Part shown: positions 1 to 64,000 of the stretch, in pieces
Position numbering within the stretch: position 1 is the stretch's first letter
Layout of the letters: each line of letters begins with the position of its first letter
Source of the DNA: an uncultured Erysipelotrichaceae bacterium
GTDB lineage: Bacteria; Bacillota_I; Bacilli_A; RF39; UBA660
NCBI GenBank assembly: GCA_902794075.1
Contig: CADBGE010000001.1
Location: 76,603-140,602 of the forward strand
Length of the DNA stretch: 64,000 nt
Reading direction: 5' to 3'
Position numbers and translations under genes: made by a program
The notes under the pieces: generated by a model
Databases searched by the model: none
Told to the model about the DNA's origin: nothing
Seen by the model: the letters and a program-made list of their open reading frames with translations, nothing else

Positions 1-277
1 TTTTATAAAATTTAAAAGAAAAACCATCTGGCAATTTTGTAGTTCCCTCTGGAAGTCTTCCTCCCATAAGCTGTGCAACATATGCAACATCACCAATATT
101 CAGCTTAATATTAATACGGTTTGGTTTTACACCAAGCACTGCTGCAGTATCAGCATGACCAATAGCAGATGTCAAATTATTAGGAAATTTATCAACTTGC
201 TGAAAATCAACAGTTGCATTATCAGGCAGCATTTGAATACTAAAGGCATTAAGCAAATAAGTTGGGTTTGTAGTCAT
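1..277 (-). CDS. DUF1874 / STIV B116-like protein, partial (C-terminus runs off window start)
   Basis: Manual translation from ATG at 277-275: MTTNPTYLLNAFSIQML...TSAIGHADTAAVLG...NRINIKLNIGDVAYVAQ..GGRLPEG. It matches the B116-family motifs LxNAFSxxML, AIGHxxT and NR..GD..RLxEG. Absent from the ORF track because it has no stop inside the window. Confidence 0.7.
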   Translation of the reverse strand, partial: MTTNPTYLLNAFSIQMLPDNATVDFQQVDKFPNNLTSAIGHADTAAVLGVKPNRINIKLNIGDVAYVAQLMGGRLPEGTTKLPDGFSFKFYK

Positions 278-306
278 AACTATAAATTTTAAAAATTTGT
301 AATTAT

Positions 307-335
307 AATATATAAATAAAATTCAATAAATTTAA
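307..335 (-). promoter_or_regulatory. sigma-70-like promoter TTAAAT-N17-TATATT
   Basis: Minus strand: TTAAAT (335-330), 17-nt spacer, TATATT (312-307), about 30 nt upstream of ATG 277. The same architecture recurs at more than 10 intergenic sites. Confidence 0.5.
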
Positions 336-362
336 ATCATTAATATATGTTAACAATAATCT

Positions 363-2294
363 TTAATAAACTCTAATCTCAATTCCCTTCTCACGAGCCT
401 TTTTCATCTTTCCTGTGTTGCTTTCCAAATCATTCGTAAATACAATTTGAACTTCTTTCCAGGAACCAGTGACTCGGTACTGTGGATTATGCTGAATGAA
501 CTCACCCTTTGACTTGTAGTTGTTTGGTTCTCCAGTCAGGATCACGGGAATCTTGTCAGCATCAGCGTTCTTTGTTTCAACGGCATGCTGCTTAAAATCA
601 TCAATCTCTTTTCCAAGCTTCTTAAGCAGTTCAACAAGTTTCTTGTAGTTGTCAGACTCAGTATTCATTGCCCATTGATAACCTTCACTTGCCATACTTG
701 TGAAATCGTAATCAAGGCCAAGTAGATAATTTGTTACCTGTTCTGCAACTTTGTCTCCACAGAACTTGAAGTTGAACGAACGAATGATTTCCTTCAATGA
801 AAGTGTCTCAAGAATCTTCTTGAACTCATTCATAATCTTCTTTGCATTTCCCTCTGCCTTGTTCTTTGAAAGATTCTTGACAGCAAAGAACAGTTCCTCG
901 GGTGTGCATTCAAGAATATTGCTTGGAATATGTTTCTCTGTAGTCTCACCAAAAAATTCATCAGTTTCCTTGTCCTCAGTAATGAATGAGTCAAACACCT
1001 TAGAAGCAATCTCATTTCCAAGATTTGGAATGTTAAGTGATGCAGCTGAATTAATGAAAGCATTACGTTTAATTTCATTCTCATCAAGTACAGCCATCAA
1101 ATGAACACCATCAATTGTATATTTTTCAGGCATTGGAATGTTCAACGGAATATGTGTTTCAGTGACTTTGTAAAGGAACGGAATGATGTCACCTGCAAGG
1201 CTCATGATAATCTTTGACCCAATACCTACGCCTTGCTGAACAAGTAATCCGTAATTATGTCCTGAGCACTTCTGAACCATTCGTCCGTCCATCTCAACAG
1301 GATTCACCCAGATGATTGGTGTGTATTCTCCAGTCTTTCCGAGGTTCCAAGTGATGTTCACAACTTCAGTTTCCTCAAGCATTGGGATAAACTTGATAGC
1401 AACACAATCCTTAGGTCTTGCGTCAGTGAGGTTCAGTTTACGAGCACCTGCGATAGGCTTGATGACAAATCCGTCAAGTGCATATTCGGACTTTTTGCGA
1501 TGTTCCTCAAACTTCTTGTATAACAATGCAAGTTCGTTTTCATCGTCAAAGGTGTACAGTGTTGTCATCACGTGAAATTCGGGAAGAACTTTCTTAACAC
1601 CACTAAGATGAGTAAGTTCAGTCCAATCCTTGTCAATCCATTCATCATCCTCTAAAATCTTAATACGAAAATCATAAATGACAACATCGAGGTCATTCAG
1701 TAATTGATTGAATTCATAAGAATCAGAATAATCCCTTCCAAGAACACCAGCAACAAATGAGCGAGGATTTGTGAATTGGTCAGCATATTTCTTCTCAAAT
1801 ACAGATTTCTTAATCAGTACTTCACCACGAAGAACATACTCTGAATAGTTAAGTGAGAGCAATGACTGAGGAATCTTGTCAATGATATGATCATAAATGT
1901 CTCGGCCAAACTCACCGTCTCCACGAGTTGAGATTGTGATCTCATTATAATCAACATTGATGTACAGCTCAAAGCTACAACCATCATACTTAGGAGTGAC
2001 AATCAAAGGAGGATCCACATTAAACTTAGTGACAAACCCAGCAACTTCCTTGTAGTGCTTACCCCAGTCAACCTTACCGTCCTTCTCATGAATCTGCACC
2101 TTACTAAGTGAGCCCATCACAAATGGATGACGAACAGTATAAGAAGGATTATGACGAGTGCCTACATACGCCTTATTCTCCAGTCCAAGTTCCTTCTCAA
2201 GTGCATCAAATTCAATGTCACTCATGATTTCCTCACCGTTATAGTAGGCTTCCTTTGCAGCGTTGTAGAGCTTGAGTTGTTCTTCGCGAGTCAT
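363..2294 (-). CDS. ligA: NAD-dependent DNA ligase (LigA family)
   Basis: 643 aa. LigA-type N-terminal Ia motif YYNGEEIMSDIEFDALEKEL and adenylation motif TPKYDGCS (KxDG). ATG start, TAA stop. Confidence 0.85.
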   Translation of the reverse strand: MTREEQLKLYNAAKEAYYNGEEIMSDIEFDALEKELGLENKAYVGTRHNPSYTVRHPFVMGSLSKVQIHEKDGKVDWGKHYKEVAGFVTKFNVDPPLIVTPKYDGCSFELYINVDYNEITISTRGDGEFGRDIYDHIIDKIPQSLLSLNYSEYVLRGEVLIKKSVFEKKYADQFTNPRSFVAGVLGRDYSDSYEFNQLLNDLDVVIYDFRIKILEDDEWIDKDWTELTHLSGVKKVLPEFHVMTTLYTFDDENELALLYKKFEEHRKKSEYALDGFVIKPIAGARKLNLTDARPKDCVAIKFIPMLEETEVVNITWNLGKTGEYTPIIWVNPVEMDGRMVQKCSGHNYGLLVQQGVGIGSKIIMSLAGDIIPFLYKVTETHIPLNIPMPEKYTIDGVHLMAVLDENEIKRNAFINSAASLNIPNLGNEIASKVFDSFITEDKETDEFFGETTEKHIPSNILECTPEELFFAVKNLSKNKAEGNAKKIMNEFKKILETLSLKEIIRSFNFKFCGDKVAEQVTNYLLGLDYDFTSMASEGYQWAMNTESDNYKKLVELLKKLGKEIDDFKQHAVETKNADADKIPVILTGEPNNYKSKGEFIQHNPQYRVTGSWKEVQIVFTNDLESNTGKMKKAREKGIEIRVY

Positions 2295-2331
2295 ATTCTT
2301 AAGTTTTTGTTTGTTTTTAATTTGTATAAAT

Positions 2332-2360
2332 AAAATAAAAATGTTCTTCCAAAAATTAAA
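2332..2360 (-). promoter_or_regulatory. sigma-70-like promoter variant TTTAAT-N17-TATTTT
   Basis: Minus strand: TTTAAT (2360-2355), 17 nt, TATTTT (2337-2332), upstream of the ligase ATG at 2294. Confidence 0.4.
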
Positions 2361-2402
2361 AGCTTTAACAAACTTTAATAAAAGAGGAACTTTATTTTTT
2401 AT

Positions 2403-2696
2403 TTAGTTGATTTCCTTTACAAGAGTTTCAATAACGATTCTTGTGATAGTTTCAACGGGAGGCGCCCATTCAATAATAGTCACAATAGAATTATCAATCT
2501 TCTTGTTCTCAACGCTACTTACATAATAAATTTCCTTATTAGCATATTCGTTAACCATGTTAATGTGATTTAGAAATGCCTCATTCCAATCAGTCGTTAA
2601 CATAATATCGTCATTTGTGTCAAATGCATAATTTTCAATTTCGTCTGTCTCGGGAAATAAATTAACTGTTTGAATGGTTGTCTGATAAATCTTCAT
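2403..2696 (-). CDS. hypothetical protein
   Basis: The track ORF 2403..2720 begins at a TTG. The first ATG (MKIYQTTIQ...) is at 2696, so I prefer the ATG start. Confidence 0.55.
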   Translation of the reverse strand: MKIYQTTIQTVNLFPETDEIENYAFDTNDDIMLTTDWNEAFLNHINMVNEYANKEIYYVSSVENKKIDNSIVTIIEWAPPVETITRIVIETLVKEIN

Positions 2697-2739
2697 ATTA
2701 TCTTTTTTATAGTTCAACAAAAATTTTAATTACAAATAT

Positions 2740-2768
2740 AAAATAAAAACATTCCCCAGAAAATTCAA
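2740..2768 (-). promoter_or_regulatory. sigma-70-like promoter variant TTGAAT-N17-TATTTT
   Basis: Minus strand: TTGAAT (2768-2763), 17 nt, TATTTT (2745-2740). The -35 lies inside a ttccc/gggaa hairpin that follows the stop of the 2807..3544 gene. Confidence 0.4.
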
Positions 2769-2806
2769 CTTCCAGGGAACAAATATAATGCTAAAAAATA
2801 AATCAT

Positions 2807-3544
2807 TTAATCTCCTGTCCAATGACCTCCAGCACCTCTATAATATTCTTTACTTATTCTTTGGCCAAATTCGTATCTTTCTTTTTCCAATTTATCTTCA
2901 GTCTCATCATCAAATACTGGGAAAATATCAAATACAGTAGCATCCCACCTATTTGTGAATGAATTAGTTGCTACAACAATTTTTTTAAGTTTATTATATG
3001 TTGTGTCAGGATATTTTTTTAATGTGTCAATGATATCATTTAAAATATCTATCATTCGGTCTTCCTTAATGTTTGAACTATAAGAATGACCTGTTAAATC
3101 ACCATGCCAACAATACGATAATTTTAATTTATCTGGTTTAACTGATGCATCAATTGGGATAAATTTATTCCATGGATTATTGTCAAATTCATCAGAACTT
3201 TTCTTTAACTTATCGTTAAGCCATTCTTGTTGTTTTTCTGGAGATCTTTTAAGAATTCCTGGTTTACTTTCCTTATATTTTAACCAATGTTCCTCAGCTT
3301 TCTTTAATGCAGCTTCTTTTCTTGCTTGACGTTTATCTGTTTGCGTTTTATTATATTCTTCTATAATAGAAACACGAGCAATTAAGAATTTTGACCATGA
3401 TTCCAAGATACCTTCATTTATCTTTTTCTTGATTTTTTCTGATGAATCATTTATATTAATATCTATAGAATTAATGCATATTCTACCGAAATTTTCAATA
3501 TAATCTTTTTTCCATTCATTTATATATTGAACAAGTGATTTCAT
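2807..3544 (-). CDS. hypothetical protein with MKSL-type N-terminal leader
   Basis: 245 aa. Starts MKSLVQYINE. No recognisable domain. Confidence 0.7.
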   Translation of the reverse strand: MKSLVQYINEWKKDYIENFGRICINSIDININDSSEKIKKKINEGILESWSKFLIARVSIIEEYNKTQTDKRQARKEAALKKAEEHWLKYKESKPGILKRSPEKQQEWLNDKLKKSSDEFDNNPWNKFIPIDASVKPDKLKLSYCWHGDLTGHSYSSNIKEDRMIDILNDIIDTLKKYPDTTYNKLKKIVVATNSFTNRWDATVFDIFPVFDDETEDKLEKERYEFGQRISKEYYRGAGGHWTGD

Positions 3545-3578
3545 ATATATCTAATATATTTTAATTAAAAATAATTAT

Positions 3579-3794
3579 TCATTTAGCATCAGGATATAAC
3601 ATAGCCATTGTTTCTGGATATCCACTTAAAAACATTTCATTAAAAATTCTTTCATTTATGTTTACAAGTTTTCCAGAATCATTTTTAATCTTAAATTCAA
3701 TTTTACCACTTGTTGAATATAAACTTGTCATTTTATATTTCTTGTTATGAGAAAAACCTTCATATGTTTTCTCTGGCCTAAGTATTGCTAACAT
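3579..3794 (-). CDS. hypothetical protein
   Basis: 71-aa ATG-initiated ORF filling the gap between co-oriented genes. Confidence 0.5.
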   Translation of the reverse strand: MLAILRPEKTYEGFSHNKKYKMTSLYSTSGKIEFKIKNDSGKLVNINERIFNEMFLSGYPETMAMLYPDAK

Positions 3795-3804
3795 ATTATT
3801 TTAA

Positions 3805-4134
3805 TTATTTTTTAATTTCTTCTAATCCTTCATACTCACCAGTCTTCATACAACAGTTCTTATACTTTTTTCCACTGCCACATGGACACATGTCATTACG
3901 ACCAATTTTTTCATACTTACGAACAATTTGTTTTGGGCGCCTTGCCATTAGTGCACGTATTTTAGCAAGCTGATCTCCAGTAATTACACTATCCTCAAAT
4001 TGTTTCATTTCTTCTGAAACTTCTTCGTCTGTCTTATCTGTCAAATCAACCTCTAAATTACGAAGAGCATTTTGAGCGTCTTCAACAGCAGAACTTTGTT
4101 CTAGCATTTTAATGTTATTTTCTTCCATAGTCAT
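3805..4134 (-). CDS. SEC-C motif metal-binding protein
   Basis: 109 aa. Acidic N-terminal half and a C-terminal [13 protein letters not shown] (SEC-C zinc motif). Lies immediately downstream of the clpX-like gene. Confidence 0.65.
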
Positions 4135-4138
4135 AAAA

Positions 4139-5332
4139 TTATTTATTTAGAATTTTTTCTATATGCTTCTTTGTTATAGTTACTTTCTTATTTTTATATT
4201 CAGCACATCTGAACATATAATCCTCCATGATTTTTTCCATAATTCCTCGAAGACCTCTTGCACCAACTTCAGTATCTAAAGCTTTATCAACAATATAATA
4301 TAATGCATCCTTTTTGAAGTCAATTTCTATATCATCAAGTTTAAGCATCGTCTTATATTGTTTTATAAGTGCATTTCTAGGCCGTGTAAGTACATCATAT
4401 AGTTGTTCACGAGTAAGTTCTGTAGTATGTGCAATAATTGGAAGACGACCAATAATTTCAGGAATTAGTCCAAAACTTCTTAAATCTTGTGTGTTAACAT
4501 CATCCAATGGATCATCATTATTTTTGTCATTATCTCTTCCTGTGACAAAACCGACTGCATGTTTGTTATGTCTTCTCATTATTTCTTCTTCAATTCCAAC
4601 AAATGCACCACTACATATAAATAAAATATTTGTTGTGTCAATTGGAACAAGCTTTTGTTCAGGATGAATTCTTCCACCATTAGGAGGACAGTTGACAATA
4701 GTTCCTTCAAGCATCTTTAGTAATGCCTGCTGAACACCTTCTCCAGAAACATCACGCGTAATACTCGTGTTTCCCTTTTTAGTTCCAATCTTATCTATTT
4801 CATCTATGAACACGATACCTTGTTCTGCTTTCTTTATGTCATAATCCGATGCCTGCAGAAGTTTGCTAAGTACAGATTCAACATCTTCTCCAACATATCC
4901 GCTTTGTGTTAATGAAGTAGCATCAGCAATCACAAAAGGCACATCAATCATTCTTGCAATAGTCTTACACAATAATGTCTTTCCACTTCCTGACGGTCCC
5001 AATAGAACAATATTTGATTTCTCAAGCTCACATTCATTCTTATCATAATTTGAGAACAATCTCTTATAGTGATTATATACTGCAACACTTAATGTCTTCT
5101 TAGCGGAATCTTGTCCAATGACATATTGGTTTAGGAACTCATATATCTCTTGAGGATTAGGAAAACTTTTATTTTCTACGTTTGATGAATTAGGTTCAAA
5201 TTTAATGTTCCGTGCTAATGACAGACATGAATCACACATATATGTCTTACCGTTAAGTCCAACAACGGCGTTCATATCTTCTGTAATGGGTTTACCACAG
5301 AAACTACAAATATTTTGTATATTACTTTTCAT
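4139..5332 (-). CDS. clpX: ClpX-like AAA+ unfoldase
   Basis: 397 aa. N-terminal C4 zinc ribbon (CSFCGK...CDSC), Walker A GPSGSGKT, Walker [10 protein letters not shown], pore-1 GYVG and an IGF-loop-like VGF tripeptide. Confidence 0.85.
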
Positions 5333-5918
5333 TCACAAAATCCAATACTTCATTTAATATATCATTCTTATTGCGAAACTTGTTGCCATCATTAACAACG
5401 ATTAACTTCTTATTTAATTGTGATTTTTCAAATATTTCATAGAACAAAGAAGTTTCTTTCATAATGTTGTTTTCATCATTTGAAATTGAATTACCATCAT
5501 CATTTTTTAGTGCCAACTCTGTAGAATTATTAATCAATTGAACATAATATACATTTTCTAATTTTGTGTAAAATTTACTATTGTCATTAATGAACAACTT
5601 AATGTCTTGTTCAATGCCATCAATCATATTAAATACATCATTCTTTTGGCGATTTCTATATAATGTTCCATAAACATATTCACCATACCAGGCTCTATTA
5701 AATATAATTAAATCACATACACCATAGTAATTTTCATTATATAATTTATTTATGTAACTATTAAACAATGCATCCTGATTTAAGTTTTGTTCATCAAGTG
5801 TTTTTCCTACAGGCTTTCCACAATGAATAATTAATGTATGACTACATAAATTTTTTAATTCATTTATCAAAGTATCCTTACCTGTACGGTCTGTTCCTTC
5901 AATTATAATTATTTTCAT
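5322..5918 (-). CDS. P-loop kinase, thymidylate/deoxynucleoside-kinase-like fold
   Basis: 198 aa. MKIIIIEGTDRTGKDT fits the IEGxDxxGK(S/T)T P-loop of the dTMP/dNK family. Substrate unknown. Lies directly downstream of the RNA ligase gene. Confidence 0.55.
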   Translation of the reverse strand: MKIIIIEGTDRTGKDTLINELKNLCSHTLIIHCGKPVGKTLDEQNLNQDALFNSYINKLYNENYYGVCDLIIFNRAWYGEYVYGTLYRNRQKNDVFNMIDGIEQDIKLFINDNSKFYTKLENVYYVQLINNSTELALKNDDGNSISNDENNIMKETSLFYEIFEKSQLNKKLIVVNDGNKFRNKNDILNEVLDFVNEK

Positions 5919-5949
5919 GTTGTATAATTATGTATTATATATTAATATA

Positions 5950-5990
5950 TAAAAGTATGTGGCCATTTTTAATCATTATTAGCCACATAC
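5950..5990 (-). terminator. rho-independent terminator candidate after the RNA ligase gene
   Basis: 9-bp stem gtatgtggc (5955-5963) / gccacatac (5982-5990), followed on the minus strand by TTTT (plus-strand aaaa at 5951-5954). Confidence 0.5.
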
Positions 5991-6011
5991 TTACAAAATA
6001 TTATGAAAATA

Positions 6012-7418
6012 TTAGCTATTGTCCTCTACGTTTTCGACACCCTTGTCCAATTCTTTCTGTTCACGGTTCATAAATGCAAATGTCTTAAGTTTCCAGGCAT
6101 GTGCAATTCCGTCTTCTTTCTTGATGACAATACCTTCTTGAGGTACATTATTTGTACAGTCAGGACTATTCATCTCCATGAAAAATTTCTCATCATCAGC
6201 AAGTGCAGAAATAAAGTTATCCCCATAATTTTCATCATTGAAAATATTAGGATAAAGATCGTATGCATACCCATAATAGAACTCATTAACAGGCTTAAGT
6301 CCAACTGTTTTACAATAATCCTGAACTTCCTTTGCACTATACTCATGAAAAACTCCATCAATATTTGTAGAAGTAATACGATATACAACAACCTTAAAGT
6401 TTACACCTTCCTTATAATCATCAACTGCGCGAGGAGGTCTACATCCATAATCATATCCCTTTTGGATATATTTACCATTAGGAAGATACCCAACAATTTC
6501 TGCATAAATTGTCATTCCTTTCTGTAGATATGGCTTCAAATAATCAAAACCATATTTCCAAACATCAACACTATAAAATCCTTCACCGGTTGTAGGATTA
6601 ATGTTTGCATTTTTAATGACAGACCTTGAACTATAGATATAGTCATAATCAGGATATGAATCTACATCAGTGTATACAGGCAATGTTCCGCCAAACTTAG
6701 TATATAACCAAGTTAGAATTTTGTCCCATTTCTTTCTTGGTTGTCTACACAATACTCGAGACGCAATCAAACTTGTACCATGCCACTTACTTGTGATACT
6801 AATAAGATCTGTTGGCTTAATTACCCAAGGCTCCTTACGAATCAAAATCGTATCATAATGGAACTTAAACTGTCCTTCAATCAACTTATTAAACCTCTTA
6901 AGCTTATTGTTACGATATTCTCCAGTATTGGTTATTGAAGTTACATTGGTCTGAACAACATATTTACGATTAATCCAAAATGTCTTTCCGTTATGTTCAA
7001 CTTCATCAAATTCAGTATTTATCTCAATGTCGGTAAGTTCAACATTTACAGAATCAAGAATCCAATCTTTAAGATCATCAATAGGCAACAAAAATCCTTC
7101 AGAAGCAAATCCGCCAAGCTTAATTGCTTTTACTCGTCCATTCTTATCAAAGAAGCCCTTCTTCTCAGGATTCCTATTCAATGCACTATTAGAATATAAT
7201 GACAAATACTCAAGAAGTGACGGATTTATTTGTGACATTGCAGGAAAATACACATAAATGCCTTTCTTCATGTCCGTTGAAACAATAATATTAAATCCAT
7301 CTACAACAGCAACCTGAAGCTTAGTGTATTCAGGATTTGGATGCTTTGCGAAATTATTAATCTCAACAATTTTTGCGAGATAATTTACATTTGCTCCCTT
7401 TGATTTTTGTAACTTCAT
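6012..7418 (-). CDS. RNA ligase (Rnl2 / DraRnl-like nucleotidyltransferase)
   Basis: 468 aa. Motif I SKWHGTS (compare T4 Rnl2 EKIHGTN), motif IV-like YAEIVGY and motif V-like EGIVIKKE...WKLK. An extra N-terminal domain is present. Confidence 0.65.
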   Translation of the reverse strand: MKLQKSKGANVNYLAKIVEINNFAKHPNPEYTKLQVAVVDGFNIIVSTDMKKGIYVYFPAMSQINPSLLEYLSLYSNSALNRNPEKKGFFDKNGRVKAIKLGGFASEGFLLPIDDLKDWILDSVNVELTDIEINTEFDEVEHNGKTFWINRKYVVQTNVTSITNTGEYRNNKLKRFNKLIEGQFKFHYDTILIRKEPWVIKPTDLISITSKWHGTSLIASRVLCRQPRKKWDKILTWLYTKFGGTLPVYTDVDSYPDYDYIYSSRSVIKNANINPTTGEGFYSVDVWKYGFDYLKPYLQKGMTIYAEIVGYLPNGKYIQKGYDYGCRPPRAVDDYKEGVNFKVVVYRITSTNIDGVFHEYSAKEVQDYCKTVGLKPVNEFYYGYAYDLYPNIFNDENYGDNFISALADDEKFFMEMNSPDCTNNVPQEGIVIKKEDGIAHAWKLKTFAFMNREQKELDKGVENVEDNS

Positions 7419-7429
7419 AATCTTATTTT

Positions 7430-7696
7430 TTAAATTTCAATAACTATTTCACCTTCTTTGTCATAAATGTATTTAACTTGTTTACCGTTAATACAATAAT
7501 TATTTATTTGAATAAACGGACCACCACTTGGATCTACGAAATCATATTCTTTATCTTCCCAATCATGACCTTCTCGAAGTCCAAATCGACAATAGTCTTT
7601 ACTATTTTCTGCAAGTCTAAGAATATATATATTTTCATCTATCTTTTCAAGGTAGTTCTTATCACCATAACGATTAGATAATTGTATTCTTTCCAT
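7430..7696 (-). CDS. hypothetical protein
   Basis: 88 aa, ATG start, co-oriented, with its own upstream promoter motif. Confidence 0.6.
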   Translation of the reverse strand: MERIQLSNRYGDKNYLEKIDENIYILRLAENSKDYCRFGLREGHDWEDKEYDFVDPSGGPFIQINNYCINGKQVKYIYDKEGEIVIEI

Positions 7697-7737
7697 AATA
7701 CATTATTTAAATTATTGCATATTTAAATTACGATTAT

Positions 7738-7766
7738 AATATATTGATGAACTATGAAAAATTCAA
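7738..7766 (-). promoter_or_regulatory. sigma-70-like promoter TTGAAT-N17-TATATT
   Basis: Minus strand: TTGAAT (7766-7761), 17 nt, TATATT (7743-7738), 41 nt upstream of ATG 7696. Confidence 0.55.
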
Positions 7767-7790
7767 AAAGATAAATATTTTATTTACTTT

Positions 7791-8030
7791 TCATATAAGT
7801 TTTAAACAACAAATGAAAGTAATAAATATAGCAACAACCATAAGTATCAATATGATTTCCAATTTATGTATTTTCTGTAAGTATTTTTTATTGTCGCCTG
7901 ATGCACATTTGTCACACAATGTTTCATTTTCTGAAATTTTCCAATCAATTGCATAATCTTTTAAATGGTCTTCATATTCAAATGATGGAGTTCTTCTGCC
8001 GCATCTACTGCACCTATAACTATATTCCAT
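7791..8030 (-). CDS. small zinc-ribbon protein with C-terminal transmembrane helix
   Basis: 79 aa. CSRCGRR...CDKC cysteine pairs and a hydrophobic tail ILILMVVAIFITFICCL. Confidence 0.55.
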   Translation of the reverse strand: MEYSYRCSRCGRRTPSFEYEDHLKDYAIDWKISENETLCDKCASGDNKKYLQKIHKLEIILILMVVAIFITFICCLKLI

Positions 8031-8033
8031 AAA

Positions 8034-8603
8034 TTATGCTTTTGTTTTATTCTTAAAGTTATTAATTACATTAATTGCGTTTTCAATCTTGAACTTATCA
8101 TCAGACATAAGAATTTTTAGTATGATTGAGAACGCGTCATTCATTCCTTTTTCATACAAGTTTGGATGCTGTTCTACAGGTGACCAATCGTCTTCATGAT
8201 TGAAACTAATCTTATGTTTGCTCGCATGAGCAAGATGTCCAGTATTTTCATCATCAATAAATAGTTCAATGTAATCCCCATAGCCAGGTTCACGATTATA
8301 GTAATCCATCAAAAACGGTACATATCCTTCTGACTTGAATACTACATTGTGGTTTTCATCAAGCAGTTCATATACACCAGTATCAACAACCTTTGCGAAA
8401 ATTGAACAATCAGAATTTGGCAAAGTATCAAAACCATTTTTCACATCAACTGACCAAGTATCTTCATTTTCTGAACCAGCAGCTATAACTCCACTAATCA
8501 ATCTATCTGTAACAAGGTCAATTACAACATCTTGAAATCTGCATTCCCAAGGATCATGAGCGCTAAATCTTAAAAATCGTACAGTAGTAAAATCTTTTTC
8601 CAT
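8034..8603 (-). CDS. hypothetical protein
   Basis: 189 aa, ATG start, tightly packed between neighbouring genes. Confidence 0.65.
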   Translation of the reverse strand: MEKDFTTVRFLRFSAHDPWECRFQDVVIDLVTDRLISGVIAAGSENEDTWSVDVKNGFDTLPNSDCSIFAKVVDTGVYELLDENHNVVFKSEGYVPFLMDYYNREPGYGDYIELFIDDENTGHLAHASKHKISFNHEDDWSPVEQHPNLYEKGMNDAFSIILKILMSDDKFKIENAINVINNFKNKTKA

Positions 8604-8626
8604 AATCTTTTATTATATTAATATAT

Positions 8627-10051
8627 TCATTTAAATTCTTTTTCAAATTTCTTTTTCAGTTCATCAAGATCATTCAAATACATTTGTTGAATTGTTGTCT
8701 TTTTTATATAATCAAGTTCCTTTTTAATTTCTTCGTTTTCTTTAAGTAATTCGTCTCTTTCCTCAATAGTACATTTGCTCATAGGTGTTCCAATCAGATA
8801 CATTGGCAACTTGTGACCATCCATATCCACCTTGATGTCAACCTTAGAACGATTACGAATCTTCAACTTTCCCTTGCATACAAGTTCAATAAATTTTACC
8901 AATAGTGAGTTCTTTTCATATTTGTCCTCAAGTATCTTAACTAATCTTGACTTACGATCATTATATATATTTAATCTATACTTTACAAAATATTCTATAA
9001 GTTGCTGTGGTGTCTGAAAATGTCGGATCTTGTTATTTTCATCAAGCACCCACAGCAGGTCGTCAGGAACAACCTTCGTTAGTTTAAATAAATTGCATAT
9101 ATGTGAGTTAACTGTCTTACGCTTTCCTAATTTTGCTAATTCTCCCTTATTAAATTGAATGATATATTTAATATCCGAACCTTCACTAAAATTCTTCCAA
9201 TCTTTAATTCTATTCTTTTCTATTAATTTATTCAAATGCTTTTCAAATCCTTCAAAGTCTGTGTCATAAGGAAACATTGTAATTTCTACTCTATCTCTTT
9301 TCAAATCAAGTGTGAATTTTCCATCACTAACCCATTTTCCTTCATCATTTGTTCTCCAAAGTTTATTGTCATATTCTCTGATGTATGGATAAAGTACAAA
9401 GCCGTTTGTTGATTCATCTTTACATTTATTCTTGATGAATTCAATACAACAGTCGACGACATCCTTTGGGTTATATGACATTGTAGCAAACTTATATCCA
9501 GGCGCCATGCCTTCCTGACGATTCAGAATCACTGTAGGAATGATTGGTAAATAATTCTCTGGTTCAACATATTGTCCCTCATCAAAGATTTGGTTTGTCA
9601 ATTCAATATCTGTCTTCCATAAGTCACTAAATTCAGATAACTTAACATAAAGATAACGAGGTGCAGAAACCGACTTAGGAGACCTTAATGAACCAACCTG
9701 TCCATCACATTCAAGAGGATTGCAATTAAATTTAAATGGTTGTGAAAGAGTTATGATTGTCCCATTAAGACTTGAATCTCCATGAGGATAGAGCGACAAG
9801 TTCAATGTATCGCCTGACAGATTAAGAAGTTTCTTGTTTCCACCATTCTTAAGACCTCCATTGAATGCCGCGTGCATAATCTTTCTTGCACCAGTCTTAA
9901 GTCCGTCAATGAGAGAAGGAAGCGCACGATTTGCAAGAACATAAAAAGTATATTCCTTATATTCCTTATTTAAGAATTCTGTAATAGTTCTCTCTACCTC
10001 AGCATAATTGTTACTAAGATCTATATCAACAATTTTATCCTTCTTGTTCAT
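8627..10051 (-). CDS. type II DNA topoisomerase, breakage-reunion subunit (T4 gp52-like / GyrA N-terminal-like)
   Basis: 474 aa. Has the LPSLIDGLKTGARK motif and the SAPRYLY catalytic-tyrosine context. Its size and its separation from the ATPase subunit match T4-type topo II. Confidence 0.8.
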   Translation of the reverse strand: MNKKDKIVDIDLSNNYAEVERTITEFLNKEYKEYTFYVLANRALPSLIDGLKTGARKIMHAAFNGGLKNGGNKKLLNLSGDTLNLSLYPHGDSSLNGTIITLSQPFKFNCNPLECDGQVGSLRSPKSVSAPRYLYVKLSEFSDLWKTDIELTNQIFDEGQYVEPENYLPIIPTVILNRQEGMAPGYKFATMSYNPKDVVDCCIEFIKNKCKDESTNGFVLYPYIREYDNKLWRTNDEGKWVSDGKFTLDLKRDRVEITMFPYDTDFEGFEKHLNKLIEKNRIKDWKNFSEGSDIKYIIQFNKGELAKLGKRKTVNSHICNLFKLTKVVPDDLLWVLDENNKIRHFQTPQQLIEYFVKYRLNIYNDRKSRLVKILEDKYEKNSLLVKFIELVCKGKLKIRNRSKVDIKVDMDGHKLPMYLIGTPMSKCTIEERDELLKENEEIKKELDYIKKTTIQQMYLNDLDELKKKFEKEFK

Positions 10052-10379
10052 CTTTATTAAGTTTTAAATCAAGTTCTTTACAAAAATTATCTGCGTTTTT
10101 CTTTGATGTAGTTAAATATGTTTTTATGTATTTATGATCTTCATCAACATATTCAGTATAATTAGAATTGTTAAAACCGACATCATATTTAAACATTATG
10201 TTCTTATTAAATGTCGTGTCATAACAAATAAATCTAACTTGATAATTTTCTATAGAGGCATCACGTGCCATCACTAAATTTCTACAAACATAATCTTTTA
10301 TATTATTTTCGTCATCATACGAAACATCAATTCGGTATAATTTATTGTTTTCTTTTAACTTATAAAAAATTGTAGCCAT
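10035..10379 (-). CDS. hypothetical protein
   Basis: The track ORF starts at TTG 10385. The ATG (MATIFYKL...) is at 10379. The 3' end overlaps the topoisomerase-subunit start. Confidence 0.55.
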   Translation of the reverse strand: MATIFYKLKENNKLYRIDVSYDDENNIKDYVCRNLVMARDASIENYQVRFICYDTTFNKNIMFKYDVGFNNSNYTEYVDEDHKYIKTYLTTSKKNADNFCKELDLKLNKDEQEG

Positions 10380-10403
10380 AATCAAAAATAAAAATTTATA
10401 TTT

Positions 10404-10432
10404 AATATAAAAATAGATCCAAGAAAATTCAA
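10404..10432 (-). promoter_or_regulatory. sigma-70-like promoter TTGAAT-N17-TATATT
   Basis: Minus strand: TTGAAT (10432-10427), 17 nt, TATATT (10409-10404). The -35 sits in the loop of an 8-bp hairpin (10414-10421 / 10433-10440). Confidence 0.55.
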
Positions 10433-10474
10433 TGGATCTATAAACTTTTTAATCTATTTTAATATAATTATTTT

Positions 10475-11221
10475 TCATCCGTTGTACCAATCTGGTGTGT
10501 TTGTTATACCTGAACCGTCAAACATTCGTCCTGTAGCATAAATACTAGATAAATCCCATTTAGATAAATCTCCAACTGATTTTAAGTTTGTACAACAACG
10601 AAACATGGCTGAAATATCTTCAGCATTAGATACATCCCATTTAGATAAATCTCCAACTGATTTTAACTCTTCACAGAAATCAAACATACCGTACATATAT
10701 CTAACTTTTAATACTTTCCATTTTGATAAATCACCTACTGATTCTAATTTATAACAGTTACGAAACATAGTTGAGATATCTTCAACACCTGATACATCCC
10801 AATCAGATAAATCTCCAACTGATTTTAAATTAATGCATTTTTCAAACATTCTAGTTAAAACTTCAGCATTTTGTGTATCCCAATTTGATAAGTCCACAGA
10901 TTTTAATTTTGTGCAGTTTAAAAACATATTGTGCATATTTTTAATGTTTGATACATCCCAGCCAGATACATCTATGTATTCAAAGTTAGTTCCTTGAAAT
11001 ACTCCATAACTACGTTTTTCATCATAAAATGTAGTCATTCCACTTACATCTATATCATTAAAGTAAACAGGTTTCTGTTCTGTTCCAGGTCCTAACTTAT
11101 TGTATTTATCTTCTATAATCTTTCTTAACTCATCAAATGTTTTAGGAAAATATATATATGCGTTTTTATAGTTCTTATTAATGACAAGTTTTTCAGATAA
11201 ATAGTTAACAAGTGACTTCAT
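10475..11221 (-). CDS. DUF285 / BspA-type leucine-rich repeat protein with MKSL leader
   Basis: 248 aa. Starts MKSLVNYLSEKLVINKNYK, followed by about 6 repeats of the SVGDLSxWDVSxxxDxSxMFxxCxxLK type. Confidence 0.8.
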   Translation of the reverse strand: MKSLVNYLSEKLVINKNYKNAYIYFPKTFDELRKIIEDKYNKLGPGTEQKPVYFNDIDVSGMTTFYDEKRSYGVFQGTNFEYIDVSGWDVSNIKNMHNMFLNCTKLKSVDLSNWDTQNAEVLTRMFEKCINLKSVGDLSDWDVSGVEDISTMFRNCYKLESVGDLSKWKVLKVRYMYGMFDFCEELKSVGDLSKWDVSNAEDISAMFRCCTNLKSVGDLSKWDLSSIYATGRMFDGSGITNTPDWYNG

Positions 11222-11308
11222 AATAAATTTGTATGTTTATTAAATATATATTAAAAATATTTTTATATATATGATAATATCAACATACGAATTATACTAT
11301 AACAGTTA

Positions 11309-11653
11309 ATGAGTAAGGATCATCATAAACCTTTAAACAAGAATAACCTTAATGAAAAGGCGCTTGCTGCTTCCAAAGGCAAGGACAAGAAAAAATTCCT
11401 GAGACACATTTATAACAGCAAGAAATGGAAAGATATACGAAATGAATATATATCTGAACATCCTACATGTGAATGTTGTCATTTTGAACTAGCTACACAA
11501 GTTCATCATATAAAGAGATTCAGTACAGGAAAGAACAAAAAAGAAATAGAAAAGCTTGCTTATGACAGGAACAATTTAATGGCACTCTGCAGTCACTGTC
11601 ATATAAGCAAGCATTTAAAGAATTTACCTGAATCCGTTACCGAAGATTCATAG
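11309..11653 (+). CDS. HNH endonuclease
   Basis: 114 aa with CECC...HHIKR...N..ALCSHCHISKH. It is the only plus-strand gene inside a long minus-strand block. Its 3' end overlaps the convergent gene by 17 nt. Confidence 0.8.
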   Translation: MSKDHHKPLNKNNLNEKALAASKGKDKKKFLRHIYNSKKWKDIRNEYISEHPTCECCHFELATQVHHIKRFSTGKNKKEIEKLAYDRNNLMALCSHCHISKHLKNLPESVTEDS

Positions 11654-12101
11654 CACAAATAATCAATACAGGCATTGGAATATAGCCTTCGTATGTCATT
11701 ATAATATCTGATGAGTATGTTGAGTTTCCTCGATATACATGATTGTTTGCTACAGTAAGCACACAGTCACTGATGTATGTTGAATTTCCTTTGTATATTC
11801 TATTGTTATTATATGTCCATAGTACATCACTGATGTATGTTGAGTTTCCTTTATAACATTTTCCATTTGTGTACTTACATATGATATCTGATGTATATGC
11901 TGAATTTCCATTATATATATTGCTGTTATAGTAAGTATATACAATATCATATCCATACATTGAATTTCCTCTATACACCTTACCATTACTATATGTGTAT
12001 GCACAATCACTGATGTATGTTGAGTTACCACGATACATTCTTACAGCATCAACGGACAAGAACATCAGAACAGAAATAAGTATAAGTAAAATTTTCTTCA
12101 T
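11637..12101 (-). CDS. secreted repeat protein (MORN-like about 19-aa repeats)
   Basis: 154 aa. Signal-peptide-like MKKILLILISVLMFLSVDAV, then about 7 units of Y(R/K/N)GNS(T/A/M)YxSDxxxTYxNxx(V/I)Y. Confidence 0.65.
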   Translation of the reverse strand: MKKILLILISVLMFLSVDAVRMYRGNSTYISDCAYTYSNGKVYRGNSMYGYDIVYTYYNSNIYNGNSAYTSDIICKYTNGKCYKGNSTYISDVLWTYNNNRIYKGNSTYISDCVLTVANNHVYRGNSTYSSDIIMTYEGYIPMPVLIICAMNLR

Positions 12102-12106
12102 ATGAT

Positions 12107-13231
12107 TTAATTATTTATATTATTTAACCAATTATCAAATTCTTTCATGTTAAAAAATTCTATCCAATTTAAGTTATTTTCTTTTGCAGTTTTTCGTTTC
12201 TTGACATCTCTAATTGTCCAAGTTGAAATTGCATTTTTATAAAACTCTCCATTTCCGTTTTTCCATTTTTCTAAAAGTAAAATATCGTCAGTGTCGTCTT
12301 TATTAAAAGGATGTCCGCCATGAGTCCAAGTTCCTTGAAATTCAATAAATAATTTTAATGATTTTATATAAAAATCACAATTAAACGGATATTTTTCTTT
12401 GTCGTAAAATTGTCTAATTATATCGTCTTTATTAAATTTTGTTAATAATTTATTATAAATTTCTTCTTCAGGTTTTGATGTATTAAATGTATGATTTTTT
12501 CTTTTTGTTTCATTTTTTATCAAAATTAAATCTTCACGTTGCGACATCCATTCAACCCCATATTTTTCTAAATTGTTTTTTCTAATATTTTGTTGGATTT
12601 CTTTATTATTTACTGAACAAACACACCCATATCTTTTTAAATTTGTTTCTTTTTGTTTTTGTTTTGCTGCTTCTGAATGCGAATTTATTTGACATGATTC
12701 CATTTGAAAATTATGTTCAACACCATATTTTTTCAAACATGTTTGTTTCATTTTTTCCCTTATAGAATCTGATGCAGCGCCCATTCCCCCATTATTTTTT
12801 ACAACAGTTTCTTTTATTTTCTTTTTTATTTCATCATGTTGAGCAATATTGTCAACACCATATTTATCTTTAATTATTTGTTTTATTTTTTCTCGTGTTT
12901 CTTTATTTTGAAATGGCGATATTACTCCATATTTTTCTTTATATGTTTTTATTCGTTTTTCCTGACAACTTTGTGCTGCACAAGACCTTGAACAATATTT
13001 TTTATATCCTATGTTAATAATATATTGTAATTTATTACCGCATATTGGACATTTAGGAACGTTACTAATATTATTTATTAACATATATAATGCCTCAAAA
13101 ATATTTACGTTATATTTATTCAATAAATATTTTCTTTCTTCTTCAGATAATAATTTTTCTGTTTGTTTGACAGTCTTATATCTTGAATTATTATGTTTAT
13201 TAATTATTATGTTTTCTATTTCATTATACAT
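12107..13231 (-). CDS. putative homing-type endonuclease (zinc finger + KYG repeats + PD-(D/E)xK-like C-terminus)
   Basis: 374 aa. CPICGN..CSRSC zinc finger, five KYG(V/C) repeats, and a C-terminal CDFYI...IEFQGTWTHG (Vsr/DUF559-like core). Lies between the two topoisomerase genes. Confidence 0.55.
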   Translation of the reverse strand: MYNEIENIIINKHNNSRYKTVKQTEKLLSEEERKYLLNKYNVNIFEALYMLINNISNVPKCPICGNKLQYIINIGYKKYCSRSCAAQSCQEKRIKTYKEKYGVISPFQNKETREKIKQIIKDKYGVDNIAQHDEIKKKIKETVVKNNGGMGAASDSIREKMKQTCLKKYGVEHNFQMESCQINSHSEAAKQKQKETNLKRYGCVCSVNNKEIQQNIRKNNLEKYGVEWMSQREDLILIKNETKRKNHTFNTSKPEEEIYNKLLTKFNKDDIIRQFYDKEKYPFNCDFYIKSLKLFIEFQGTWTHGGHPFNKDDTDDILLLEKWKNGNGEFYKNAISTWTIRDVKKRKTAKENNLNWIEFFNMKEFDNWLNNINN

Positions 13232-13246
13232 ATAAGTTATTACATA

Positions 13247-15163
13247 TTAATTTTCTACTTCTTCCTTTAACATATCTTTACGGGTTGAAGCAAGTCCTTT
13301 GCCAAACCACTTGTTAAGCATCATATCAGCAAGATCATCTTTTGTAAAATACTGAAAATTGTTACTTGCCATCATTTCTTTAAACTCTGAGGCATTAAGA
13401 CCACCAAGTCCTTTAACATATTTAATTGCCCAGCCATTAGATAATTTTTTCTCATCTTTTTTATATTCTTCAAGTGAAAAATATTTCTTTTTTTGTTTTC
13501 CTTTTGTTGCTATAATAATTGGGGAAATAATACGGCAAATCATTTTTTGTTCAAACAATTCTGGAAATAAATTAAAAAATACCATTAATAATGCTGCAAT
13601 CTTATGGCCATCATAATCCATATCTGTTGATATTACAATCTTACCGAATTTTAAGTCAGCCTTTTTATTATATTCGCCAAACTTTAAACCAATAATTTTA
13701 ATGATGTCATTGAATACTTGATTCTTCATAATCTCGCTTGGTTTTAGACCCAAAATATTTAAAGGTACTCCACGAGTTAAATATCCTGCTTGTGTCATTG
13801 AATTTCTACCTGACCGAAGACCACTTGCTGCAGAATCTCCCTCAAATATCCATAATTGTTTTTCAGACGGTTTCTTACTAGTACAGTTGATGAATTTGTC
13901 ATTTCTTAACAACTTACCAGACTCACGATTCATTTTACGAATCTTTGCCTGTTCCTCAGCATTCTGTTTTTGAGAATACCAATCCTTCATTATGTCGATG
14001 ATCTCTGACTTCTCAACTTTCTTGAGAAACTGTTCAGGAACTTCAAACCTGATATTCTCATCCTTGCTAAACTTGTCAATAGGAGTAGTCAAACATTCCT
14101 TTGTTTGAGAATCATATGCGGGATTTGAAACAGTGCATTCACAGAACAATGAATATTTATTATCTACATTATGAAGTGTGACATTCATCTTTTTCTTTTC
14201 CAACAAGTCCTGTACTGTCTTATTGATACGAAGACGAATTGCATTCATATGTGTTCCTCTTGAACATTCTGCTCCATCAACAAATCCTACATTGATGTTT
14301 GACCCAGGAAATATCCATGCTCTAACAAGTTCATTCTCAAATGTCAACTTTGCTGATGTGTCGATGAAATCACTATATAATTCTATATACTGTTCAAATT
14401 TATTGAACACCCACGTCTTATTGAACAGTTCTTTATTGTTCTTGTTAATATATTTAAATGATACTTTCAGTTTTGGGTTTGCTGCTGCAGCATCAATACA
14501 ACGCTTCTCAAGAACAGCAATGAAGTCCTCAGGCAGTTCAGTATAGTCAACATCAAACTTACTGAAGTCAATCTTCAAAGTAGTTTGTGTATAATGATCC
14601 TTACATTTTTTAATAACAAGATCATCATTTAATTTTCTCATGTTGTCTGACCATGAACGGTGAAAACTATTCTTACCATCAGCGGAATCAACAATAAAAT
14701 TACTAGAAAAAATATTTGCTAGAACTGAACCTACTCCGTTCGTCCCAATCAGTTGTCTGTCTTCATCATCATTATAATTTGAAGAAGTACGAAGACGTCC
14801 AAACACAAATTCAGGAACATAACATTTTGCTTGTTTGTGCATGATAATTGGCATACCGCCATTATCTTTAATTATAATAGTTCCATCATATTTTACTGTA
14901 ACATCTATTCTTGTCAGACCCAAATTAGTATCTCTACGATATTCATCACATGAATTTGAAAGAATTTCATCAAAAACCTTTAACATTGCTGGTGAATAAT
15001 GAACATCCTTCATTGTCATCATAGATTCATCTGAATCATATATGAACATTTGTCGAGTTTCATCTTTAATTGACCCAACATACATACCTGGACGAGACAA
15101 CACATGTGTTATCTCATCCATTTCTTTGTAGATTTCTTCAATTTTCTTTTTTCTTGGTGCCAT
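13247..15163 (-). CDS. type II DNA topoisomerase, ATPase/Toprim subunit (T4 gp39(+60)-like / GyrB-like)
   Basis: 638 aa. GHKL-type N-terminus (EILSNSCDE, GTNGVGS), Toprim motif EGDSAA and the DMDYDGHKI motif. Confidence 0.85.
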   Translation of the reverse strand: MAPRKKKIEEIYKEMDEITHVLSRPGMYVGSIKDETRQMFIYDSDESMMTMKDVHYSPAMLKVFDEILSNSCDEYRRDTNLGLTRIDVTVKYDGTIIIKDNGGMPIIMHKQAKCYVPEFVFGRLRTSSNYNDDEDRQLIGTNGVGSVLANIFSSNFIVDSADGKNSFHRSWSDNMRKLNDDLVIKKCKDHYTQTTLKIDFSKFDVDYTELPEDFIAVLEKRCIDAAAANPKLKVSFKYINKNNKELFNKTWVFNKFEQYIELYSDFIDTSAKLTFENELVRAWIFPGSNINVGFVDGAECSRGTHMNAIRLRINKTVQDLLEKKKMNVTLHNVDNKYSLFCECTVSNPAYDSQTKECLTTPIDKFSKDENIRFEVPEQFLKKVEKSEIIDIMKDWYSQKQNAEEQAKIRKMNRESGKLLRNDKFINCTSKKPSEKQLWIFEGDSAASGLRSGRNSMTQAGYLTRGVPLNILGLKPSEIMKNQVFNDIIKIIGLKFGEYNKKADLKFGKIVISTDMDYDGHKIAALLMVFFNLFPELFEQKMICRIISPIIIATKGKQKKKYFSLEEYKKDEKKLSNGWAIKYVKGLGGLNASEFKEMMASNNFQYFTKDDLADMMLNKWFGKGLASTRKDMLKEEVEN

Positions 15164-15198
15164 CTATAATATGTTTTATTATATCAAATTGTAGTTAT

Positions 15199-15227
15199 AA
15201 TATATAATAATTGCCAAGAAAATTTAA
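15199..15227 (-). promoter_or_regulatory. sigma-70-like promoter TTAAAT-N17-TATATT
   Basis: Minus strand: TTAAAT (15227-15222), 17 nt, TATATT (15204-15199), 35 nt upstream of ATG 15163. Confidence 0.55.
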
Positions 15228-15229
15228 TT

Positions 15230-15439
15230 TCATCTTATATATTTTTTAATGACTTGTTTCATATCATCATAGTATTTATATATATTTTTTAAATTTTCAC
15301 TATCTCTCATATATGTAATATAACTATTGTTCATTTTTCTTTCAAGCCATCTAGAATCAAGAAATGAAAAGTTATATGATATTTTTGTATCAATGTAGGA
15401 TAATTCATATTTTAAATTGTCATACTCACTTAATGTCAT
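15230..15439 (-). CDS. hypothetical protein
   Basis: 69 aa, ATG start. First minus-strand gene after the divergent junction with the giant plus-strand ORF. Confidence 0.5.
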   Translation of the reverse strand: MTLSEYDNLKYELSYIDTKISYNFSFLDSRWLERKMNNSYITYMRDSENLKNIYKYYDDMKQVIKKYIR

Positions 15440-15535
15440 ATTTTCTTATTTACTTTTATATTAATATTAAAATATGAAACTTGACCCAATATTTTTAATT
15501 ATAAGGAAAATTAAACATAATTATTTGAGCATTTT

Positions 15536-18500
15536 ATGGCTAATCCTATAAAATTTGATATATACATTGGCAAGTCTGGAACTTCTGGACAAACACCAAA
15601 ACCAGTTGTAATTCCAGAAAGATGGAAACCAATTCTTGCATTAGCATATGCATACACAACATATTCAATAAATAATTCTGAACTAAATTTTGCCGTATTA
15701 ACTTCACAAGTTAATGAACATGAAAATAAAATCAATAACCTAGAAAATAATATAGCAGCATTAGAAATATTAGATAATGATGATTTTATTGAACAAATTA
15801 ATAACTTATCAGGTAAAATAGATAAATTAGATCCTGATTTGTTAAAAGGGCTTGCATATGCATATACATTATTGCATACTGAAAAGGTTCATTATGATTC
15901 ATATACATATTCATATGTATTATATGAAGATTCTATAGATCGTTCATATGATTATATTGATTCTATCAAAGATGAATTACAATATAAAACAAATAGTTTA
16001 AATCAATATGTAAATAATGAATTCATAAAGAAAACCGATGCTGATGAAAAATATGCCTATAAGGATAATATACCAACGAAGGTATCTCAATTAGAAAATG
16101 ATGAATTATTCATAACACATTCAGCACTTGACAATTACACAACATATAATTATGTAGATAAATTTGTTAATGATAAAATTACTGATGTTGTTGATGCCGC
16201 TCCACAGGCGCTTGATACATTAAAGGAACTTGCTAATGCTTTAAATAACAATGAAAATTTTGGTTCATATGTAGTAAATGAATTAGATAAAAAGGCTAAT
16301 ATATCTGAGGTTCAATCATTGATTGATGGAATGGTTGAACAGAAAAATGATATTCCTATATATGATTCCACAAAAATACAAGAACTTACGGATGCTGGAC
16401 AGTTGCCTGATAAGTATATAGATATAGATTCTGGAGATGAATTATTAGGAAAAACTGATGCTGGAAATTATCTTGACATTATATTTAGTACATTACGAGC
16501 ATTACAGCAAGAAGTAACAAAGATAAAGAACACATTTAATTCTGGAATAATGTCATTAACAAATGAAGACACTCATATGTCGGAGGTTGTTAATGAATAT
16601 TCTGAAACTGATGAAGAGGAACCATTATGGGCTGTAGATCCAAATACATTAACTGAAATAAGTGGTGCTGAATTTTATTTAGATACTGCACACACATTAA
16701 CTCCAACAGAAAATGTAACTGTTTCAACAAATAAATTAGTAATTAATAATACAGCGTCATGGAATGACAATAGAATTAATTTAACAAGTGGGGAACCAAC
16801 TAATTATTTACATGATAATGAAGATGCAAAACAATATGTATATATTACTTCAAGTACAACAAATATTCAGATACAGTTAACAAATTATTCTGACGATAGT
16901 AAATATATAAATATTGATTTAAGTAGGTTAAATATACCTGTTACCGAGGCACATAAATATAATATATTATTATGTCTATCACGGTCAGTAAAAACAACAA
17001 ACAATACATATGCTGGTGAGAATTTTGTATATGTAATAATTTCTGATTATTTTTCTGGAGAAGAACTATTGTCAGGATATATAAATAATGGAATATTAAG
17101 AAACACATTACAAGAAGGAAGATTTGTTGGTGGCACATTAGAAGAAAGAAGATATTACATTAGTAAGATTGATTTTACAGATCTTGAACTTTATAGAATG
17201 ACATTTTATTCAAAGTTTCAAGAATTTAATTCAGATGTTCAGCCATCTGTGCCATTAAAGGACGATACTTATTCTGTTGCGCACATAACTATTCGTTCTG
17301 TACAAAACATCGCTCAACTTAAAAAAATAAAAGATCAGTTATTAGAAAACGAATTAGTTTATAACGATAGTAATAACTGTATATATATAATTAAGAATAA
17401 TGAAATAAAATTAATAAGTGGTGGTTCTAACATAGACCCATCCAATGATATAACTGGAATGGAAAAAGATGAAATTATTAGCTGGCTTGCCGAAAATGGC
17501 ATAATCGTAACTGAAAATGGTGGTGAAAAGCTATCGTTTAATAATGTTGGAGACATCACATTCATAAATCAACTTAATGAAAAATTTAAGTTTGAAGCTG
17601 ACAGTGAGGGAAAACTTCATTCTACAAAAATTAATGACGTATCAATGATTCAAAGGGTTTCAGCGTCAAAAATGCCAATAGATGAATCTGCAACAGAATT
17701 TACAAACACAAGAGGGTTTATAGGTACATTAAGAGAATATGAACTTAATATTAAACCACAAACTACTGGTGATAATAGTACAGATATGAAATTAAATTCA
17801 GACAGAATTAAAATTGGAAACATATATGCACCATTTAAAGATTCTCAAACCTATGGATGTACACATGCTTATATAGAATTAGAAAATACATCTAATATTG
17901 ATTATCCTCTTGATGGATGTTATATTCATTTTGCACGTCGTAATAATAATACAGAACAATCTGTTGATGAATATAGTTTACCATTAAGTGGTATAATTCC
18001 TGCTGGAGGAACATATTTAATAAGATGTAAAAAATATTCTGACATAGAACAGGCAAATACATTTATTGATGTTGATTCATTTGACATTGAATGGATAACG
18101 GCTGATGGAGAGTTATTAGATCCATATCTTGGAATGCAAAACACATTCTTGTTGACATACGGTTGTCCAGGGAAAGACAGAGATTCAAATAGTAATTTTA
18201 ATTATACTGTGCCTATGACAGCAATTGGAACTGGTAAACTCGATAAAATAAGAGTATGGCATCCATGTTATATTGATTCAGTGTCTATTATAGCAAGTAT
18301 TAAAACAACAGACGATAAAACTGGGTTGACGACAACAACTTCAACATGGGAAGGCTGGAGCAGTAGCAAAGGATTTTATAGTAATCCAAATAAACTTGAT
18401 GCATTATATAAAACAACATTTGAACTTGATCCAGCAAAACAAGCATATCAAGGATTAAATGCAAAAGATTCTTCACGTGTTAGGTCAAATACAGCAACAG

Positions 18501-20875
18501 ACTATCAGACAGTATATTTACAGAAAGAATATATTGAATTTCCTAAGACAGCTGAAAAATATCCTGTTTCTATGTATAAACCAATGGCAAGTTACTTGCA
18601 TAAAAATGTTACAACTGATAAAACAAAACTTGATATGGAAAAACCAAACATGGTTACATCTGCGTTTGGTATAGATATGTTAACAACAAGATGTTTTAAT
18701 TGGGTTTCAGCAGGTAATTTTGATGAATATATTTGGATTCGTATAAAAGGAACAGATAATTGGACAAGATTTGAATCTTACAAAGAAAGAACTGCTTCTG
18801 ACACAACTTATTCAGAATATTATAATAAATTAAATAATAATGAATTATCTGTACCATATAGAAAAGAATTTACATATATGACAAATAATGCTGTATATGC
18901 CAGAATTCATAGTCAATTTCCAGGCAGTGGTATAAAATATACTGCGCATAAATGCATTATTAAAATTGTAGACAATGCTGTTACAACAAAAACAGAATAT
19001 GAATATATAGTTGGTCGGGCCGATAAAAATCTTAATCCAGACAATGAACATATTTCAGACATAATGACATTTACATTATATCCTTCTGATTATGAACCAC
19101 GTTTATATCAAACAACAGACCAACAAGGTTTCCACTGGATTGAATATCAGACATGGGCAGCAGCTGCAGATTATATAAATAATATTATTAATGAACAGTC
19201 TCAGGCTGAAAATATAATTCCTGTAGTATTGAACACTGGTGATGCCACACAGAATGGTACGCGTGTAAATGAATGGCTTGATTATTATAATGCAGGAAAG
19301 AATATATTTAATCATTTAGAACAAATGTCAATTGTTGGCAATAATGACTTGTGTGATACAGATGTAACTAAATTAGGAACTGGCGATGACAATGGAAAAT
19401 CAAATGGTTTTTATCATCATATATTTTATTGCTATGAGGTAAGTGAAAAATTAAACAATGACACATATCCTACAGCAGATTCAGATCCAATTGAATTATT
19501 AAATAATAAAGAATTTAAATATTTGCCGCTTGTGAAAGGCAATGATGATGTCATAAGATATATTCCTTCATTTTATTGGTTTGGAAATTCCACATATACA
19601 TTTATGATGATGAATTCAGAGTTAACATATGTTAACTGTGGAAAATGGTTTAAACGAACAATAAAAAATGAAAATATTTCTGATGTTAGTTTACAAGACC
19701 AAACAGTTAATTTATACACTGGTTGGTCCGTTCCAGCGAATACACAGGACATATCTATTTATGACGATAATTTTACAACTATTTATACAATGCTGTATAA
19801 TGTAATAAAAGAACATAAAGAAAATAAAGAAAATAAAAATAAAATTAGTAATCTAATTGTCGCATGTCATGAAATGCCATTCACTGTCGTTACAGCAGCA
19901 AATTTAAAACATTCAACAGCTTCAAATGATAGATCATTAAATGGAACATCGTTGGTAGGATCACATATGAACAAATTAAACAATCTTGATTATAAGTCAA
20001 ATTATTGGTTCTCTAGATTACTTGAGTTCTTTAATGTTAAATTCTGTTATGGCGGACATAAACACACATATGCTATAACAAATGAACTTCGTGAGAACTA
20101 TATATATTATGAAACTAATAATGAAGGAAATAATGTTAAGAAACGCAGTATTGATGGTAAAATGACAATGGAAAATACCCTCAAAAACGACACTGCAGAA
20201 TTTAGTGATACATTAAAAATATTTAATTCTACATCTGTTGAAGAAACGGTGACAGATCCTAAAACTGGTGAGGAACACACTCAAACGCGTCTTTTATCAA
20301 GTAAAATAAAATTTGACGATGACACAGACAATTTGCCTGATAATCAAAAACGTGTTATTGCGTTATCTAAATTCCCTCTAATGAATAAAAAATTAGATTG
20401 TAAATATGAAAAAAATAGTGACGAAACAATAACAAAAGAAATTATTGGAGAAGATGGTATATCATTTCAAAATGATGTTTTATTCCCATACTATGGTGTT
20501 GAGCTTCAAGAAAACGAAGAATTGGGTGGCGTAATATATTTAATGTGTCAGGCAACAGGATTTAAACTTAAATCAAACAAAGAGCTTCCTGGCCCAAATC
20601 AAAAATTTAGTTTTATAATTCCAAAAACGATTGTAGCAGACAGCGGTGACACACCATCTGATGAACAACTTCAGCCAATGTTTACTGAAATTCGTCCAAA
20701 CGAGCGTAAAACATATCTAATGAGATTAAAAAATATACAAAACGGGAAAAAGGTATTGTCTCAAACAGATTATGGAACTAAACCAATATTAGTTGAATAT
20801 TTATATAGAGATATGGAAGACGTTGATATGTATGGTGGATGGACTACAACTAAGAAGCCTGTAGTATCTTGGTAA
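15536..20875 (+). CDS. giant fibre-like protein with lamin-tail domain and calcineurin-like metallophosphoesterase domain
   Basis: 1,779 aa uninterrupted. N-terminal phage-fibre motif VVDAAPQALDTLKELANALNN. LTD-like AYIELENTSNIDYPLDGCYIHF...SGIIPAGGTYLI (about 17.8-18.15 kb). MPE motifs GDATQNG, GNNDLCD and GGHKHTY (about 19.1-20.1 kb). Confidence 0.8.
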   Translation: MANPIKFDIYIGKSGTSGQTPKPVVIPERWKPILALAYAYTTYSINNSELNFAVLTSQVNEHENKINNLENNIAALEILDNDDFIEQINNLSGKIDKLDPDLLKGLAYAYTLLHTEKVHYDSYTYSYVLYEDSIDRSYDYIDSIKDELQYKTNSLNQYVNNEFIKKTDADEKYAYKDNIPTKVSQLENDELFITHSALDNYTTYNYVDKFVNDKITDVVDAAPQALDTLKELANALNNNENFGSYVVNELDKKANISEVQSLIDGMVEQKNDIPIYDSTKIQELTDAGQLPDKYIDIDSGDELLGKTDAGNYLDIIFSTLRALQQEVTKIKNTFNSGIMSLTNEDTHMSEVVNEYSETDEEEPLWAVDPNTLTEISGAEFYLDTAHTLTPTENVTVSTNKLVINNTASWNDNRINLTSGEPTNYLHDNEDAKQYVYITSSTTNIQIQLTNYSDDSKYINIDLSRLNIPVTEAHKYNILLCLSRSVKTTNNTYAGENFVYVIISDYFSGEELLSGYINNGILRNTLQEGRFVGGTLEERRYYISKIDFTDLELYRMTFYSKFQEFNSDVQPSVPLKDDTYSVAHITIRSVQNIAQLKKIKDQLLENELVYNDSNNCIYIIKNNEIKLISGGSNIDPSNDITGMEKDEIISWLAENGIIVTENGGEKLSFNNVGDITFINQLNEKFKFEADSEGKLHSTKINDVSMIQRVSASKMPIDESATEFTNTRGFIGTLREYELNIKPQTTGDNSTDMKLNSDRIKIGNIYAPFKDSQTYGCTHAYIELENTSNIDYPLDGCYIHFARRNNNTEQSVDEYSLPLSGIIPAGGTYLIRCKKYSDIEQANTFIDVDSFDIEWITADGELLDPYLGMQNTFLLTYGCPGKDRDSNSNFNYTVPMTAIGTGKLDKIRVWHPCYIDSVSIIASIKTTDDKTGLTTTTSTWEGWSSSKGFYSNPNKLDALYKTTFELDPAKQAYQGLNAKDSSRVRSNTATDYQTVYLQKEYIEFPKTAEKYPVSMYKPMASYLHKNVTTDKTKLDMEKPNMVTSAFGIDMLTTRCFNWVSAGNFDEYIWIRIKGTDNWTRFESYKERTASDTTYSEYYNKLNNNELSVPYRKEFTYMTNNAVYARIHSQFPGSGIKYTAHKCIIKIVDNAVTTKTEYEYIVGRADKNLNPDNEHISDIMTFTLYPSDYEPRLYQTTDQQGFHWIEYQTWAAAADYINNIINEQSQAENIIPVVLNTGDATQNGTRVNEWLDYYNAGKNIFNHLEQMSIVGNNDLCDTDVTKLGTGDDNGKSNGFYHHIFYCYEVSEKLNNDTYPTADSDPIELLNNKEFKYLPLVKGNDDVIRYIPSFYWFGNSTYTFMMMNSELTYVNCGKWFKRTIKNENISDVSLQDQTVNLYTGWSVPANTQDISIYDDNFTTIYTMLYNVIKEHKENKENKNKISNLIVACHEMPFTVVTAANLKHSTASNDRSLNGTSLVGSHMNKLNNLDYKSNYWFSRLLEFFNVKFCYGGHKHTYAITNELRENYIYYETNNEGNNVKKRSIDGKMTMENTLKNDTAEFSDTLKIFNSTSVEETVTDPKTGEEHTQTRLLSSKIKFDDDTDNLPDNQKRVIALSKFPLMNKKLDCKYEKNSDETITKEIIGEDGISFQNDVLFPYYGVELQENEELGGVIYLMCQATGFKLKSNKELPGPNQKFSFIIPKTIVADSGDTPSDEQLQPMFTEIRPNERKTYLMRLKNIQNGKKVLSQTDYGTKPILVEYLYRDMEDVDMYGGWTTTKKPVVSW

Positions 20876-20954
20876 AAAATTAATTACATCTATATAAATA
20901 TCTAAAATATTTAAAACATTAATGAACTAAATATAAGTAAAATAGTACTTAATT

Positions 20955-23900
20955 ATGAAATTACACGAAAATGGAAATACATCCTATATAATTAATGACA
21001 CTGACATTAAAATGACTGGTGATGAATTAGGATTAAATGCCGGTTATACATTAAAAACAGTATTAAATGATCATTCAAAAAAGATTGAAAAACTGGAGTC
21101 AAATGTAAAATGGATGTATAGATATGGGGCACTTGGATCCGGAGGAACTGGGTCAGGATCAGGAAATGGCTCAACATCAAAATTAACTGTTCAAATATTT
21201 AAAGACGGTATTCAACCAATATCGCCAGGAACAAAGTTAATGTATCCAGGTGAGGATTATTATAAATTTAGAGTTGAAATTCATGGTGGTGGTTCAGATA
21301 CATTTCAAATTAAGTATTATTATAACAACGGTAAAGTTTTAACACGTGTTGTTTCAAAAGATAATGAATTCACAAATGAAGAATCTTTAAAATTAGAAGG
21401 AAATAACGAACTTACAATAACTATAAAAAATCAATCAACTGGAGATTTTTATAAGGTAAATGACTCACCTAACCTAACATTTCAATACATTACTTCTGCA
21501 TATAATATTTCTGCTAATTATGTAAAAGGATATGATTATGTAAATGAAAATAATATAAGATATGAACGTTTTACGCCGAACAATAATATAATATTCATAT
21601 CTGATATAGCAGATACTGGTTTAATGATAGCATTAAATTATAATATAGCAGTTAATTTGACTGATTCAAAAACATACATTGAGTATAATGATTGGGAAGA
21701 TAGAAACATACTAATAAATAATAATGGTATGACAATTAAATATCTTGATGCCAATAACATAGAAAGAACTGACCATACAGAATTTGATTTGAAATTAAAA
21801 TCCAATAGTGCGGGAATATTGTATTTACCGTTAGCTAATGATATACGAAATTATTTATCTGAAGATTCAGCTTCATTTAAACAAGTAACAATAAAAATAT
21901 ATTCACAACTTGCTGATGATGTTTCTGATGAATTATCTTTATTAGGTTCATTTAACTTTAATGACAATCTTATTCCAAATGGATTATTTCTAAATATTAG
22001 AACGTCTGCTGGTAAATTATATAGAAATTCAAATTCTGCTGATACTGCAAATGATGAAAATCAAATAACTGGCGGTGATATTTTATTTAAAGTTACTCCA
22101 TATAACGGATCATTAGTTCCAACTCGTCTTTATCAATTGTCCGTAAATGTATATGATAATAACAATCAGCGTATTTATACATCAAAACAACAAACATTGA
22201 GTGAACAAAAAGAAGCAGACGTTATTATATCAATATCTGAACCCGGTGTAAAGAAATTGGAATTTAATTTAGCATTTAATGGAGTTGTGACAACATATGC
22301 ATATTTTATAAAAATTAAAGAATTTATATCTAATTTTGAATGGTACCCAAATATATATGTTGATGATTTATATAAAGAAACTCAAATACTTGAACCGTAT
22401 TTTAATGCAGAATATAAAAGAAACTTTGAAAATAAGAATATTTCTTCTGATGAAATATTTATATCTCCAAAGTCTAACATTCAAATGACATCAAACGACA
22501 TTCCAAGAACAATATACTTTAATTATGGAGAAAAATATAATAATGTTCAATTAAATTATTATGATCTATTGTTCAGTCTTGGTATTCAATATTCATCAAT
22601 AAACAATACAAAAAATCCAATTCTTTCATTAAACATTTCAACATCAACAAGTGAATCAAAATCAGAATTCACAATATTTTTATATCAAGATAAAGTATCT
22701 ATTTCTACATCAAAAACAAATGTCACAAATTATGAAAATATTCAATTATCTTCAAAGAACATAGATATTTTCTTACCTATAGAGGATACTTATGAACCAG
22801 CCACAGCAGAAAAATATCATCTATTTAATATATATAAAAGATTTGAGACATTAAATGGAACAAATTATTGGAAAAGTATTAATGCATATATAGATGGTGT
22901 ACTTGACGGTGCACTTAATGAATTTGTTGGTGATAATTTAAAATATGATTCATTAACATTATATCCTGGAAACTATTCAATAAATCTTTTTGAGTTATCA
23001 TTATTTAATCATACAAATTTGTCTTATGATGAAATAAACAAAAGAACATGGTTAACCGATCTTGATATAAACAGATATTATAAGGCATATAATGAAAAAA
23101 TAATATATAGAAGTAAAATATATAATCAAAATGACTTTGCTCTATTTGAAAGATTTAGTCAATTTAGGATAGACGATAAAAATAGAGTAATTGTTGATGA
23201 TGACTCAGCTCAAAATATATCTAAATTAGTAAATTGTGCTGTTATGCAATTATACTTTGATGATAATGGAACAGGTATAGGAGAATTTAATTCTCATAAC
23301 ACTGATAATTTTATAAAATGGTTTGAACGTAGTTATGAAGAAAATGAACGAACTGTTTCAAATATTCCTGTTACAGTTGAATATTCATCTGGAGACAGCA
23401 CTGGTTTGCACAATGTGACTATGCCTGACGGCCAAATAGCAACATTTTCAATAAATATTCAAGGTTCATCAACAAAAACATTTAGAGACAAAAATCTTGA
23501 GTTATATGCTCCAGCATCTTCTTTCAAAGACGGTATAAAATATGATTATATATATTCTCCAAATATATGTAAAAACACATCATCATCAAATTATCATGAT
23601 TCATTTTTACCAGAAAGTTCATTCACATTAAAAGCAGATGTTGTGGACTCATCCCATACAAACAATAATGCAATTGGTAAATTTGTAAATGATAACACAA
23701 CGCCATTTGGACAGGCACGAAATAATTTAAATCAACATGGCACTGTGCATACAGCAAATATTAAAAACACACTTATTGGTTTTCCTGTTTTGTTGTTTAT
23801 GCACACAAGATACCAAATATATACAGAAACAAATGTTGCTACTGGAACATATAAAAATACTTATTATTTCTTAGGAATATATAACTTTAACCTTGGACGA

Positions 23901-26900
23901 AATTCTTCATATAATTTGGGATATAAAGATATTGCTAATATTGAACCTCTTATTGATGCTAATGAAAAAGATAATGATTTTGTAATTTATGAAATAGAAG
24001 AATCAAAAAATACACAAATAGACAATGTTGTTGGCGCAGAAATTCAGGGAAATAATATGTTCTTTGATTTTTCTCAATATAACGACAATACAGTATTATT
24101 TGATCCAAACTTTGGTATGTGGGCTGATTTTATAGGCAATAATGAAGAAAATATATTGCAAGGCTATATAAAAAATCTTTGTAGGGATGTTGCTTATGCC
24201 GGTGGATACGTGTTTAATATGGTTGGAAAACATATGTCTGAAGATCTATCAGATATGTATGGGTATGATGCAATGTATTCAAAAACGACAACAGATGAAA
24301 ATGGTAAAACACTTGAATGGGTTCCAAATTACCATTATCAGGTAAAGTATGAAGCAACCGTCGGTACAGAACGAACATATAGTTTTATAAAAGATTCATA
24401 TAATGGAACAGAAACAAATCTTCTTAGATTAATACTTCAATATGAAAATGATACTACTCAGTTAATGACACCTCCACGAATTGATTTTACATCAGTTTCA
24501 GAGTATTTCACAACTATGATGGCAATGGGTCTTGTTGATTCTCCAATGAAAAATCTAAATGTAAAATCATGGAACAATGGTCAAACATTTTACACTGCGT
24601 TTTATGATATGGACACAGGTCTTGGAAAAAACAATATAGGTACATATATAAATTATTTTGCATTTTCTGATTATTGGAAATCCAAATGGGAAAAATTAAA
24701 AAATCAACAGTCAGGAACATTAAAGCAGGTAGAAATATTAAGAGATTATTCTCCAGAAAAATTAGATGGTGATGATAAAGGTGGTTCTTCGTTTTTTGAC
24801 GTTCCGTCTACATATTTGTTTGCTGTTGTTAAATATACTAAATCTATATTATCAAGAGGTTATAAAAAAATAGAGGATGTATTAAAAGATTTTGAAAATT
24901 ATTCAAGCATATTTGAAAAAGATCCTTCAAATATATGGGGAGAATGGAGAAAAAGTAACGGTTGTTTAAGAGATGCTAAATATTTTATGAAAACATATTT
25001 TAATGATCATCTTAAAGACATACCTGAGGAGGCATTTAATTTTAATTATATATATAAATATTTTGTAAAAAATGAATCTAATAACGGTTACGATGGCGTT
25101 AATTTCATTAAATTCCATGGCAGAGGAAAGGCATACACGGAAAATTGGTTAGATTCACGTTTGCACATTCTTGATGCATATTTCAATTTAAATGGTATTG
25201 ATGACACTATAAACATTGTGAATGGTGTTGAAATTAAAGCAGCAACAGTTGATAATGCACATAAGCCAACAGATAATAAGGATGTATATGTATTACAGGA
25301 TGCATTCACTGGCAGTGCTGATCATGGTGCATACACAAAAGAAAGTAATGGAAATTTAACAATAACAGCAAAGGAATATGCTCCATTAATAATTCAATAT
25401 CCTCAGTTAAAGGAACGTTATTTGTTTCCATCAAATGGTAATCCGTCAGAAATCACTTTAAAGTTTTATAGTCCTCAAACGTGTCTGTTTGGTGGCTCTG
25501 GATTATGGACATCAATAAGTTCTATTGCACCATTTATAAATGATAAAAATTACTTTTCAATTTATTCTAAATATATATCTACTATAATTGGTACAAATAG
25601 AACATGTACAAGTTGGAATTTTGAAGCTCCATCATTAAGAATACTTAGATTAACTTCAAATAATTATAGTGGTGAAATTAGATTTGAATCTACTGATTCT
25701 GCTCCAGAATATCAAAACTTGGATGAAATAGATATATCTAATACGGGAATAAATCTTTCATTAAGTAATATTCCACTTCGTAAATTATATGCGCTTAATA
25801 TGAAGACTGGTGCGAATCTTAATGCAATAGGTTGTAACCGTCTTGAGGATGTTAAAATATCAGGTAACTTTAATTCAATATCTTTAAGTTCATGGAATAA
25901 TGTATCGGCTTTACCGACAGGAGGAAATTTAACTTGTGAAACAATATCAATAACTAATGATATAGAAAGATTTCCTGATGCGTCATTATATATATCAAAT
26001 AATAGTGAATTAAAAACAATCAATATTTCAGGATTTAGTCATTTATATATTAGCGCATGTCCAAAGTTAACAACAATTATATTTAATGATATAGAAACAT
26101 CCCCAATAAAAACTTTGGATATACAAATGCCTTCATTTAACGATGAAAACACATTTACAATTGGCAATACTGAAAATGCTGTAGATTTGTCAAATTTCAA
26201 TAATTTAACTACATTAAGACTTTCTAATCTACCGATAAAAGATTTACTATTACCGACAGGTACAGAAAATCTTGATGACGGATTTAGAAAAATAATTCTT
26301 CTGCCAGGTGCATTTTATAATTGTAAAAATCTTGAAACAATACAAAATGAAGATCACAGCGAATCTAAATTAAATAAATTATATATAACCGGAGATTCAA
26401 CATTCTTTAATTGTGGATCACATTCAGCAAACGGATATAAATTAATTAAATATGGTAAATCTGAAATATCAAATGTATATATTGATGAAACATGTATATC
26501 ATTAAAAGATACATTTAATTGTACAGATGGAAAAGGCAAAATAACATATGCTGTAGCAAAACAATTCTTACAAGAAAGATGCACAAATAGTTCTGTTGAG
26601 AATGTAACGACCATTGACAATATGTTCAGAAATAATGTAATTGAATATAATTATGCTAATTTTTATTCTGAATATTTAAGTAAAACATGTTCTTTACCAT
26701 TATACGGCTTTATAAATTGCGTTTCAGCAAATGACGTATTTTCATTAAACTCTATTAATTTCTGGAATAGATATATGTTTGAAAATGCTGATAAATCATT
26801 ATCATTATTTAAAAATTCTGACGTATTAAATCTTACTACAATGTGCAATACATTTGAATATGGAACTATAGATATATTATATCCATTTATAAATAAAACA

Positions 26901-29339
26901 ATTTCTATTGATTTCAAACAGCAAAATAATATAATGATCTATAATCCATCTGCATTATCTGCATATTCGACTTATAGTAAACTTATATTAAACAATATAT
27001 TTGATGACAGTTATAAAAATAACGAATCTGAAAATATACATCCAAATAAAATAATATCAATAAGTAATTTTACTATATCATCAACATATAGATCTGCTGG
27101 AGGATCATCAAATTCACAAAAATTTGATTTCACTGGATTGTTTGATAATAATAAAGAAAATATTGATGATTATGTTTGGACAGCTGCAGCTAAAAATGGA
27201 ATAATACTCCAAAACTTTATGAATTCTACATACAAGATAGACAATTATAATTCATCAAGTGTAAATATATTATTTAAGAATATTGTTCCAACATTAATTA
27301 TAAATTCATTTGGATCATTCATTTCATCTGAAAATGATATATTGAATATTTATACAATGTTCAATTGGGATAAAGTAAAAGAAAAAACAGTCAATCTATT
27401 TAGTGCTTCATATTCAGGGTCACCAAATATATCTTTCGGTGGAATTAATAATGTTAAGAAATGTTCATATAGTGAATTTAATGAAATATGGAATAAATTA
27501 ATAGAATCTACTAAATTAGCAGGAATTAGTTCAATATTCACTGATGCTATTATAACAGATGATGATTGGAACAATAAAGAATTTAAGTTATCTAATTCAT
27601 TAATAATAAATGAATCAATAACTACAGTTCCATCATTATTTAAAAACATCAAATTAATGGACACAAATCTTGAAAACGGACCATATCCAATTGACATAAG
27701 ATCAAGATTGTTTAAAAATCTAAAAAATATAAAATATGTACCTTCATTGTTTGAAAATACATATATGAAACATGCTATTCCGTTTGATGTATTTGCAAAA
27801 CGAAAGAAATCATCTTCACAACAGTCATGTTTTGTTAAAGTTTCAAATAATGGTAATGATTCAGATTATGAGCCAGGAAAAATAATACAATATGATTATG
27901 ATAATACTATTATAAATATGAATAGAACATTTTATAATATATCATTTGAAAACAAAACACTGGCAACATTTAGACACAATAATATAGATCATAACTATAA
28001 TGCATTTGAAAGAAATTATGCATATGCTGTTTCAGATCAGTCAACAAAATATTATAAATTCTACAAAAAAGAAAATGATGTATGGGTCGAGTACGATATT
28101 GAACAGCCATTAGAAATACAAGATATTGATAAATTATGGTGTGATCATAAAGATATTGATTTAATCAAATCTGATGTTAAGGAATATACTATACCAAATG
28201 TATATAAGTCAACGTATTCTAAAGATATAACTGACTATTCTAAAAATGGTACAGGATATTTTAATTTAGATAATTTCTGCGACACAGAAGATTGTGGCTT
28301 TGTTGTGTCTCCAGATATTTTTAGATGTTGCGATAAATCATGTACAATAACAGATGCTTTAAAATTTGATAGAGGAAACAATTTAGATCCTGTCATAATG
28401 ACTGGAATGATGCCACCATCAATATTTAAAACTGATTATTTAAGAACAATCAACTTTGAAGGAACATTCAGTGGACTTAACGTATCTCCAATTGAAATGA
28501 CATATTATGACATAGATGAAATAACTGTTGGTGGAGTACGTTCATTAGACAATTATATAGAGGAAAAAACATGTACAAGATATAATACTTATTATCAGTA
28601 TATTTTAGATAATTTTACTGAAAGAGATAGTTTATCAAATTCTTTTAATTTTACATTATTGTTACCTAAAAGTACATCAACATATGTTGAGGAAGGTTTA
28701 ATAGTATATGAAAAAACAAGAAATTCACAAATGTTCTTTATGTTCAGTGACAAATCAATCTCAAAAAATACGCAAAGATTATCTTCAACACTTCCTACTG
28801 ATTATAATAAGAAAATTTTAGAGGATTACAAAGAACAGGGCGAAAGTGAAAATCTTCGTATGCATTATTATTATATGATAGATAATGGCATATATTTTAA
28901 TATTATGTATTCATTTATTGATACATTAGACAATGATGAAAATGTAATAAAAACATTTATGACGGGCATAGACAAAAATACATTTAGATATTTAATGTTT
29001 GATAATCTTATTTCCTCAGATATTGCTAAGATATATAAAGGAAATATATTATCATCTAATAACTCATGGTCTCAATCTAATGTCACAAATGATTCATCTA
29101 CTGTATTTTATCAGGTTGGTGGAAACAACACAGGATTTATTGGTTTATCTTTAAATGCTGTGATACAAGCTGAATATAGCAATCGTGGTTGGTTCCCAAG
29201 AAACGGTAATGGATATATCATCAATAAAAAATCATTGCCATCACAATTTGAATATAATAATAGTTACATAGAACAATATTGGTCAAATTATAATTTCATG
29301 AATTATAAATTGTATGCTCCAAATAATGTTGTTATTTAA
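20955..29339 (+). CDS. giant protein (2,794 aa), function unknown, with a central LRR-like region
   Basis: Uninterrupted 8.4-kb ORF, ATG start. Gly-rich stretch GALGSGGTGSGSGNGS near the N-terminus. Leucine-rich-repeat-like block (LRILRLTSNN...NLDEIDISNTGINLSLSNIPLRKLYALNM...) near 25.6-26.3 kb. Confidence 0.8.
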   Translation: MKLHENGNTSYIINDTDIKMTGDELGLNAGYTLKTVLNDHSKKIEKLESNVKWMYRYGALGSGGTGSGSGNGSTSKLTVQIFKDGIQPISPGTKLMYPGEDYYKFRVEIHGGGSDTFQIKYYYNNGKVLTRVVSKDNEFTNEESLKLEGNNELTITIKNQSTGDFYKVNDSPNLTFQYITSAYNISANYVKGYDYVNENNIRYERFTPNNNIIFISDIADTGLMIALNYNIAVNLTDSKTYIEYNDWEDRNILINNNGMTIKYLDANNIERTDHTEFDLKLKSNSAGILYLPLANDIRNYLSEDSASFKQVTIKIYSQLADDVSDELSLLGSFNFNDNLIPNGLFLNIRTSAGKLYRNSNSADTANDENQITGGDILFKVTPYNGSLVPTRLYQLSVNVYDNNNQRIYTSKQQTLSEQKEADVIISISEPGVKKLEFNLAFNGVVTTYAYFIKIKEFISNFEWYPNIYVDDLYKETQILEPYFNAEYKRNFENKNISSDEIFISPKSNIQMTSNDIPRTIYFNYGEKYNNVQLNYYDLLFSLGIQYSSINNTKNPILSLNISTSTSESKSEFTIFLYQDKVSISTSKTNVTNYENIQLSSKNIDIFLPIEDTYEPATAEKYHLFNIYKRFETLNGTNYWKSINAYIDGVLDGALNEFVGDNLKYDSLTLYPGNYSINLFELSLFNHTNLSYDEINKRTWLTDLDINRYYKAYNEKIIYRSKIYNQNDFALFERFSQFRIDDKNRVIVDDDSAQNISKLVNCAVMQLYFDDNGTGIGEFNSHNTDNFIKWFERSYEENERTVSNIPVTVEYSSGDSTGLHNVTMPDGQIATFSINIQGSSTKTFRDKNLELYAPASSFKDGIKYDYIYSPNICKNTSSSNYHDSFLPESSFTLKADVVDSSHTNNNAIGKFVNDNTTPFGQARNNLNQHGTVHTANIKNTLIGFPVLLFMHTRYQIYTETNVATGTYKNTYYFLGIYNFNLGRNSSYNLGYKDIANIEPLIDANEKDNDFVIYEIEESKNTQIDNVVGAEIQGNNMFFDFSQYNDNTVLFDPNFGMWADFIGNNEENILQGYIKNLCRDVAYAGGYVFNMVGKHMSEDLSDMYGYDAMYSKTTTDENGKTLEWVPNYHYQVKYEATVGTERTYSFIKDSYNGTETNLLRLILQYENDTTQLMTPPRIDFTSVSEYFTTMMAMGLVDSPMKNLNVKSWNNGQTFYTAFYDMDTGLGKNNIGTYINYFAFSDYWKSKWEKLKNQQSGTLKQVEILRDYSPEKLDGDDKGGSSFFDVPSTYLFAVVKYTKSILSRGYKKIEDVLKDFENYSSIFEKDPSNIWGEWRKSNGCLRDAKYFMKTYFNDHLKDIPEEAFNFNYIYKYFVKNESNNGYDGVNFIKFHGRGKAYTENWLDSRLHILDAYFNLNGIDDTINIVNGVEIKAATVDNAHKPTDNKDVYVLQDAFTGSADHGAYTKESNGNLTITAKEYAPLIIQYPQLKERYLFPSNGNPSEITLKFYSPQTCLFGGSGLWTSISSIAPFINDKNYFSIYSKYISTIIGTNRTCTSWNFEAPSLRILRLTSNNYSGEIRFESTDSAPEYQNLDEIDISNTGINLSLSNIPLRKLYALNMKTGANLNAIGCNRLEDVKISGNFNSISLSSWNNVSALPTGGNLTCETISITNDIERFPDASLYISNNSELKTINISGFSHLYISACPKLTTIIFNDIETSPIKTLDIQMPSFNDENTFTIGNTENAVDLSNFNNLTTLRLSNLPIKDLLLPTGTENLDDGFRKIILLPGAFYNCKNLETIQNEDHSESKLNKLYITGDSTFFNCGSHSANGYKLIKYGKSEISNVYIDETCISLKDTFNCTDGKGKITYAVAKQFLQERCTNSSVENVTTIDNMFRNNVIEYNYANFYSEYLSKTCSLPLYGFINCVSANDVFSLNSINFWNRYMFENADKSLSLFKNSDVLNLTTMCNTFEYGTIDILYPFINKTISIDFKQQNNIMIYNPSALSAYSTYSKLILNNIFDDSYKNNESENIHPNKIISISNFTISSTYRSAGGSSNSQKFDFTGLFDNNKENIDDYVWTAAAKNGIILQNFMNSTYKIDNYNSSSVNILFKNIVPTLIINSFGSFISSENDILNIYTMFNWDKVKEKTVNLFSASYSGSPNISFGGINNVKKCSYSEFNEIWNKLIESTKLAGISSIFTDAIITDDDWNNKEFKLSNSLIINESITTVPSLFKNIKLMDTNLENGPYPIDIRSRLFKNLKNIKYVPSLFENTYMKHAIPFDVFAKRKKSSSQQSCFVKVSNNGNDSDYEPGKIIQYDYDNTIINMNRTFYNISFENKTLATFRHNNIDHNYNAFERNYAYAVSDQSTKYYKFYKKENDVWVEYDIEQPLEIQDIDKLWCDHKDIDLIKSDVKEYTIPNVYKSTYSKDITDYSKNGTGYFNLDNFCDTEDCGFVVSPDIFRCCDKSCTITDALKFDRGNNLDPVIMTGMMPPSIFKTDYLRTINFEGTFSGLNVSPIEMTYYDIDEITVGGVRSLDNYIEEKTCTRYNTYYQYILDNFTERDSLSNSFNFTLLLPKSTSTYVEEGLIVYEKTRNSQMFFMFSDKSISKNTQRLSSTLPTDYNKKILEDYKEQGESENLRMHYYYMIDNGIYFNIMYSFIDTLDNDENVIKTFMTGIDKNTFRYLMFDNLISSDIAKIYKGNILSSNNSWSQSNVTNDSSTVFYQVGGNNTGFIGLSLNAVIQAEYSNRGWFPRNGNGYIINKKSLPSQFEYNNSYIEQYWSNYNFMNYKLYAPNNVVI

Positions 29340-29575
29340 AGTATAAAAAAGTTCATAGAACATCATCCATGAACATCAAAAATGGCAACTATATAATTTA
29401 TTAAAATGATTATAAAAAGTTACTAGATGATGATCTAGATATAGTCTAAGATGTTCTAAGATACATAGTATACTTTAAAATATTTTAAAACTTTTTAACA
29501 TTTTTTATTTTTAAATAAAGGATAAAATATAAAGGTGAGAATATATCATAAACATATTTATATTTATTTTTCATA

Positions 29576-30016
29576 ATGTTTAAAAGATTTATCTCATTGT
29601 TTGTAAGAACGAATATGTGTAAGACAGAATATGACATATCTGATCCAACAAGAACAAAGTCTACCGACAATTATGTAAATAAGTTAATAAAATCAGACAA
29701 CAAAGTTAGTGTTGGTAATTTTTTCTTAGTTATGACAACTATAGTTGGTTTGTTATTACTACTTGTTCCATTATTTGCTTTGGTTATAGAGGCATGGTTT
29801 AATCATACTATAACTACTGACTTGTCAGGAATGGCTTCGTATATCGTTGCTGTATGCTCAATATTTACTGTTGGTGGATTGACTCACGGATGGACAAGTT
29901 GGTCTGAAAATAAGTTTAAATCAATCAACAAAGATTCCGAAGGTAATGAATTAATAGAAGAGGAAAAAATTGTTCCACAAAAGAATACTGAAGAAAATAA
30001 TACAAGCGAAATATAA
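29576..30016 (+). CDS. membrane protein (two predicted TM helices)
   Basis: 146 aa with hydrophobic segments FFLVMTTIVGLLLLLVPLFALVI and YIVAVCSIFTVGGL. Confidence 0.6.
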   Translation: MFKRFISLFVRTNMCKTEYDISDPTRTKSTDNYVNKLIKSDNKVSVGNFFLVMTTIVGLLLLLVPLFALVIEAWFNHTITTDLSGMASYIVAVCSIFTVGGLTHGWTSWSENKFKSINKDSEGNELIEEEKIVPQKNTEENNTSEI

Positions 30017-30026
30017 TTTTACATAA

Positions 30027-30938
30027 ATGAAGGGATTAGTTAAATATATACATGAATCGCGTATAGAACAAATATCGTTATTATTAGAATCATTAGGTAC
30101 AAATGATATATTAAATGAAATGACATTAGAAGAAGTTTCAAGATCTGAAATGAACGATATATTTAATGGAGAATATTTTGATATTAATGATCTTATACCA
30201 AATGAAATTTCACCATCGCCAGAAAACATTGGAGGATATCAACATTCAAAACATTATAAAATAACATTTAGAAATATACCAATAGCAGTGTTTGGGACAA
30301 TGCCTTTTAGTGATTTGCGAAATACTTTGAAAAATATTTCTAATTTGTATGAATTTTTTGAAGAATGTGAGGATGGGGATGAAACAATGTTTAGTCTATT
30401 ATTAAAATGGGGAGTATTATTATATGATTCAATATATAATATAACATCATGTCCAAAATTATATACAGATTTAAAAACATTTAAGAATAGCACAAATGCT
30501 CTTAAAATATTGTCAAATATAGAGAGTTCAGAAAATGATGATTTGTTATGTTCATTTTTTAAGAAAAGTGACACAGATTCTGCTCTTAAATTATTTATAG
30601 GCGATATTGCCAAAAAAACATGTTATGTTTCATATTTGCATATAAGTAAAATAGCTAAACAACAATTAGATCTTGGTATAACAAGTGTATTGAAAGCATT
30701 TATGATAAAATTTAAAGAAATGGTTAAACAAAACAAAATAGAAGCCCTTTTAGCTATTGGTAAAGATGCTAGAACGGCGAAAATGTATGAGAAAGTTTTG
30801 GATATGAAACAAGTAAATACATCTGATTTTGAAAATAATATTGACAAATTTCCATCAATACTTAATCAATGGATTGATGACGAATTATTTACCAATTTTG
30901 TATATATGTCTACACGTTCATATATGGCTACTCATTAA
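30027..30938 (+). CDS. hypothetical protein with leader-like N-terminus
   Basis: 303 aa. Starts MKGLVKYIHE. Confidence 0.65.
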   Translation: MKGLVKYIHESRIEQISLLLESLGTNDILNEMTLEEVSRSEMNDIFNGEYFDINDLIPNEISPSPENIGGYQHSKHYKITFRNIPIAVFGTMPFSDLRNTLKNISNLYEFFEECEDGDETMFSLLLKWGVLLYDSIYNITSCPKLYTDLKTFKNSTNALKILSNIESSENDDLLCSFFKKSDTDSALKLFIGDIAKKTCYVSYLHISKIAKQQLDLGITSVLKAFMIKFKEMVKQNKIEALLAIGKDARTAKMYEKVLDMKQVNTSDFENNIDKFPSILNQWIDDELFTNFVYMSTRSYMATH

Positions 30939-30978
30939 TATAATTATTATAAATATTTTACATTTTTTAACATTTATC

Positions 30979-31012
30979 ATCCGTTTCATTGAATTTATGG
31001 AACGGATTTTAT
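30979..31012 (+). terminator. rho-independent terminator candidate
   Basis: Stem atccgtt (30979-30985) / aacggat (31001-31007) followed by TTTT, downstream of the 30027..30938 gene. Confidence 0.5.
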
Positions 31013-31095
31013 ATTTTATAATATAAACATAGTTTCTATAACATAAATATACATTATTTTACTATCATAAATATATTTATTACTATAGAAAATAG

Positions 31096-32343
31096 ATGAG
31101 TAAGAGAGGACGAGTTCGAACCAAACAATCAACTACATTAATAGAAAACACATTAAGTAAAAATGGTGAACATATATGCAATTTTCTTGAAGATTTAAAT
31201 ATACCATATGAAGAATTTTATAATAAATTATACGAATATATTGATTACGATATAAAGATGATAAAGGATTGCACTGAAAAAGCAATCGTTGAATCATATA
31301 TTAAATCTATAGGGCAATTCTTTGTAGCAGAACAACGAAAAAGACTAACTCTTGAAGAAATATTAAATTCATTAAGAAACATCACAAGAAATGATCTTGC
31401 AAGCATATATGCTCCAGATATAAGTTTTGATGACACAATAGATAAATATTTTAATGATGTTAAACGTGAATACATTAAGCATCCTATGGGTGAATCAGAA
31501 ATGCTAGAAATGACTGATGAAAACCGTGATTTATTTATAAAAAACAATCTTAAGACTGTTATTGAATGCGCAAAACGATATAGGGGTTTAGGTGTTGATT
31601 TTGAAGATCTAATTCAGATAGGCAATATGGGTCTTTTAAAAGCATGGTATAAATTTGATACATCTAAATCAGATTTACAAGATAACATCATTAATGAGAT
31701 AAATGAGCATACAGCAGACGACTTTACATATAAGGATGCAGTCGATATAATAACACATAATTTCAAATATCCAAAACTTCTTGAGCAAACAATAGCAAAG
31801 ATTCCAGATAACGGGTTCTCAAATAAAGAATCGTTTATAGAATGGGCAAAGGATAACATTCGTAAAGCAAGTTTCGCAAGTCTTGGATTTATATGGGCGC
31901 GTGCAGCAATAACATCTGAACTAAATGGATTAAGTAATATCATAAGAATACCTCGTTCAATTCGTGATTCAGATGATAAGATAACATTCATAAATTTGGA
32001 TAGTATAAATCCGCATACATATGACAATTTTAATGATGACGAACTATACGAAATTTCCAATGATGCATTCGTTACTTCAGATGACAATATGGAAAACATG
32101 GAACGTAATGATATGTTTAAAGGAATAGTTAATGAATTATTAAATAAGCTTCCAAGCAAACAAAGAAGAATCATAATGAAAAGATTTGGAATTAATTTAC
32201 CATTCCCATTAAGTATTGCAGACATTTCTGAAAATGAAGGCATAAGTCAACGAGAAGTAAAAGCATTAATAGATAAGACAATGGCATTCATTGCAGAAAA
32301 TATATCTGATGAAAACAAAAAAATATTATTTGAATTGCTATAA
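31096..32343 (+). CDS. sigma-70 family RNA polymerase sigma factor
   Basis: 415 aa. Region 2 DLIQIGNMGLLKAWYKFD and region 4 HTH RRIIMKRFG...LSIADISENEGISQREVKALIDK. Confidence 0.8.
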   Translation: MSKRGRVRTKQSTTLIENTLSKNGEHICNFLEDLNIPYEEFYNKLYEYIDYDIKMIKDCTEKAIVESYIKSIGQFFVAEQRKRLTLEEILNSLRNITRNDLASIYAPDISFDDTIDKYFNDVKREYIKHPMGESEMLEMTDENRDLFIKNNLKTVIECAKRYRGLGVDFEDLIQIGNMGLLKAWYKFDTSKSDLQDNIINEINEHTADDFTYKDAVDIITHNFKYPKLLEQTIAKIPDNGFSNKESFIEWAKDNIRKASFASLGFIWARAAITSELNGLSNIIRIPRSIRDSDDKITFINLDSINPHTYDNFNDDELYEISNDAFVTSDDNMENMERNDMFKGIVNELLNKLPSKQRRIIMKRFGINLPFPLSIADISENEGISQREVKALIDKTMAFIAENISDENKKILFELL

Positions 32344-32600
32344 TGTTTCCTGGTTTTGTGAATGCATACAGAGATAAAAATAACCATGTTCATCTATATT
32401 TCTTTCCAGGAATAGATGAACATGGGAATAATATATATAATAACATTGATATGGCAGAATATGTATCAAGTTATACTATAACCAATAACAATGATAATTC
32501 TATAGACATATGTTTTTATAATGATAAAATAATTAGACTTAATGTAAAACTAATTAGAAACGTTGATTCAAAAGAAGAGTTCATAAAACTTAATGTTTGA
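32343..32600 (+). CDS. hypothetical protein
   Basis: 85 aa. Its ATG overlaps the sigma-factor TAA by 1 nt (TAATG), suggesting translational coupling. Confidence 0.55.
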   Translation: MFPGFVNAYRDKNNHVHLYFFPGIDEHGNNIYNNIDMAEYVSSYTITNNNDNSIDICFYNDKIIRLNVKLIRNVDSKEEFIKLNV

Positions 32601-32609
32601 TTTAAATGT

Positions 32610-32996
32610 CTAATCTGTTATCATAACATTATCATATAAATATGGAACAATTAAGCTTTGTATATAATCTCTTTGTTTAAAGATATGAGCATATTTCATA
32701 TCTATATCTTGGAATGCTCTAATCATATCCTTCTTGAGAAACTTTCCCCACTTCAGTATTTGAACTTCAAGATATTTCTTCACTTTTTCACGAATTTCAA
32801 CGTCATACATATTGCTGCTTATGAACAAGTCTAATTCAGCAATGAAACTTTGAATGAATGTCATTCCGTCTGCGTTAGTCCCAGTTATATTGAAATTCAT
32901 ATTTACATGATTCACTTCTTGATTGTTATGAAATACACGTGAATTGTTTAATATTTTATTAAATGCAGATTGAGTATATGGTATTGGGTTAGTCAT
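32610..32996 (-). CDS. hypothetical protein
   Basis: 128 aa, ATG start. Convergent with the sigma operon across a 9-bp gap. Confidence 0.6.
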   Translation of the reverse strand: MTNPIPYTQSAFNKILNNSRVFHNNQEVNHVNMNFNITGTNADGMTFIQSFIAELDLFISSNMYDVEIREKVKKYLEVQILKWGKFLKKDMIRAFQDIDMKYAHIFKQRDYIQSLIVPYLYDNVMITD

Positions 32997-33017
32997 AATC
33001 TTATACTTTATGTTTAT

Positions 33018-33653
33018 TTAATGTGACCATTTTGGAGCTTTTAATTTTGTTCCATTGGTCATTTTTCTACATTGTTGTGGTCCTAAATTGTTATTTAATT
33101 TTGATTCCCAATTGTCTATGTCTATTCCTTCAAGTGTTTCACAATCTCTAAACATTGCATTAAAATTTGTAACATTTTCAACATTCCATTTGCTAATATC
33201 TCCTATTGTCTTTAATCTTTTACATCCATCAAACATATATCCAAGATGCTTAGCTGATGTCATATTCCATTCAGATAAATCACCAATATATTTAAGATTT
33301 TTACAATCATAAAACATATCATTAAATTTTTTTATATTACTTACATCCCATTTTGAAATATCTATTGCATGCATTTTATAGTCTGATTTCTTTACGTTTT
33401 TATTAACAACGCCAAAAACAAATGATAAATCATCTAAATTAAATACATTAATATCGTTAAGGTCAACTGGTTTTTTATCGGTTCCTCCTTTTTGTTTTAT
33501 GACTAAATCTGAAATAACTTTTATAAGTTCTTCCTTTGTTTCTGGAGTATATATTTGTTCATCTTTATAGTTCTTATTAATTACAAGTTTTTCATTCACT
33601 TGTGATGGAAATATGACAAGTTTTTCAGATATGTAGGTCTTTAATGATTTCAT
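33018..33653 (-). CDS. DUF285 / BspA-type LRR protein with leader plus one FPSQV unit
   Basis: 211 aa. Starts MKSLKTYISEKLVIFPSQVNEKLVINKNYK, followed by IDISKWDVSNIKKFNDMFYDCKNLK-type repeats. Confidence 0.8.
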   Translation of the reverse strand: MKSLKTYISEKLVIFPSQVNEKLVINKNYKDEQIYTPETKEELIKVISDLVIKQKGGTDKKPVDLNDINVFNLDDLSFVFGVVNKNVKKSDYKMHAIDISKWDVSNIKKFNDMFYDCKNLKYIGDLSEWNMTSAKHLGYMFDGCKRLKTIGDISKWNVENVTNFNAMFRDCETLEGIDIDNWESKLNNNLGPQQCRKMTNGTKLKAPKWSH

Positions 33654-33739
33654 TACTAGTAATAATTTTGCATATTTGTTATGTTTGAATTACGAAACAT
33701 TCGTAAATTTTTTAATATAGTGTAAAATACAGATTTAGC

Positions 33740-34168
33740 TTATACTTTAAATTTTATAATCATCATTGGTTCATTAACATCATCAGTCTCTAGTCTTCTT
33801 AAAAGTATTGTTCCATCATTATTTGTGTATGTGTCATCACCAACTTCATTGTCAATTTTACCGATCTTACTTAAAAACTTGTTCATTTCATTAGAATTTT
33901 TGCCTTCTACATATTGAGCAAGATTGAATTTCCTAAAAAGCGCTTTATTAGAATTTACTTGATTTTTAACTGTTGAGCCATTAGGTAATTTTAGATCTGT
34001 GTTAAAATATATTTTTTCTATAGTAGCTTTATCTTGTATATTATTTGTGTCAATATTACATAATTCTAATTGTTTGTTTGCCATGGCAAAGTCTTTATAT
34101 GTAACTGGCTTTGTATCAAACACACCTTCATCAATTCTTTCCTGTATATAATTAACTAATGATTTCAT
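33740..34168 (-). CDS. hypothetical protein with MKSL leader
   Basis: 142 aa. Starts MKSLVNYIQE. Confidence 0.65.
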   Translation of the reverse strand: MKSLVNYIQERIDEGVFDTKPVTYKDFAMANKQLELCNIDTNNIQDKATIEKIYFNTDLKLPNGSTVKNQVNSNKALFRKFNLAQYVEGKNSNEMNKFLSKIGKIDNEVGDDTYTNNDGTILLRRLETDDVNEPMMIIKFKV

Positions 34169-34186
34169 ATTTATAATTTAGACTTT

Positions 34187-34876
34187 TTATCTTTTTCTGA
34201 CTTCTGAATACCATGCTGGCATCCTCCATCCAGTTGTTCCTGAAAAAAACATTCTAATATTTTGTCCTGTGACACTCTTATTTATTTTCCAATTATCTAA
34301 ATTTATTGGTTTAAGTTTTTCACATCCTTTAAATAAATAATTAAAATTTTTTACTTTAGAAACATTCCATTGTCCAATATCACCAATATCAGTTAATCGT
34401 TTGCAATTCTCAAACATTGATTTTATATTAACTGCGTTATTCATTTTCCAATTAGATAAGTCACCAATGTTTTTTAACATTTTGCATCCATTAAACATAT
34501 TATAAAAGTCCGTACCAGACGAAACATCCCAGTTACTTAAATCACCTATATAATGAATTGATGAGCATTCACTAAACATATTAGAAAAATCAAGTACATT
34601 ACTTACATTCCAATTACTTATATCAATATATTTAATTTTTCCATAATTAGCATAATAATAATCAGTATAATAAAATGTACTACTTAAATCTTGTACATTA
34701 GACACATCAATATCATTTAAATTTATAGGGTTTTTTTCAGATGATTCTTGTTGACCTTCAAATCTTTCTTTAAGTATTTCTATAAGTTCATGTTTATCTT
34801 TTGGATGTTCAACATAAGGCTCAACATAATCCTTATTTATCTGTAATTTTTCATTTATGAATGATGTTAATGACAT
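34187..34876 (-). CDS. DUF285 / BspA-type LRR protein with degenerate leader
   Basis: 229 aa. Starts MSLTSFINEKLQINKDY. Contains repeats such as IDISNWNVSNVLDFSNMFSECSSIHYIGDLSNWDVS. Confidence 0.8.
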   Translation of the reverse strand: MSLTSFINEKLQINKDYVEPYVEHPKDKHELIEILKERFEGQQESSEKNPINLNDIDVSNVQDLSSTFYYTDYYYANYGKIKYIDISNWNVSNVLDFSNMFSECSSIHYIGDLSNWDVSSGTDFYNMFNGCKMLKNIGDLSNWKMNNAVNIKSMFENCKRLTDIGDIGQWNVSKVKNFNYLFKGCEKLKPINLDNWKINKSVTGQNIRMFFSGTTGWRMPAWYSEVRKR

Positions 34877-34904
34877 ATTTCTATAGGCAATTATTTAATA
34901 TAAT

Positions 34905-34938
34905 TAAAAATAAAAATTGCACCCTTTATAGAGTGCAA
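34905..34938 (-). terminator. rho-independent terminator candidate after the fibre gene
   Basis: Stem attgcac (34916-34922) / gtgcaat (34932-34938), followed on the minus strand by a T-rich run (plus-strand aaaaataaaa at 34906-34915). Confidence 0.5.
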
Positions 34939-34972
34939 TTTGATATAATGTTAATTATGTGAATAATATAAT

Positions 34973-37753
34973 TTACTTCTTAACAACTTTGTAAATCTTA
35001 ATTCCATTTTCCTCACCAATCATTTGCGATTCATATTCATTAAGATCTATCATACTATATTCTTCACCTGGATCTGCTGTAACATGAGCAGGATCGAAAC
35101 CATAGAATGTACCACCTGTGATAGTGAAACAGTTACCTTCACGAGTATATGTAGCATCATAATGATTAAGCATATATCTGTAATTGCCATTAGCATCATA
35201 AGGATTAACATCATCAGAACCAACAGTCATCTTGAATGTACCACCAATGACATTAATATGTGGCTTCTTAGAACCTTCACAATATAATGTATGAGTTACA
35301 CCTATGATCTCAGTGTTTTCTTTTCCATCAATTGTAAATGTTGAATTATCACCTGCCCATAGACCATATCCAGAGTTATTGATTAACTTACCGCCACCAA
35401 CACTATCTGTAATAGTAATATTAACTGTATTACGTCCCATGATAGCATAATTTGTATTAGTTAAATCAAGTGTGTGACCTGCAAGATCAAGTGTATAATT
35501 ACCACTCCATAATATACCACCAGCAATACGACTACGAGTAAAGTCACCACCTAATGTGACGATACCAGGATTTCCAGTAAGTAATGTTGCAACCTCAGCT
35601 GCAGTTGTTGCGGTATTACGATTAAGATCTACTGTATATTCAGTATCATTTACAACTTCGCCAATACGATTTTTAATATCATTGTCATATACTATAACAT
35701 TACCCTTACCGACAATCAACTTATTAATATGAGCATTTTGTGTAACAATTAATGTGTTATCACTTACATTAGAAGTAAGTTCATTCCATTGGCTCTTATT
35801 CAATGTTACAGTAGTATTTTCTGCATTAATTGTTGCTGATGGAATAATATTTCCTTCAGCTTCAGTGTTGTTATTAGCAAGACCAAGTTTTGGAAGATTT
35901 GTTGTAGTAATTGTTGCGTTATTGTTATATACAACACCTGTAACAGAAGCATTCTTTTCAATGTCATTATTAATAATTACATTAGATACTGTTGCATTGT
36001 TCTTACCGGTAATAGATCCATTATTTACTTCAAGAGTAGTAAAGTTACCAGATACATTCATATTTGGAACTGATGTTCCAACAGGAGCATCAATAGTAAC
36101 AGCAACAGGATTTTCTGATGTATTGTTTAGATTGAATGCTTTAGGACTTGACAAAGTAACAGTTGCACCATCTTGCATAGGAGCAGTTACAGTCATTGTC
36201 TTTGTAGCTTCTGGAATTGTAACATCACCAAGTTCACCCTCTGTGATCTCAACAGATGTATTAGTATTTGACAAGTTGTTAGCAACATAATCAGCATTAA
36301 GTACAGTAGCAGTTTCACCTGTTGCATTTGAATAAACTACATTAAACAATGTTGTATATTTATCGTTTAATTCATCATATTTTGCTTTGTCAACAAACTT
36401 ATCGTCTGCTGCAGTCTTGTCGTATACATCTTCCTCGTTTGCCTTATAACCAAGAATTGTATTGATTTTTGAAAGACTTGTATTTTCATCGTTGATTACA
36501 TCAGCAATTTCTTTAAGAGTATCAAGATTTTCATCTGCACCAGCAATTAAGTCAGAAATCTTTTGGTTTACATATGTTATTGTTGCATATTCTTCAAGTG
36601 ACTGATGTGCCGTTAAATAGTTTGCGTCATTTTCAAATTCACTTACCTTTGTAGGAACTGATGGAAGTTCTGACTTAAGTGCATATGCTGACAGATCTTG
36701 ATGTTCAGTTAAGTACTCACCCTTTTGTTGATATTTAGCATCAGCATCTTCTTCTGAGATTAGTCCATCAATAGAGGGAACCTCAGGTAACTCACTCTTA
36801 AGTGCATAATTGTCAAGATCTGAAGCATTTGCCTTCATGCCAAGAATATCAATTAATTCAGCAGTGCCCTGCTTTTTTGCAAGCTCTGTTGCAATTTCAT
36901 TAAGAGTATTTAATGCTTCTGGAGCACCATCAATTACTTCTGAAATTTTGTTATTGACATAATCTTCAGTTGCAAGACCCTCAATAGAAGGAACTTCAGG
37001 TAATTCACTTTTAAGTGCATAGTCATCAAGTGATTGGTGTTCAGTCAAATAGTTTGCATCATTCTCAAATGCACTAATCTTTGTAGGAACATCAGGTAAC
37101 TCACTCTTAAGTGCATATTTATCAAGTGATTGATGTTCAGTCAAATATTCACCCTTGGGTTGATATTTAGCATCGGCATCTTCTTCTGAGATTAGTCCAT
37201 CAATAGAAGGAACTTCAGGTAATTCATTTTTAAGTGCATATTTATCAAGTTCTGATTTATCTGCCTTTGATTGAAGTGCAGCAATAAATTCGGCAGCATC
37301 TTGTTTCTTATCTAATAAATCAACAATTTCTTTTAATGTATCGTGATCTGCATCAGCACCATTCAATAGTTCATTTATCTTTTCTGCTACATATTCTGTT
37401 GTAGCATAATTACTTAAGTCTTGATGTTCAGTTAGATATTCACCTTTTGGCTGATAATTTTCAAGCTCAGTTTTATCTGCCTTAGAACTTAACAATGAAG
37501 CAACATCAGAAGCATTTACCTTTGTATCTAATAAGTTTATGATTTCTACAATAGAATCGATTTTTTCAGTATCGTTTTCTAATAATTTTGATAATTCTTC
37601 TTTTGTAGCATATGTTGCTGCAACAAGTGACTTGAATTCTTCGTCTGCTGCAGAGTTAGCATTTATTGATTCTAAGTTTTGTTCAATTTGCGCTAACTTT
37701 GCATCAAGTTCTTGACCGCTTACAGATAATTTATATAATTTTACTTCTGCCAT
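34973..37753 (-). CDS. tail fibre protein (repetitive N-terminal shaft, beta-helix-like C-terminal part)
   Basis: 926 aa. Repeated DTLKEIVDLL / ALNTLNEIATELA fibre motifs and duplicated YALKSELPEVPSIDGLISEEDADAKYQxKGEYLTEHQ modules. Confidence 0.8.
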   Translation of the reverse strand: MAEVKLYKLSVSGQELDAKLAQIEQNLESINANSAADEEFKSLVAATYATKEELSKLLENDTEKIDSIVEIINLLDTKVNASDVASLLSSKADKTELENYQPKGEYLTEHQDLSNYATTEYVAEKINELLNGADADHDTLKEIVDLLDKKQDAAEFIAALQSKADKSELDKYALKNELPEVPSIDGLISEEDADAKYQPKGEYLTEHQSLDKYALKSELPDVPTKISAFENDANYLTEHQSLDDYALKSELPEVPSIEGLATEDYVNNKISEVIDGAPEALNTLNEIATELAKKQGTAELIDILGMKANASDLDNYALKSELPEVPSIDGLISEEDADAKYQQKGEYLTEHQDLSAYALKSELPSVPTKVSEFENDANYLTAHQSLEEYATITYVNQKISDLIAGADENLDTLKEIADVINDENTSLSKINTILGYKANEEDVYDKTAADDKFVDKAKYDELNDKYTTLFNVVYSNATGETATVLNADYVANNLSNTNTSVEITEGELGDVTIPEATKTMTVTAPMQDGATVTLSSPKAFNLNNTSENPVAVTIDAPVGTSVPNMNVSGNFTTLEVNNGSITGKNNATVSNVIINNDIEKNASVTGVVYNNNATITTTNLPKLGLANNNTEAEGNIIPSATINAENTTVTLNKSQWNELTSNVSDNTLIVTQNAHINKLIVGKGNVIVYDNDIKNRIGEVVNDTEYTVDLNRNTATTAAEVATLLTGNPGIVTLGGDFTRSRIAGGILWSGNYTLDLAGHTLDLTNTNYAIMGRNTVNITITDSVGGGKLINNSGYGLWAGDNSTFTIDGKENTEIIGVTHTLYCEGSKKPHINVIGGTFKMTVGSDDVNPYDANGNYRYMLNHYDATYTREGNCFTITGGTFYGFDPAHVTADPGEEYSMIDLNEYESQMIGEENGIKIYKVVKK
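36715..37245. repeat. intragenic direct repeats inside the fibre gene
   Basis: Segments of about 95 bp at about 36721-36815 and 37150-37245 are near-identical (ttgatatttagcatc.gcatcttcttctgagattagtccatcaataga.ggaac.tcaggtaa...). Shorter copies lie between them. Confidence 0.7.
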
Positions 37754-37793
37754 TTGTTTTTATATAATATATATTTTGTGATATTTAGTGAAA

Positions 37794-38228
37794 TTATGGT
37801 TCATCATTACCTATGATAATTTCACCATTTGAAGTAGCAAGAGTTTCATCATTCGTATCATCATCATCTCCATCATCAACTGTTATTGGTTCAACTGTAC
37901 TTGTTGGATCCAATTGCTCGCTTGATGTGCCGCCTTCACCATTGTCTTGATTAACGGTTACATTATTGTTAGGATCATTAATAGTATTGTCAATGTTTTG
38001 TTGTGTTGTACCAGGTTCATCTGAAGGAGTTTCTTCTGAAATTTTAAATGCTGCACCCTTTGGATAATACCAATCAATATCTTTATATTCTTTTTCTTCT
38101 CCGTTAAACATTCTTTTAGCCTTAGGGTCAAATGTTAGACCAGTTCTTACAAGAAATTCTAACTTTTCATCACTGTATTCTGTAACACCTTTAAGATATG
38201 TAAAACGGGCTTCTTCTGTTTTTGTCAT
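37794..38228 (-). CDS. hypothetical acidic protein upstream of the fibre gene
   Basis: 144 aa with an Asp/Glu/Thr-rich C-terminal half. Confidence 0.6.
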   Translation of the reverse strand: MTKTEEARFTYLKGVTEYSDEKLEFLVRTGLTFDPKAKRMFNGEEKEYKDIDWYYPKGAAFKISEETPSDEPGTTQQNIDNTINDPNNNVTVNQDNGEGGTSSEQLDPTSTVEPITVDDGDDDDTNDETLATSNGEIIIGNDEP

Positions 38229-38300
38229 AATGTATTATAATGTTTTTATGAAATTATAATTAAAAATAATTTTTAGTGTTTTGTATAGTATAATGATATA

Positions 38301-38333
38301 GAAAAAACGAAGTATGCATATGTCATACCTCGT
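38301..38333 (-). terminator. rho-independent terminator
   Basis: On the minus strand, a 10-bp stem acgaggtatg/catacttcgt with a 7-nt loop, followed by TTTTTT (plus-strand stems 38307-38316 and 38324-38333, A-run 38302-38307). Confidence 0.65.
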
Positions 38334-38366
38334 TATTTCATAATATTATTTAAATTATATTATATC

Positions 38367-39545
38367 TTATGCTGCAATTCTTGCTTTTATTTCATCAAGA
38401 TATTTCTTTGCTTTGTTAAGTCTGTCTTTACAATCCTCAAGTCTTGATGCAGCATCAGATCTATAATACTCACCACGTCTTTCAGGATTTTCATCTCCCT
38501 TTTCACGACCAAGTTGAACTGATTTTTCAGCGTCTTTCATACTCTTAAGATATTTGAAATAATCCTCAAATGCCGATGTAATGTAATTCATTACGTTACC
38601 GATGTTATAGCCTTCATCAATATGATCTGTATTGTCAATTATCTGTTCTGATAGTTTAAGAGCTTCATTATGAATTTTTGTGATTTCATTGAACATATAC
38701 TTTGGATTATCTTTAAGTCTCTTTGCGCGAAGTTCTTTAGCAAGTACTTGATAGTGCAATTTTTGAAGTCTAGCAAGTTCTTTTAATGATTCATCATCAT
38801 AATTTATGACACCTTTCTGAGATTCTTCTCTGTCTTTCACAAGTACATCATAATCAGTTATGAATTCATTTGGAATTTCAACAAAGTATATTTCATAATC
38901 ATTAATAAGTTCAATTAATGCGTCTACCTTAAGGTCTCCTTCTTGCCAACCACCCTTACGAAGTGGCGCAGTCTTTTTAGCAACCCTCCTATGTGAATCA
39001 CCTGATGAATTAGTCCATGCCTTAAATTCAAATGTTGAAGGTTTATATGGTTTGCCTGTTTTAGAATCATTATTTGAATATCCGCGAACAGCATATACGA
39101 TATCATGAGTCTCTGGGTCACACACAATGATTAGTCCACGAATCTTACCAGCATATAGCTGCTTAATTCTCTTATGAAGAGCATTCTCATATCCACCTTC
39201 ATAATAAGTTACATTATCATCAGTAATCTTATCCCATTGGCACCCACGAACTTTTTTCTTAGATGATCCATATCTTGAAGTTTGAACAATAGGGCCAAAC
39301 AATGAAGCAAAAGATTTTTCTGATGGTGTTATTTTTCCATATCCTTTCTCATCATATTCTTTTTGTTTTCTTATGTCTTCTGCTCTGTGTTCTTTTTCAT
39401 ATTCTTTTACTGTAGAAGCAAGTTTGCCTAATATCTTTGCCTTGAATGCTTCGTTAATCATTTCTTCACCAATGATTGATGCAGCCTCAGTAAGAATAAT
39501 ATTATCGCATTCCTTGTCAAACAAGTATTCTTTTAAGTTCTTCAT
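38367..39545 (-). CDS. hypothetical protein with leader-like N-terminus
   Basis: 392 aa. Starts MKNLKEYLFD. Confidence 0.7.
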   Translation of the reverse strand: MKNLKEYLFDKECDNIILTEAASIIGEEMINEAFKAKILGKLASTVKEYEKEHRAEDIRKQKEYDEKGYGKITPSEKSFASLFGPIVQTSRYGSSKKKVRGCQWDKITDDNVTYYEGGYENALHKRIKQLYAGKIRGLIIVCDPETHDIVYAVRGYSNNDSKTGKPYKPSTFEFKAWTNSSGDSHRRVAKKTAPLRKGGWQEGDLKVDALIELINDYEIYFVEIPNEFITDYDVLVKDREESQKGVINYDDESLKELARLQKLHYQVLAKELRAKRLKDNPKYMFNEITKIHNEALKLSEQIIDNTDHIDEGYNIGNVMNYITSAFEDYFKYLKSMKDAEKSVQLGREKGDENPERRGEYYRSDAASRLEDCKDRLNKAKKYLDEIKARIAA

Positions 39546-39601
39546 ATTATGAAATAGTATATTTTACAACATTATATATTAAAAATAAATTATTAAAACA
39601 C

Positions 39602-39627
39602 AAAAAAGGAACCCATTTCTGAGTTCC
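39602..39627 (-). terminator. terminator candidate downstream of the tmRNA
   Basis: On the minus strand, ggaac-tcagaaatgg-gttcc followed by TTTTTT, 24 nt after the tmRNA CCA end. Confidence 0.5.
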
Positions 39628-39651
39628 ATAGGAGTTTTTCCGCAGTCACAT

Positions 39652-40035
39652 TGGTGGACCTTGAGGGAATCGAACCCTCGTCCAAGCAATTCAACCTATC
39701 AGCTTTCTACATGCTTGTTTCGTTCGTTAATTTCGGTAACAATCAGCCAAACGAACAAAACCGACCTTTTACCTATCTCATTATGTGAATCTACTCGACG
39801 GTATACTTGAGAGTCCTACCCCGTCCAGTCATCTGTAACAATGCGCTGTATATTCTTAAACCCAGTGACCAAATTTTTGAACCAGCGTCAAGCAGTCAAT
39901 CCTAGATCAAGCTGCGAGAGCAAAAGTATCTTCGCCATCTAAAAGTGTCAATCGAAAGTTTAAAGAGTTCTTCACGATCATTCCTCTGCATGCTTACCAA
40001 TTTGTCAACATTGCTGTCAAATCCAAGTAAGGCCC
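39652..40035 (-). ncRNA. ssrA: tmRNA (ssrA), phage-encoded, tag GEDTFALAA
   Basis: 5' GGGCCUUACUUGGAUUUGACAGC and ...GCAUGCAGAGG resemble the tmRNA consensus. 3' GGACGAGGGUUCGAUUCCCUCAAGGUCCACCA has a T-arm and an encoded CCA. The acceptor GGGCCUU/AAGGUCC contains G3:U70. The tag frame GGC GAA GAU ACU UUU GCU CUC GCA GCU UGA lies at 39936-39907. Confidence 0.9.
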
Positions 40036-40058
40036 ATGTTTTACATTTTATAATATAT

Positions 40059-40087
40059 AATATATAAATTATTAGAAAAAAATTCAA
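40059..40087 (-). promoter_or_regulatory. sigma-70-like promoter TTGAAT-N17-TATATT upstream of the tmRNA
   Basis: Minus strand: TTGAAT (40087-40082), 17 nt, TATATT (40064-40059), 23 nt before the mature tmRNA 5' G at 40035. Confidence 0.55.
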
Positions 40088-40092
40088 TATCT

Positions 40093-40707
40093 TTATTCTA
40101 TTATGAACATGTACCAATATTCCATGTATTCTTTTCCATTGTAATTGACATGCATATTAAGTTTCAATAAATTACATTTATGTTTACCTAATTGTTCTTC
40201 CCATACTGTTGCAGTGCAATTCATTTTCTGATGTATGATTCTTGATTTCCATGTATCTGTTATATCATTTATAAATTTTGGAACAATCTTATCTAATGCA
40301 TCAAAACTATCATAATTTTTCCAGCCAACTACAATGTTACCATCACAAAATCGTTCAATTACTTCATACATATCGTCAGACTTTCCAAAATTGTCTTCCC
40401 AAGGTTCAAAATAGTCTCTGACTGTAAACTCTTCTGAATCATCCCAAAGAGCAGGATCATTCTTGCCTGATTTTGCAATGTATTCAACCGTATCATACAA
40501 GTCGTCATCACTATTTATAGATTCAATTTTATCAAACACTTCATTATTATATAATTTAGTGTTTTTATTTATGACAAGTTTTTCATTCACTTGCGATGGA
40601 AATATGACAAGTTTTTCATCTACTTGTGATGGACGTATTATTAGTTTTTCATTTATTGAAATCGAAGGTTGCTTCTTATATTTTAGATATTGTTTTAATG
40701 TTTTCAT
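40093..40707 (-). CDS. hypothetical protein, leader with two FPSQV-type units
   Basis: 204 aa. Starts MKTLKQYLKYKKQPSISINEKLIIRPSQVDEKLVIFPSQVNEKLVINKN. Confidence 0.7.
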   Translation of the reverse strand: MKTLKQYLKYKKQPSISINEKLIIRPSQVDEKLVIFPSQVNEKLVINKNTKLYNNEVFDKIESINSDDDLYDTVEYIAKSGKNDPALWDDSEEFTVRDYFEPWEDNFGKSDDMYEVIERFCDGNIVVGWKNYDSFDALDKIVPKFINDITDTWKSRIIHQKMNCTATVWEEQLGKHKCNLLKLNMHVNYNGKEYMEYWYMFIIE

Positions 40708-40783
40708 TTTATTATGATTTATACATTGAGCTAAAATAATAAAAAGCTCAAAGAAATTGTCATCACCAAATAAGGCTCACGTT

Positions 40784-41416
40784 TCATATTAGTGATAACT
40801 TATTCAAAATACTTGATGGAACATAATCATCAGCATAAACATTTTCAAAATCATCATTTGAAACTTTGTCTGATCTAATTGTTCCGCATGTAAATTCTTT
40901 AACTATATCACGTCTTTCGTTAGTTAATGTAGGTAAGAATTTATCGTTTCCTTCCAACATGTTGTTCATTAATTGATTTGCGTTAACGATTTTTACAGAA
41001 TTAAAATTATGTGAATAACATACATAATAATTATTAACGTCATTTCCAAAATTGACAAGTGAACGTGCTGTTGGCGGTCCGTAAACAATTTTTCTACTGT
41101 TTGATGGTTGAGAAACTTTAATGTCAATATGAATTTCTGACTTGCCATTAGTTAATATAATATCGCCATACTGCAGATCATTTTTTGTAGAATATGTCAT
41201 ACCGTTATCCTTTAACCATTCACGTAATGTCATTGCAGTATATTCAGTATTCGCTTCATTAAAAGCTTCACACCATTTTTCTGCTTGCGTATCTGCAATA
41301 TCATATGACCTTTTTTCCATTGGATTCAATTTTGGATTCAAATTCTTAATGGTCTTCCACAAATTATTTAGACCAGAATTTGAACTTTCTTTAATATAGT
41401 TAATGAGTGATTTCAT
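40784..41416 (-). CDS. hypothetical protein with MKSL leader
   Basis: 210 aa. Starts MKSLINYIKE. A possible D...D-x-K nuclease-like pattern (GDIIL...IHIDIKVS) is only weakly supported. Confidence 0.65.
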   Translation of the reverse strand: MKSLINYIKESSNSGLNNLWKTIKNLNPKLNPMEKRSYDIADTQAEKWCEAFNEANTEYTAMTLREWLKDNGMTYSTKNDLQYGDIILTNGKSEIHIDIKVSQPSNSRKIVYGPPTARSLVNFGNDVNNYYVCYSHNFNSVKIVNANQLMNNMLEGNDKFLPTLTNERRDIVKEFTCGTIRSDKVSNDDFENVYADDYVPSSILNKLSLI

Positions 41417-41445
41417 TGTTATTACTTTTTATTTAATTATTATAT

Positions 41446-41474
41446 AATATAAAAATATTTTTCTTTAAATTTAA
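41446..41474 (-). promoter_or_regulatory. sigma-70-like promoter TTAAAT-N17-TATATT
   Basis: Minus strand: TTAAAT (41474-41469), 17 nt, TATATT (41451-41446), 29 nt upstream of ATG 41416. Confidence 0.5.
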
Positions 41475-41477
41475 AAA

Positions 41478-42536
41478 TCATTTAAAAATTTTGTCTAAAT
41501 CTTCAATGTCTCCTTCAGGCTCAACAGTTTCAATGGATATATCGTCAATGTCAGCATCAGATAAATTTACATCAGCAGGTACACAATATTTAATACCTTC
41601 AATATCTTTTTTACTGAGTTTTCTTGGTCTTTCATTCCAATAACTTTCATCAATATTTGATTCGGCAATGATTTCATTTGTCTTAGTCATAGTCTCATAT
41701 ATAAATTGTTTTTCTTTATAATTGTCCAAAGTGTAATATCTTAAAGATGTTACTGTTTTAAACATGCATTCACAATAAACACAAATTTTTTCATATGTGT
41801 TTTCTGTTACATATATTGTTGGATTAAATAGTTTATAATATTTTGTCACATAGTTAATTAGTTTATTAGAAACATTTCTTGTACAGAATAAGAATATTTC
41901 TCCTTGTCTAGGATCTTTTAATTTTTTTGCATCAAATGAAATAAATAAACCAACAACATTTTTAACATTTTTACTTTTTAACTGATCTTTTATAATTGAT
42001 TCAACGTCGAAATTTTCATTTTCTTTTGAAGCATATGTCGTTAATTCATAATCAATATTATATTTATCTTTAGCCATTTTTCTAATTTCATTGCATTTTG
42101 CCTTAAACTCTTTGCCGTGAGCTTGTTTTGGATATGTACAATCAATAGAAGTCCAAAGATGAACCATTTCATGAATTAGTGTGTCTTCATACTTTGTTAT
42201 AGACATTGGTATATTACTATTAATATATATGTATGGCTTCATATCTAAAATGTTGGTGACTTCTTTAGACGATGACTGAAAATGCATAATGTATTTTCCA
42301 TTTTTAAGTTTATTCTTAAAATATACACCAGATTCATGAAATCCTTGAACACCTAACATACTACCTTTTATTAATTTTCCATGAGTATATTGTATGTCTA
42401 TTTCTTCTGCATTAGGCAATTCATTAAAAAAATATTCAGCATTGAATTTATTATAATGTTCAATCATCCATTCAGTAGATATTTTTTCATATGATGATTC
42501 TTTTATATAATCAATTAAACTCTTCATATATGACAT
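41478..42536 (-). CDS. SprT-like zinc metalloprotease domain protein with MKSL leader
   Basis: 352 aa. Starts MSYMKSLIDYIKE (an alternative ATG at 42527 gives a canonical MKSL start). HExxH motif TLIHEMVHLW. Confidence 0.65.
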   Translation of the reverse strand: MSYMKSLIDYIKESSYEKISTEWMIEHYNKFNAEYFFNELPNAEEIDIQYTHGKLIKGSMLGVQGFHESGVYFKNKLKNGKYIMHFQSSSKEVTNILDMKPYIYINSNIPMSITKYEDTLIHEMVHLWTSIDCTYPKQAHGKEFKAKCNEIRKMAKDKYNIDYELTTYASKENENFDVESIIKDQLKSKNVKNVVGLFISFDAKKLKDPRQGEIFLFCTRNVSNKLINYVTKYYKLFNPTIYVTENTYEKICVYCECMFKTVTSLRYYTLDNYKEKQFIYETMTKTNEIIAESNIDESYWNERPRKLSKKDIEGIKYCVPADVNLSDADIDDISIETVEPEGDIEDLDKIFK

Positions 42537-42621
42537 AAAATTCTATAATTAAAAATAAAAATATGTCATCAATATACTTTTATACATATATTGATGACAT
42601 ATAATTTATCTTGTTTAACTA

Positions 42622-43275
42622 TTAGGGCCATTCACCAAGAGGCATATTCAAATTTGCAGGAAACACTGGATTCTTATCAACTACGTTTCCAGTACCTGCA
42701 TCAACATAAAGTTGAGCCTGCGAATTTCCAAAGATGTATTGAGGATTTGCATCAATAGGTCCAACTTCCTTACGTAGTACAATATGACGGCTATGTGGCT
42801 TCGGATAATTTACAGCCATAACCTTATCGTATGCATCCTTAAATGATACCTTGATTGCGTCCTCATTCATTGGCTTATCCTCTACCCAGAACCCTCGCTT
42901 AACATCAACCTGAGTACTGTCTCCAACATGAGTAATCATAACTACATTAACATCAGCGCCATTACCCTTCTCAAAAACAACTTGGAAAATATTAGATACA
43001 CCTGTAATAGTACCATCATTTTCCTCATCCAGGAAATCCTTTAGTACAATACATGTCTCATACCAACGGTAATCCTTACCATAAGTGTTAAACATGTACT
43101 GCTTGTCAAGATTTACAAGATTCTCAACATTCAATTCAGCAGTCTGTCCGTCAACAACTTGAGTTGTGTCGACCTTTGTGTCATTAGGAACTGTGTTCTT
43201 GTTATTGTCACAACTAATCATTGCAAAACTAAGAACCAAGCTAATCAATAGACTAAAAATAAAAGTCTTCTTCAT
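42622..43275 (-). CDS. lipoprotein
   Basis: 217 aa. Signal peptide MKKTFIFSLLISLVLSFAMISC with a lipobox-like ISC cysteine followed by DNNKN. Confidence 0.7.
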   Translation of the reverse strand: MKKTFIFSLLISLVLSFAMISCDNNKNTVPNDTKVDTTQVVDGQTAELNVENLVNLDKQYMFNTYGKDYRWYETCIVLKDFLDEENDGTITGVSNIFQVVFEKGNGADVNVVMITHVGDSTQVDVKRGFWVEDKPMNEDAIKVSFKDAYDKVMAVNYPKPHSRHIVLRKEVGPIDANPQYIFGNSQAQLYVDAGTGNVVDKNPVFPANLNMPLGEWP

Positions 43276-43537
43276 AATCTTAAAATGTTTAATTTAAATT
43301 AGTTAATATATAATATTTATGTTTATTGTAATTATAATATAGAAAAGTAAAACTAAAAAATTTCAATATTTTAGGATTCTTTTTTCATATGTTCCATTAT
43401 TTTTTACTATGTTGATACCGTTAAACGGATGATTAGATGAATGTCCTTGAAGATCGTAATAGATCATATCATCATTATCATTATGATTAATCATATTATC
43501 ATGAATATTGTTTACACAAGTTAATTTTTAATTTTAG

Positions 43538-43609
43538 TTGCCTCGCCAGGATTCGAACCTGAACCAACAGCTCCAAAAACTGTTGTGCTTACCGTTACAC
43601 CATGAGGCA
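43538..43609 (-). tRNA. tRNA-Gln(TTG)
   Basis: 72 nt. Acceptor tgcctca/cgaggca, D arm gtgt-aacggtaa-gcac, anticodon arm acagt-ttTTGga-gctgt, T arm tcagg-ttcgaat-cctgg. Confidence 0.85.
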
Positions 43610-43620
43610 AAATAAAAAAT

Positions 43621-43815
43621 GTGAGTAGATTTACGAGCTACGGACTGTGAAGGATTTATGAACTTATCAACCTTCTCTGTTGCGTTGCCTCTTATGGCCT
43701 CTCACGATAACCAACACGTTTCATCAAGCGAGGATATATTCTCCAGTCTACATACAATAATTACACCGGTTCATTATCATACTTACACTGATCCTACTCA
43801 GTGGTCTATACTCAC
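43621..43815 (-). ncRNA. structured non-coding module (about 195 nt) closed by a terminal helix
   Basis: No credible ORF here. gtgagta (43621-43627) pairs with tactcac (43809-43815), and internal hairpins are present. Lies between the GIY-YIG gene and tRNA-Gln. Strand inferred from context. Confidence 0.3.
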
Positions 43816-43919
43816 ATTTTATATTTTCCATAATATATTCAAAGTGATGGTTAAACATCATCGCAAATTCACACGGATTAATACGATATCCTTTTAAGAC
43901 AAGTTGCTATATTATGGAT

Positions 43920-45035
43920 TTATTTTTTAAATGGTTTTCCAAATTTCCAACCATTATTTAAATATTCTTCAAATTTTTCTTTCGGTAATCTTATTACTTC
44001 ATCATCTTTATACATCCATTTTCTACCTTTATGTGGACTTGTTCCTTTTTGTTTCCAATGTTTATTTTTGTTTACTCCAACAAATTCTCCAGATATATAT
44101 CGTTTATCTGTTTTATCAACAAAAAATGTATTACCATTATTATCTTTAACGGCTACTTTATTTTTCATATATTCATAATCATTATTTCTAAATTTGATAA
44201 TTTCACCGGTTTTAAATCTTGGATCATTTTTATTAACTAATCCTAATTTATTTCCATTCTTGTCTATGGCAGGTATTTTGTTTTTGTAATATGATACAAA
44301 TTCACCAGATATATATCGTTCGTCTGTTTTATCAACAAAAAATACATTACCATTATTATCTTCAACAAGGATATGTGTTTTATAAAAATTACTATAATCT
44401 TTTTGTGACCCAATTTTTCGTTCAATTTTATTTTCTGTTTTTTCAGTTCGACCAATTTTATATCCTTTATCTAAATAATACTGTAATTTATCTTTTTGAA
44501 TAAATTTTGTTTCATCATCATTATGAATCCAAACTTTATTACTTGATGCAATTTTATGTTTTGTAGTGTCATTAACTTTAAAACCTTTGTTCCATCCATT
44601 AGATAAATATATTTCTAAATCTTCTCGTTTTATTCTTTTATTTATATAAACATTATTTTCAATTTTATAAATACAAACAGTATTATATTGAGAATTTTTT
44701 TCTCCTTTTTGTTTTTCAGAATTAATTTGTCCAATATGTTTTAACAGTTCTTCATCTAAATAATAACCACCAGGAACCATATTATAACAATTATTATCAT
44801 TAACTAATTCTTCTGTTACAATAGATTTTTCAAGTTGACAAAGCTCATTCCAATCATTACAGTATTGTATAATTTCTTTAGTAAAATTTTCTATACCGTA
44901 TTTTTTATAAGCCGCATGTAATCGTTTTCCAGAACCCATGTACCCATCATCTAAATTTGATGTTTTGTGAATTCCGTAATAAAAATGATTATTTACATTA
45001 TTTGTTATTTTATATAAATAAAAATATGTTTTCAT
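43920..45035 (-). CDS. GIY-YIG homing endonuclease (Seg-like)
   Basis: 371 aa. N-terminus YLYKITNNVNNHFYYGIHKT...GYMGSGKRLHAAYKKYGIENF is a GIY-YIG module. The C-terminal half is repetitive (FFVDKTDxRYISGEFV). Embedded in the tRNA array. Confidence 0.8.
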   Translation of the reverse strand: MKTYFYLYKITNNVNNHFYYGIHKTSNLDDGYMGSGKRLHAAYKKYGIENFTKEIIQYCNDWNELCQLEKSIVTEELVNDNNCYNMVPGGYYLDEELLKHIGQINSEKQKGEKNSQYNTVCIYKIENNVYINKRIKREDLEIYLSNGWNKGFKVNDTTKHKIASSNKVWIHNDDETKFIQKDKLQYYLDKGYKIGRTEKTENKIERKIGSQKDYSNFYKTHILVEDNNGNVFFVDKTDERYISGEFVSYYKNKIPAIDKNGNKLGLVNKNDPRFKTGEIIKFRNNDYEYMKNKVAVKDNNGNTFFVDKTDKRYISGEFVGVNKNKHWKQKGTSPHKGRKWMYKDDEVIRLPKEKFEEYLNNGWKFGKPFKK

Positions 45036-45095
45036 AATTAAAATCCATTAACCATTTATATATATAAAAATAAAATAATTAATGAAATAATTTTG

Positions 45096-45181
45096 TACCG
45101 GGAACAGGAATTGCACCTGCACTTCCTTCACAGGAAAACAGATTTTAAGTCTGTCGCGTCTACTTGTTTCGCCATCCCGGC
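45096..45181 (-). tRNA. tRNA-Leu(TAA), class II, non-canonical D and T loops
   Basis: 86 nt. Acceptor gccggga/tcccggt, anticodon arm acaga-ctTAAaa-tctgt, 17-nt variable arm. T loop is tgcaatt and the D loop aaacaagtaga lacks GG. Confidence 0.75.
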
Positions 45182-45195
45182 AGAGAATATTTTAG

Positions 45196-45267
45196 AGCCG
45201 CTACTCCGAATCGAACGGAGATCTCATGATTACAAGTCAAGCGTAATAACCTTTATACTATAGCGGC
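45196..45267 (-). tRNA. tRNA-Thr(TGT)
   Basis: 72 nt. Perfect acceptor gccgcta/tagcggc, anticodon arm cttga-ctTGTaa-tcatg (one U-U mismatch), T arm ctccg-ttcgatt-cggag. Confidence 0.75.
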
Positions 45268-45302
45268 AATTTATATAATTAATATAATAATGTTTTTATA
45301 AT

Positions 45303-45857
45303 TTATTCAAAGCATTCACTATATTTTTCAATATCTTCTACAGAAAAATATTTCTTATATTTCTCAAGAATTTTCAGTCCATGCTCATGAATATACTCAA
45401 GTAATGGATTTGAGTTCTTCAGTCCTCCTGATTCAAAATTATAAAAATATATTATTGCATCAAGATTATCAATAAAGTCACCTCTAACATCAATATCATT
45501 ACTAAATAGCCAATCAACAAAATCCTCATATAATTTATGATAACCATTCCAAGAACATATATTTCTATTCTTTCTATCTATATGTTTTGATTGATCCTTC
45601 ATTCTAATAAGATTTATTTCGTCATAACACAAAATTTCATCAAGTGCTATTTCAAAATTAAATTTAGAAAAAGGTCTTTTATCATTACTAAGATAAATGT
45701 GTATATGAGGTCTTTGCCTATCTCCGGCATTAGTTCCATGAACAGTAATATAATAATCTATTTTATTTAGTACAGGATATCCTATACTTGCCATTTCTAC
45801 TACATAATCCCATTCAGGATTGAACTGTTCATCCACGTATGTATTTAGATGTTTCAT
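45303..45857 (-). CDS. hypothetical protein with leader-like N-terminus
   Basis: 184 aa. Starts MKHLNTYVDE. Located between tRNA sub-clusters. Confidence 0.65.
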   Translation of the reverse strand: MKHLNTYVDEQFNPEWDYVVEMASIGYPVLNKIDYYITVHGTNAGDRQRPHIHIYLSNDKRPFSKFNFEIALDEILCYDEINLIRMKDQSKHIDRKNRNICSWNGYHKLYEDFVDWLFSNDIDVRGDFIDNLDAIIYFYNFESGGLKNSNPLLEYIHEHGLKILEKYKKYFSVEDIEKYSECFE

Positions 45858-45872
45858 TTTTATTATATTTTG

Positions 45873-45947
45873 TGGTCCCTGACGGCGCCGCCCCGTCCAC
45901 CCCGAAATTAAAAGTTTCGTGCTCTACTAATCATGAGCTAAGGAACC
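45873..45947 (-). tRNA. tRNA-Lys(TTT) with aberrant T loop
   Basis: 75 nt. Acceptor ggttcct/agggacc, anticodon arm cgaaa-ctTTTaa-tttcg. The T arm is gacgg-GGCGGCG-ccgtc (no TTC) and the D loop atgattagta lacks GG. Confidence 0.65.
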
Positions 45948-45953
45948 TATTTG

Positions 45954-46026
45954 AGCAGATGACGTGATTCGAACACGCAACTTTCAGATTGGAAATCTGA
46001 CGCTCTGCCAATTGAGTTACATCTGC
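45954..46026 (-). tRNA. tRNA-Trp(CCA)
   Basis: 73 nt. Acceptor gcagatg/catctgc, anticodon arm tcaga-ttCCAaa-tctga, T arm gcgtg-ttcgaat-cacgt. Confidence 0.85.
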
Positions 46027-46031
46027 AGCTG

Positions 46032-46115
46032 TGGGAGCGGGTCGACTCGAACGACCAGTCCAATTAAGGAATGGATTTACAGTCCATGCGGCTTCCAGTT
46101 ACCGGTTACGCTCCC
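46032..46115 (-). tRNA. tRNA-Tyr(GTA), class II
   Basis: 84 nt. Acceptor gggagcg/cgctccc, anticodon arm atgga-ctGTAaa-tccat, long variable arm, T arm ggtcg-ttcgagt-cgacc. Confidence 0.85.
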
Positions 46116-46130
46116 AATATTAAAGATTAG

Positions 46131-46296
46131 TCAGGTAAGATGGAATTGAACCACCACTAATATAAATTGATATTTTTAGATTTAGTACAATTAACATAAA
46201 CTACCAAATTCATATTACCTTTTATCCTTCCTGTACACACTATAGATAAAAACCTCCCATACCATCATGGGTGTGCTACCGTTACACCATTACCTG
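46131..46296 (-). ncRNA. tRNA-like gene with about 95-nt internal insertion, anticodon unassigned
   Basis: Perfect acceptor caggtaa/ttacctg, D arm gtgt-aacggta-gcac, T arm ggtgg-ttcaatt-ccatc. The anticodon-position hairpin cccat-gatggt-atggg has a 6-nt loop, and about 95 nt (two hairpins) lie between the variable-loop position and the T arm. Confidence 0.4.
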
Positions 46297-46301
46297 ATAT
46301 A

Positions 46302-46631
46302 TTATTCTTTAACGTCTTTAGACATAATAACTTCATCAGGATAAAATTCTAAAAATGTTTTAAGTACTTCATTATAAAATATATAAGTAACTAAGCCTTT
46401 TCTTGATGAAGTAATTGTTTTACTTAATGTGAAGTAATACTTTTCCGATTTGCCAATCATAGTCTTTCCAAGATCCCATACAATAATTGGTAAAACATTT
46501 CTATCGATCATATCAGAAATCTTTTTAATTATTTCATCAGATTTCATATTAGGTAAAGTACCATATATATGAATGATATTAGAACAATTAGATTTTGATT
46601 TTGTCTTAAATAATGAACTAAGAATATTCAT
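46302..46631 (-). CDS. hypothetical protein
   Basis: The track ORF 46302..46667 starts at a GTG that overlaps tRNA-Pro. The first ATG (MNILSSLFK...) is at 46631. Confidence 0.5.
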   Translation of the reverse strand: MNILSSLFKTKSKSNCSNIIHIYGTLPNMKSDEIIKKISDMIDRNVLPIIVWDLGKTMIGKSEKYYFTLSKTITSSRKGLVTYIFYNEVLKTFLEFYPDEVIMSKDVKE

Positions 46632-46652
46632 GATTAATTCTTTAAATATTTT

Positions 46653-46728
46653 TGGTAGGGTAAACACGGCTCGAACGTGCGACCTCTACATCCCAAATGT
46701 AGCATTCTACCTACTGAACTATTACCCT
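46653..46728 (-). tRNA. tRNA-Pro(TGG), CCA encoded
   Basis: 76 nt. Acceptor agggtaa/ttaccct, anticodon arm ctaca-ttTGGga-tgtag, T arm gcacg-ttcgagc-cgtgt, 3' ACCA. Confidence 0.85.
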
Positions 46729-46839
46729 TGGCGCCGCCTTACTTATATTTTTACATTCAGTATATATCCTGAACACTGGGGCCGTGCGGCATGTTCTTTA
46801 TGAAGCTTCTCCCCATCTATTGGCCGAATAGAGTATGTG

Positions 46840-46914
46840 CGGTGCGTACGGGACTCGAACCCGTGACCTCCTGCGTGACAGACAGGCATTCCAAACCAAC
46901 TGAACTAACGCACC
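46840..46914 (-). tRNA. tRNA-Asp(GTC)
   Basis: 75 nt. Acceptor ggtgcgt/acgcacc, anticodon arm cctgt-ctGTCac-gcagg, T arm acggg-ttcgagt-cccgt. Confidence 0.85.
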
Positions 46915-46920
46915 AAAATA

Positions 46921-46988
46921 TGTTTGATTTATCATCGTGCTACCGTTACACTAAGGAGTCGAACCTAATCTTATGATATAATCAAACA
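46921..46988 (-). ncRNA. permuted tRNA-like element: long closing helix + T arm + D arm, no acceptor stem
   Basis: Minus-strand RNA: tgtttgattatatcat-aaga-[ttagg ttcgact cctta]-[gtgt aacggta gcac]-g-atgataaatcaaaca. The ends pair over about 15 bp. The D-arm sequence is identical to that of element 46131..46296. Confidence 0.35.
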
Positions 46989-47019
46989 CCTTAAAAATTC
47001 ACGTGAACTTTAATTTTTG

Positions 47020-47088
47020 TGGGAAACAGAGGACTCGAACCTCCTAATAGATTGTGATTATCTGCAGTTTCAAAATCTAATACCACCC
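47020..47088 (-). ncRNA. tRNA-like element (canonical T arm, weak acceptor, no D arm)
   Basis: The 3' part is ggagg-ttcgagt-cctct-gtttccc-a. An upstream 6-bp stem tagatt/aatcta encloses 20 nt beginning ttGAAac (Phe-like). The 5' strand gggtggt pairs only with wobbles. Confidence 0.3.
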
Positions 47089-47153
47089 AATTTTAAATTC
47101 AATTATGTACACTCGTTGAATACAAATTTTGTGTAGAATCCCATATTTAAAAG

Positions 47154-47227
47154 TTGCGTGGGGTCAGATTCGAACTGACGACCTTCTGCTTATGAGACAG
47201 ACGAGCTGACCACTGCTCCACCCCGCA
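47154..47227 (-). tRNA. tRNA-Met(CAT) (fMet-like body, bulged acceptor)
   Basis: 74 nt. TGCGGGGTGGAGCAGTGGTCAGCTCG... closely resembles the E. coli tRNA-fMet 5' half. Anticodon arm tctgt-ctCATaa-gcaga, T arm gtcag-ttcgaat-ctgac. The acceptor 3' strand ccc-a-cgca has one bulged A. Confidence 0.65.
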
Positions 47228-47245
47228 ATATATTTATCTATTTAG

Positions 47246-47332
47246 ATGCCACCGAAGGAATCGAACCTCCACCCGAATCACCAGGGATGTACCTGCGGGT
47301 TCCCATGTGTATGCAGCTAACATACGGTGGCA
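47246..47332 (-). ncRNA. tRNA-like element, 87 nt, anticodon unassigned
   Basis: Acceptor tgccacc/ggtggca and T arm ggagg-ttcgatt-ccttc are canonical. The remainder (gtatg-ttagctg-catac hairpin, acccg...cgggt helix) does not fit a D/anticodon arm layout. Confidence 0.35.
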
Positions 47333-47380
47333 ATATAAAAAATTGAAATCCCTATAGGTAAATGTAAATCATCATTCATA

Positions 47381-47450
47381 ATCAATAGATGGGATTCGAA
47401 CCCATAATCTCTGAACGTTACAGCGGTAATACCGTTTGCCTAACTAATGA
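47381..47450 (-). ncRNA. tRNA-like element, 70 nt, anticodon unassigned, embedded in a longer closing helix
   Basis: Acceptor tcattag/ctattga (one U-U mismatch) and T arm atggg-ttcgaat-cccat. No 5+7+5 anticodon arm found. Flanks pair: ttgaaatc (47343-47350) with gatttcaa (47473-47480), and aatgtaaat with atttacatt. Confidence 0.35.
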
Positions 47451-47490
47451 CTGGTGAACAATCATTTACATTGATTTCAATTTTTATTTT

Positions 47491-47610
47491 AAAGTTGAAA
47501 TTCTTGCAAGATTGAATGCTTATCTCGGGATGATCTTCTGTCATCTCTGAGGTTGATTTTCCCCAGAACCATTATCAGTGTTCTACATCCGCATTCAAAA
47601 TTTCAACTTT
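47491..47610 (-). ncRNA. structured spacer module closed by a 20-bp interrupted helix
   Basis: aaagttgaaatt..ttgaatgc (47491-47520) pairs with gcattcaa-aatttcaacttt (47591-47610). Two internal hairpins: 7-bp tctgggg/cctcaga, and gatga/tcatc with a 7-nt loop. Confidence 0.3.
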
Positions 47611-47614
47611 ATTG

Positions 47615-47689
47615 TACTGCCAACGGGACTCGAACCCGTAATCTCCGCCGTGAAAGGGCGACGTCCTAAACCAATTAGACGATGGCAGC
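47615..47689 (-). tRNA. tRNA-Glu(TTC)
   Basis: 75 nt. Acceptor gctgcca/tggcagt (G1-U72), anticodon arm tcgcc-ctTTCac-ggcgg, T arm acggg-ttcgagt-cccgt. Confidence 0.8.
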
Positions 47690-47919
47690 ATATTGAGATT
47701 TCACAGTAATCTCAAAACTGTATACGTGAGCAATTTGATATGGAGTGTACTGCTCATTGATTCATGTTGTGATCTCAACAGTTATCTCTCCTGAATGGAA
47801 CATTATCCGGAATAATTCCAAACCATCGGACCTTACTCAGATTTGAATTACATCAGGGATCTCTCAGGAAAATTTCCGAGGCTGATTTGTATCTGCAATA
47901 AAACCAGCAAACATTTTTG

Positions 47920-47991
47920 CGCTTGTGGAGAATTACGATATCCCGACCTAGTGGTTAACAGCCACTCGCTCTACCTCTGAGCTACACAAGC
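47920..47991 (-). tRNA. tRNA-Asn(GTT) with unusual T loop
   Basis: 72 nt. Perfect acceptor gcttgtg/cacaagc, anticodon arm agtgg-ctGTTaa-ccact. T arm gggat-atcgtaa-ttctc (A at position 54, 53-61 unpaired). Confidence 0.7.
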
Positions 47992-48000
47992 ATATTTCAT

Positions 48001-48103
48001 AATCAACCGAACTTATCGTCACTTCATCGATAACATAGCACTTTGTGCCTCATTTATCATTACAAACAGAAGTTAGACTAAACAAAACGTTTAACTGTTG
48101 ATT
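48001..48103 (-). ncRNA. structured spacer module closed by a 7-bp helix
   Basis: aatcaac (48001-48007) pairs with gttgatt (48097-48103). Internal hairpin ttatcg/cgataa. Lies between tRNA-Asn and tRNA-Val. Confidence 0.25.
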
Positions 48104-48114
48104 ACGAAGTTTTG

Positions 48115-48189
48115 TGGGCAATGTTGGATTCGAACCAACGACCCCTTGCTTGTAAGGCAAGTGCTCTGAACCAGCTGAGCTAATTCCCC
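48115..48189 (-). tRNA. tRNA-Val(TAC)
   Basis: 75 nt. Acceptor ggggaat/attgccc (one G-G mismatch), anticodon arm cttgc-ctTACaa-gcaag, T arm gttgg-ttcgaat-ccaac. Confidence 0.8.
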
Positions 48190-48276
48190 AGAAAAGTGGT
48201 GTCCTAACAATTAAACGACAAATTTTAAAAAATTTGATTGAGTTCATACCCCAATATCTCCACCAAAATAATTTAC

Positions 48277-48385
48277 GAAACTGACATATTGAAATTCTGT
48301 GCAGTAAACCATGAATTGTAATTTAGTACGTTCTACTAAGTGCACCAATTATTCTAAGGTTAATTTCAACTTAGGTATCAGTTTC
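48277..48385 (-). ncRNA. structured spacer module closed by an 8-bp helix
   Basis: gaaactga (48277-48284) pairs with tcagtttc (48378-48385). A nested 8-bp helix ttgaaatt/aatttcaa and the hairpin tagta-cgttc-tacta are also present. Confidence 0.3.
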
Positions 48386-48386
48386 T

Positions 48387-48504
48387 AAATGAGAATAAAC
48401 AATACTTACGAATTGCCACCAATAAGCATCGTATAAAGAAATAAGGGAGTCTATAAGGAGGCAATTTTCTCTGCTTATACTTGCCTTTCATTCTATTCTC
48501 ATTT
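48387..48504 (-). ncRNA. structured spacer module closed by a 10-bp helix, pseudoknot-like interior
   Basis: aaatgagaat (48387-48396) pairs with attctcattt (48495-48504). Inside, aattgcc...ataagca...ggcaatt...tgcttat are interleaved 7-bp complements. Confidence 0.3.
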
Positions 48505-48506
48505 TG

Positions 48507-48595
48507 CGGAAGCTGAGGGATTCGAACCCCCGGAACCTTGTTAAGGCTCGCCGGTTTTCAAGACCGGTGCAATCGACCAACTCTGCCAAACTTCC
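48507..48595 (-). tRNA. tRNA-Ser(TGA), class II
   Basis: 89 nt. Acceptor ggaagtt/agcttcc, anticodon arm ccggt-ctTGAaa-accgg, long variable arm, T arm ggggg-ttcgaat-ccctc. Close to E. coli tRNA-Ser(UGA). Confidence 0.85.
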
Positions 48596-48911
48596 GTAAT
48601 ATTAAATAATATAAAAATAAGTGTGTTGTTAAACCAAAAAATCCATAGTGTTCTTATGAACGTATGTGATCTTGACCAGAACAACTAAGGCCATTATATC
48701 ACATTACTCAGGTTCCGCCTGAACTGTTCCTGCAACCTCTTTCACTATTTGTCATGGATTTGATTTCAGCTACTTGAGACAGTTCTGATACTTTCAGACA
48801 TAGTTACAATTTACTCTTTAAAAGATGGACACTTTCAATCCCACTTCCTTATTTATATTATCGTATTCAGTATTTCCAACATGTCAAAGAACTTTGTTTT
48901 GTTGTTTTTAT
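48596..48911 (-). ncRNA. promoter-proximal leader RNA upstream of tRNA-Ser (paralogue of 50467..50720)
   Basis: No credible ORF here. Shares the 15-mer ccaacatgtcaaaga (48876-48890), ttgtcatggattt (48749-48761) and gcaacctc (48732-48739), in the same order, with the 50.5-50.7 kb segment. Preceded by a consensus promoter. Confidence 0.35.
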
Positions 48912-48917
48912 ATAATC

Positions 48918-48946
48918 AATATATAAATGATTATATGAAAATTCAA
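48918..48946 (-). promoter_or_regulatory. sigma-70-like promoter TTGAAT-N17-TATATT
   Basis: Minus strand: TTGAAT (48946-48941), 17 nt, TATATT (48923-48918). Drives the leader RNA / tRNA-Ser sub-cluster. Confidence 0.55.
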
Positions 48947-49004
48947 ACTTTTTTAATTTTTTGCACCCGAAGTGAAACTCGTCATCTCAGCAAAATATTT
49001 TAAG

Positions 49005-49079
49005 TGGACCCAGAGGGTCATGATCCCCCGACCTTGACATTATGAGTGTCCTGCTCTATACCAACTGAGCTATGGGTCC
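49005..49079 (-). tRNA. tRNA with CAT anticodon (Met or Ile2), unusual T loop
   Basis: 75 nt. Perfect acceptor ggaccca/tgggtcc, anticodon arm ggaca-ctCATaa-tgtca (27-43 mismatch), T arm ggggg-atcatga-ccctc (A at position 54). Confidence 0.65.
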
Positions 49080-49960
49080 TATTTCATTTTTCTACCTTTT
49101 ATCCAACCGTTGTTAATATAATCATTAAGTTCTTCTTTTTTAATTTTTATATTAATTGGTTTATTATTTTCATCAAATTTATAAATCCAGCATGTCCCGT
49201 ATTGTGAATTATTTTTACCCTTACCGTGATTTATTAATTTATATGTTTCTTTTTGTTTTTTAATTGATTCAGGTTTATGTTTTCTTCCAGTCCATATACA
49301 TTTTAATTCTCCAGATAAATATCTTGGATCATCAACTGAAACAGAATAATAATTTCCGTTTTTATCTTTTACAGATACTTTATTTTTTCCTAAAGCAATA
49401 TATTCACCAGATATATATCTTGGATCATCAACTGAAACAGAATAATAATTTCCATTTTTATCTTTTACTGTTATTTTGTTTTTTGTTAAAGCTTCATAAA
49501 TTTCTTTGTTATATTCTTCCTTTTTTATCATCAAATGTTCTCCTGTTGATTTTATTTTTACAGGAATTAAACCTTTTGTTGATGGTGTGTATTCACCGCT
49601 CATATATTTTGGATCATTTTTTGAACATCTAAAATAGTTTCCGTCTTTATCTTTTACAGGCACAGAACCATACGTATTCCATCCTTTTCCGCCACATTGA
49701 ATATTATAACATTCAGGATCATGAACTAAATCTTCTGTAACAATTTCAGATTCATATTGATATGCCTCATTTATAGTATTAAAATATTTTAATATTTCTT
49801 TACTAAAGTTTTCAATACCATATTTCTTATATGCATATTTTAATCTTGTGCCTGAACCCATATATCCATCATCTAAATTATCTGTACAATGTACACCATA
49901 ATAAAAATGATTATTTATATTATTTGTTATTTTATAGAAATAATTGTATTTTCTTTTCAT
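49079..49960 (-). CDS. GIY-YIG homing endonuclease (Seg-like), second copy
   Basis: The track ORF starts at TTG 49969. The ATG at 49960 gives MKRKYNYFYKITNNINNHFYYGVHCT...GYMGSG...YGIENF. The TAG stop abuts the tRNA 5' end. C-terminal repeats KDKNGNYYSVSVDDPRY(I/L)SGE. Confidence 0.8.
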   Translation of the reverse strand: MKRKYNYFYKITNNINNHFYYGVHCTDNLDDGYMGSGTRLKYAYKKYGIENFSKEILKYFNTINEAYQYESEIVTEDLVHDPECYNIQCGGKGWNTYGSVPVKDKDGNYFRCSKNDPKYMSGEYTPSTKGLIPVKIKSTGEHLMIKKEEYNKEIYEALTKNKITVKDKNGNYYSVSVDDPRYISGEYIALGKNKVSVKDKNGNYYSVSVDDPRYLSGELKCIWTGRKHKPESIKKQKETYKLINHGKGKNNSQYGTCWIYKFDENNKPINIKIKKEELNDYINNGWIKGRKMK

Positions 49961-50032
49961 AATGTTCAATGATATTTTATATATATTTATATTGAACTAT
50001 ATAATTAAAAATAATAAATTATTTCTAATTAG

Positions 50033-50106
50033 TAGGGATGATGGGTACTGCCCCCACTATCTCGAATTTATAAGATTCGCGCTTCTACTGTCTAAGCTAC
50101 ATCCCA
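50033..50106 (-). tRNA. tRNA-Ile(TAT) with aberrant T loop
   Basis: 74 nt. Anticodon arm cgaat-ctTATaa-attcg, acceptor gggatg/catccc (6 bp plus a terminal U-U). T arm gtggg-GGCAGTA-cccat, and the D loop agacagtag lacks GG. Confidence 0.6.
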
Positions 50107-50113
50107 ATGTTTG

Positions 50114-50187
50114 TGGAGCCATGGGGAGTCGAACCCCAGACCTTCTGCGTGCAAAGCAGACGCTCTACCAAACTGAGCTATGACCCC
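50114..50187 (-). tRNA. tRNA-Ala(TGC)
   Basis: 74 nt. Acceptor ggggtca/tggctcc with G3:U70, anticodon arm tctgc-ttTGCac-gcaga, T arm tgggg-ttcgact-cccca. Confidence 0.85.
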
Positions 50188-50190
50188 ATA

Positions 50191-50382
50191 AAAGTAAAAT
50201 GTTCTACACGCTCTGACTTTCACAGATACCCTCTAAAGATTTTAAAATCTCCCTTTAGCAAGGATTCCTTACCAAATATACAGATGCAACTCTGCCCCTT
50301 GCTTCCGCTCCATCACAGGCATACTTTATCAGCAGACGGTAAGATCTCTAATAAATTTCCTGTACCTCGAACTATTTACTTT
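50191..50382 (-). ncRNA. structured spacer module (about 190 nt) closed by an 8-bp helix
   Basis: aaagtaaa (50191-50198) pairs with tttacttt (50375-50382). Internal palindrome agattttaaaatct flanked by ctaaag/ctttag. Lies between tRNA-Leu(TAG) and tRNA-Ala. Confidence 0.3.
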
Positions 50383-50385
50383 TTG

Positions 50386-50466
50386 TACCCCATCTCCGAC
50401 TCGAACGGAGACCCAGTAAAGGATGGCTTCTAAGGCCACTGACTATACCAATTCGTCTAATGGGGT
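50386..50466 (-). tRNA. tRNA-Leu(TAG), class II
   Basis: 81 nt. Acceptor accccat/atggggt, anticodon arm gtggc-ctTAGaa-gccat, 12-nt variable arm, T arm ctccg-ttcgagt-cggag. Confidence 0.8.
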
Positions 50467-50720
50467 ATCTTATCTCAAACACTGAGGCTGTGAACCCTCT
50501 TGGATGTTCTCACCTGGCAACCTCCACAACTTGCCTTCACAAACAGCACCAAACAATTGTTTGAGATTTGTTTAGCACTCAAGGGAGCTTTTGTCATAGG
50601 GATTTCGCGTACTAATTTCCAAATGACTACTTGCATTATCCCAGGAATGCAAAAAGTTCTTTGTTTATCGGTACCAACATGTCAAAGACCTTAGTTATAA
50701 TGATTATTCAAATCATTTAC
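50467..50720 (-). ncRNA. promoter-proximal leader RNA upstream of tRNA-Leu(TAG) (paralogue of 48596..48911)
   Basis: Contains ccaacatgtcaaaga (50674-50688), ttgtcatagggattt (50591-50605) and gcaacctc (50527-50534). Hairpins ttgcatt/aatgcaa and a 9-bp atctcaaac/gtttgagat helix are present. The track ORFs here are implausible. Confidence 0.35.
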
Positions 50721-50726
50721 AATTAT

Positions 50727-50755
50727 AATATATAAATACCACAGAGAAAATTTAA
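50727..50755 (-). promoter_or_regulatory. sigma-70-like promoter TTAAAT-N17-TATATT
   Basis: Minus strand: TTAAAT (50755-50750), 17 nt, TATATT (50732-50727), at the head of the 50.7-49.0 kb RNA/tRNA/GIY-YIG unit. Confidence 0.55.
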
Positions 50756-50810
50756 ATGCTAAATTGTTAAAATATATAAAAATTTTAGATACTCAATTTT
50801 TGAAGTTTAC

Positions 50811-50845
50811 TGAAAAAATTTAGGGAACCCTGATTGAGGATTCCC
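50811..50845 (-). terminator. terminator candidate
   Basis: Hairpin gggaacc (50823-50829) / ggattccc (50838-50845), followed on the minus strand by a T-run (plus-strand aaaaaa at 50813-50818). Confidence 0.4.
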
Positions 50846-51046
50846 TTATGAAGTGGTATTCAATATTCTTAAGTTTTACGGAATCCTCAGTACACTTACA
50901 TACGCTTCTGGTAATGATATGTTTGTATCATTATTGAGTTGTGATTTTGATATGTATGTATAAAGTTTCATCCTTTGTTGTTTTATATAATATATATAAA
51001 AATATAAATTTCTTAAAGAAAAATTCAAAATTTTGCTAAAAAATAA

Positions 51047-51349
51047 TTAAAATCCTTCATCTCTTAACCATTCCTTTGCATGACGAACGATAAGTGCATC
51101 AATATCGCGACGATCACTAGCATTTTTATACTTATGCTCAAGCCATTCGAGACCATCATAATCATATAAGAAGTTCTCAAGGAAGTCTTCAATGTCATCG
51201 CCATCAGCAAGAGACATAACAACGGTCTCTACCCATTCCTTACCGTCTGTTTCATAATTTGAATCAAGAACATCCATATATACTTCATATAAATATTCGA
51301 GATCATCTTGACTTATGGATTCATTGATGTATTCTATTAAACTTTTCAT
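51047..51349 (-). CDS. small acidic protein with MKSL leader
   Basis: 100 aa. Starts MKSLIEYINE. Very Asp/Glu-rich. Confidence 0.65.
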   Translation of the reverse strand: MKSLIEYINESISQDDLEYLYEVYMDVLDSNYETDGKEWVETVVMSLADGDDIEDFLENFLYDYDGLEWLEHKYKNASDRRDIDALIVRHAKEWLRDEGF

Positions 51350-51417
51350 AATAAACTGTTTTTTATATATTAAAAATAAACTGTTTTTTTTTGCTTATAT
51401 ATTAAAAATAACAATTT

Positions 51418-52215
51418 TCATATTTCATATAAATCTATCTTTCCAGACATTCCTTCAAGCATGTCAAGACAAACAAACTTACAGCCATGATCATACTCAT
51501 TTTCCATAATCATTGAGCCATTTGTTAGTAAAGCCTTTTCATGTTCTGTAAATCCATCATTAGGAACATATGTTTCATAATGCATATGAAAATGACCATG
51601 AAACCAATATTTAAGATTCTTGCATATGTCAAAATATACATTACTTAATATTAGTCTATCGTTTTTTGCTCGTATGTCATCATCATCTGACATCCATGAA
51701 ATACGTTCATATTTTGGAGAAACAAACATCGGAGCACTATGGCTTACAACAATATCAACAGAATCAAGAAGCATTGAATTGTTTTCATTTACAATGTTTC
51801 TGTCATATTCTTGCACAGATTCTTTAGACCACCAAGTTTTATTTTCTGTTCTATATATTCTATCAACAGAGGTAGCACCACCAATGCATAATATATTGTG
51901 ATTATTTATTGTCAATATTTCATAATCTTTAATGAAATGAATATTACTATAATAAACATCTAATGGTGTTTCTGAAGTAAAGAATATTGGATTATCGTGA
52001 TTACCACGAATAAGACACAACTGTATATTATGTTGAGATAACTTTTTATTCATTCTGTTAAATTCATCAACATAATAATTTAGTTTATGGAAACCCATCC
52101 CAATATCACCACAAGCAAATACATAACAATCATGAAGCTGCTTCTGGTGTATCACATAAAATATAAGTGGCCGGAAATTTCCATGAATGTCTCCTATAAA
52201 ATATGTTTTGTTCAT
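51418..52215 (-). CDS. calcineurin-like metallophosphoesterase
   Basis: 265 aa. Ordered motifs GDIHGN, GDIGMG, GNHDN, SHSAP and GHFHMH. Lies directly downstream of the interrupted tRNA-Arg gene. Confidence 0.8.
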   Translation of the reverse strand: MNKTYFIGDIHGNFRPLIFYVIHQKQLHDCYVFACGDIGMGFHKLNYYVDEFNRMNKKLSQHNIQLCLIRGNHDNPIFFTSETPLDVYYSNIHFIKDYEILTINNHNILCIGGATSVDRIYRTENKTWWSKESVQEYDRNIVNENNSMLLDSVDIVVSHSAPMFVSPKYERISWMSDDDDIRAKNDRLILSNVYFDICKNLKYWFHGHFHMHYETYVPNDGFTEHEKALLTNGSMIMENEYDHGCKFVCLDMLEGMSGKIDLYEI

Positions 52216-52231
52216 TTGTGTTTTCTTTTTG

Positions 52232-52380
52232 TACCCCAGGTGCGATTCGAACGCACAACTTACGGCTTAGTTCTCGTGTAAGGAATTGAACCTTTATTTT
52301 ACCTGGTCACGAGATTTTGAATTTTTCGTAAAATTCTAACGTAAGAAGGCCGTTACTCTTTCCAATTGAGTTACTGGGGC
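52232..52380 (-). tRNA. tRNA-Arg(TCT) gene interrupted by a 75-nt insertion in the anticodon loop
   Basis: 5' part 52380-52344: gccccag-ta-actc-aattggaaa-gagt-a-acggc-cttct. 3' part 52268-52232: aa-gccgt-aagtt-gtgcg-ttcgaat-cgcac-ctggggt-a. Joined, the loop reads CUUCUAA as in E. coli tRNA-Arg(UCU). The insertion is 52343-52269. Confidence 0.7.
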
Positions 52381-52386
52381 AATTAC

Positions 52387-52415
52387 ATTATATAATTATA
52401 ATATATAACTTTCAA
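52387..52415 (-). promoter_or_regulatory. near-consensus sigma-70 promoter TTGAAA-N17-TATAAT
   Basis: Minus strand: TTGAAA (52415-52410), exactly 17 nt, TATAAT (52392-52387), then 6 nt to the tRNA-Arg 5' G at 52380. Confidence 0.6.
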
Positions 52416-52425
52416 GTCATTTAGT

Positions 52426-52806
52426 TTAAAAACAAGGATCTCTATAATTATCTGCAGAACCAAATCTTACTGAGCAAGTTTCCCAGAGTCCAGAACCCTT
52501 TGGAAGCCATCGACCATTCTTGCGAAGAGTATATTCAGTACCTTGATAGTATGATCCGAAGTTTTTGTACTTCTTAATTGCTTCCTCACCATCAAAATGC
52601 TCCGGATCTTTAATGTATGCTTCATAATCAGTATCATGCATATAAGTAACGATAACTTTCTTTGGAGATTTTACTTCAAGAACAATCATTGCATATCTAT
52701 CAGATCCAACGAACATTGTTGCTGGCATTCCAACTTTCGGAGTCTCATTAGCACGAGTATTCATTACTTCATTGATGCAAGCATGAGAAATAGAAGAAAC
52801 TGTCAT
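52426..52806 (-). CDS. hypothetical protein
   Basis: 126 aa, ATG start. Confidence 0.6.
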   Translation of the reverse strand: MTVSSISHACINEVMNTRANETPKVGMPATMFVGSDRYAMIVLEVKSPKKVIVTYMHDTDYEAYIKDPEHFDGEEAIKKYKNFGSYYQGTEYTLRKNGRWLPKGSGLWETCSVRFGSADNYRDPCF

Positions 52807-52879
52807 AATCTTAATAAATTTAGATAGTTAAACAATCAAAAAGTTTAAGGGACTTCATTTTTATATGATTTTAAAAAAA

Positions 52880-53194
52880 TTATGCAGTTTTTGACCTAAA
52901 CCAAGGACGTTTTGACTTAAGATATTTATTAGCGAGTTCATTAATATATTCAACATCTTCGTGAATATTCAAAGTTGAATCATTAACCACAAAAGTTCCA
53001 TCAGTTGGTTCTTTGTAAGAATCTTTACGATTATCCTCATTAAATGTTGCCAAATCACGATCCTCATCAATTGTCATTTCTCGGCAAATTTCACGATTTT
53101 GGCGGCGAGTCTTTCGATTACGATCACGGTAAAATTCCGTGTTTGTTCCGCCACAATGACCAATTCGGATGTTCTTACGATAAGTCTTACCCAT
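52880..53194 (-). CDS. hypothetical basic protein
   Basis: 104 aa with an Arg/Lys-rich N-terminal half (RKNIRIGHCGG...RDRNRKTRRQNRE). Confidence 0.6.
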   Translation of the reverse strand: MGKTYRKNIRIGHCGGTNTEFYRDRNRKTRRQNREICREMTIDEDRDLATFNEDNRKDSYKEPTDGTFVVNDSTLNIHEDVEYINELANKYLKSKRPWFRSKTA

Positions 53195-53239
53195 AATTTG
53201 TTTTAATTAAAAGTTATTATAATTAAAAATTACAATTAT

Positions 53240-53268
53240 AAAATATAAAGATATCCCAAAAAATTCAA
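53240..53268 (-). promoter_or_regulatory. sigma-70-like promoter variant TTGAAT-N17-TATTTT
   Basis: Minus strand: TTGAAT (53268-53263), 17 nt, TATTTT (53245-53240). Confidence 0.4.
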
Positions 53269-53277
53269 AGAATTGGA

Positions 53278-53808
53278 TTATTTTTTTCCTAAGAACAGAT
53301 CATAATATTCATCATTGCCAATAACGATAATAATGAATTCATCAGTTTCATCATATTCAAAAGCATATCCATTCATATCATTAAATTCTAACTGTTTTAA
53401 TTCTATATTCTTATTAATCATTTCATCGAATGCTTTTGAAATGAATTCATTTTTTCCATTAACTTCAATCATATACGTTTCATTACATTGCTTCAATAAA
53501 CGTATAGTTTCAATAGCATTTTTTATTTCTGAAAGTTTGTGCCCAAACGCTGATGTAATGTCTGCAGCTTCAACAAATGCATTATCTGGGCTAATTTGTG
53601 TGTATATTAGACCACCTTTTCTTTCGTCTATCGACCGCCATATTTTTGATAATATTTCATTAAGATCATCTGAAGAATTTTTATAGTTCTTATTAATGAC
53701 AAGTTTTTCATCCACTTGTGATGGAAATATGACAAGTTTTTCATTTAAATATTCATTTAAAGAATAAAGATCTTTCACATGTGAAATATATTTACTTAAT
53801 GATATCAT
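53278..53808 (-). CDS. hypothetical protein, doubled leader plus one FPSQV unit
   Basis: 176 aa. Starts MISLSKYISHVKDLYSLNEYLNEKLVIFPSQVDEKLVINKNYK. Confidence 0.7.
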   Translation of the reverse strand: MISLSKYISHVKDLYSLNEYLNEKLVIFPSQVDEKLVINKNYKNSSDDLNEILSKIWRSIDERKGGLIYTQISPDNAFVEAADITSAFGHKLSEIKNAIETIRLLKQCNETYMIEVNGKNEFISKAFDEMINKNIELKQLEFNDMNGYAFEYDETDEFIIIVIGNDEYYDLFLGKK

Positions 53809-53907
53809 CTATTTATTATATATTATATTTACAGATATAATCTAGAAACGTTACTTCAAAAATTAAAAGAATTGGATTATTTTTTCTATTTTTTAGGATG
53901 TAGAAAT

Positions 53908-54405
53908 CTATTTTTTACGATGTAAAAATATATGATATCTTCTAGTCAGCTTACCAAAAAACAGCATATCATATTTTTCGGTTGACAACCATTCTACATT
54001 AATGTCGAATGACGGAGTTTCTTTTATCAAGACTTTTATATGTATGTTAGCTTTTTCAAAATCATCAAGCATATCATTAACATGTTCTGATCTTAAAAAA
54101 TTTAAAATTGGATATTTTGAATTACTCTCATACATTGATTTTATTTTGTTCCGTATGTCATTAATGACATTTCTATCTGGAGCTTTTCCATACAAATTTG
54201 CATTATTGCAGAATATTTCCCATGCTGTTTTAAACTTTGCTATCGGGCATCCAAATTTCATTATGCTGCTTAACTTTTCATCTTTGTTGTCCCATAGGTT
54301 TTTGTCAATTATATCGTCTATTGTATCGTCATCTGGATTTCCAACTTGAACAAAGTTCTTGTTAATGACTAGTTTTTCAGTCAAATATTTATTTAATGAT
54401 TTCAT
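53908..54405 (-). CDS. hypothetical protein with MKSL leader
   Basis: 165 aa. Starts MKSLNKYLTEKLVINKNF. Confidence 0.7.
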   Translation of the reverse strand: MKSLNKYLTEKLVINKNFVQVGNPDDDTIDDIIDKNLWDNKDEKLSSIMKFGCPIAKFKTAWEIFCNNANLYGKAPDRNVINDIRNKIKSMYESNSKYPILNFLRSEHVNDMLDDFEKANIHIKVLIKETPSFDINVEWLSTEKYDMLFFGKLTRRYHIFLHRKK

Positions 54406-54424
54406 AATTCACATAATGTTAAAT

Positions 54425-54964
54425 TTAAGCTTTTGACATCCAGAATGCATATATTTCATCAGTCATTGAATCACATACAGCAAACAGTGTATATTTATTA
54501 TTTGAGCAGCCTTTAAGTATGGCGTCTTTGACATTTGAGCCAAGAGCAATGTTCAATTCATCATATATAGCATTTTTATTTGATGAATATTCAGTAAATA
54601 TTTTGTTGATTATCTTATATGATTCTTTACTTATTGTGTCTTGTTTTTCTATTTGTACCCACATAGCATATTCATCACTATTGTCGGCTATATCAAGAAT
54701 CTTTGTTAGAAAATTGTCTTCAATGTATGATTGTATATGCTTAACATCTACATTTGAATTGATGTATCTTTTACTTACATATAAATATATTGTGTATGCT
54801 AAATTTTTTGCAATGACAGATGATTTTCCTGAATTTGAATAATAATATGTAAGTTCATCAGAGAACTTGTATAGCTTCTCAAGCAGTTCGTCACAATCGT
54901 CTGGAGATTTGTAGTTCTTGTTTACTAATAGTTTTTCAGTAAGATATGCGTTTAATGACTTCAT
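54425..54964 (-). CDS. hypothetical protein with MKSL leader
   Basis: 179 aa. Starts MKSLNAYLTEKLLVNKNYK. Confidence 0.7.
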   Translation of the reverse strand: MKSLNAYLTEKLLVNKNYKSPDDCDELLEKLYKFSDELTYYYSNSGKSSVIAKNLAYTIYLYVSKRYINSNVDVKHIQSYIEDNFLTKILDIADNSDEYAMWVQIEKQDTISKESYKIINKIFTEYSSNKNAIYDELNIALGSNVKDAILKGCSNNKYTLFAVCDSMTDEIYAFWMSKA

Positions 54965-54970
54965 AATTTA

Positions 54971-55438
54971 CTAAATAAATATGTATATAAGAGTATGTTC
55001 TTTTCCTATCACTTTATTTTTCATTATCCATACGATTACATAATTTCCATCATCTCTTTCAAACTTAGCTAACGAATCATAATCGTTCCAATTTATAGGT
55101 CTATGGTCATCGTCACTTTCAAAATTGATATATTCCTCAGGTATGTAGTTTCTTAAGTCTTTAGGAAATATTTTACCAACACTTTTTTCATAATCATCTT
55201 CTTTTGTTATGTCACAAAAACAGTATTCAAATGTATTACGATTCATATCTTTAAACAAATCATTTACTTTATCTGATTTTTTATTCATAGTCGATTCATT
55301 TATTGTGTCTATAATATTTTTACATGACTCTTCTCCAGTTATATGAACATCGTGTGGAATAAATAATTTGCTACCAACATTTTTATAATTTTTATTAATA
55401 ACTAATTTTTCATTTATGTAACTACTTAATGACTTCAT
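54971..55438 (-). CDS. hypothetical protein with MKSL leader
   Basis: 155 aa. Starts MKSLSSYINEKLVINKNYK. Confidence 0.7.
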   Translation of the reverse strand: MKSLSSYINEKLVINKNYKNVGSKLFIPHDVHITGEESCKNIIDTINESTMNKKSDKVNDLFKDMNRNTFEYCFCDITKEDDYEKSVGKIFPKDLRNYIPEEYINFESDDDHRPINWNDYDSLAKFERDDGNYVIVWIMKNKVIGKEHTLIYIFI

Positions 55439-55441
55439 ATA

Positions 55442-56020
55442 TTATGAATTATCTTCAATGAATTTTTTAATTTTTTCAATGTCCTTTTCGGATAAATTTA
55501 ACGAATATGACATCTCTGAATCTACTCCATCTAAATTATCTATATATTCATATGTAAAAATGTTAAATAATTTATCGATATATGCTGGTGTATATTCTTT
55601 AAAACTAGTCAAATTGTCAAATGCATTTATATTCCTCTTCATATGAGATACTGGAATAAATACATAATATGATCCACAATTATTATTTATTGACTCCTTT
55701 GTTGCTACAAGTTGATTATTAGTATCATATTTTACATCTATTGCCCAGTTTCCAAATCCTGTAACAGATGATCCTTCTAAATGTTGTTCACCATATTTGT
55801 TTGGTTCTCCTAATTCATCAAGTGATATACCAATTATACTTAAATAAGCGTTTGGCTTAGAATTTGGGCTATATATAAATACTAATAAATTTTGAAAATG
55901 ATTATAATCTTCTGACGAAATTGATACATCTTTGAAGTTCTTATTAATTACAAGCTTTTCATCTACTTGTGATGGAAATATGACAAGTTTTTCATCTATG
56001 TAGCGTTTTAATGATTTCAT
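55442..56020 (-). CDS. hypothetical protein, leader plus one FPSQV unit
   Basis: 192 aa. Starts MKSLKRYIDEKLVIFPSQVDEKLVINKNFK. Confidence 0.7.
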   Translation of the reverse strand: MKSLKRYIDEKLVIFPSQVDEKLVINKNFKDVSISSEDYNHFQNLLVFIYSPNSKPNAYLSIIGISLDELGEPNKYGEQHLEGSSVTGFGNWAIDVKYDTNNQLVATKESINNNCGSYYVFIPVSHMKRNINAFDNLTSFKEYTPAYIDKLFNIFTYEYIDNLDGVDSEMSYSLNLSEKDIEKIKKFIEDNS

Positions 56021-56118
56021 AAATTATAAGAATAAAAAAATTATATATTAAAAATAAAGGAATCCTACTATCACGAGTAAGATTCTCATAAAATTGTTCT
56101 TCTATTTAAATGTATTTA

Positions 56119-57480
56119 CTACACACCGAACATATTTGGATCTCTTCTGTTTACCTTCATATCTATTCCTTTCTTGTCTTCATATTTAAATCCTTCAAGC
56201 TGTGCAATACGATTAAATATAAGATTATTTAGAAAGCTTCCGTCAATGAATTCTGGCTTAATAAGGTCAAAGCATTCATTAAGTAGTGCAACATATTTAT
56301 CGGAATTTGCATCAAGTTCTCTCATCTTTGCTATCATATCATCAACATCCTTTAGATATAGGTACTCTGGGAAATTCAGTAGATGATCCTTGTCGTAATC
56401 AGGATGTAAGAACGGAAGAAGACCCATTGTGATCATTTCGTATGGCTTGATGGTGATAAAACCGGGAATCTGTGAATAGACAAGAGTATAGCGAGCATCA
56501 CCCATTTCATCCTTCAAGTCTTCAATCATAATTTCCTTAATTCTGTCCGTCTTTTCATAAACCCATTTATCCCACCTACCATAAATCATTGTCTTGTCAT
56601 ATTCAGTTCCTTCAAGTCCGTTGATGATCCATTTCTCATATTCGGGATATCTACATGAATTATTTCCATTATGATTAATACGTCCTGTTCCACAACCGTT
56701 ACTAAGAACAATAAGATGCTTCGAAGGATCTGACTTAAGCTTCCTGTCAATATCAATCTTATCACGGAAATCATCAAGAACACCCATCATACAAATTTTT
56801 TCAGTATGCATATATTCAGTTGGAACCTTTGTACCATGAATCATTGTATGATTGTTCCAAGAGGTAATATGATAATGCGTTTCAAATTCACCATTTGTCT
56901 GTGATAATATAAGTTTAGGATTATTGTATAAATCAGTTGCATTTACTGTAATATATCTTGGATCTTCTGAAATGACATATACAGGAACATCACTCATTTG
57001 GTCCATGACATAAATATATGGAGCCCCATATTTTGCAAAACAAAGAAGTTGTTTCTTATATTCACCATTCTTTAATTTTAAGAATTTTTCAATATTTCCA
57101 TTACCGCTGATAATACCATTGAAAAACAACATAAAATCAGGTATAATTTCTCTATCCTTAAACCAATCAACAATTGGCTTATAATCATGGCATGTATGTT
57201 CCTTAATCTTTGAATATTCTACGCAATTTGCAGAAAGTACATTATGATTTGGGAAAATCTTATCATATTCCTCATCAGTTAATTTATTTAAATGATTTGG
57301 CCCAATAAAATAAAACATAAAGTCAGGATTCATTCTTGCAATAAATGCATAAAAAATAATAGGAGCATCATCACCTGTACCTACTTTTATATTCTTAATC
57401 TTTACGGACTTACCCATCTTTCCAATAAGAATATGTTTCTTAAAATCCTTTGGGTTAAAATTATAAAACTTATCTGTCAT
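56119..57480 (-). CDS. glycosyltransferase, T4 DNA beta-glucosyltransferase-like (tentative)
   Basis: 453 aa. By recollection of T4 Bgt: the N-terminal ILIGKMGKSVKIKN..PIIFYAFIARM resembles IAIINMGNNVINFK..TIYLFKVISEM. The C-terminal MIYGRW, FITIKPYEMITMGLLPFLHPDYD and DDMIAKMRELD resemble VIYGGS, FITLRVWETMASDAVMLIDEEFD and AELIDRVNELK. Confidence 0.45.
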   Translation of the reverse strand: MTDKFYNFNPKDFKKHILIGKMGKSVKIKNIKVGTGDDAPIIFYAFIARMNPDFMFYFIGPNHLNKLTDEEYDKIFPNHNVLSANCVEYSKIKEHTCHDYKPIVDWFKDREIIPDFMLFFNGIISGNGNIEKFLKLKNGEYKKQLLCFAKYGAPYIYVMDQMSDVPVYVISEDPRYITVNATDLYNNPKLILSQTNGEFETHYHITSWNNHTMIHGTKVPTEYMHTEKICMMGVLDDFRDKIDIDRKLKSDPSKHLIVLSNGCGTGRINHNGNNSCRYPEYEKWIINGLEGTEYDKTMIYGRWDKWVYEKTDRIKEIMIEDLKDEMGDARYTLVYSQIPGFITIKPYEMITMGLLPFLHPDYDKDHLLNFPEYLYLKDVDDMIAKMRELDANSDKYVALLNECFDLIKPEFIDGSFLNNLIFNRIAQLEGFKYEDKKGIDMKVNRRDPNMFGV

Positions 57481-57554
57481 ATCTTAAATTTTTTAAAAAC
57501 TTTTTATATAGTTATAAAATATAAATTCTTTAACACATTTTTCAATGAAAACAT

Positions 57555-57725
57555 TTAAAAAATATCATCAAGATCTTTAGGACATTTCTTTGAAGTTAAT
57601 AATCCATATATAAAAGAAATACAACCAAGTAACCAAAGAATCCCAATAGGTATCCAGCATTTAAATATAATTAACCCAATCAAAACTGCAAAGTAAATCA
57701 AAATGAAAATACCAAATTTGTTCAT
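57555..57725 (-). CDS. small membrane protein (56 aa, below the ORF-track cutoff)
   Basis: Manual translation: MNKFGIFILIYFAVLIGLIIFKCWIPIGILWLLGCISFIYGLLTSKKCPKDLDDIF, with two hydrophobic helices. Preceded by a promoter-like motif. Confidence 0.4.
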   Translation of the reverse strand: MNKFGIFILIYFAVLIGLIIFKCWIPIGILWLLGCISFIYGLLTSKKCPKDLDDIF

Positions 57726-57753
57726 AATATCTAATATATGTTATGTTTATAAC

Positions 57754-57782
57754 AAAATATTTAAATACATTAAAAAATTCAA
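57754..57782 (-). promoter_or_regulatory. sigma-70-like promoter variant TTGAAT-N17-TGTATT
   Basis: Minus strand: TTGAAT (57782-57777), 17 nt, TGTATT (57759-57754), 28 nt upstream of ATG 57725. Confidence 0.35.
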
Positions 57783-57826
57783 AACCTATTTGATTTTTAA
57801 ATATAACAGTTTTTTATCTATACTAT

Positions 57827-58366
57827 ATGACTAATGCTGAACAAATAAACAAATATGAATTAACTGCTGACCAGGTTTTAGATTTATTAAAATTAGACAG
57901 GAAAAAATGGAAGGCTGAAAAGGATTTTTCTTCATCTGCCGTAAAGAACATAAAATCAAACAAAGAATATAAGAATACTCAATTATATGAATGGATATTT
58001 AGTGAGAAAGTAAATGGCAAATGGGTTAAACGAAAAATAGACACTTCAAAACTATTATCTAAATCTGGATATAATAACTATGCTCGTAGCGGTGACAATG
58101 GTATAGTCATTATTCAACCATTGAGTTTAGCAAAAGCAGAAAAAATAAAACCAGTAGAAAATAAAGGAAAAGGACAGACAGCATTAGATAATAGTATAAG
58201 TAGTTCATCTGATTCATCATTAGATGGTAATGGAGATTCATTTGGTTCATTTCGGTTTCAACCAACAAATTATAAAGGCAATGATGAGGATATAATAAAA
58301 CATATATCATTTGCAAAATTATGTCTATTGAAAGAGTGTTATGAGGGCTTGGGAATATTACTATAA
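57827..58366 (+). CDS. hypothetical protein
   Basis: 179 aa, ATG start. First gene of a plus-strand block. Confidence 0.6.
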   Translation: MTNAEQINKYELTADQVLDLLKLDRKKWKAEKDFSSSAVKNIKSNKEYKNTQLYEWIFSEKVNGKWVKRKIDTSKLLSKSGYNNYARSGDNGIVIIQPLSLAKAEKIKPVENKGKGQTALDNSISSSSDSSLDGNGDSFGSFRFQPTNYKGNDEDIIKHISFAKLCLLKECYEGLGILL

Positions 58367-59048
58367 AGAAGTAGAAATAATAAATAAAATATCTGTTTCA
58401 GACAAATGGTATGATCAGAGAATTCTATATAAGAATAGACTAATAAACAAACCAATAGAAATTGGTGCAGCTATCGATACAAACGCGTTTTCTGGTGATT
58501 TACCAATGCCAACTGGTCCATGTCCATTCAAAGGAAAAAGCAATGAAGAAAAATTTAGAATGTGCGGTGTTCAACGAGGGTGGACACCAAGTCAGGCCTA
58601 TGGTGCAGGAGTAATCACGAATGTAACATTTAATCAGACAAGTGGTCCAAAAACATTACAGATGAACAAATATATAGCAGAAGACTTTAAGGCAATATGT
58701 AATGAAATATTGCAACTTGGATTTTTTAAATTAAATGTTGGGAATTGTTTTAGAACTTCACTGTCAGCCGGCGGAAAAAGTTTACATCAGATTGGTGTAG
58801 CTGTAGACATAAATCCGGGGCGAGGCGGTAATCCTTGGTTTTCATGCAGAATTCCAAAAACTCAGCCAGAGCCATCACCGGGATCTACACCATGGGGTAT
58901 GAAGTCATGTCCATATCATGGAGGATATGATAGATCTATATGCGTGTGGCATTGGGGTCATCCTGTTGTAAGAATATTTCTAAATCATGGATGGGGCTGG
59001 GGCGGATCATACGGAGATGTTATGCATTTTAGTATAACAGGAAATTAA
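58341..59048 (+). CDS. peptidase M15-type cell-wall hydrolase (endolysin candidate)
   Basis: 235 aa. Zinc-ligand pattern SLHQIGVAVD (H-x6-D) and DVMHF, with GWGWGG, typical of VanY / L-Ala-D-Glu peptidase-like enzymes. Confidence 0.6.
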   Translation: MRAWEYYYKEVEIINKISVSDKWYDQRILYKNRLINKPIEIGAAIDTNAFSGDLPMPTGPCPFKGKSNEEKFRMCGVQRGWTPSQAYGAGVITNVTFNQTSGPKTLQMNKYIAEDFKAICNEILQLGFFKLNVGNCFRTSLSAGGKSLHQIGVAVDINPGRGGNPWFSCRIPKTQPEPSPGSTPWGMKSCPYHGGYDRSICVWHWGHPVVRIFLNHGWGWGGSYGDVMHFSITGN

Positions 59049-59066
59049 AAAATAATGTAAATATTT

Positions 59067-59858
59067 ATGGATTATATATATAGTAATGCAGATGGAGTAG
59101 GAACACATGAATGGCCAGAATTTAATATAAAATCATTTAGTAAATATAGTGATGAAAATGGAGTATATACAAATGAACCGATATTACTTGGAATTGCAAA
59201 TCATCTAAGAATAAATGGAGGAAACGGTGGTTATGGTGAAGATGGATTTGTTGGTGACGGTATAAGTGGTTCTACACCATTTGGATCTCCTAATGAATTT
59301 TTATCGAAAATAAATTGGTCAGCATGCGAAAAATATGGAGCAGGAAGCTATAGAAATTTCAGAAGTGCTGTAATAAATAGAAAACTTACTCAACCACCTG
59401 CTGATTTTGTTAGAATGGCACGATCATATTCTTCAAAAAGCGGAGTTCCTACATCTATAATAATAATGATAGGCAAATCGGAAAGTGGTTATAGAAACTG
59501 TCCAAAGAATTCATACGGATATGGTGGGTATTTTGGTTCAAAGGCTGGGCCTGAAGGTTCTTTTGATACACAGGCAGAAACAGTTAGAAAATCATATGAA
59601 GGAGCAAAAAGAAATTCTGCTGGAGCGGATGAACTTGCATTAGCAATGTTAACATACATTCATCATCACTTACCAGCAGTTGGTTCAAAATATTGGAATA
59701 AAACTGGAGGAAAAATTTGGTCTACAGATCCTGATTATATAGTAAATAATGTAAAAGCATGTTACCCATCTATAAGACCGGTAACATTAGCTGAACATTT
59801 AATGCTACAGCTTGCAGCACAATATATGGCTTTACAACTTAGAACATTGAGTTTCTAA
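59067..59858 (+). CDS. hypothetical protein, possibly lytic-transglycosylase-like
   Basis: 263 aa. IGKSESGYRN...GYGGYFG weakly resembles the SLT catalytic ES..G.G.(M/F) region. Confidence 0.35.
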   Translation: MDYIYSNADGVGTHEWPEFNIKSFSKYSDENGVYTNEPILLGIANHLRINGGNGGYGEDGFVGDGISGSTPFGSPNEFLSKINWSACEKYGAGSYRNFRSAVINRKLTQPPADFVRMARSYSSKSGVPTSIIIMIGKSESGYRNCPKNSYGYGGYFGSKAGPEGSFDTQAETVRKSYEGAKRNSAGADELALAMLTYIHHHLPAVGSKYWNKTGGKIWSTDPDYIVNNVKACYPSIRPVTLAEHLMLQLAAQYMALQLRTLSF

Positions 59859-60343
59859 TACACCTTATCCCACATGATTAGCATGAACATTGTTGTCTTG
59901 TTTACTTTTACATTAGGATTTAATTGTTCAAGTTCATTCTTCCCAAGACACCATACTTGATAGCCATAAGAAGATAGTGAGTTTACAATTTCATCAGTAT
60001 AGTTCATCATCTCAGGCTCAATATCAATAATAGTGTACAATGTATTCTGTTCCATACGACCCTTAATACGATCTTTAATTCTTTGGACAAGGTCATGAAA
60101 CAACTTCTTTTTTGAAGTATACTCCTTATATGTTGCTCGAAGATACGCATCTTCAGCACTAAGCAGTTTATTGTCAGATGTCCCAGAAGGCAAAAATACT
60201 TGCTTTAGAACATTCTTAACAGTCGACAACTTAGACTTCTCCTCATTATCAGAATAAGAAGTAATCTCTTTGTTTAATTCATCCACAGCATTAAAATCCT
60301 GATTCTTGTTTGACATAATTATTTTTAATTTTTGATTTAACAT
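59855..60343 (-). CDS. hypothetical protein
   Basis: 162 aa, ATG start. Convergent with the preceding plus-strand gene, overlapping it by 4 nt. Confidence 0.6.
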   Translation of the reverse strand: MLNQKLKIIMSNKNQDFNAVDELNKEITSYSDNEEKSKLSTVKNVLKQVFLPSGTSDNKLLSAEDAYLRATYKEYTSKKKLFHDLVQRIKDRIKGRMEQNTLYTIIDIEPEMMNYTDEIVNSLSSYGYQVWCLGKNELEQLNPNVKVNKTTMFMLIMWDKVY

Positions 60344-60406
60344 TTTATATTTTATATATATAAATGAAAAACATAAAAATTAAATGAATTAAAATTTTTT
60401 AACAAA

Positions 60407-60706
60407 ATGGAAAAGATTAAGAAAAATTGTCAGATTATCGTTATTGTTATATTGTTGTTATTTGGAATGAGTAAATGTACACAATCATGTAATCGCGATA
60501 CAGAAATAAATAAGAATATTGAAAGTATACAACAAAAAGATAGTATAATGAAAGTACTTAATGATAGTATTGTAACGTTAAACCATAAGATAGATTTATT
60601 AACTAATGACAAGTCAAATCAAGAAAAATTAATTGAATCTCAGAAAGAATCAATAAATAAAATTAATGAAGCAAAAAAGAACATTAATGTCACTGTAAAG
60701 AAATGA
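60407..60706 (+). CDS. membrane-anchored coiled-coil protein (i-spanin-like candidate)
   Basis: 99 aa. N-terminal TM segment QIIVIVILLLFGM followed by a heptad-like Lys/Glu/Asn-rich region. Confidence 0.4.
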   Translation: MEKIKKNCQIIVIVILLLFGMSKCTQSCNRDTEINKNIESIQQKDSIMKVLNDSIVTLNHKIDLLTNDKSNQEKLIESQKESINKINEAKKNINVTVKK

Positions 60707-60746
60707 AATATTTTTAATTATATAAATGATATAGTTTAAATTATCC

Positions 60747-61217
60747 ATGAAACGGCTAAATAATTATATAATTAAAGAAGGAATAAAGAAGACATCAAAA
60801 ATTCGTGACAATATTAAATTCATTATTTGGCAGCGTCCAGAGAAAAAGATAAAATGGTTAGAAAATAACGATAAATATCAAAAAATCGAATATAAGTACG
60901 AAGACGTCGATAAAATGATATTTATCCAATTCCTCTTAGGCTATGTCAAAGAAGATAAGACATGGAAAATGTGGATAGGTAAAATAGGTGCAGCGAGTTA
61001 TGATGATGATCCATATTGTAAATTAGATACGGAAAAGTTCTCAGAAGCAATTCTAACGGCATGTGACAAAATTGAGGAATTTATTGAGAAAGTAAATAAA
61101 GATCCGCTGAACTATATTCAGTTTTATAAAAGTAATCCAGCAGATTCTGGTGGCGGTGATGAAGGATCTGGTGAAGATAGTGGTGGAGATGAAGGTGGTG
61201 GAGGAGATCTATTATGA
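60747..61217 (+). CDS. hypothetical protein with leader-like N-terminus and Gly/Asp/Glu-rich tail
   Basis: 156 aa. Starts MKRLNNYIIKE and ends SGGGDEGSGEDSGGDEGGGGDLL. Confidence 0.6.
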   Translation: MKRLNNYIIKEGIKKTSKIRDNIKFIIWQRPEKKIKWLENNDKYQKIEYKYEDVDKMIFIQFLLGYVKEDKTWKMWIGKIGAASYDDDPYCKLDTEKFSEAILTACDKIEEFIEKVNKDPLNYIQFYKSNPADSGGGDEGSGEDSGGDEGGGGDLL

Positions 61218-61417
61218 AAAGCTTCATTGATGATTTAATATATGGAATTGGACAAGGATTCTTAATATTATTTTATATACTGTATTTCATATTTTCTTGG
61301 ATTTTAGCAATTATAGTTGTTCCATTGTTAATAACATATTGGTTCATATTAAAATTATTCAATAAAAATACTGGAAAACTTTCAAATATAATAAGAATAC
61401 ATTTTAGAAAAAAATAA
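61214..61417 (+). CDS. small two-TM membrane protein (holin-like candidate)
   Basis: 67 aa. Segment GQGFLILFYILYFIFSWILAIIVVPLLITYWFIL and a basic C-terminus. Its start overlaps the upstream stop (ATGA). Confidence 0.45.
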   Translation: MKSFIDDLIYGIGQGFLILFYILYFIFSWILAIIVVPLLITYWFILKLFNKNTGKLSNIIRIHFRKK

Positions 61418-61422
61418 AAATA

Positions 61423-61449
61423 AAGAGAGAACTTAAGTTCTCTCTTTTT
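61423..61449. terminator. bidirectional rho-independent terminator
   Basis: 10-bp stem aagagagaac (61423-61432) / gttctctctt (61437-61446) with loop ttaa. T-run on the plus strand and an A-run upstream, so it fits both convergent genes. Confidence 0.7.
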
Positions 61450-61467
61450 ATATTAGTTTATATTAAT

Positions 61468-62112
61468 TTACATGTTAGAACATCCATGTAACATATTATA
61501 TGTTTTTGCGGATGACACAATGTTCCATTTATTTAAATCAAAATTTAATTCATAACAAAACATAAACATTCCAGTAAAATCTTTTCCATTCTTTACGTCC
61601 CACTTACTTAAGTCGCAATTGAATTTTTTACATCCATAAAACATGCAAGAAAAATCTTCTCCATTCTTTACGTCCCACTTACTTAAGTCACAATTGAATT
61701 TCTGACAATTAAAAAACATACTTTTAAAATTATTGCCGCCACTTACATTCCAATCACTAATGTCAAATCCTTTACGTCCTACATTTTTGTCTTCAAAAAA
61801 CAAATCACTAAAATCATCTATTTCTGAAACATCAATGTCATTTAAATCATATATATCTTTGTCATAATGTTCTTTTATAATGTCTTTTAGTTCATCTTTA
61901 TTTTTAGGATGATAATTATACATTTTATAGTTCTTATTAATTACAAGCTTTTCATCTACTTGTGATGGAAATATTACAAGCTTTTCGTCTACTTGTGATG
62001 GAAATATTACAAGCTTTTCATCTACTTGTGATGGAAATATGACAAGCTTTTCATCTACTTGTGATGGAAATATGACAAGTTTTTCATGTATATACTTATT
62101 TAATGATTTCAT
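61468..62112 (-). CDS. DUF285 / BspA-type LRR protein, leader with four tandem FPSQVD units
   Basis: 214 aa. Starts MKSLNKYIHE(KLVIFPSQVDE)x4 KLVINKNYK. Contains repeats such as FDISDWNVSGGNNFKSMFFNCQKFNCDLSKWDVKNG. Confidence 0.8.
   Translation of the reverse strand: MKSLNKYIHEKLVIFPSQVDEKLVIFPSQVDEKLVIFPSQVDEKLVIFPSQVDEKLVINKNYKMYNYHPKNKDELKDIIKEHYDKDIYDLNDIDVSEIDDFSDLFFEDKNVGRKGFDISDWNVSGGNNFKSMFFNCQKFNCDLSKWDVKNGEDFSCMFYGCKKFNCDLSKWDVKNGKDFTGMFMFCYELNFDLNKWNIVSSAKTYNMLHGCSNM
61943..62087. repeat. 33-bp tandem repeat, 4 full copies plus a partial one (coding)
   Basis: Units acaagcttttc(a/g)tctacttgtgatggaaatat(t/g) at 61943-61975, 61976-62008, 62009-62041 and 62042-62074, plus a partial unit to about 62087. 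Each encodes EKLVIFPSQVD on the minus strand. Confidence 0.9.
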
Positions 62113-62672
62113 TTTAATTTGTCTATTATTTTATCATAATCTGATTTTGACGGATTATCTGTTCCTACAACATAATCGTTATCAACTATTGTTTTAAACA
62201 ACGTTATAAAGTCATCAATTGGCATTTTATAACAGTTTCTTATTTCCCAGCCTTCAACAGATGAATGGGTACCCTGATCATATACAGCTTTAACTATTAT
62301 TAAATTATCATTAACTGGATATATTGATAATTCAATAATTTTATTTTCATCTAATACACTCTTATGAAATGTTATTGTATTATCAAAATTTGATACTGTA
62401 ATAACAACTAAACCTTCATCTAAATACTTGTTGACATCGCCATTAATAGATGCGTATTTTTGTTTTATATTTTTTTCAACTGACTTCAATAGATTTTTAT
62501 ATGCACTGTTATTAAGTTCAAGACGATATCCCCATATCATACCATTACGTTTCAATTCACTCATTTCTCCATCAGTAATCAATCTAATAATATTATCAAG
62601 TTCATTGTCGGTATTCTTGAAGTTTTTATTGATGATTAATCTTTCATTCAAATATGTCATGAGTCTTTTCAT
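62109..62672 (-). CDS. hypothetical protein with MKRL leader variant
   Basis: The track ORF starts at TTG 62684. The ATG at 62672 gives MKRLMTYLNERLIINKNFK. ATGA overlaps at both ends link it to its neighbours. Confidence 0.7.
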   Translation of the reverse strand: MKRLMTYLNERLIINKNFKNTDNELDNIIRLITDGEMSELKRNGMIWGYRLELNNSAYKNLLKSVEKNIKQKYASINGDVNKYLDEGLVVITVSNFDNTITFHKSVLDENKIIELSIYPVNDNLIIVKAVYDQGTHSSVEGWEIRNCYKMPIDDFITLFKTIVDNDYVVGTDNPSKSDYDKIIDKLK

Positions 62673-63277
62673 TCTTTGTACCAATATGGTGTATTTTTTA
62701 TTCCTGAGTGTGCAAACATACCGCGCATATTTTCACATTCTGAAACGTTCCAATTTGATAAGTCACCTACAAATTTTAAATTTATACAGTCATAAAACAT
62801 GCTGTTCATATTTTCAACTTTTGAAACATCCCAATCTGATAAATCTCCAATTGATATTAACTTGTTGCACCATGCAAACATACCGCGCATATTTTCAACT
62901 TTTGAAACATCCCAATTAGATAAGTCTCCCGCTGATTCCAAATTTTCACAGTGATAAAACATATATTCCATGTGTTCAACATTTGAAACATCCCAATCTG
63001 ATATGTCAATATATTCAAATTTTGTTACATCAAATATTCCTACAGTTCCATCATAAAATGAATCAATGTTACTTACATCTACATCGTTAAAGTCAATAGG
63101 ATTCTTCTCTGTACCAGGTCCTTGTTCTTTATATCGTTGTTCTATAATCTTTCTTAACTCTTTAAATGATTTTGGAGCACATGTATATAAGTTGTAATTT
63201 TTATTAATGATTAGCTTTTCATCAAATCGCTGATTGATGATTAATCTTTCATTCAAATATGTCGTGAGTCTTTTCAT
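62669..63277 (-). CDS. DUF285 / BspA-type LRR protein with MKRL leader variant
   Basis: The ATG at 63277 gives MKRLTTYLNERLIINQRFDEKLIINKNYN. Contains repeats such as IDISDWDVSNVEHMEYMFYHCENLESAGDLSNWDVSKVENM. Ends YWYKE. Confidence 0.8.
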   Translation of the reverse strand: MKRLTTYLNERLIINQRFDEKLIINKNYNLYTCAPKSFKELRKIIEQRYKEQGPGTEKNPIDFNDVDVSNIDSFYDGTVGIFDVTKFEYIDISDWDVSNVEHMEYMFYHCENLESAGDLSNWDVSKVENMRGMFAWCNKLISIGDLSDWDVSKVENMNSMFYDCINLKFVGDLSNWNVSECENMRGMFAHSGIKNTPYWYKE

Positions 63278-64000
63278 TCTTTGTACCAATCTGGTATATT
63301 TGTTATTCCTGAATCTTTAAACATATCATCCGTAAACATAACATTTGAAACATCCCATTTAGATAAATCTCCTACTGATTTTAAGTTTATGCATCCATAA
63401 AACATGCATGACATATTTTCACATTTTGAAACATTCCATTTTGATAAATCTCCAATTGATTTTAATTTTTCGCATCCGCTAAACATTTCTACTGTATCTT
63501 CAACACTTGAAACATCCCATTTAGATAAATTTCCAACAGATTCTAATTTATAACAATTACGAAACATATAACTAATATCTTCAACACTAGATACATCCCA
63601 TTTAGATAAATTTCCAATTGTGTTTAAATTATAACATCCATAAAACATATAACTAATATCTTTAACATTTGAAACATTCCATTTTGATAAGTAACCAACC
63701 GATTTTAAATTGTGACAATCAAAAAACACCCCAAACATATTTTCAACACTTGAAACATCCCATCTTGATATGTCAATGTATTCAAACTCAATTTCTTCAA
63801 ATGCGCCTCTATTATTATAAGAAACAAGTGTTTTTAATTTACTAACATCAACATCATTAAAGTCAATAGGTTTCTGTTTTGTCCCAGGTCCTTGTTCTTT
63901 GTATCGTTGTTCTATGATCTTTCTTAACTCTTCAAATGTTGATGGATCACAGGTATATGGATTATTATAATTTTTATTTATAACCAACTTTTCATTCAAA
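63274..64000 (-). CDS. DUF285 / BspA-type LRR protein, 5'-partial (start beyond window end)
   Basis: The reading frame is open to the window edge. The first visible residues, (L)NEKLVINKNYN, are the distal part of the leader. At least 6 LRR units follow. Ends DWYKE, with the stop overlapping the next ATG. Confidence 0.8.
   Translation of the reverse strand, partial: LNEKLVINKNYNNPYTCDPSTFEELRKIIEQRYKEQGPGTKQKPIDFNDVDVSKLKTLVSYNNRGAFEEIEFEYIDISRWDVSSVENMFGVFFDCHNLKSVGYLSKWNVSNVKDISYMFYGCYNLNTIGNLSKWDVSSVEDISYMFRNCYKLESVGNLSKWDVSSVEDTVEMFSGCEKLKSIGDLSKWNVSKCENMSCMFYGCINLKSVGDLSKWDVSNVMFTDDMFKDSGITNIPDWYKE

Follow-up and report, generated by a model that had tools for sequence, protein, structure and literature searches.

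Small genes with a common N-terminal leader form a shuffling cassette array in a Lak-like megaphage: a candidate capsid-targeting propeptide

The only common part of the T-even internal proteins is an N-terminal packaging leader, and the loci that encode them are variable (PMC12373910, PMC2839356). In T4, Ip1-3 share nothing but the CTS leader (PMC12373910), which reads MKTYQEFIAE (PMC8442874), and proteases of the T4 type cut after Glu (PMC5694885). In giant phages, diverged paralogues such as SPN3US gp53/gp54, phiKZ gp93 and those of 201phi2-1 keep identical N-termini with several x-x-Glu sites, and the multiple sites of such propeptides are thought to yield small fragments that can be cleared (PMC5694885). 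In the hyperplastic regions of T4-type phages, PeSL (promoter-stem-loop) elements, which are short, conserved boundary sequences, mediate insertion, deletion and replacement of small accessory genes (PMC2839356, PMC4122927).

The locus described here lies in a 64,000-nt stretch of DNA (the window) that is part of a 400-kb contig of an uncultivated Lak-like rumen megaphage; the nearest complete relatives are Lak phages, whose topoisomerase II is 52-54% identical. Five ORFs, A to E, follow one another on the minus strand with gaps of 3, 6, 19 and 99 nt, which confirms the co-orientation and close spacing described in an earlier note on this DNA. Cassette A (192 aa, 55442..56020, N-terminus MKSLKRYIDEKLVIFPSQVDEKLVINKNFK) has its leader at 55937-56020, B (155 aa, 54971..55438, MKSLSSYINEKLVINKNYK) at 55388-55438, C (179 aa, 54425..54964, MKSLNAYLTEKLLVNKNYK) at 54914-54964 in the variant EKLLVNKN, and D (165 aa, 53908..54405, MKSLNKYLTEKLVINKNFV) at 54355-54405, while E (176 aa, 53278..53808, MISLSKYISHVKDLYSLNEYLNEKLVIFPSQVDEKLVINKNYK) has a leader of 41 aa at 53686-53808. 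The variable locus is anchored upstream by a conserved 453-aa gene (56119..57480, minus strand) that is present in all haplotypes and downstream by a conserved 126-aa gene (52426..52806, minus strand). Before cassette A stand a terminator-like hairpin (56060-56085, minus strand) and then a promoter-like motif, TATTTTTAATATATA (56042-56056, minus strand), 21 nt upstream of the A start codon. For the family to which this motif belongs, TTATTTTTAAT[TA]ATA, there are 11 matches against 0.85 expected, and it is also found upstream of tail-fibre genes; this sharing makes co-regulation of leader genes with structural genes possible.

Each of the five genes consists of a bipartite N-terminal peptide and a body. 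The first module of the leader is M-K-[ST]-L-x-x-[YFH]-[IL]-x-E, the second is K-L-[VI]-[VI]-N-K-[ND]-[YF]-K, and optional tandem units of 10-12 aa stand between them. It had been proposed that the five genes begin with the same leader; a leader common to A-E is indeed present, but the sameness is only approximate, as an additional unit of 11 aa, EKLVIFPSQVD, is found in A and E (one copy of 33 nt at 55961-55993 in A; 53710-53742 in E), and E begins with MISL. At the DNA level the leaders are repeats (64 nt with 69-80% identity for D, C and B; 87 nt with 84% identity for E and A), and their likeness, in DNA repeats as in profile matches, is far beyond chance. Within one genome, two to four synonymous codons are in use for the invariant leader residues, which shows that selection acts at the level of the peptide. 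A hydrophobic-x-Glu triplet stands before every leader unit: at the leader sites preceding K-L, which occur in at least six linker contexts, P1 is Glu in 107 of 107 and P3 is I, V, L, F or M in all 107. Of 127 leaders, 93 have Glu as residue 10, counted as a sequence motif only. KLVINKNYK, the nine residues past the putative cut, is as conserved as the part before the cut. A Sec or lipoprotein signal peptide, defined by a hydrophobic core of at least about 10 residues with an optional lipobox Cys, was rejected on inspection because the leader has no such core, being amphipathic and charged, with neither a hydrophobic run nor a Cys.

The leader was first noted at this locus; it is genome-wide and is carried by about 22 of the 54 window genes (~40%), 13 times in the full form and 9 times in a short form. 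The idea of a constant 5' cassette is correct in that the leader is shared, but what is shared is bipartite, variable in length and not locus-specific, occurring on dozens of genes across the genome and in more than 200 families of this phage group. A leader gene encoding a DUF285 (BspA-like LRR) protein (61468..62112, g62112) has a 33-bp array of 4.5 copies in its leader (61940-62087). The adjoining stretch 62109..63999 contains three more full-leader genes, of which two start at 62672 and 63277 and the third is truncated by the end of the window; two of the three encode DUF285 proteins. Another DUF285 protein with the leader is encoded at 10475..11221 (g11221), with an exact promoter-like motif at 11245-11259. 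The region 40093..42527 contains g40707, with the full leader and 2.5 units of 33 bp at 40570-40653, as well as g41416 and g42527, both with the short leader, the latter encoding a SprT-like metalloprotease. Directly downstream of a tail-fibre gene (34973-37753), the region 33018..34876 contains the leader genes g34876 and g33653 (DUF285) and the short-leader gene g34168. Two further short-leader genes encode a 100-aa protein whose body is very acidic, with a pI of 4.05 (51047..51349, with two promoter-like motifs at 51364-51410), and a protein of 245 aa with a weak, sub-threshold match to vRNAP_dom (2807..3544). All of these leader genes are on the minus strand. The products of g62112 and g11221 match PF03382 in Pfam at E 1e-44 to 1e-46; six or seven of the window's leader genes belong to the DUF285 family, which has at least 42 such paralogues in one genome of a second Lak-like clade.

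In metagenomes, a leader profile of 28 positions matched 224 cluster representatives (50% identity) among 1.84 billion at E<=1e-3, nearly all of the matches beginning at residue 1. The leader was not found in 185,579 species genomes or 50,697 phage records: the scan of genome contigs gave 50 chance matches, none of them in N-terminal context, and tblastn of the leader against phage records gave no match. A literature search for the leader string found nothing, a near-DNA search of the A-E locus against the 50,697 phage records returned a tRNA match only, and no related loci were found in IMG/VR with the 453-aa anchor protein. In the second Lak-like clade at least 45 ORFs in one genome of 410 kb carry the variant MKKLNQFITE-KFRLSKDNL; the amino-acid pattern is kept between clades whose DNA cannot be aligned, and the tag co-evolves within each phage. 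In the NDK orthologues of both clades it is an extension of about 14 aa, that is, an add-on to a known fold, and the short form is also carried by Nudix, HAD phosphatase, AAA ATPase and SprT-like metalloprotease proteins. Proteins with the full leader are short and vary little in length (median 183 aa, IQR 171-200), and their bodies have a median pI of 5.2, with 82% below 6 (the pI of A-E is 4.5-7.1). By BLASTP, 128 leader proteins fall into 76 body clusters. One leader protein in the census matched Pfam Prophage_tail; this member was not traced in two further scans.

For the most part, the bodies of A-E are related neither to one another nor to anything known. The best body-versus-body BLASTP match among them has an E of 0.38, and hhalign of their families gives a probability below 2% for 9 of the 10 pairs; the tenth pair, D-E, reaches 72.5% (E 3e-5) over about 53 C-terminal columns, corresponding to the C-terminal ~55 aa of D. 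The earlier view that the bodies share no similarity is upheld by both methods except for this C-terminal region, and the profile and structure searches that had been suggested as a check revealed no simple paralogy beyond it. Pfam and PHROG scans returned no family for A-E, and no PF03382 (DUF285) match exceeded the gathering score. AF2 models of B (pLDDT 53.7, pTM 0.53) and D (pLDDT 37) are of low confidence, had no Foldseek match at E<1e-3 in PDB or BFVD, and are too poor to rule out a fold shared by B-E. The E body belongs to a six-member family that is present at other loci.

Between the conserved 453-aa and 126-aa genes six haplotypes were found: A-B-C-D-E in the window, B-C-E in L005-8, C-A-D-E in L136, B-A.. 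in L137, B'-C-A-X-E in L138 and B.. in L009-12. Such gain, loss and reordering supports the earlier proposal of repeated insertion or replacement behind the leader, and comparison of the locus across relatives placed the breakpoints where they had been predicted, with indel junctions falling within leaders (blastn). In L005 the deletion that removes D begins 13 nt inside the D leader and extends as far as the second module of the E leader, and the leader of B in L009 aligns to the window leaders of both A and B. A is missing in L005-L012 and occupies other slots in L136, L137 and L138, its orthologues (P0007-P0016) being mostly 181 aa long, i.e., without the 11-aa unit; B orthologues are 55-88% identical; C orthologues are present in L005, L136 (with a long leader variant) and L138; D is missing in L005-8 and L138 and has an extra EKLVIIPSQVN unit in L136; and the E leader differs in L005, L136 and L138. 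Leader variants are thus exchanged among bodies too, one and the same body being joined to different variants in different genomes. Between D and E (53813..53933, minus strand), repeat search, TRF and blastn reveal two recombination scars: 53813-53885 is a copy of 73 nt of the E 3' flank (53214-53286), and at 53885-53933 a stretch of 22 nt that spans the D stop codon is duplicated in tandem. Cassette dS is 0.23-0.64, 3-4-fold lower than the 1.1-1.7 of flanking genes, and cassette dN/dS is 0.2-0.63, about 5-fold higher than their 0.04-0.12; for the 453-aa anchor gene the values are 1.1-1.7 and 0.04-0.06, respectively. The leader provides the homology for insertion, deletion, reordering and exchange of cassettes between related phages.

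In our best reading, to which we assign a probability of about 0.5, A-E form a leader-tagged cassette array in which the leader would be a T4-type CTS cut by an S77 protease. The leader would bind the assembling prohead core, like the CTS of T4 internal proteins, and would be removed by a prohead protease of the S77 (T4 gp21) type cutting after the hydrophobic-x-Glu triplets that precede K-L units. The bodies, which are small and evolve fast, would remain inside the head and be delivered to the host together with the DNA, and they would probably act there in counter-defence or take-over. The T4 CTS, the N-terminus of T4 gp24 (MAKINELLRE) and module 1 are equal in length and agree in pattern, positions 4, 7 and 8 being hydrophobic and position 10 being Glu, and the P1 Glu/P3 hydrophobic pattern of the leader agrees with the rule that T4-type proteases cut after Glu. 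Lak-C1 encodes a Peptidase_S77 protein (Pfam, E 9e-15) with a conserved L-T-L-N-E site near its own N-terminus, and an S77 protease is also encoded in 19 Lak-like contigs of IMG/VR. When T4 head proteins and the Lak-C1 protease were searched by tblastn against the retrieved loci, including those of this contig and of other leader-bearing contigs, only Lak-C1 was matched. Several observations run against the CTS reading. No leader genes were found within 10 kb of the 19 head-module (protease) loci of Lak-like phages; the bodies are acidic, as opposed to the highly basic T4 internal proteins (PMC8442874); a simple removable propeptide does not explain why KLVINKNYK is conserved after the cut; a tag on ~40% of window genes, enzymes included, goes beyond the expected list of head cargo; and the resemblance to the T4 CTS extends over 10 residues and could be convergent.

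The conservation of module 2 past the putative cut, together with its co-variation by clade, would fit a binding peptide that is retained, and it is conceivable, if rather unlikely, that the leader is an uncleaved docking or anchor peptide holding many interchangeable modules, LRR binders among them, at one common site on the virion exterior (tail, fibres or capsid) or on another phage hub protein. On this view the cassettes would encode exchangeable adhesins or accessory subunits, which agrees with the surface-adhesin-like fold of the largest body family, the DUF285/BspA-type LRR, and with leader genes flanking tail-fibre genes and having the same promoter-like motif; the tandem units could serve as a length-adjustable stalk. 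Such an anchor is difficult to reconcile with the short form on NDK, Nudix, HAD and SprT-like enzymes, and it gives no obvious role to the strict hydrophobic-x-Glu triplet. Moreover, the known anchor domains of multi-receptor-binding phages are ~100 aa long, as against 17 aa for the leader.

It is distinctly unlikely that a phage factor reads the leader as some other address or control tag inside the cell, be it a signal for recruitment to a replication or assembly compartment or a metabolon, a degron for a phage AAA+ chaperone or protease, or a nascent peptide that tunes translation. Such a tag could account for the short form on nucleotide-metabolism enzymes, for the very high abundance of the tag and for its difference between clades, and the window encodes an AAA+ ATPase (4139-5332) weakly similar to ATP-dependent proteases; however, no compartment-forming or import genes were identified, the ligase, topoisomerase II and RNA ligase of the window are untagged, and the hydrophobic-x-Glu repeats and the small, uniform size of full-leader proteins would be left unexplained.

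We consider quite improbable the possibility that the leader proteins, A-E among them, are diverged paralogues of one ~180-aa ancestor whose N-terminus was the most constrained part, with no capture of cargo. The narrow length distribution, the C-terminal region common to D and E, the strand-turn-strand motif seen by eye at the ends of B, C, D and E, and the low-confidence AF2 models of B and D, which have a helical N-terminal half and three to four C-terminal strands, all point in this direction. Against common descent, the full leader is found on DUF285 LRR proteins and the short form on NDK, Nudix, HAD and SprT-like folds, and attachment of the leader to unrelated folds in a modular way is therefore certain; the hhalign result for 9 of 10 pairs, the number of body clusters and the reassortment of leader and body between genomes weigh in the same sense.

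Finally, a leader that has no peptide function and serves solely as DNA homology (gene conversion or a recombination site) or as a translation-initiation region would fit the indel junctions in leaders and the 69-84% identity of the leader repeats, but it is hardly credible and largely refuted by the codon analysis, with up to four synonymous codons for invariant residues in one genome, an amino-acid pattern kept across clades with unalignable DNA, and a reading frame and residue-1 position that are always kept.

If the leader is a capsid-targeting propeptide, we would tentatively propose that a clade-specific tag, cut by an S77 protease at repeated hydrophobic-x-Glu/Lys-Leu sites, pre-loads Lak-like capsids with a very large, combinatorially exchangeable arsenal of injected proteins. 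The arsenal would span more than 200 families, including LRR binders, Nudix, NDK and SprT-like enzymes and many ORFans, and, because recombination occurs within the tag, it would consist of plug-and-play cassettes. Were this so, sequence would directly reveal the proteome that uncultivated giant phages inject, and the tag could also serve for loading cargo into phages of Bacteroidota. Lak-type megaphages have not been brought into culture, and no role has been assigned to the majority of their genes. The tag marks a large, fast-evolving and often exchanged subset of these genes, offers a testable handle on carried or displayed proteins and singles out hundreds of proteins as candidates for counter-defence or host binding.

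Among known systems, cargo of encapsulins and bacterial microcompartments demonstrates that a short terminal peptide suffices to address unrelated proteins to a shell; those peptides have no sequence relation to the leader and are not known to be removed by a protease or to be associated with cassette exchange. The DUF285/BspA LRR family (PF03382) includes other leader genes of the window and not A-E; its cellular members carry signal peptides or lipoboxes, and in cultured phages (Vibrio, Aeromonas) DUF285 domains are parts of giant proteins without the leader. The propeptides of giant phages differ in being mostly longer than 100 aa, in having A, S or G rather than I, L or V at P3 and in belonging to a handful of proteins, and cassette shuffling is not described for them. 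As in PeSL regions, a hairpin and a promoter-like motif are found upstream of cassette A; they are at the upstream edge of the array only, B-D having neither a promoter nor a hairpin of their own. Membership in PeSL is rejected because there are no intergenic elements, for which the 3-19 nt gaps of A-D leave no room: unlike in PeSL, the recombining homology is coding (the leader) and not an intergenic regulatory element.

The likeness to T-even internal-protein loci, suggested in the earlier note, is apt. As in the CTS and ip loci of T-even phages (T4 IPI/II/III, Alt and gp24), an N-terminal leader of ~10 aa, with hydrophobic residues at 4, 7 and 8 and Glu at 10, stands on small, otherwise unrelated proteins and ends in an S77-type hydrophobic-x-Glu site; the loci are hypervariable between related phages, and an S77 protease is encoded, here in relatives (Lak-C1). 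Packaging and cleavage are putative here, and the same function is suggested by analogy. Unlike the T4 CTS, the leader has a conserved second module, KLVINKNYK, after the Glu and tandem 10-12-aa units variable in copy number, and, unlike T4 internal proteins, the tagged bodies are acidic rather than basic and include LRR proteins and enzymes. T4 has three such genes, and about 30 variants are known from T-evens, as compared with dozens of tagged genes per genome and more than 200 families here; cassettes are shuffled via coding sequence much as in T-even ip loci, on a much larger scale.

The five co-oriented ORFs described in the earlier note were all found on the minus strand, separated by gaps of 3, 6, 19 and 99 nt: cassettes A (55442-56020, N-terminus MKSLKRYIDEKLVIFPSQVDEKLVINKNFK), B (54971-55438, MKSLSSYINEKLVINKNYK), C (54425-54964, MKSLNAYLTEKLLVNKNYK), D (53908-54405, MKSLNKYLTEKLVINKNFV) and E (53278-53808, MISLSKYISHVKDLYSLNEYLNEKLVIFPSQVDEKLVINKNYK). 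Their common N-terminal leaders are also repeats at the DNA level, of 64 nt with 69-80% identity for D, C and B and of 87 nt with 84% identity for E and A. The note had predicted that related phages would show gain, loss or swapping of these genes with breakpoints at the leader, and this was borne out. Between a conserved 453-aa gene (56119-57480) and a conserved 126-aa gene (52426-52806), used as haplotype limits, six gene orders were found: A-B-C-D-E in the window, with eight contigs in support; B-C-E in four samples (loci L005-L008); C-A-D-E in L136; B-A.. in L137; B'-C-A-X-E in L138; and B.. in L009-L012. In blastn comparisons the junctions fall within leaders: the start of B in L009 aligns both with the A leader (56020-55986) and with the B leader, and the segment absent from L005 runs from 13 nt inside the D leader to the second module of the E leader. 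Leader variants also change from genome to genome in front of one and the same body. The leader of A, for example, is plain in L137, whereas L136 and L138 show an ISH..LNEY insert there and the window an FPSQVD unit; 181 aa, the length without this unit, is the size of most A orthologues. The D/E gap bears scars: 73 nt of the E 3' flank are present there as a copy, and a 22-nt tandem duplication spans the D stop codon. A basic 104-aa ORF without the leader (52880-53194, minus strand), with a promoter-like motif of its own (53218-53232), is missing from L005, L136 and L138, which makes it one more indel, at the border of the array. When the same genome pairs were compared by the Nei-Gojobori method, the anchor genes gave dS of 1.1-1.7 and dN/dS of 0.04-0.12, while the cassettes gave 0.23-0.64 and 0.2-0.63, respectively, which means that cassette exchange is more recent than the divergence of the backbone and that the cassette proteins evolve faster.

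The full leader consists of module 1, M-K-[STN]-L-x-x-[YHF]-[IL]-x-E, and module 2, K-L-[VI]-[VI]-N-K-[ND]-[YF]-K, between which there is either nothing, or one to four tandem units of 10-12 aa (EKLVIFPSQVD, EKLIVFHPQVD, EKLIISPSHVS, EKLVINSPSWVS and EKLIINQRFD), or alternative linkers such as ..ISHVKDLHSLNEY[IL]N- or ..IKANKLPLISLS-. Tandem Repeats Finder (TRF) detects 33-bp arrays at 61940-62087 (4.5 copies) and 40570-40653. A Glu directly precedes the K/R-L-hydrophobic-hydrophobic unit at 107 of 107 positions, and the third residue ahead of the unit is one of I, V, L, F and M at all 107; the rule holds in six or more distinct linker contexts. Even inside one genome, that of the window, invariant leader residues use two to four synonymous codons (CTA, CTT, TTA and TTG for Leu; all four for Val), and selection therefore acts on the peptide and not on DNA or RNA; a DNA-only role of the leader is largely excluded by this analysis. 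The leader is a peptide-constrained coding sequence that doubles as a recombination substrate for cassette turnover, and we put the probability of the cassette-recombination part at about 0.85.

The tag is not limited to the array. A six-frame scan places it on about 22 of the 54 window genes, 13 in full form (starts at 63999, cut by the window end, 63277, 62672, 62112, 56020, 55438, 54964, 54405, 53808, 40707, 34876, 33653 and 11221) and nine as the first ten residues only (60747 and 30027 on the plus strand, 51349, 45857, 42527, 41416, 39545, 34168 and 3544). Of the full-leader genes other than A-E, six or seven encode DUF285/BspA-type LRR paralogues, and a SprT-like metalloprotease is the product of one short-leader gene. 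Another short-leader protein (51047-51349, minus strand; 100 aa, body pI 4.05, net charge -18) resembles DNA-mimic anti-restriction proteins in body composition and has two copies of the promoter-like motif described below upstream; a third (2807-3544, minus strand) gives a weak, sub-threshold match to the Pfam virion RNA polymerase domain vRNAP_dom (E 0.0014). A degenerate DNA pattern for EKL[VI]INK[ND][YF] had three sites on one IMG/VR contig and matched at least 120 metagenome loci; among the matches listed, about 30 are true leader loci, which often hold 3-7 leader genes in a row. A 28-position leader-only profile run against 1.84 billion cluster representatives gave 224 matches at E<=1e-3, nearly all starting at residue 1 and most 150-200 aa long. 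The leader pattern in N-terminal context is absent from 185,579 species-representative genomes, and a tblastn search of 50,697 phage records, among them the Lak genomes, gave no match to the leader.

The window itself belongs to a metagenomic contig of 400,026 bp (ENA ERZ27280413) and has a G+C content of 29%. Its genes include those for an NAD-dependent ligase, topoisomerase II subunits, an RNA ligase, tail-fibre proteins, two giant ORFs, 15-17 tRNAs and a tmRNA. The giant ORFs (15536-29339, plus strand) correspond to proteins of 1779 aa, matching tail-fibre PHROGs, and 2794 aa, with no Pfam match. The phage tmRNA (Rfam 118.8 bits; tag GEDTFALAA) adjoins the tRNA array (39652-40035 and 43537-50466, minus strand), and HNH/homing-endonuclease ORFs (43920-45035 and 49079-49969) are scattered among the tRNA genes. 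Between the topoisomerase II genes (8627-10051 and 13247-15163, minus strand) lie a homing-endonuclease ORF (12107-13231), a small ORF and the leader/DUF285 gene starting at 11221. No close DNA relative was found among deposited phages; the nearest complete genomes are those of Prevotella Lak megaphages (topoisomerase II large subunit 52-54% identical), and ruminant gut metagenomes are the source of the related contigs. A second Lak-like clade, a 410-kb IMG/VR contig (IMGVR_UViG_2799112330_000002; topoisomerase II 57% identical), has a co-varied leader, MKKLNQFITE-KFRLSKDNL. The 122 kb sampled from it hold no fewer than 45 ORFs with this variant, and 42 of these are DUF285 LRR paralogues, which form a multigene family of unusual size for a phage. 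In both clades the short 10-aa leader forms an extension of about 14 aa ahead of the enzyme core of nucleoside-diphosphate-kinase (NDK) orthologues (L060 3231-3635; L226, ORF start 1112). Given these extensions and the clade-specific variants, the tag is an add-on homogenised within each phage lineage, as expected if one phage-encoded partner reads it.

What the tag does can be suggested by analogy with phage T4, whose internal proteins Ip1-3 share only a leader of about 10 residues, MKTYQEFIAE, that targets them to the prohead core and is removed by the protease gp21 (PMC8442874, PMC3012670, PMC12373910). Module 1 agrees with this leader in length and pattern, its positions 4, 7 and 8 being hydrophobic and position 10 Glu; the N-terminus of T4 gp24 is MAKINELLRE. 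T4-type proteases cleave C-terminal to Glu, and multiple propeptide sites in giant phages are thought to give small, clearable fragments (PMC5694885). By this analogy, the leader would direct cassette proteins into the prohead core and then be cut off, and repeated leader units would likewise yield small, clearable fragments. Lak-C1 encodes a 584-aa protein (L140 23996-25750) with a domain of the gp21-type Peptidase_S77 family (tblastn with T4 gp21, E 2e-7; Pfam, E 9e-15) and a conserved L-T-L-N-E site close to its own N-terminus, also present in a homologue 38% identical over the full length and 47% in the protease domain. C-terminal to this domain the protein continues as a long, very acidic stretch rich in Ser and Asp, an arrangement that resembles a protease-scaffold fusion. 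Proteins flanking the Lak S77 gene (L140 19821-21206 and 29349-30047; L144 5952-7427) have another N-terminus in common, M.K.I..L[LM]E-SLFD[DE], whose tenth residue is also Glu; in Lak phages proper it may correspond to a head-targeting leader. The promoter-like motif TTATTTTTAAT[TA]ATA, with 11 matches against 0.85 expected, stands upstream of cassette A, other leader genes and tail-fibre genes, which hints at co-expression of leader genes with structural genes.

We regard a T4-type capsid-targeting function as a tentative reading, with a chance slightly short of even. Against it, no protease gene was found in the reached sequence of this or other leader-bearing contigs, the leader bodies are acidic (median pI 5.2) and T4 internal proteins are basic (PMC8442874), conservation extends beyond the putative cut into module 2, and the tag is very abundant, its short form occurring on metabolic enzymes. 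For these reasons two other functions keep some weight. It is unlikely, although the LRR bodies would fit, that the leader is an uncleaved docking peptide for virion display; slightly less likely still, it would be another address, or a degron, read by the phage.

The bodies themselves were called unrelated in the earlier note, and this holds apart from one pair. BLASTP found no similarity among the A-E bodies (best E 0.38), which match no Pfam or PHROG family. When alignments made from orthologues were compared by hhalign, nine of the ten pairs had a probability below 2%, but D and E have a C-terminal region of about 53 columns in common (72.5%, E 3e-5). AlphaFold2 models were poor (pLDDT 53.7 for B and 37.3 for D) and those of B and D had no significant Foldseek match; models of this quality do not speak against a common fold of B-E. 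Among 128 distinct leader proteins, from the metagenome matches listed and the window, BLASTP defined 76 body clusters, 57 of them singletons; DUF285 is the largest, with 22 members, and only about 10 of 104 members outside DUF285 have Pfam matches (Nudix (2), NDK, HAD, SprT-like, AAA, DUF3175 (2) and Prophage_tail (1)). That the ORFan bodies are deep paralogues of one another is a less probable alternative than the two other functions above and is doubtful.

The comparison with T-even phages drawn in the earlier note is a fitting one. In organisation the locus works as the T-even ip loci do, and in the sequence-level tests the leader is T4-like, but packaging and cleavage are putative here, and the basic cargo typical of T4 internal proteins is replaced by acidic bodies. 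The cassettes are not a PeSL system because intergenic elements are absent between them, and a secretion signal was rejected as the identity of the leader. The leader motif strings do not occur in the searchable literature, and no comparable tag in Lak-like megaphages was found there, in one Lak paper or in deposited phage genomes. What is new relative to the known systems is a bipartite tag that can be lengthened by tandem units, the scale of its use (about 40% of local genes and more than 200 families), its presence on a massively expanded LRR family and on enzymes, and its occurrence in Lak-like megaphages.

Follow-up and report, generated by a model that had tools for sequence, protein, structure and literature searches.

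The gene at 61468..62112, on the minus strand, encodes a 214-residue protein whose N-terminal region contains four tandem copies of one 11-residue unit. It lies in the window, the 64,000-nucleotide stretch that was analysed (C1:76603-140602), which belongs to C1, a 400,076-bp contig of 29% GC within a 1.8-Mb metagenomic bin. The ATG of this focal gene overlaps the stop codon of the gene upstream (ATGA). Read in the coding register, its 645 nt resolve as follows, all on the minus strand:

61468..62112, minus strand: focal gene, consisting of a start module, four cassette units, a core and a DUF285 body
62083..62112, minus strand: start module MKSLNKYIHE
62050..62082, minus strand: cassette unit 1, KLVIFPSQVDE (AAA CTT GTC ATA..., the generic consensus form)
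62017..62049, minus strand: cassette unit 2, KLVIFPSQVDE (AAG CTT GTC ATA...)
61984..62016, minus strand: cassette unit 3, KLVIFPSQVDE (AAG CTT GTA ATA ... GAC GAA)
61951..61983, minus strand: cassette unit 4, KLVIFPSQVDE (AAG CTT GTA ATA...; its 5' codons are those of the gene's own core)
61924..61950, minus strand: core KLVINKNYK (AAG CTT GTA ATT AAT AAG AAC TAT AAA)
61468..61923, minus strand: DUF285 (BspA-like LRR) body, assigned by Pfam and given a confident AlphaFold fold

Tandem Repeats Finder, run on the window, reports a period of 33 with 4.5 copies, 96% matches and zero indels at 61940..62087; the units stand head to tail, in frame, with a period divisible by three. A reading made earlier from the sequence alone (the sequence-only reading) had counted four units and a partial fifth. 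The four are real, in-frame units, and the supposed fifth is the KLVI of the core. Its description of each unit as ending in V-(D/N)-E followed by K holds for every unit. Four nucleotide positions vary among the four units, and all four differences are synonymous. A period divisible by three also ruled out on/off phase variation by the array. A secretion signal, a lipobox and a membrane helix were likewise ruled out as the identity of the leader, since it contains no hydrophobic stretch.

The body matches Pfam DUF285 (PF03382) at E=1.4e-44 and 151 bits, against a gathering cut-off of 25. AlphaFold2, supplied with a 45-sequence alignment, returned a model with pTM 0.71, in which pLDDT exceeds 90 over the DUF285 body from about residue 65. 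A short helix is predicted to span residues 4-11. The four units (residues 12-51) fall below pLDDT 50 and lack secondary structure in the model. The array is thus predicted to be disordered, although the low confidence may stem in part from alignment gaps. The exact focal protein sequence had no entry in the protein collection searched.

The focal gene is not the only one in the window with such an insertion. The following modules were found in five further genes, again on the minus strand:

33591..33623, minus strand: single unit KLVIFPSQVNE in gene 33018..33653 (DUF285 body)
40582..40647, minus strand: two units, KLIIRPSQVDE and KLVIFPSQVNE, in gene 40093..40707 (no Pfam match)
53707..53739, minus strand: single unit KLVIFPSQVDE in gene 53278..53808
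55958..55990, minus strand: single unit KLVIFPSQVDE in gene 55442..56020
63218..63247, minus strand: a module of another flavour, the 10-residue RLIINQRFDE, in gene 62669..63289

Further leader genes within the window carry zero cassette units. The sequence-only reading had placed cassettes in the first four of these genes; all four are real, at positions about 8 nt away from those it gave, which were out of codon register. Every cassette in the window lies between a start module and a KLVINKN(Y/F/T)K core. The earlier rule, that cassettes always lie between MKSLxxYIxE and KLVINKNYK, survives in a loose form: in two genes the start module is extended, reading MKTLKQYLKYKKQPSISINE and MISLSKYISHVKDLYSLNEYLNE.

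C1 represents an uncultured, T4-like jumbo phage of about 400 kb. It encodes a T4-type split topoisomerase II with a homing endonuclease, an NAD ligase, an RNA ligase, a tail fibre, and a Gp23-family major capsid protein that is 31-34% identical to those of Tenacibaculum phage PTm1, Sphingomonas phage PAU and Prevotella Lak phages. It also encodes a prohead protease of the T4 gp21 / Peptidase_S77 type, in the ORF C1:157553..159226 about 18 kb outside the window (Pfam, 42.9 bits with a cut-off of 27; PHROG 207, 2e-37). The sole PDB match of this protease is T4 gp21 (5jbl), with the GELEHP and SSRG motifs aligned. The protease ORF runs on into an acidic tail carrying NW(I/V)xEE(F/Y) repeats, and one leader gene adjoins it. 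The capsid maturation site on C1 was not placed by homology, as the T4 gp23 alignment gave no PDB sequence match. Scans of IMG/VR with a protein query and with a degenerate cassette pattern returned zero matches, as did a megablast comparison of the neighbouring giant gene with cultured phages.

A six-frame scan of C1 recovered about 55 ORFs with N-termini built from modules, and these evidently obey a common grammar. The start module follows the consensus MK(S/T)Lxx(Y/F/H)(I/L)xE; 31 ORFs on C1 begin with MKSL..[YH]I.E. Optional modules come next: KL(V/I)I(F/I/R/C)PSQV(D/N)E; KLVIRHQPVDE; KLIINQ(R/Q)(F/L)(D/N)E; and longer ones that end in YLNE, SLSE or NIAE. The core, KL(V/I)INK(N/D)(Y/F), is kept as a peptide in about 47 C1 genes; at Ile and Val it frequently uses the rare codons ATC and GTC. 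The bodies that follow are otherwise unrelated (DUF285, NUDIX, DUF3175, and unannotated proteins). The remaining 1.4 Mb of the bin contains only two stray matches to the leader patterns.

The junctions between modules are strikingly regular. The pattern E|[KR]L[VILM][VIL] occurs 91 times in the 55 ORFs, compared with 1.4 times (maximum 6) when their residues are shuffled, although many of the 91 are copies of one unit and hence non-independent. With P1 and P3 denoting positions before the junction, Glu occupies P1 and V, I, L or F occupies P3 in 91/91 (background for P3, 35%). P2 is mostly N, D or S, and P3 is never A, S or G. In T4, L or I is preferred at P3. A single leader holds up to six such candidate sites and reaches about 65-75 residues. 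Metagenomic homologues add module middles (CHQQVDE, CHQPVDE, FHPQVDE, CSSQVDE, NHRFDE) and leave the ends unchanged; the same ends are kept by the FPSQVDE, CHQQVDE, RHQPVDE, FHPQVDE and NQRFDE flavours and by the YLNE, SLSE and NIAE modules. Constancy of the ends while the middles diverge argues for selection on the ends over pure drift.

Junctions of this type also occur inside proteins. Three consecutive ORFs at C1:368552..371980 each encode two bodies separated by a leader-type junction:

Two-body ORF: start module, NUDIX domain, ...PVNE|RLIINKNY, second body
Two-body ORF: start module, DUF3175, ...KVDE| two units |KLVINKTYK, second body
Two-body ORF: start module, core, unknown body, ...NVDE| two units |KLVINKNFK, second body

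The internal junctions are conserved in metagenomic relatives, with one internal unit in P0143, two in C1 and three in P0121. Moreover, the second body of the third ORF appears alone behind its own start module in one relative (P0138) and in the fused form in another (P0141). To find a leader-type junction separating two folded bodies is hard to account for unless it serves as a linker; that the linker is cleavable would be the simplest reading.

How did the cassette come to be shared by so many genes? The codons of C1 paralogues are informative, when same-codon identity is scored at identical residues and set against the expectation from contig codon usage. Over the cassette this identity is 0.82 (expected 0.47); over the adjoining EKLVINKNY core it is 0.55 (expected 0.56); and over the start module it is 0.66 (expected 0.51). 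Per-codon nucleotide identity runs at 0.75-1.0 over the unit and, downstream of the array, drops to about 0.35 in the space of nine codons, and the bodies, at about 35% nucleotide identity, are unalignable. The earlier impression that cassettes resemble one another far more than do the genes that contain them is thus borne out. The core is an old signal under peptide-level selection, its synonymous sites saturated. Since cassette codons are uniform and those of the flanking core stand at chance, the cassette is young and has been copied by recombination between leaders that had already diverged. Near-identity of cassettes across genomes had also been entertained as a sign of constraint on the DNA itself. 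That argument was dropped, because the relatives are close (ordinary orthologues share 64-94% of nucleotides and 0.54-0.87 same-codon identity) and recent common descent explains the uniformity; only the contrast between cassette and core within a genome stands.

The focal array retains a trace of how it grew. From unit 1 to units 3 and 4 the opening codons grade from AAA CTT GTC ATA, through AAG CTT GTC ATA, to AAG CTT GTA ATA. The distal units thus read as hybrids, with a 5' part from the gene's own core and a 3' part from the cassette, the pattern expected of in-register unequal exchange or slippage between unit and core. The first 14 nt or so (GAW GAA AAR CTT GT) are common to every unit and core. 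A CTT-type core is found in 13/13 cassette-bearing C1 genes; leaders generally use CTT, TTA or CTA for that Leu.

Comparison with relatives points the same way. Orthologues at least 90% identical carry 0, 1, 2, 3, 4 or 5 units; the unit number is clearly not fixed in relatives, and a fixed number is what would have told against the sequence-only reading. Within such clusters, the one-unit genes 33018..33653, 53278..53808 and 55442..56020 each have relatives with none; the two-unit gene 40093..40707 has relatives with one, with none and with two different units; and the five-unit gene C1:373784..374506 has relatives with 0, 1 or 3 units, or with 4 modules, and one body stands behind several differing start modules. 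On a syntenic contig (L005), the positional orthologue of 33018..33653 has two units, as opposed to the one in the window. Among homologues, the one closest to the focal protein is P0001 (start, KLIINKNYKMYNYYPKNKDELKDIIKEHY; body, 63% identical), and it has zero. Among the 107 leaders recovered, extra modules number from 0 to 5, and 51/107 leaders are without a unit, proportions that are biased because the sample was seeded with the cassette.

Some of these differences separate phages that are otherwise nearly the same. A 399,876-bp scaffold from another sample (L015) matches C1 at 99.90-99.97% across 6.6 kb, and departs from it by an exact 66-bp deletion in one array (five units to three) plus a few point mismatches. 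A second (L016; 99.8-99.95% identity) is missing 132 bp (five units to one). The orthologue of 55442..56020 in L017 is without exactly the 33 bp of the unit, between GATGAAAAR CTTGT direct repeats. In all, exact indels of 33, 66 and 132 bp are seen at flank identities of 89-99.97%, and every one is in frame. These comparisons show strain-level polymorphism in cassette copy number. Gene conversion or slippage acting on a common cassette, as the sequence-only reading proposed, is accordingly backed by homogenised cassette codons, the gradient along the array, the 0-5 units of orthologues, and the exact indels, which together show that arrays grow, shrink and spread among paralogues through in-register unequal recombination or slippage.

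All of these sequences are short-read metagenome assemblies, and one might ask whether the four-unit array, or the differences in number, are mis-resolved repeats. A k=31 Logan contig (L008) does stop precisely where the array ends on its 3' side, as is expected when a repeat exceeds k; a small k could cause arrays of 66-bp period to collapse; and some of the differences among assemblies could be repeat collapse. As a general explanation, however, assembly error is hardly credible. An independent ENA assembly of another sample (L007), in which the locus was located through the neighbouring gene, contains the 645-nt gene unchanged, down to the SNPs that mark each of the four units, and the focal array is thus not the product of one assembler. 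A three-unit allele recurs on five contigs (four of them 0.2-1 Mb long) and a five-unit allele on three. Variants that differ in module flavour and start module go beyond what collapse makes, and alleles with zero and one unit contain no collapsible repeat; neither can therefore be a collapse artefact.

What does the leader do? The capsid targeting sequence (CTS) of phage T4, MKTYQEFIAE, is carried by IPI/IPII/IPIII and Alt, which are processed by gp21 (Mullaney and Black 1996; reviewed in PMC9026906, PMC3012670, PMC8442874); each internal protein receives a single cut, adjacent to this tag of about 10 residues (PMC8442874). Residues 4 and 7 of the CTS serve targeting and residues 8 and 10 serve processing, and Asp at position 10 stops processing while leaving targeting unaffected (PMC9026906). 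The proteases of T4, phiKZ, 201phi2-1 and SPN3US all cut after Glu, at an x-x-E motif (PMC5694885).

The reading preferred here, to which we give a probability of about 0.55, is that the unit acts as a cleavable spacer within a propeptide of the T4-CTS kind, in an array resized by in-register unequal exchange. The propeptide would comprise a start module, zero to five optional modules of the 11-residue form K-L-V/I-I-x-x-x-x-V-D/N-E, and the core KLVINKNYK. The start module is inferred to act in capsid targeting, carrying its protein into the prohead core, so that dozens of proteins would probably enter the phage head by means of this short N-terminal tag. The S77 protease would then cut on the C-terminal side of the Glu of each module. 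This would reduce the array to 11-residue peptides, small enough to exit the head, and the mature protein would always start with KLVINKNYK, regardless of unit number. Because the array would be discarded and each unit recreates the junction, the number of units would be nearly neutral.

A role for the units as spacers or additional cleavage sites, which the sequence-only reading had suggested, agrees with a gp21-type protease on the contig, the rule at P3 and P1 in 91/91 junctions, the internal linkers and the predicted disorder; the sites themselves are candidates only. Against the cleavable-spacer reading, the nonapeptide KLVINKNYK would be retained on mature proteins of unrelated folds, for which the model does not account, and multi-site leaders depart from the T4 internal proteins, cut once beside a 10-residue CTS (PMC8442874).

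The cleavable-spacer reading must be weighed against others. The unit might be a functionless in-frame duplication of the junction region, tolerated in a disordered linker whether or not this is cut, and persisting and spreading only through the homology of its ends to the E-KLVI junction of every leader. Copy number does vary freely among near-identical strains; alleles with no unit are common (51/107); the cassette is younger than the leader; the array is predicted to be disordered; and the 10-residue KLIINQRFDE module resembles a duplicated core. Yet all flavours keep the K-L-V/I-I start and the hydrophobic-(D/N)-E end as their middles diverge, differences between units are mostly synonymous, and use of the internal linker is kept across relatives, so a wholly functionless unit seems rather unlikely. 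This alternative overlaps the preferred reading, in that both hold unit number to be nearly neutral. The opposite position, that number matters, is more doubtful still. Units would then be spacers (retained or transient) or extra binding modules that set the distance from cargo to scaffold or the strength of binding, and copy number would tune the number of molecules packaged or access to the protease site. It is true that only the start module is better conserved than the repeated K-L-V-I, that several body types carry arrays, and that in T4 the determinants of targeting and processing are separable (PMC9026906). The T4 targeting residues, however, lie within the first seven and not past the cleavage site (PMC9026906). 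Moreover, unit number is uncorrelated with body type or size, and alleles of one gene with zero and with five units in near-identical phages are unexpected if number is tuned.

A further alternative would make the peptide incidental, the unit being conserved as DNA or RNA, for instance because it forms a regulatory hairpin close to the start codon, binds a protein or is a dedicated recombination site. Some features do have this flavour, including CCA TCA CAA in 20-22 of 22 units, the rare codon GTC at 12/17 position-3 valines, and a 5-6-bp inverted repeat (CTTGT...ACAAG) in each unit that forms small hairpins in the predicted fold. Structured RNA at the array was nonetheless rejected, the fold being no better than shuffles (z = -0.95). 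The NQRFDE and RHQPVDE flavours are without the inverted repeat and still keep the peptide ends, the indels are all in frame, the nucleotide differences are mostly synonymous or conservative, and identity between genomes is no higher than for ordinary orthologues of the close relatives compared above. Conservation for the sake of the nucleic acid is thus very improbable.

If the cleavable-spacer reading is right, its consequences extend beyond one array. To our knowledge, tags of the T4-CTS type are the only sequence rule that predicts which phage proteins are packed in the head and injected. This phage group appears to have made the tag into a grammar of start module, repeatable cut-site modules and core. 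The grammar would sharpen the prediction of mature N-termini for dozens of candidate injected proteins: the mechanism predicts that semi-tryptic peptides will begin at KLVINKNYK for any number of units. The grammar would also supply candidate cleavable linkers from nature, among them the ones that lie between two cargos, and T4 already serves as a protein-delivery vehicle thanks to its CTS. A more speculative extension, which we regard as doubtful, is that hydrophobic-x-E|KLVI is a portable cut-here linker, which would allow cargo polyproteins (with 1:1 loading), the swapping of tags and cargos by recombination, and the release within the head of 11-residue peptides in amounts scaled by copy number. 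One tag would then load two proteins, for example a NUDIX or DUF3175 protein together with its second body. Finally, a short common DNA segment would be seen to drive very fast reshuffling of the arsenal among strains that are otherwise 99.9% identical.

The closest known system is the T4 CTS. In both cases a short N-terminal tag is common to otherwise unrelated proteins, the tagged gene sets are hypervariable, a gp21-family (Peptidase_S77) protease is encoded in the same genome, and the junction is hydrophobic at P3 with Glu at P1 (91/91 here). The start module matches MKTYQEFIAE at M1, K2, the aromatic residue 7, I/L at 8, and E10. The differences are also substantial. T4 makes a single cut beside a tag of about 10-19 residues, whereas the leaders described here hold up to six candidate sites in a modular tag, with 0-5 extra units of 10 or 11 residues, each recreating hydrophobic-x-E|K. 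About 55 ORFs are tagged, rather than a handful; modules occur also internally, between two bodies; and T4 is without a conserved nonapeptide KLVINKNYK. The present system is known from sequence alone.

Giant phages provide the second comparison. The long propeptides of SPN3US are removed through multiple cleavages, a proposed aid to clearance of the capsid (PMC10052503, PMC5694885). Like the leaders considered here, giant-phage propeptides (SPN3US gp245, phiKZ, 201phi2-1; PMC5694885, PMC7411985, PMC10052503) have several protease sites each, here judged by sequence, and paralogues with common conserved N-termini. Theirs, however, are 80-160 residues of unique sequence with A, S or G at P3, as opposed to tandem 11-residue copies with a T4-like V, I, L or F, and the number of sites is polymorphic between strains here. 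Coding VNTRs of surface and phage tail-fibre genes share the period in multiples of three, expansion by slippage or unequal exchange, and exact in-register changes of copy number in near-identical strains. Unlike these, the present unit is common to many non-homologous genes, occupies one leader position, is mobile between genes, and would lie in a presumably discarded propeptide and not in an exposed mature domain.

No description of such a system was found in the literature on capsid targeting, propeptides, tandem repeats, and jumbo phages or megaphages. Relative to the T4 and SPN3US systems, what is new is a portable tandem unit of 10 or 11 residues, each copy regenerating the site; a unit number that is polymorphic among strains; the sharing of the unit by non-homologous genes; and its internal use between two bodies.

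Variable tandem copy number extends beyond the 33-bp cassette unit to other leader modules, both in homologous metagenome proteins (P0121, P0126, P0128, P0143, and P0147) and in C1, the 400-kb T4-like jumbo-phage contig that contains the window. The module YISQVKDL(H/Y)SLNE is present in 0 to 3 copies among orthologues, and another is duplicated within a single C1 gene:

C1:~255934, minus strand: module SKALHQNVNIAE, two copies in one gene

Leader-type junctions (hydrophobic-x-E followed by a KLVI-type sequence, the inferred cleavage site) also occur internally, where they connect two protein bodies:

C1:368552..371980, minus strand, ~228 kb past the window end: three consecutive two-body ORFs

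These ORFs join a NUDIX domain, DUF3175, and an unknown body, respectively, to a second body, with either 0 or 2 cassette units at the internal junction. Their relatives carry 1-3 internal units, or else encode the second body as its own gene.

The EKLVINKNY core shows synonymous sites that are randomised overall across ~47 C1 leader genes (for example, window 61924..61950). At the P4' Ile, the rare codon ATC is used in 23 of 44 cases versus 9% genome-wide; GTC and ATC are the predominant codons at P3'.

Successive leader genes are linked by ATGA stop/start overlaps (window 62109..62112, within the gene run 61468..64000). Because of these overlaps, the conserved sequence FRNNKYT.LVQRMK, found in frame upstream of several leader-gene starts, is simply the other-frame reading of the conserved carboxyl terminus (...WYKE*) of the preceding DUF285 gene. 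Tandem Repeats Finder (TRF) also reported a repeat in the body of the focal gene:

Window 61564..61719: 75-bp tandem repeat

It merely represents two neighbouring DUF285 LRR units (KFNCDLSKWDVKNG.DF).

The phage contig makes up 22% of its metagenomic bin (129 contigs, 1.82 Mb), which is low in GC (median 26%), and NCBI labels the homologue P0006 as originating from a Methanobrevibacter MAG. This could point to a host link, or to contigs of similar composition having been binned together.

The prohead protease and the major capsid protein of C1 are encoded at:

L001:247..1920 (C1:157553..159226), minus strand: prohead protease, 557-aa fusion
L014:1453..3309, minus strand: major capsid protein

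In the protease, the gp21-like domain leads into an extended acidic spacer rich in Lys, Asp, and Glu, after which come about nine tandem NW(I/V)xEE(F/Y) repeats. The spacer and repeat tail probably constitute a built-in scaffold with many hydrophobic-x-E sites. The capsid amino terminus contains LTE5, LKE18, IHE39, and IHE42, and its IHE is identical at P3-P1 to the focal start module (YIHE). A capsid propeptide of ~42 residues is plausible, but no alignment to T4 gp23 was obtained for it.
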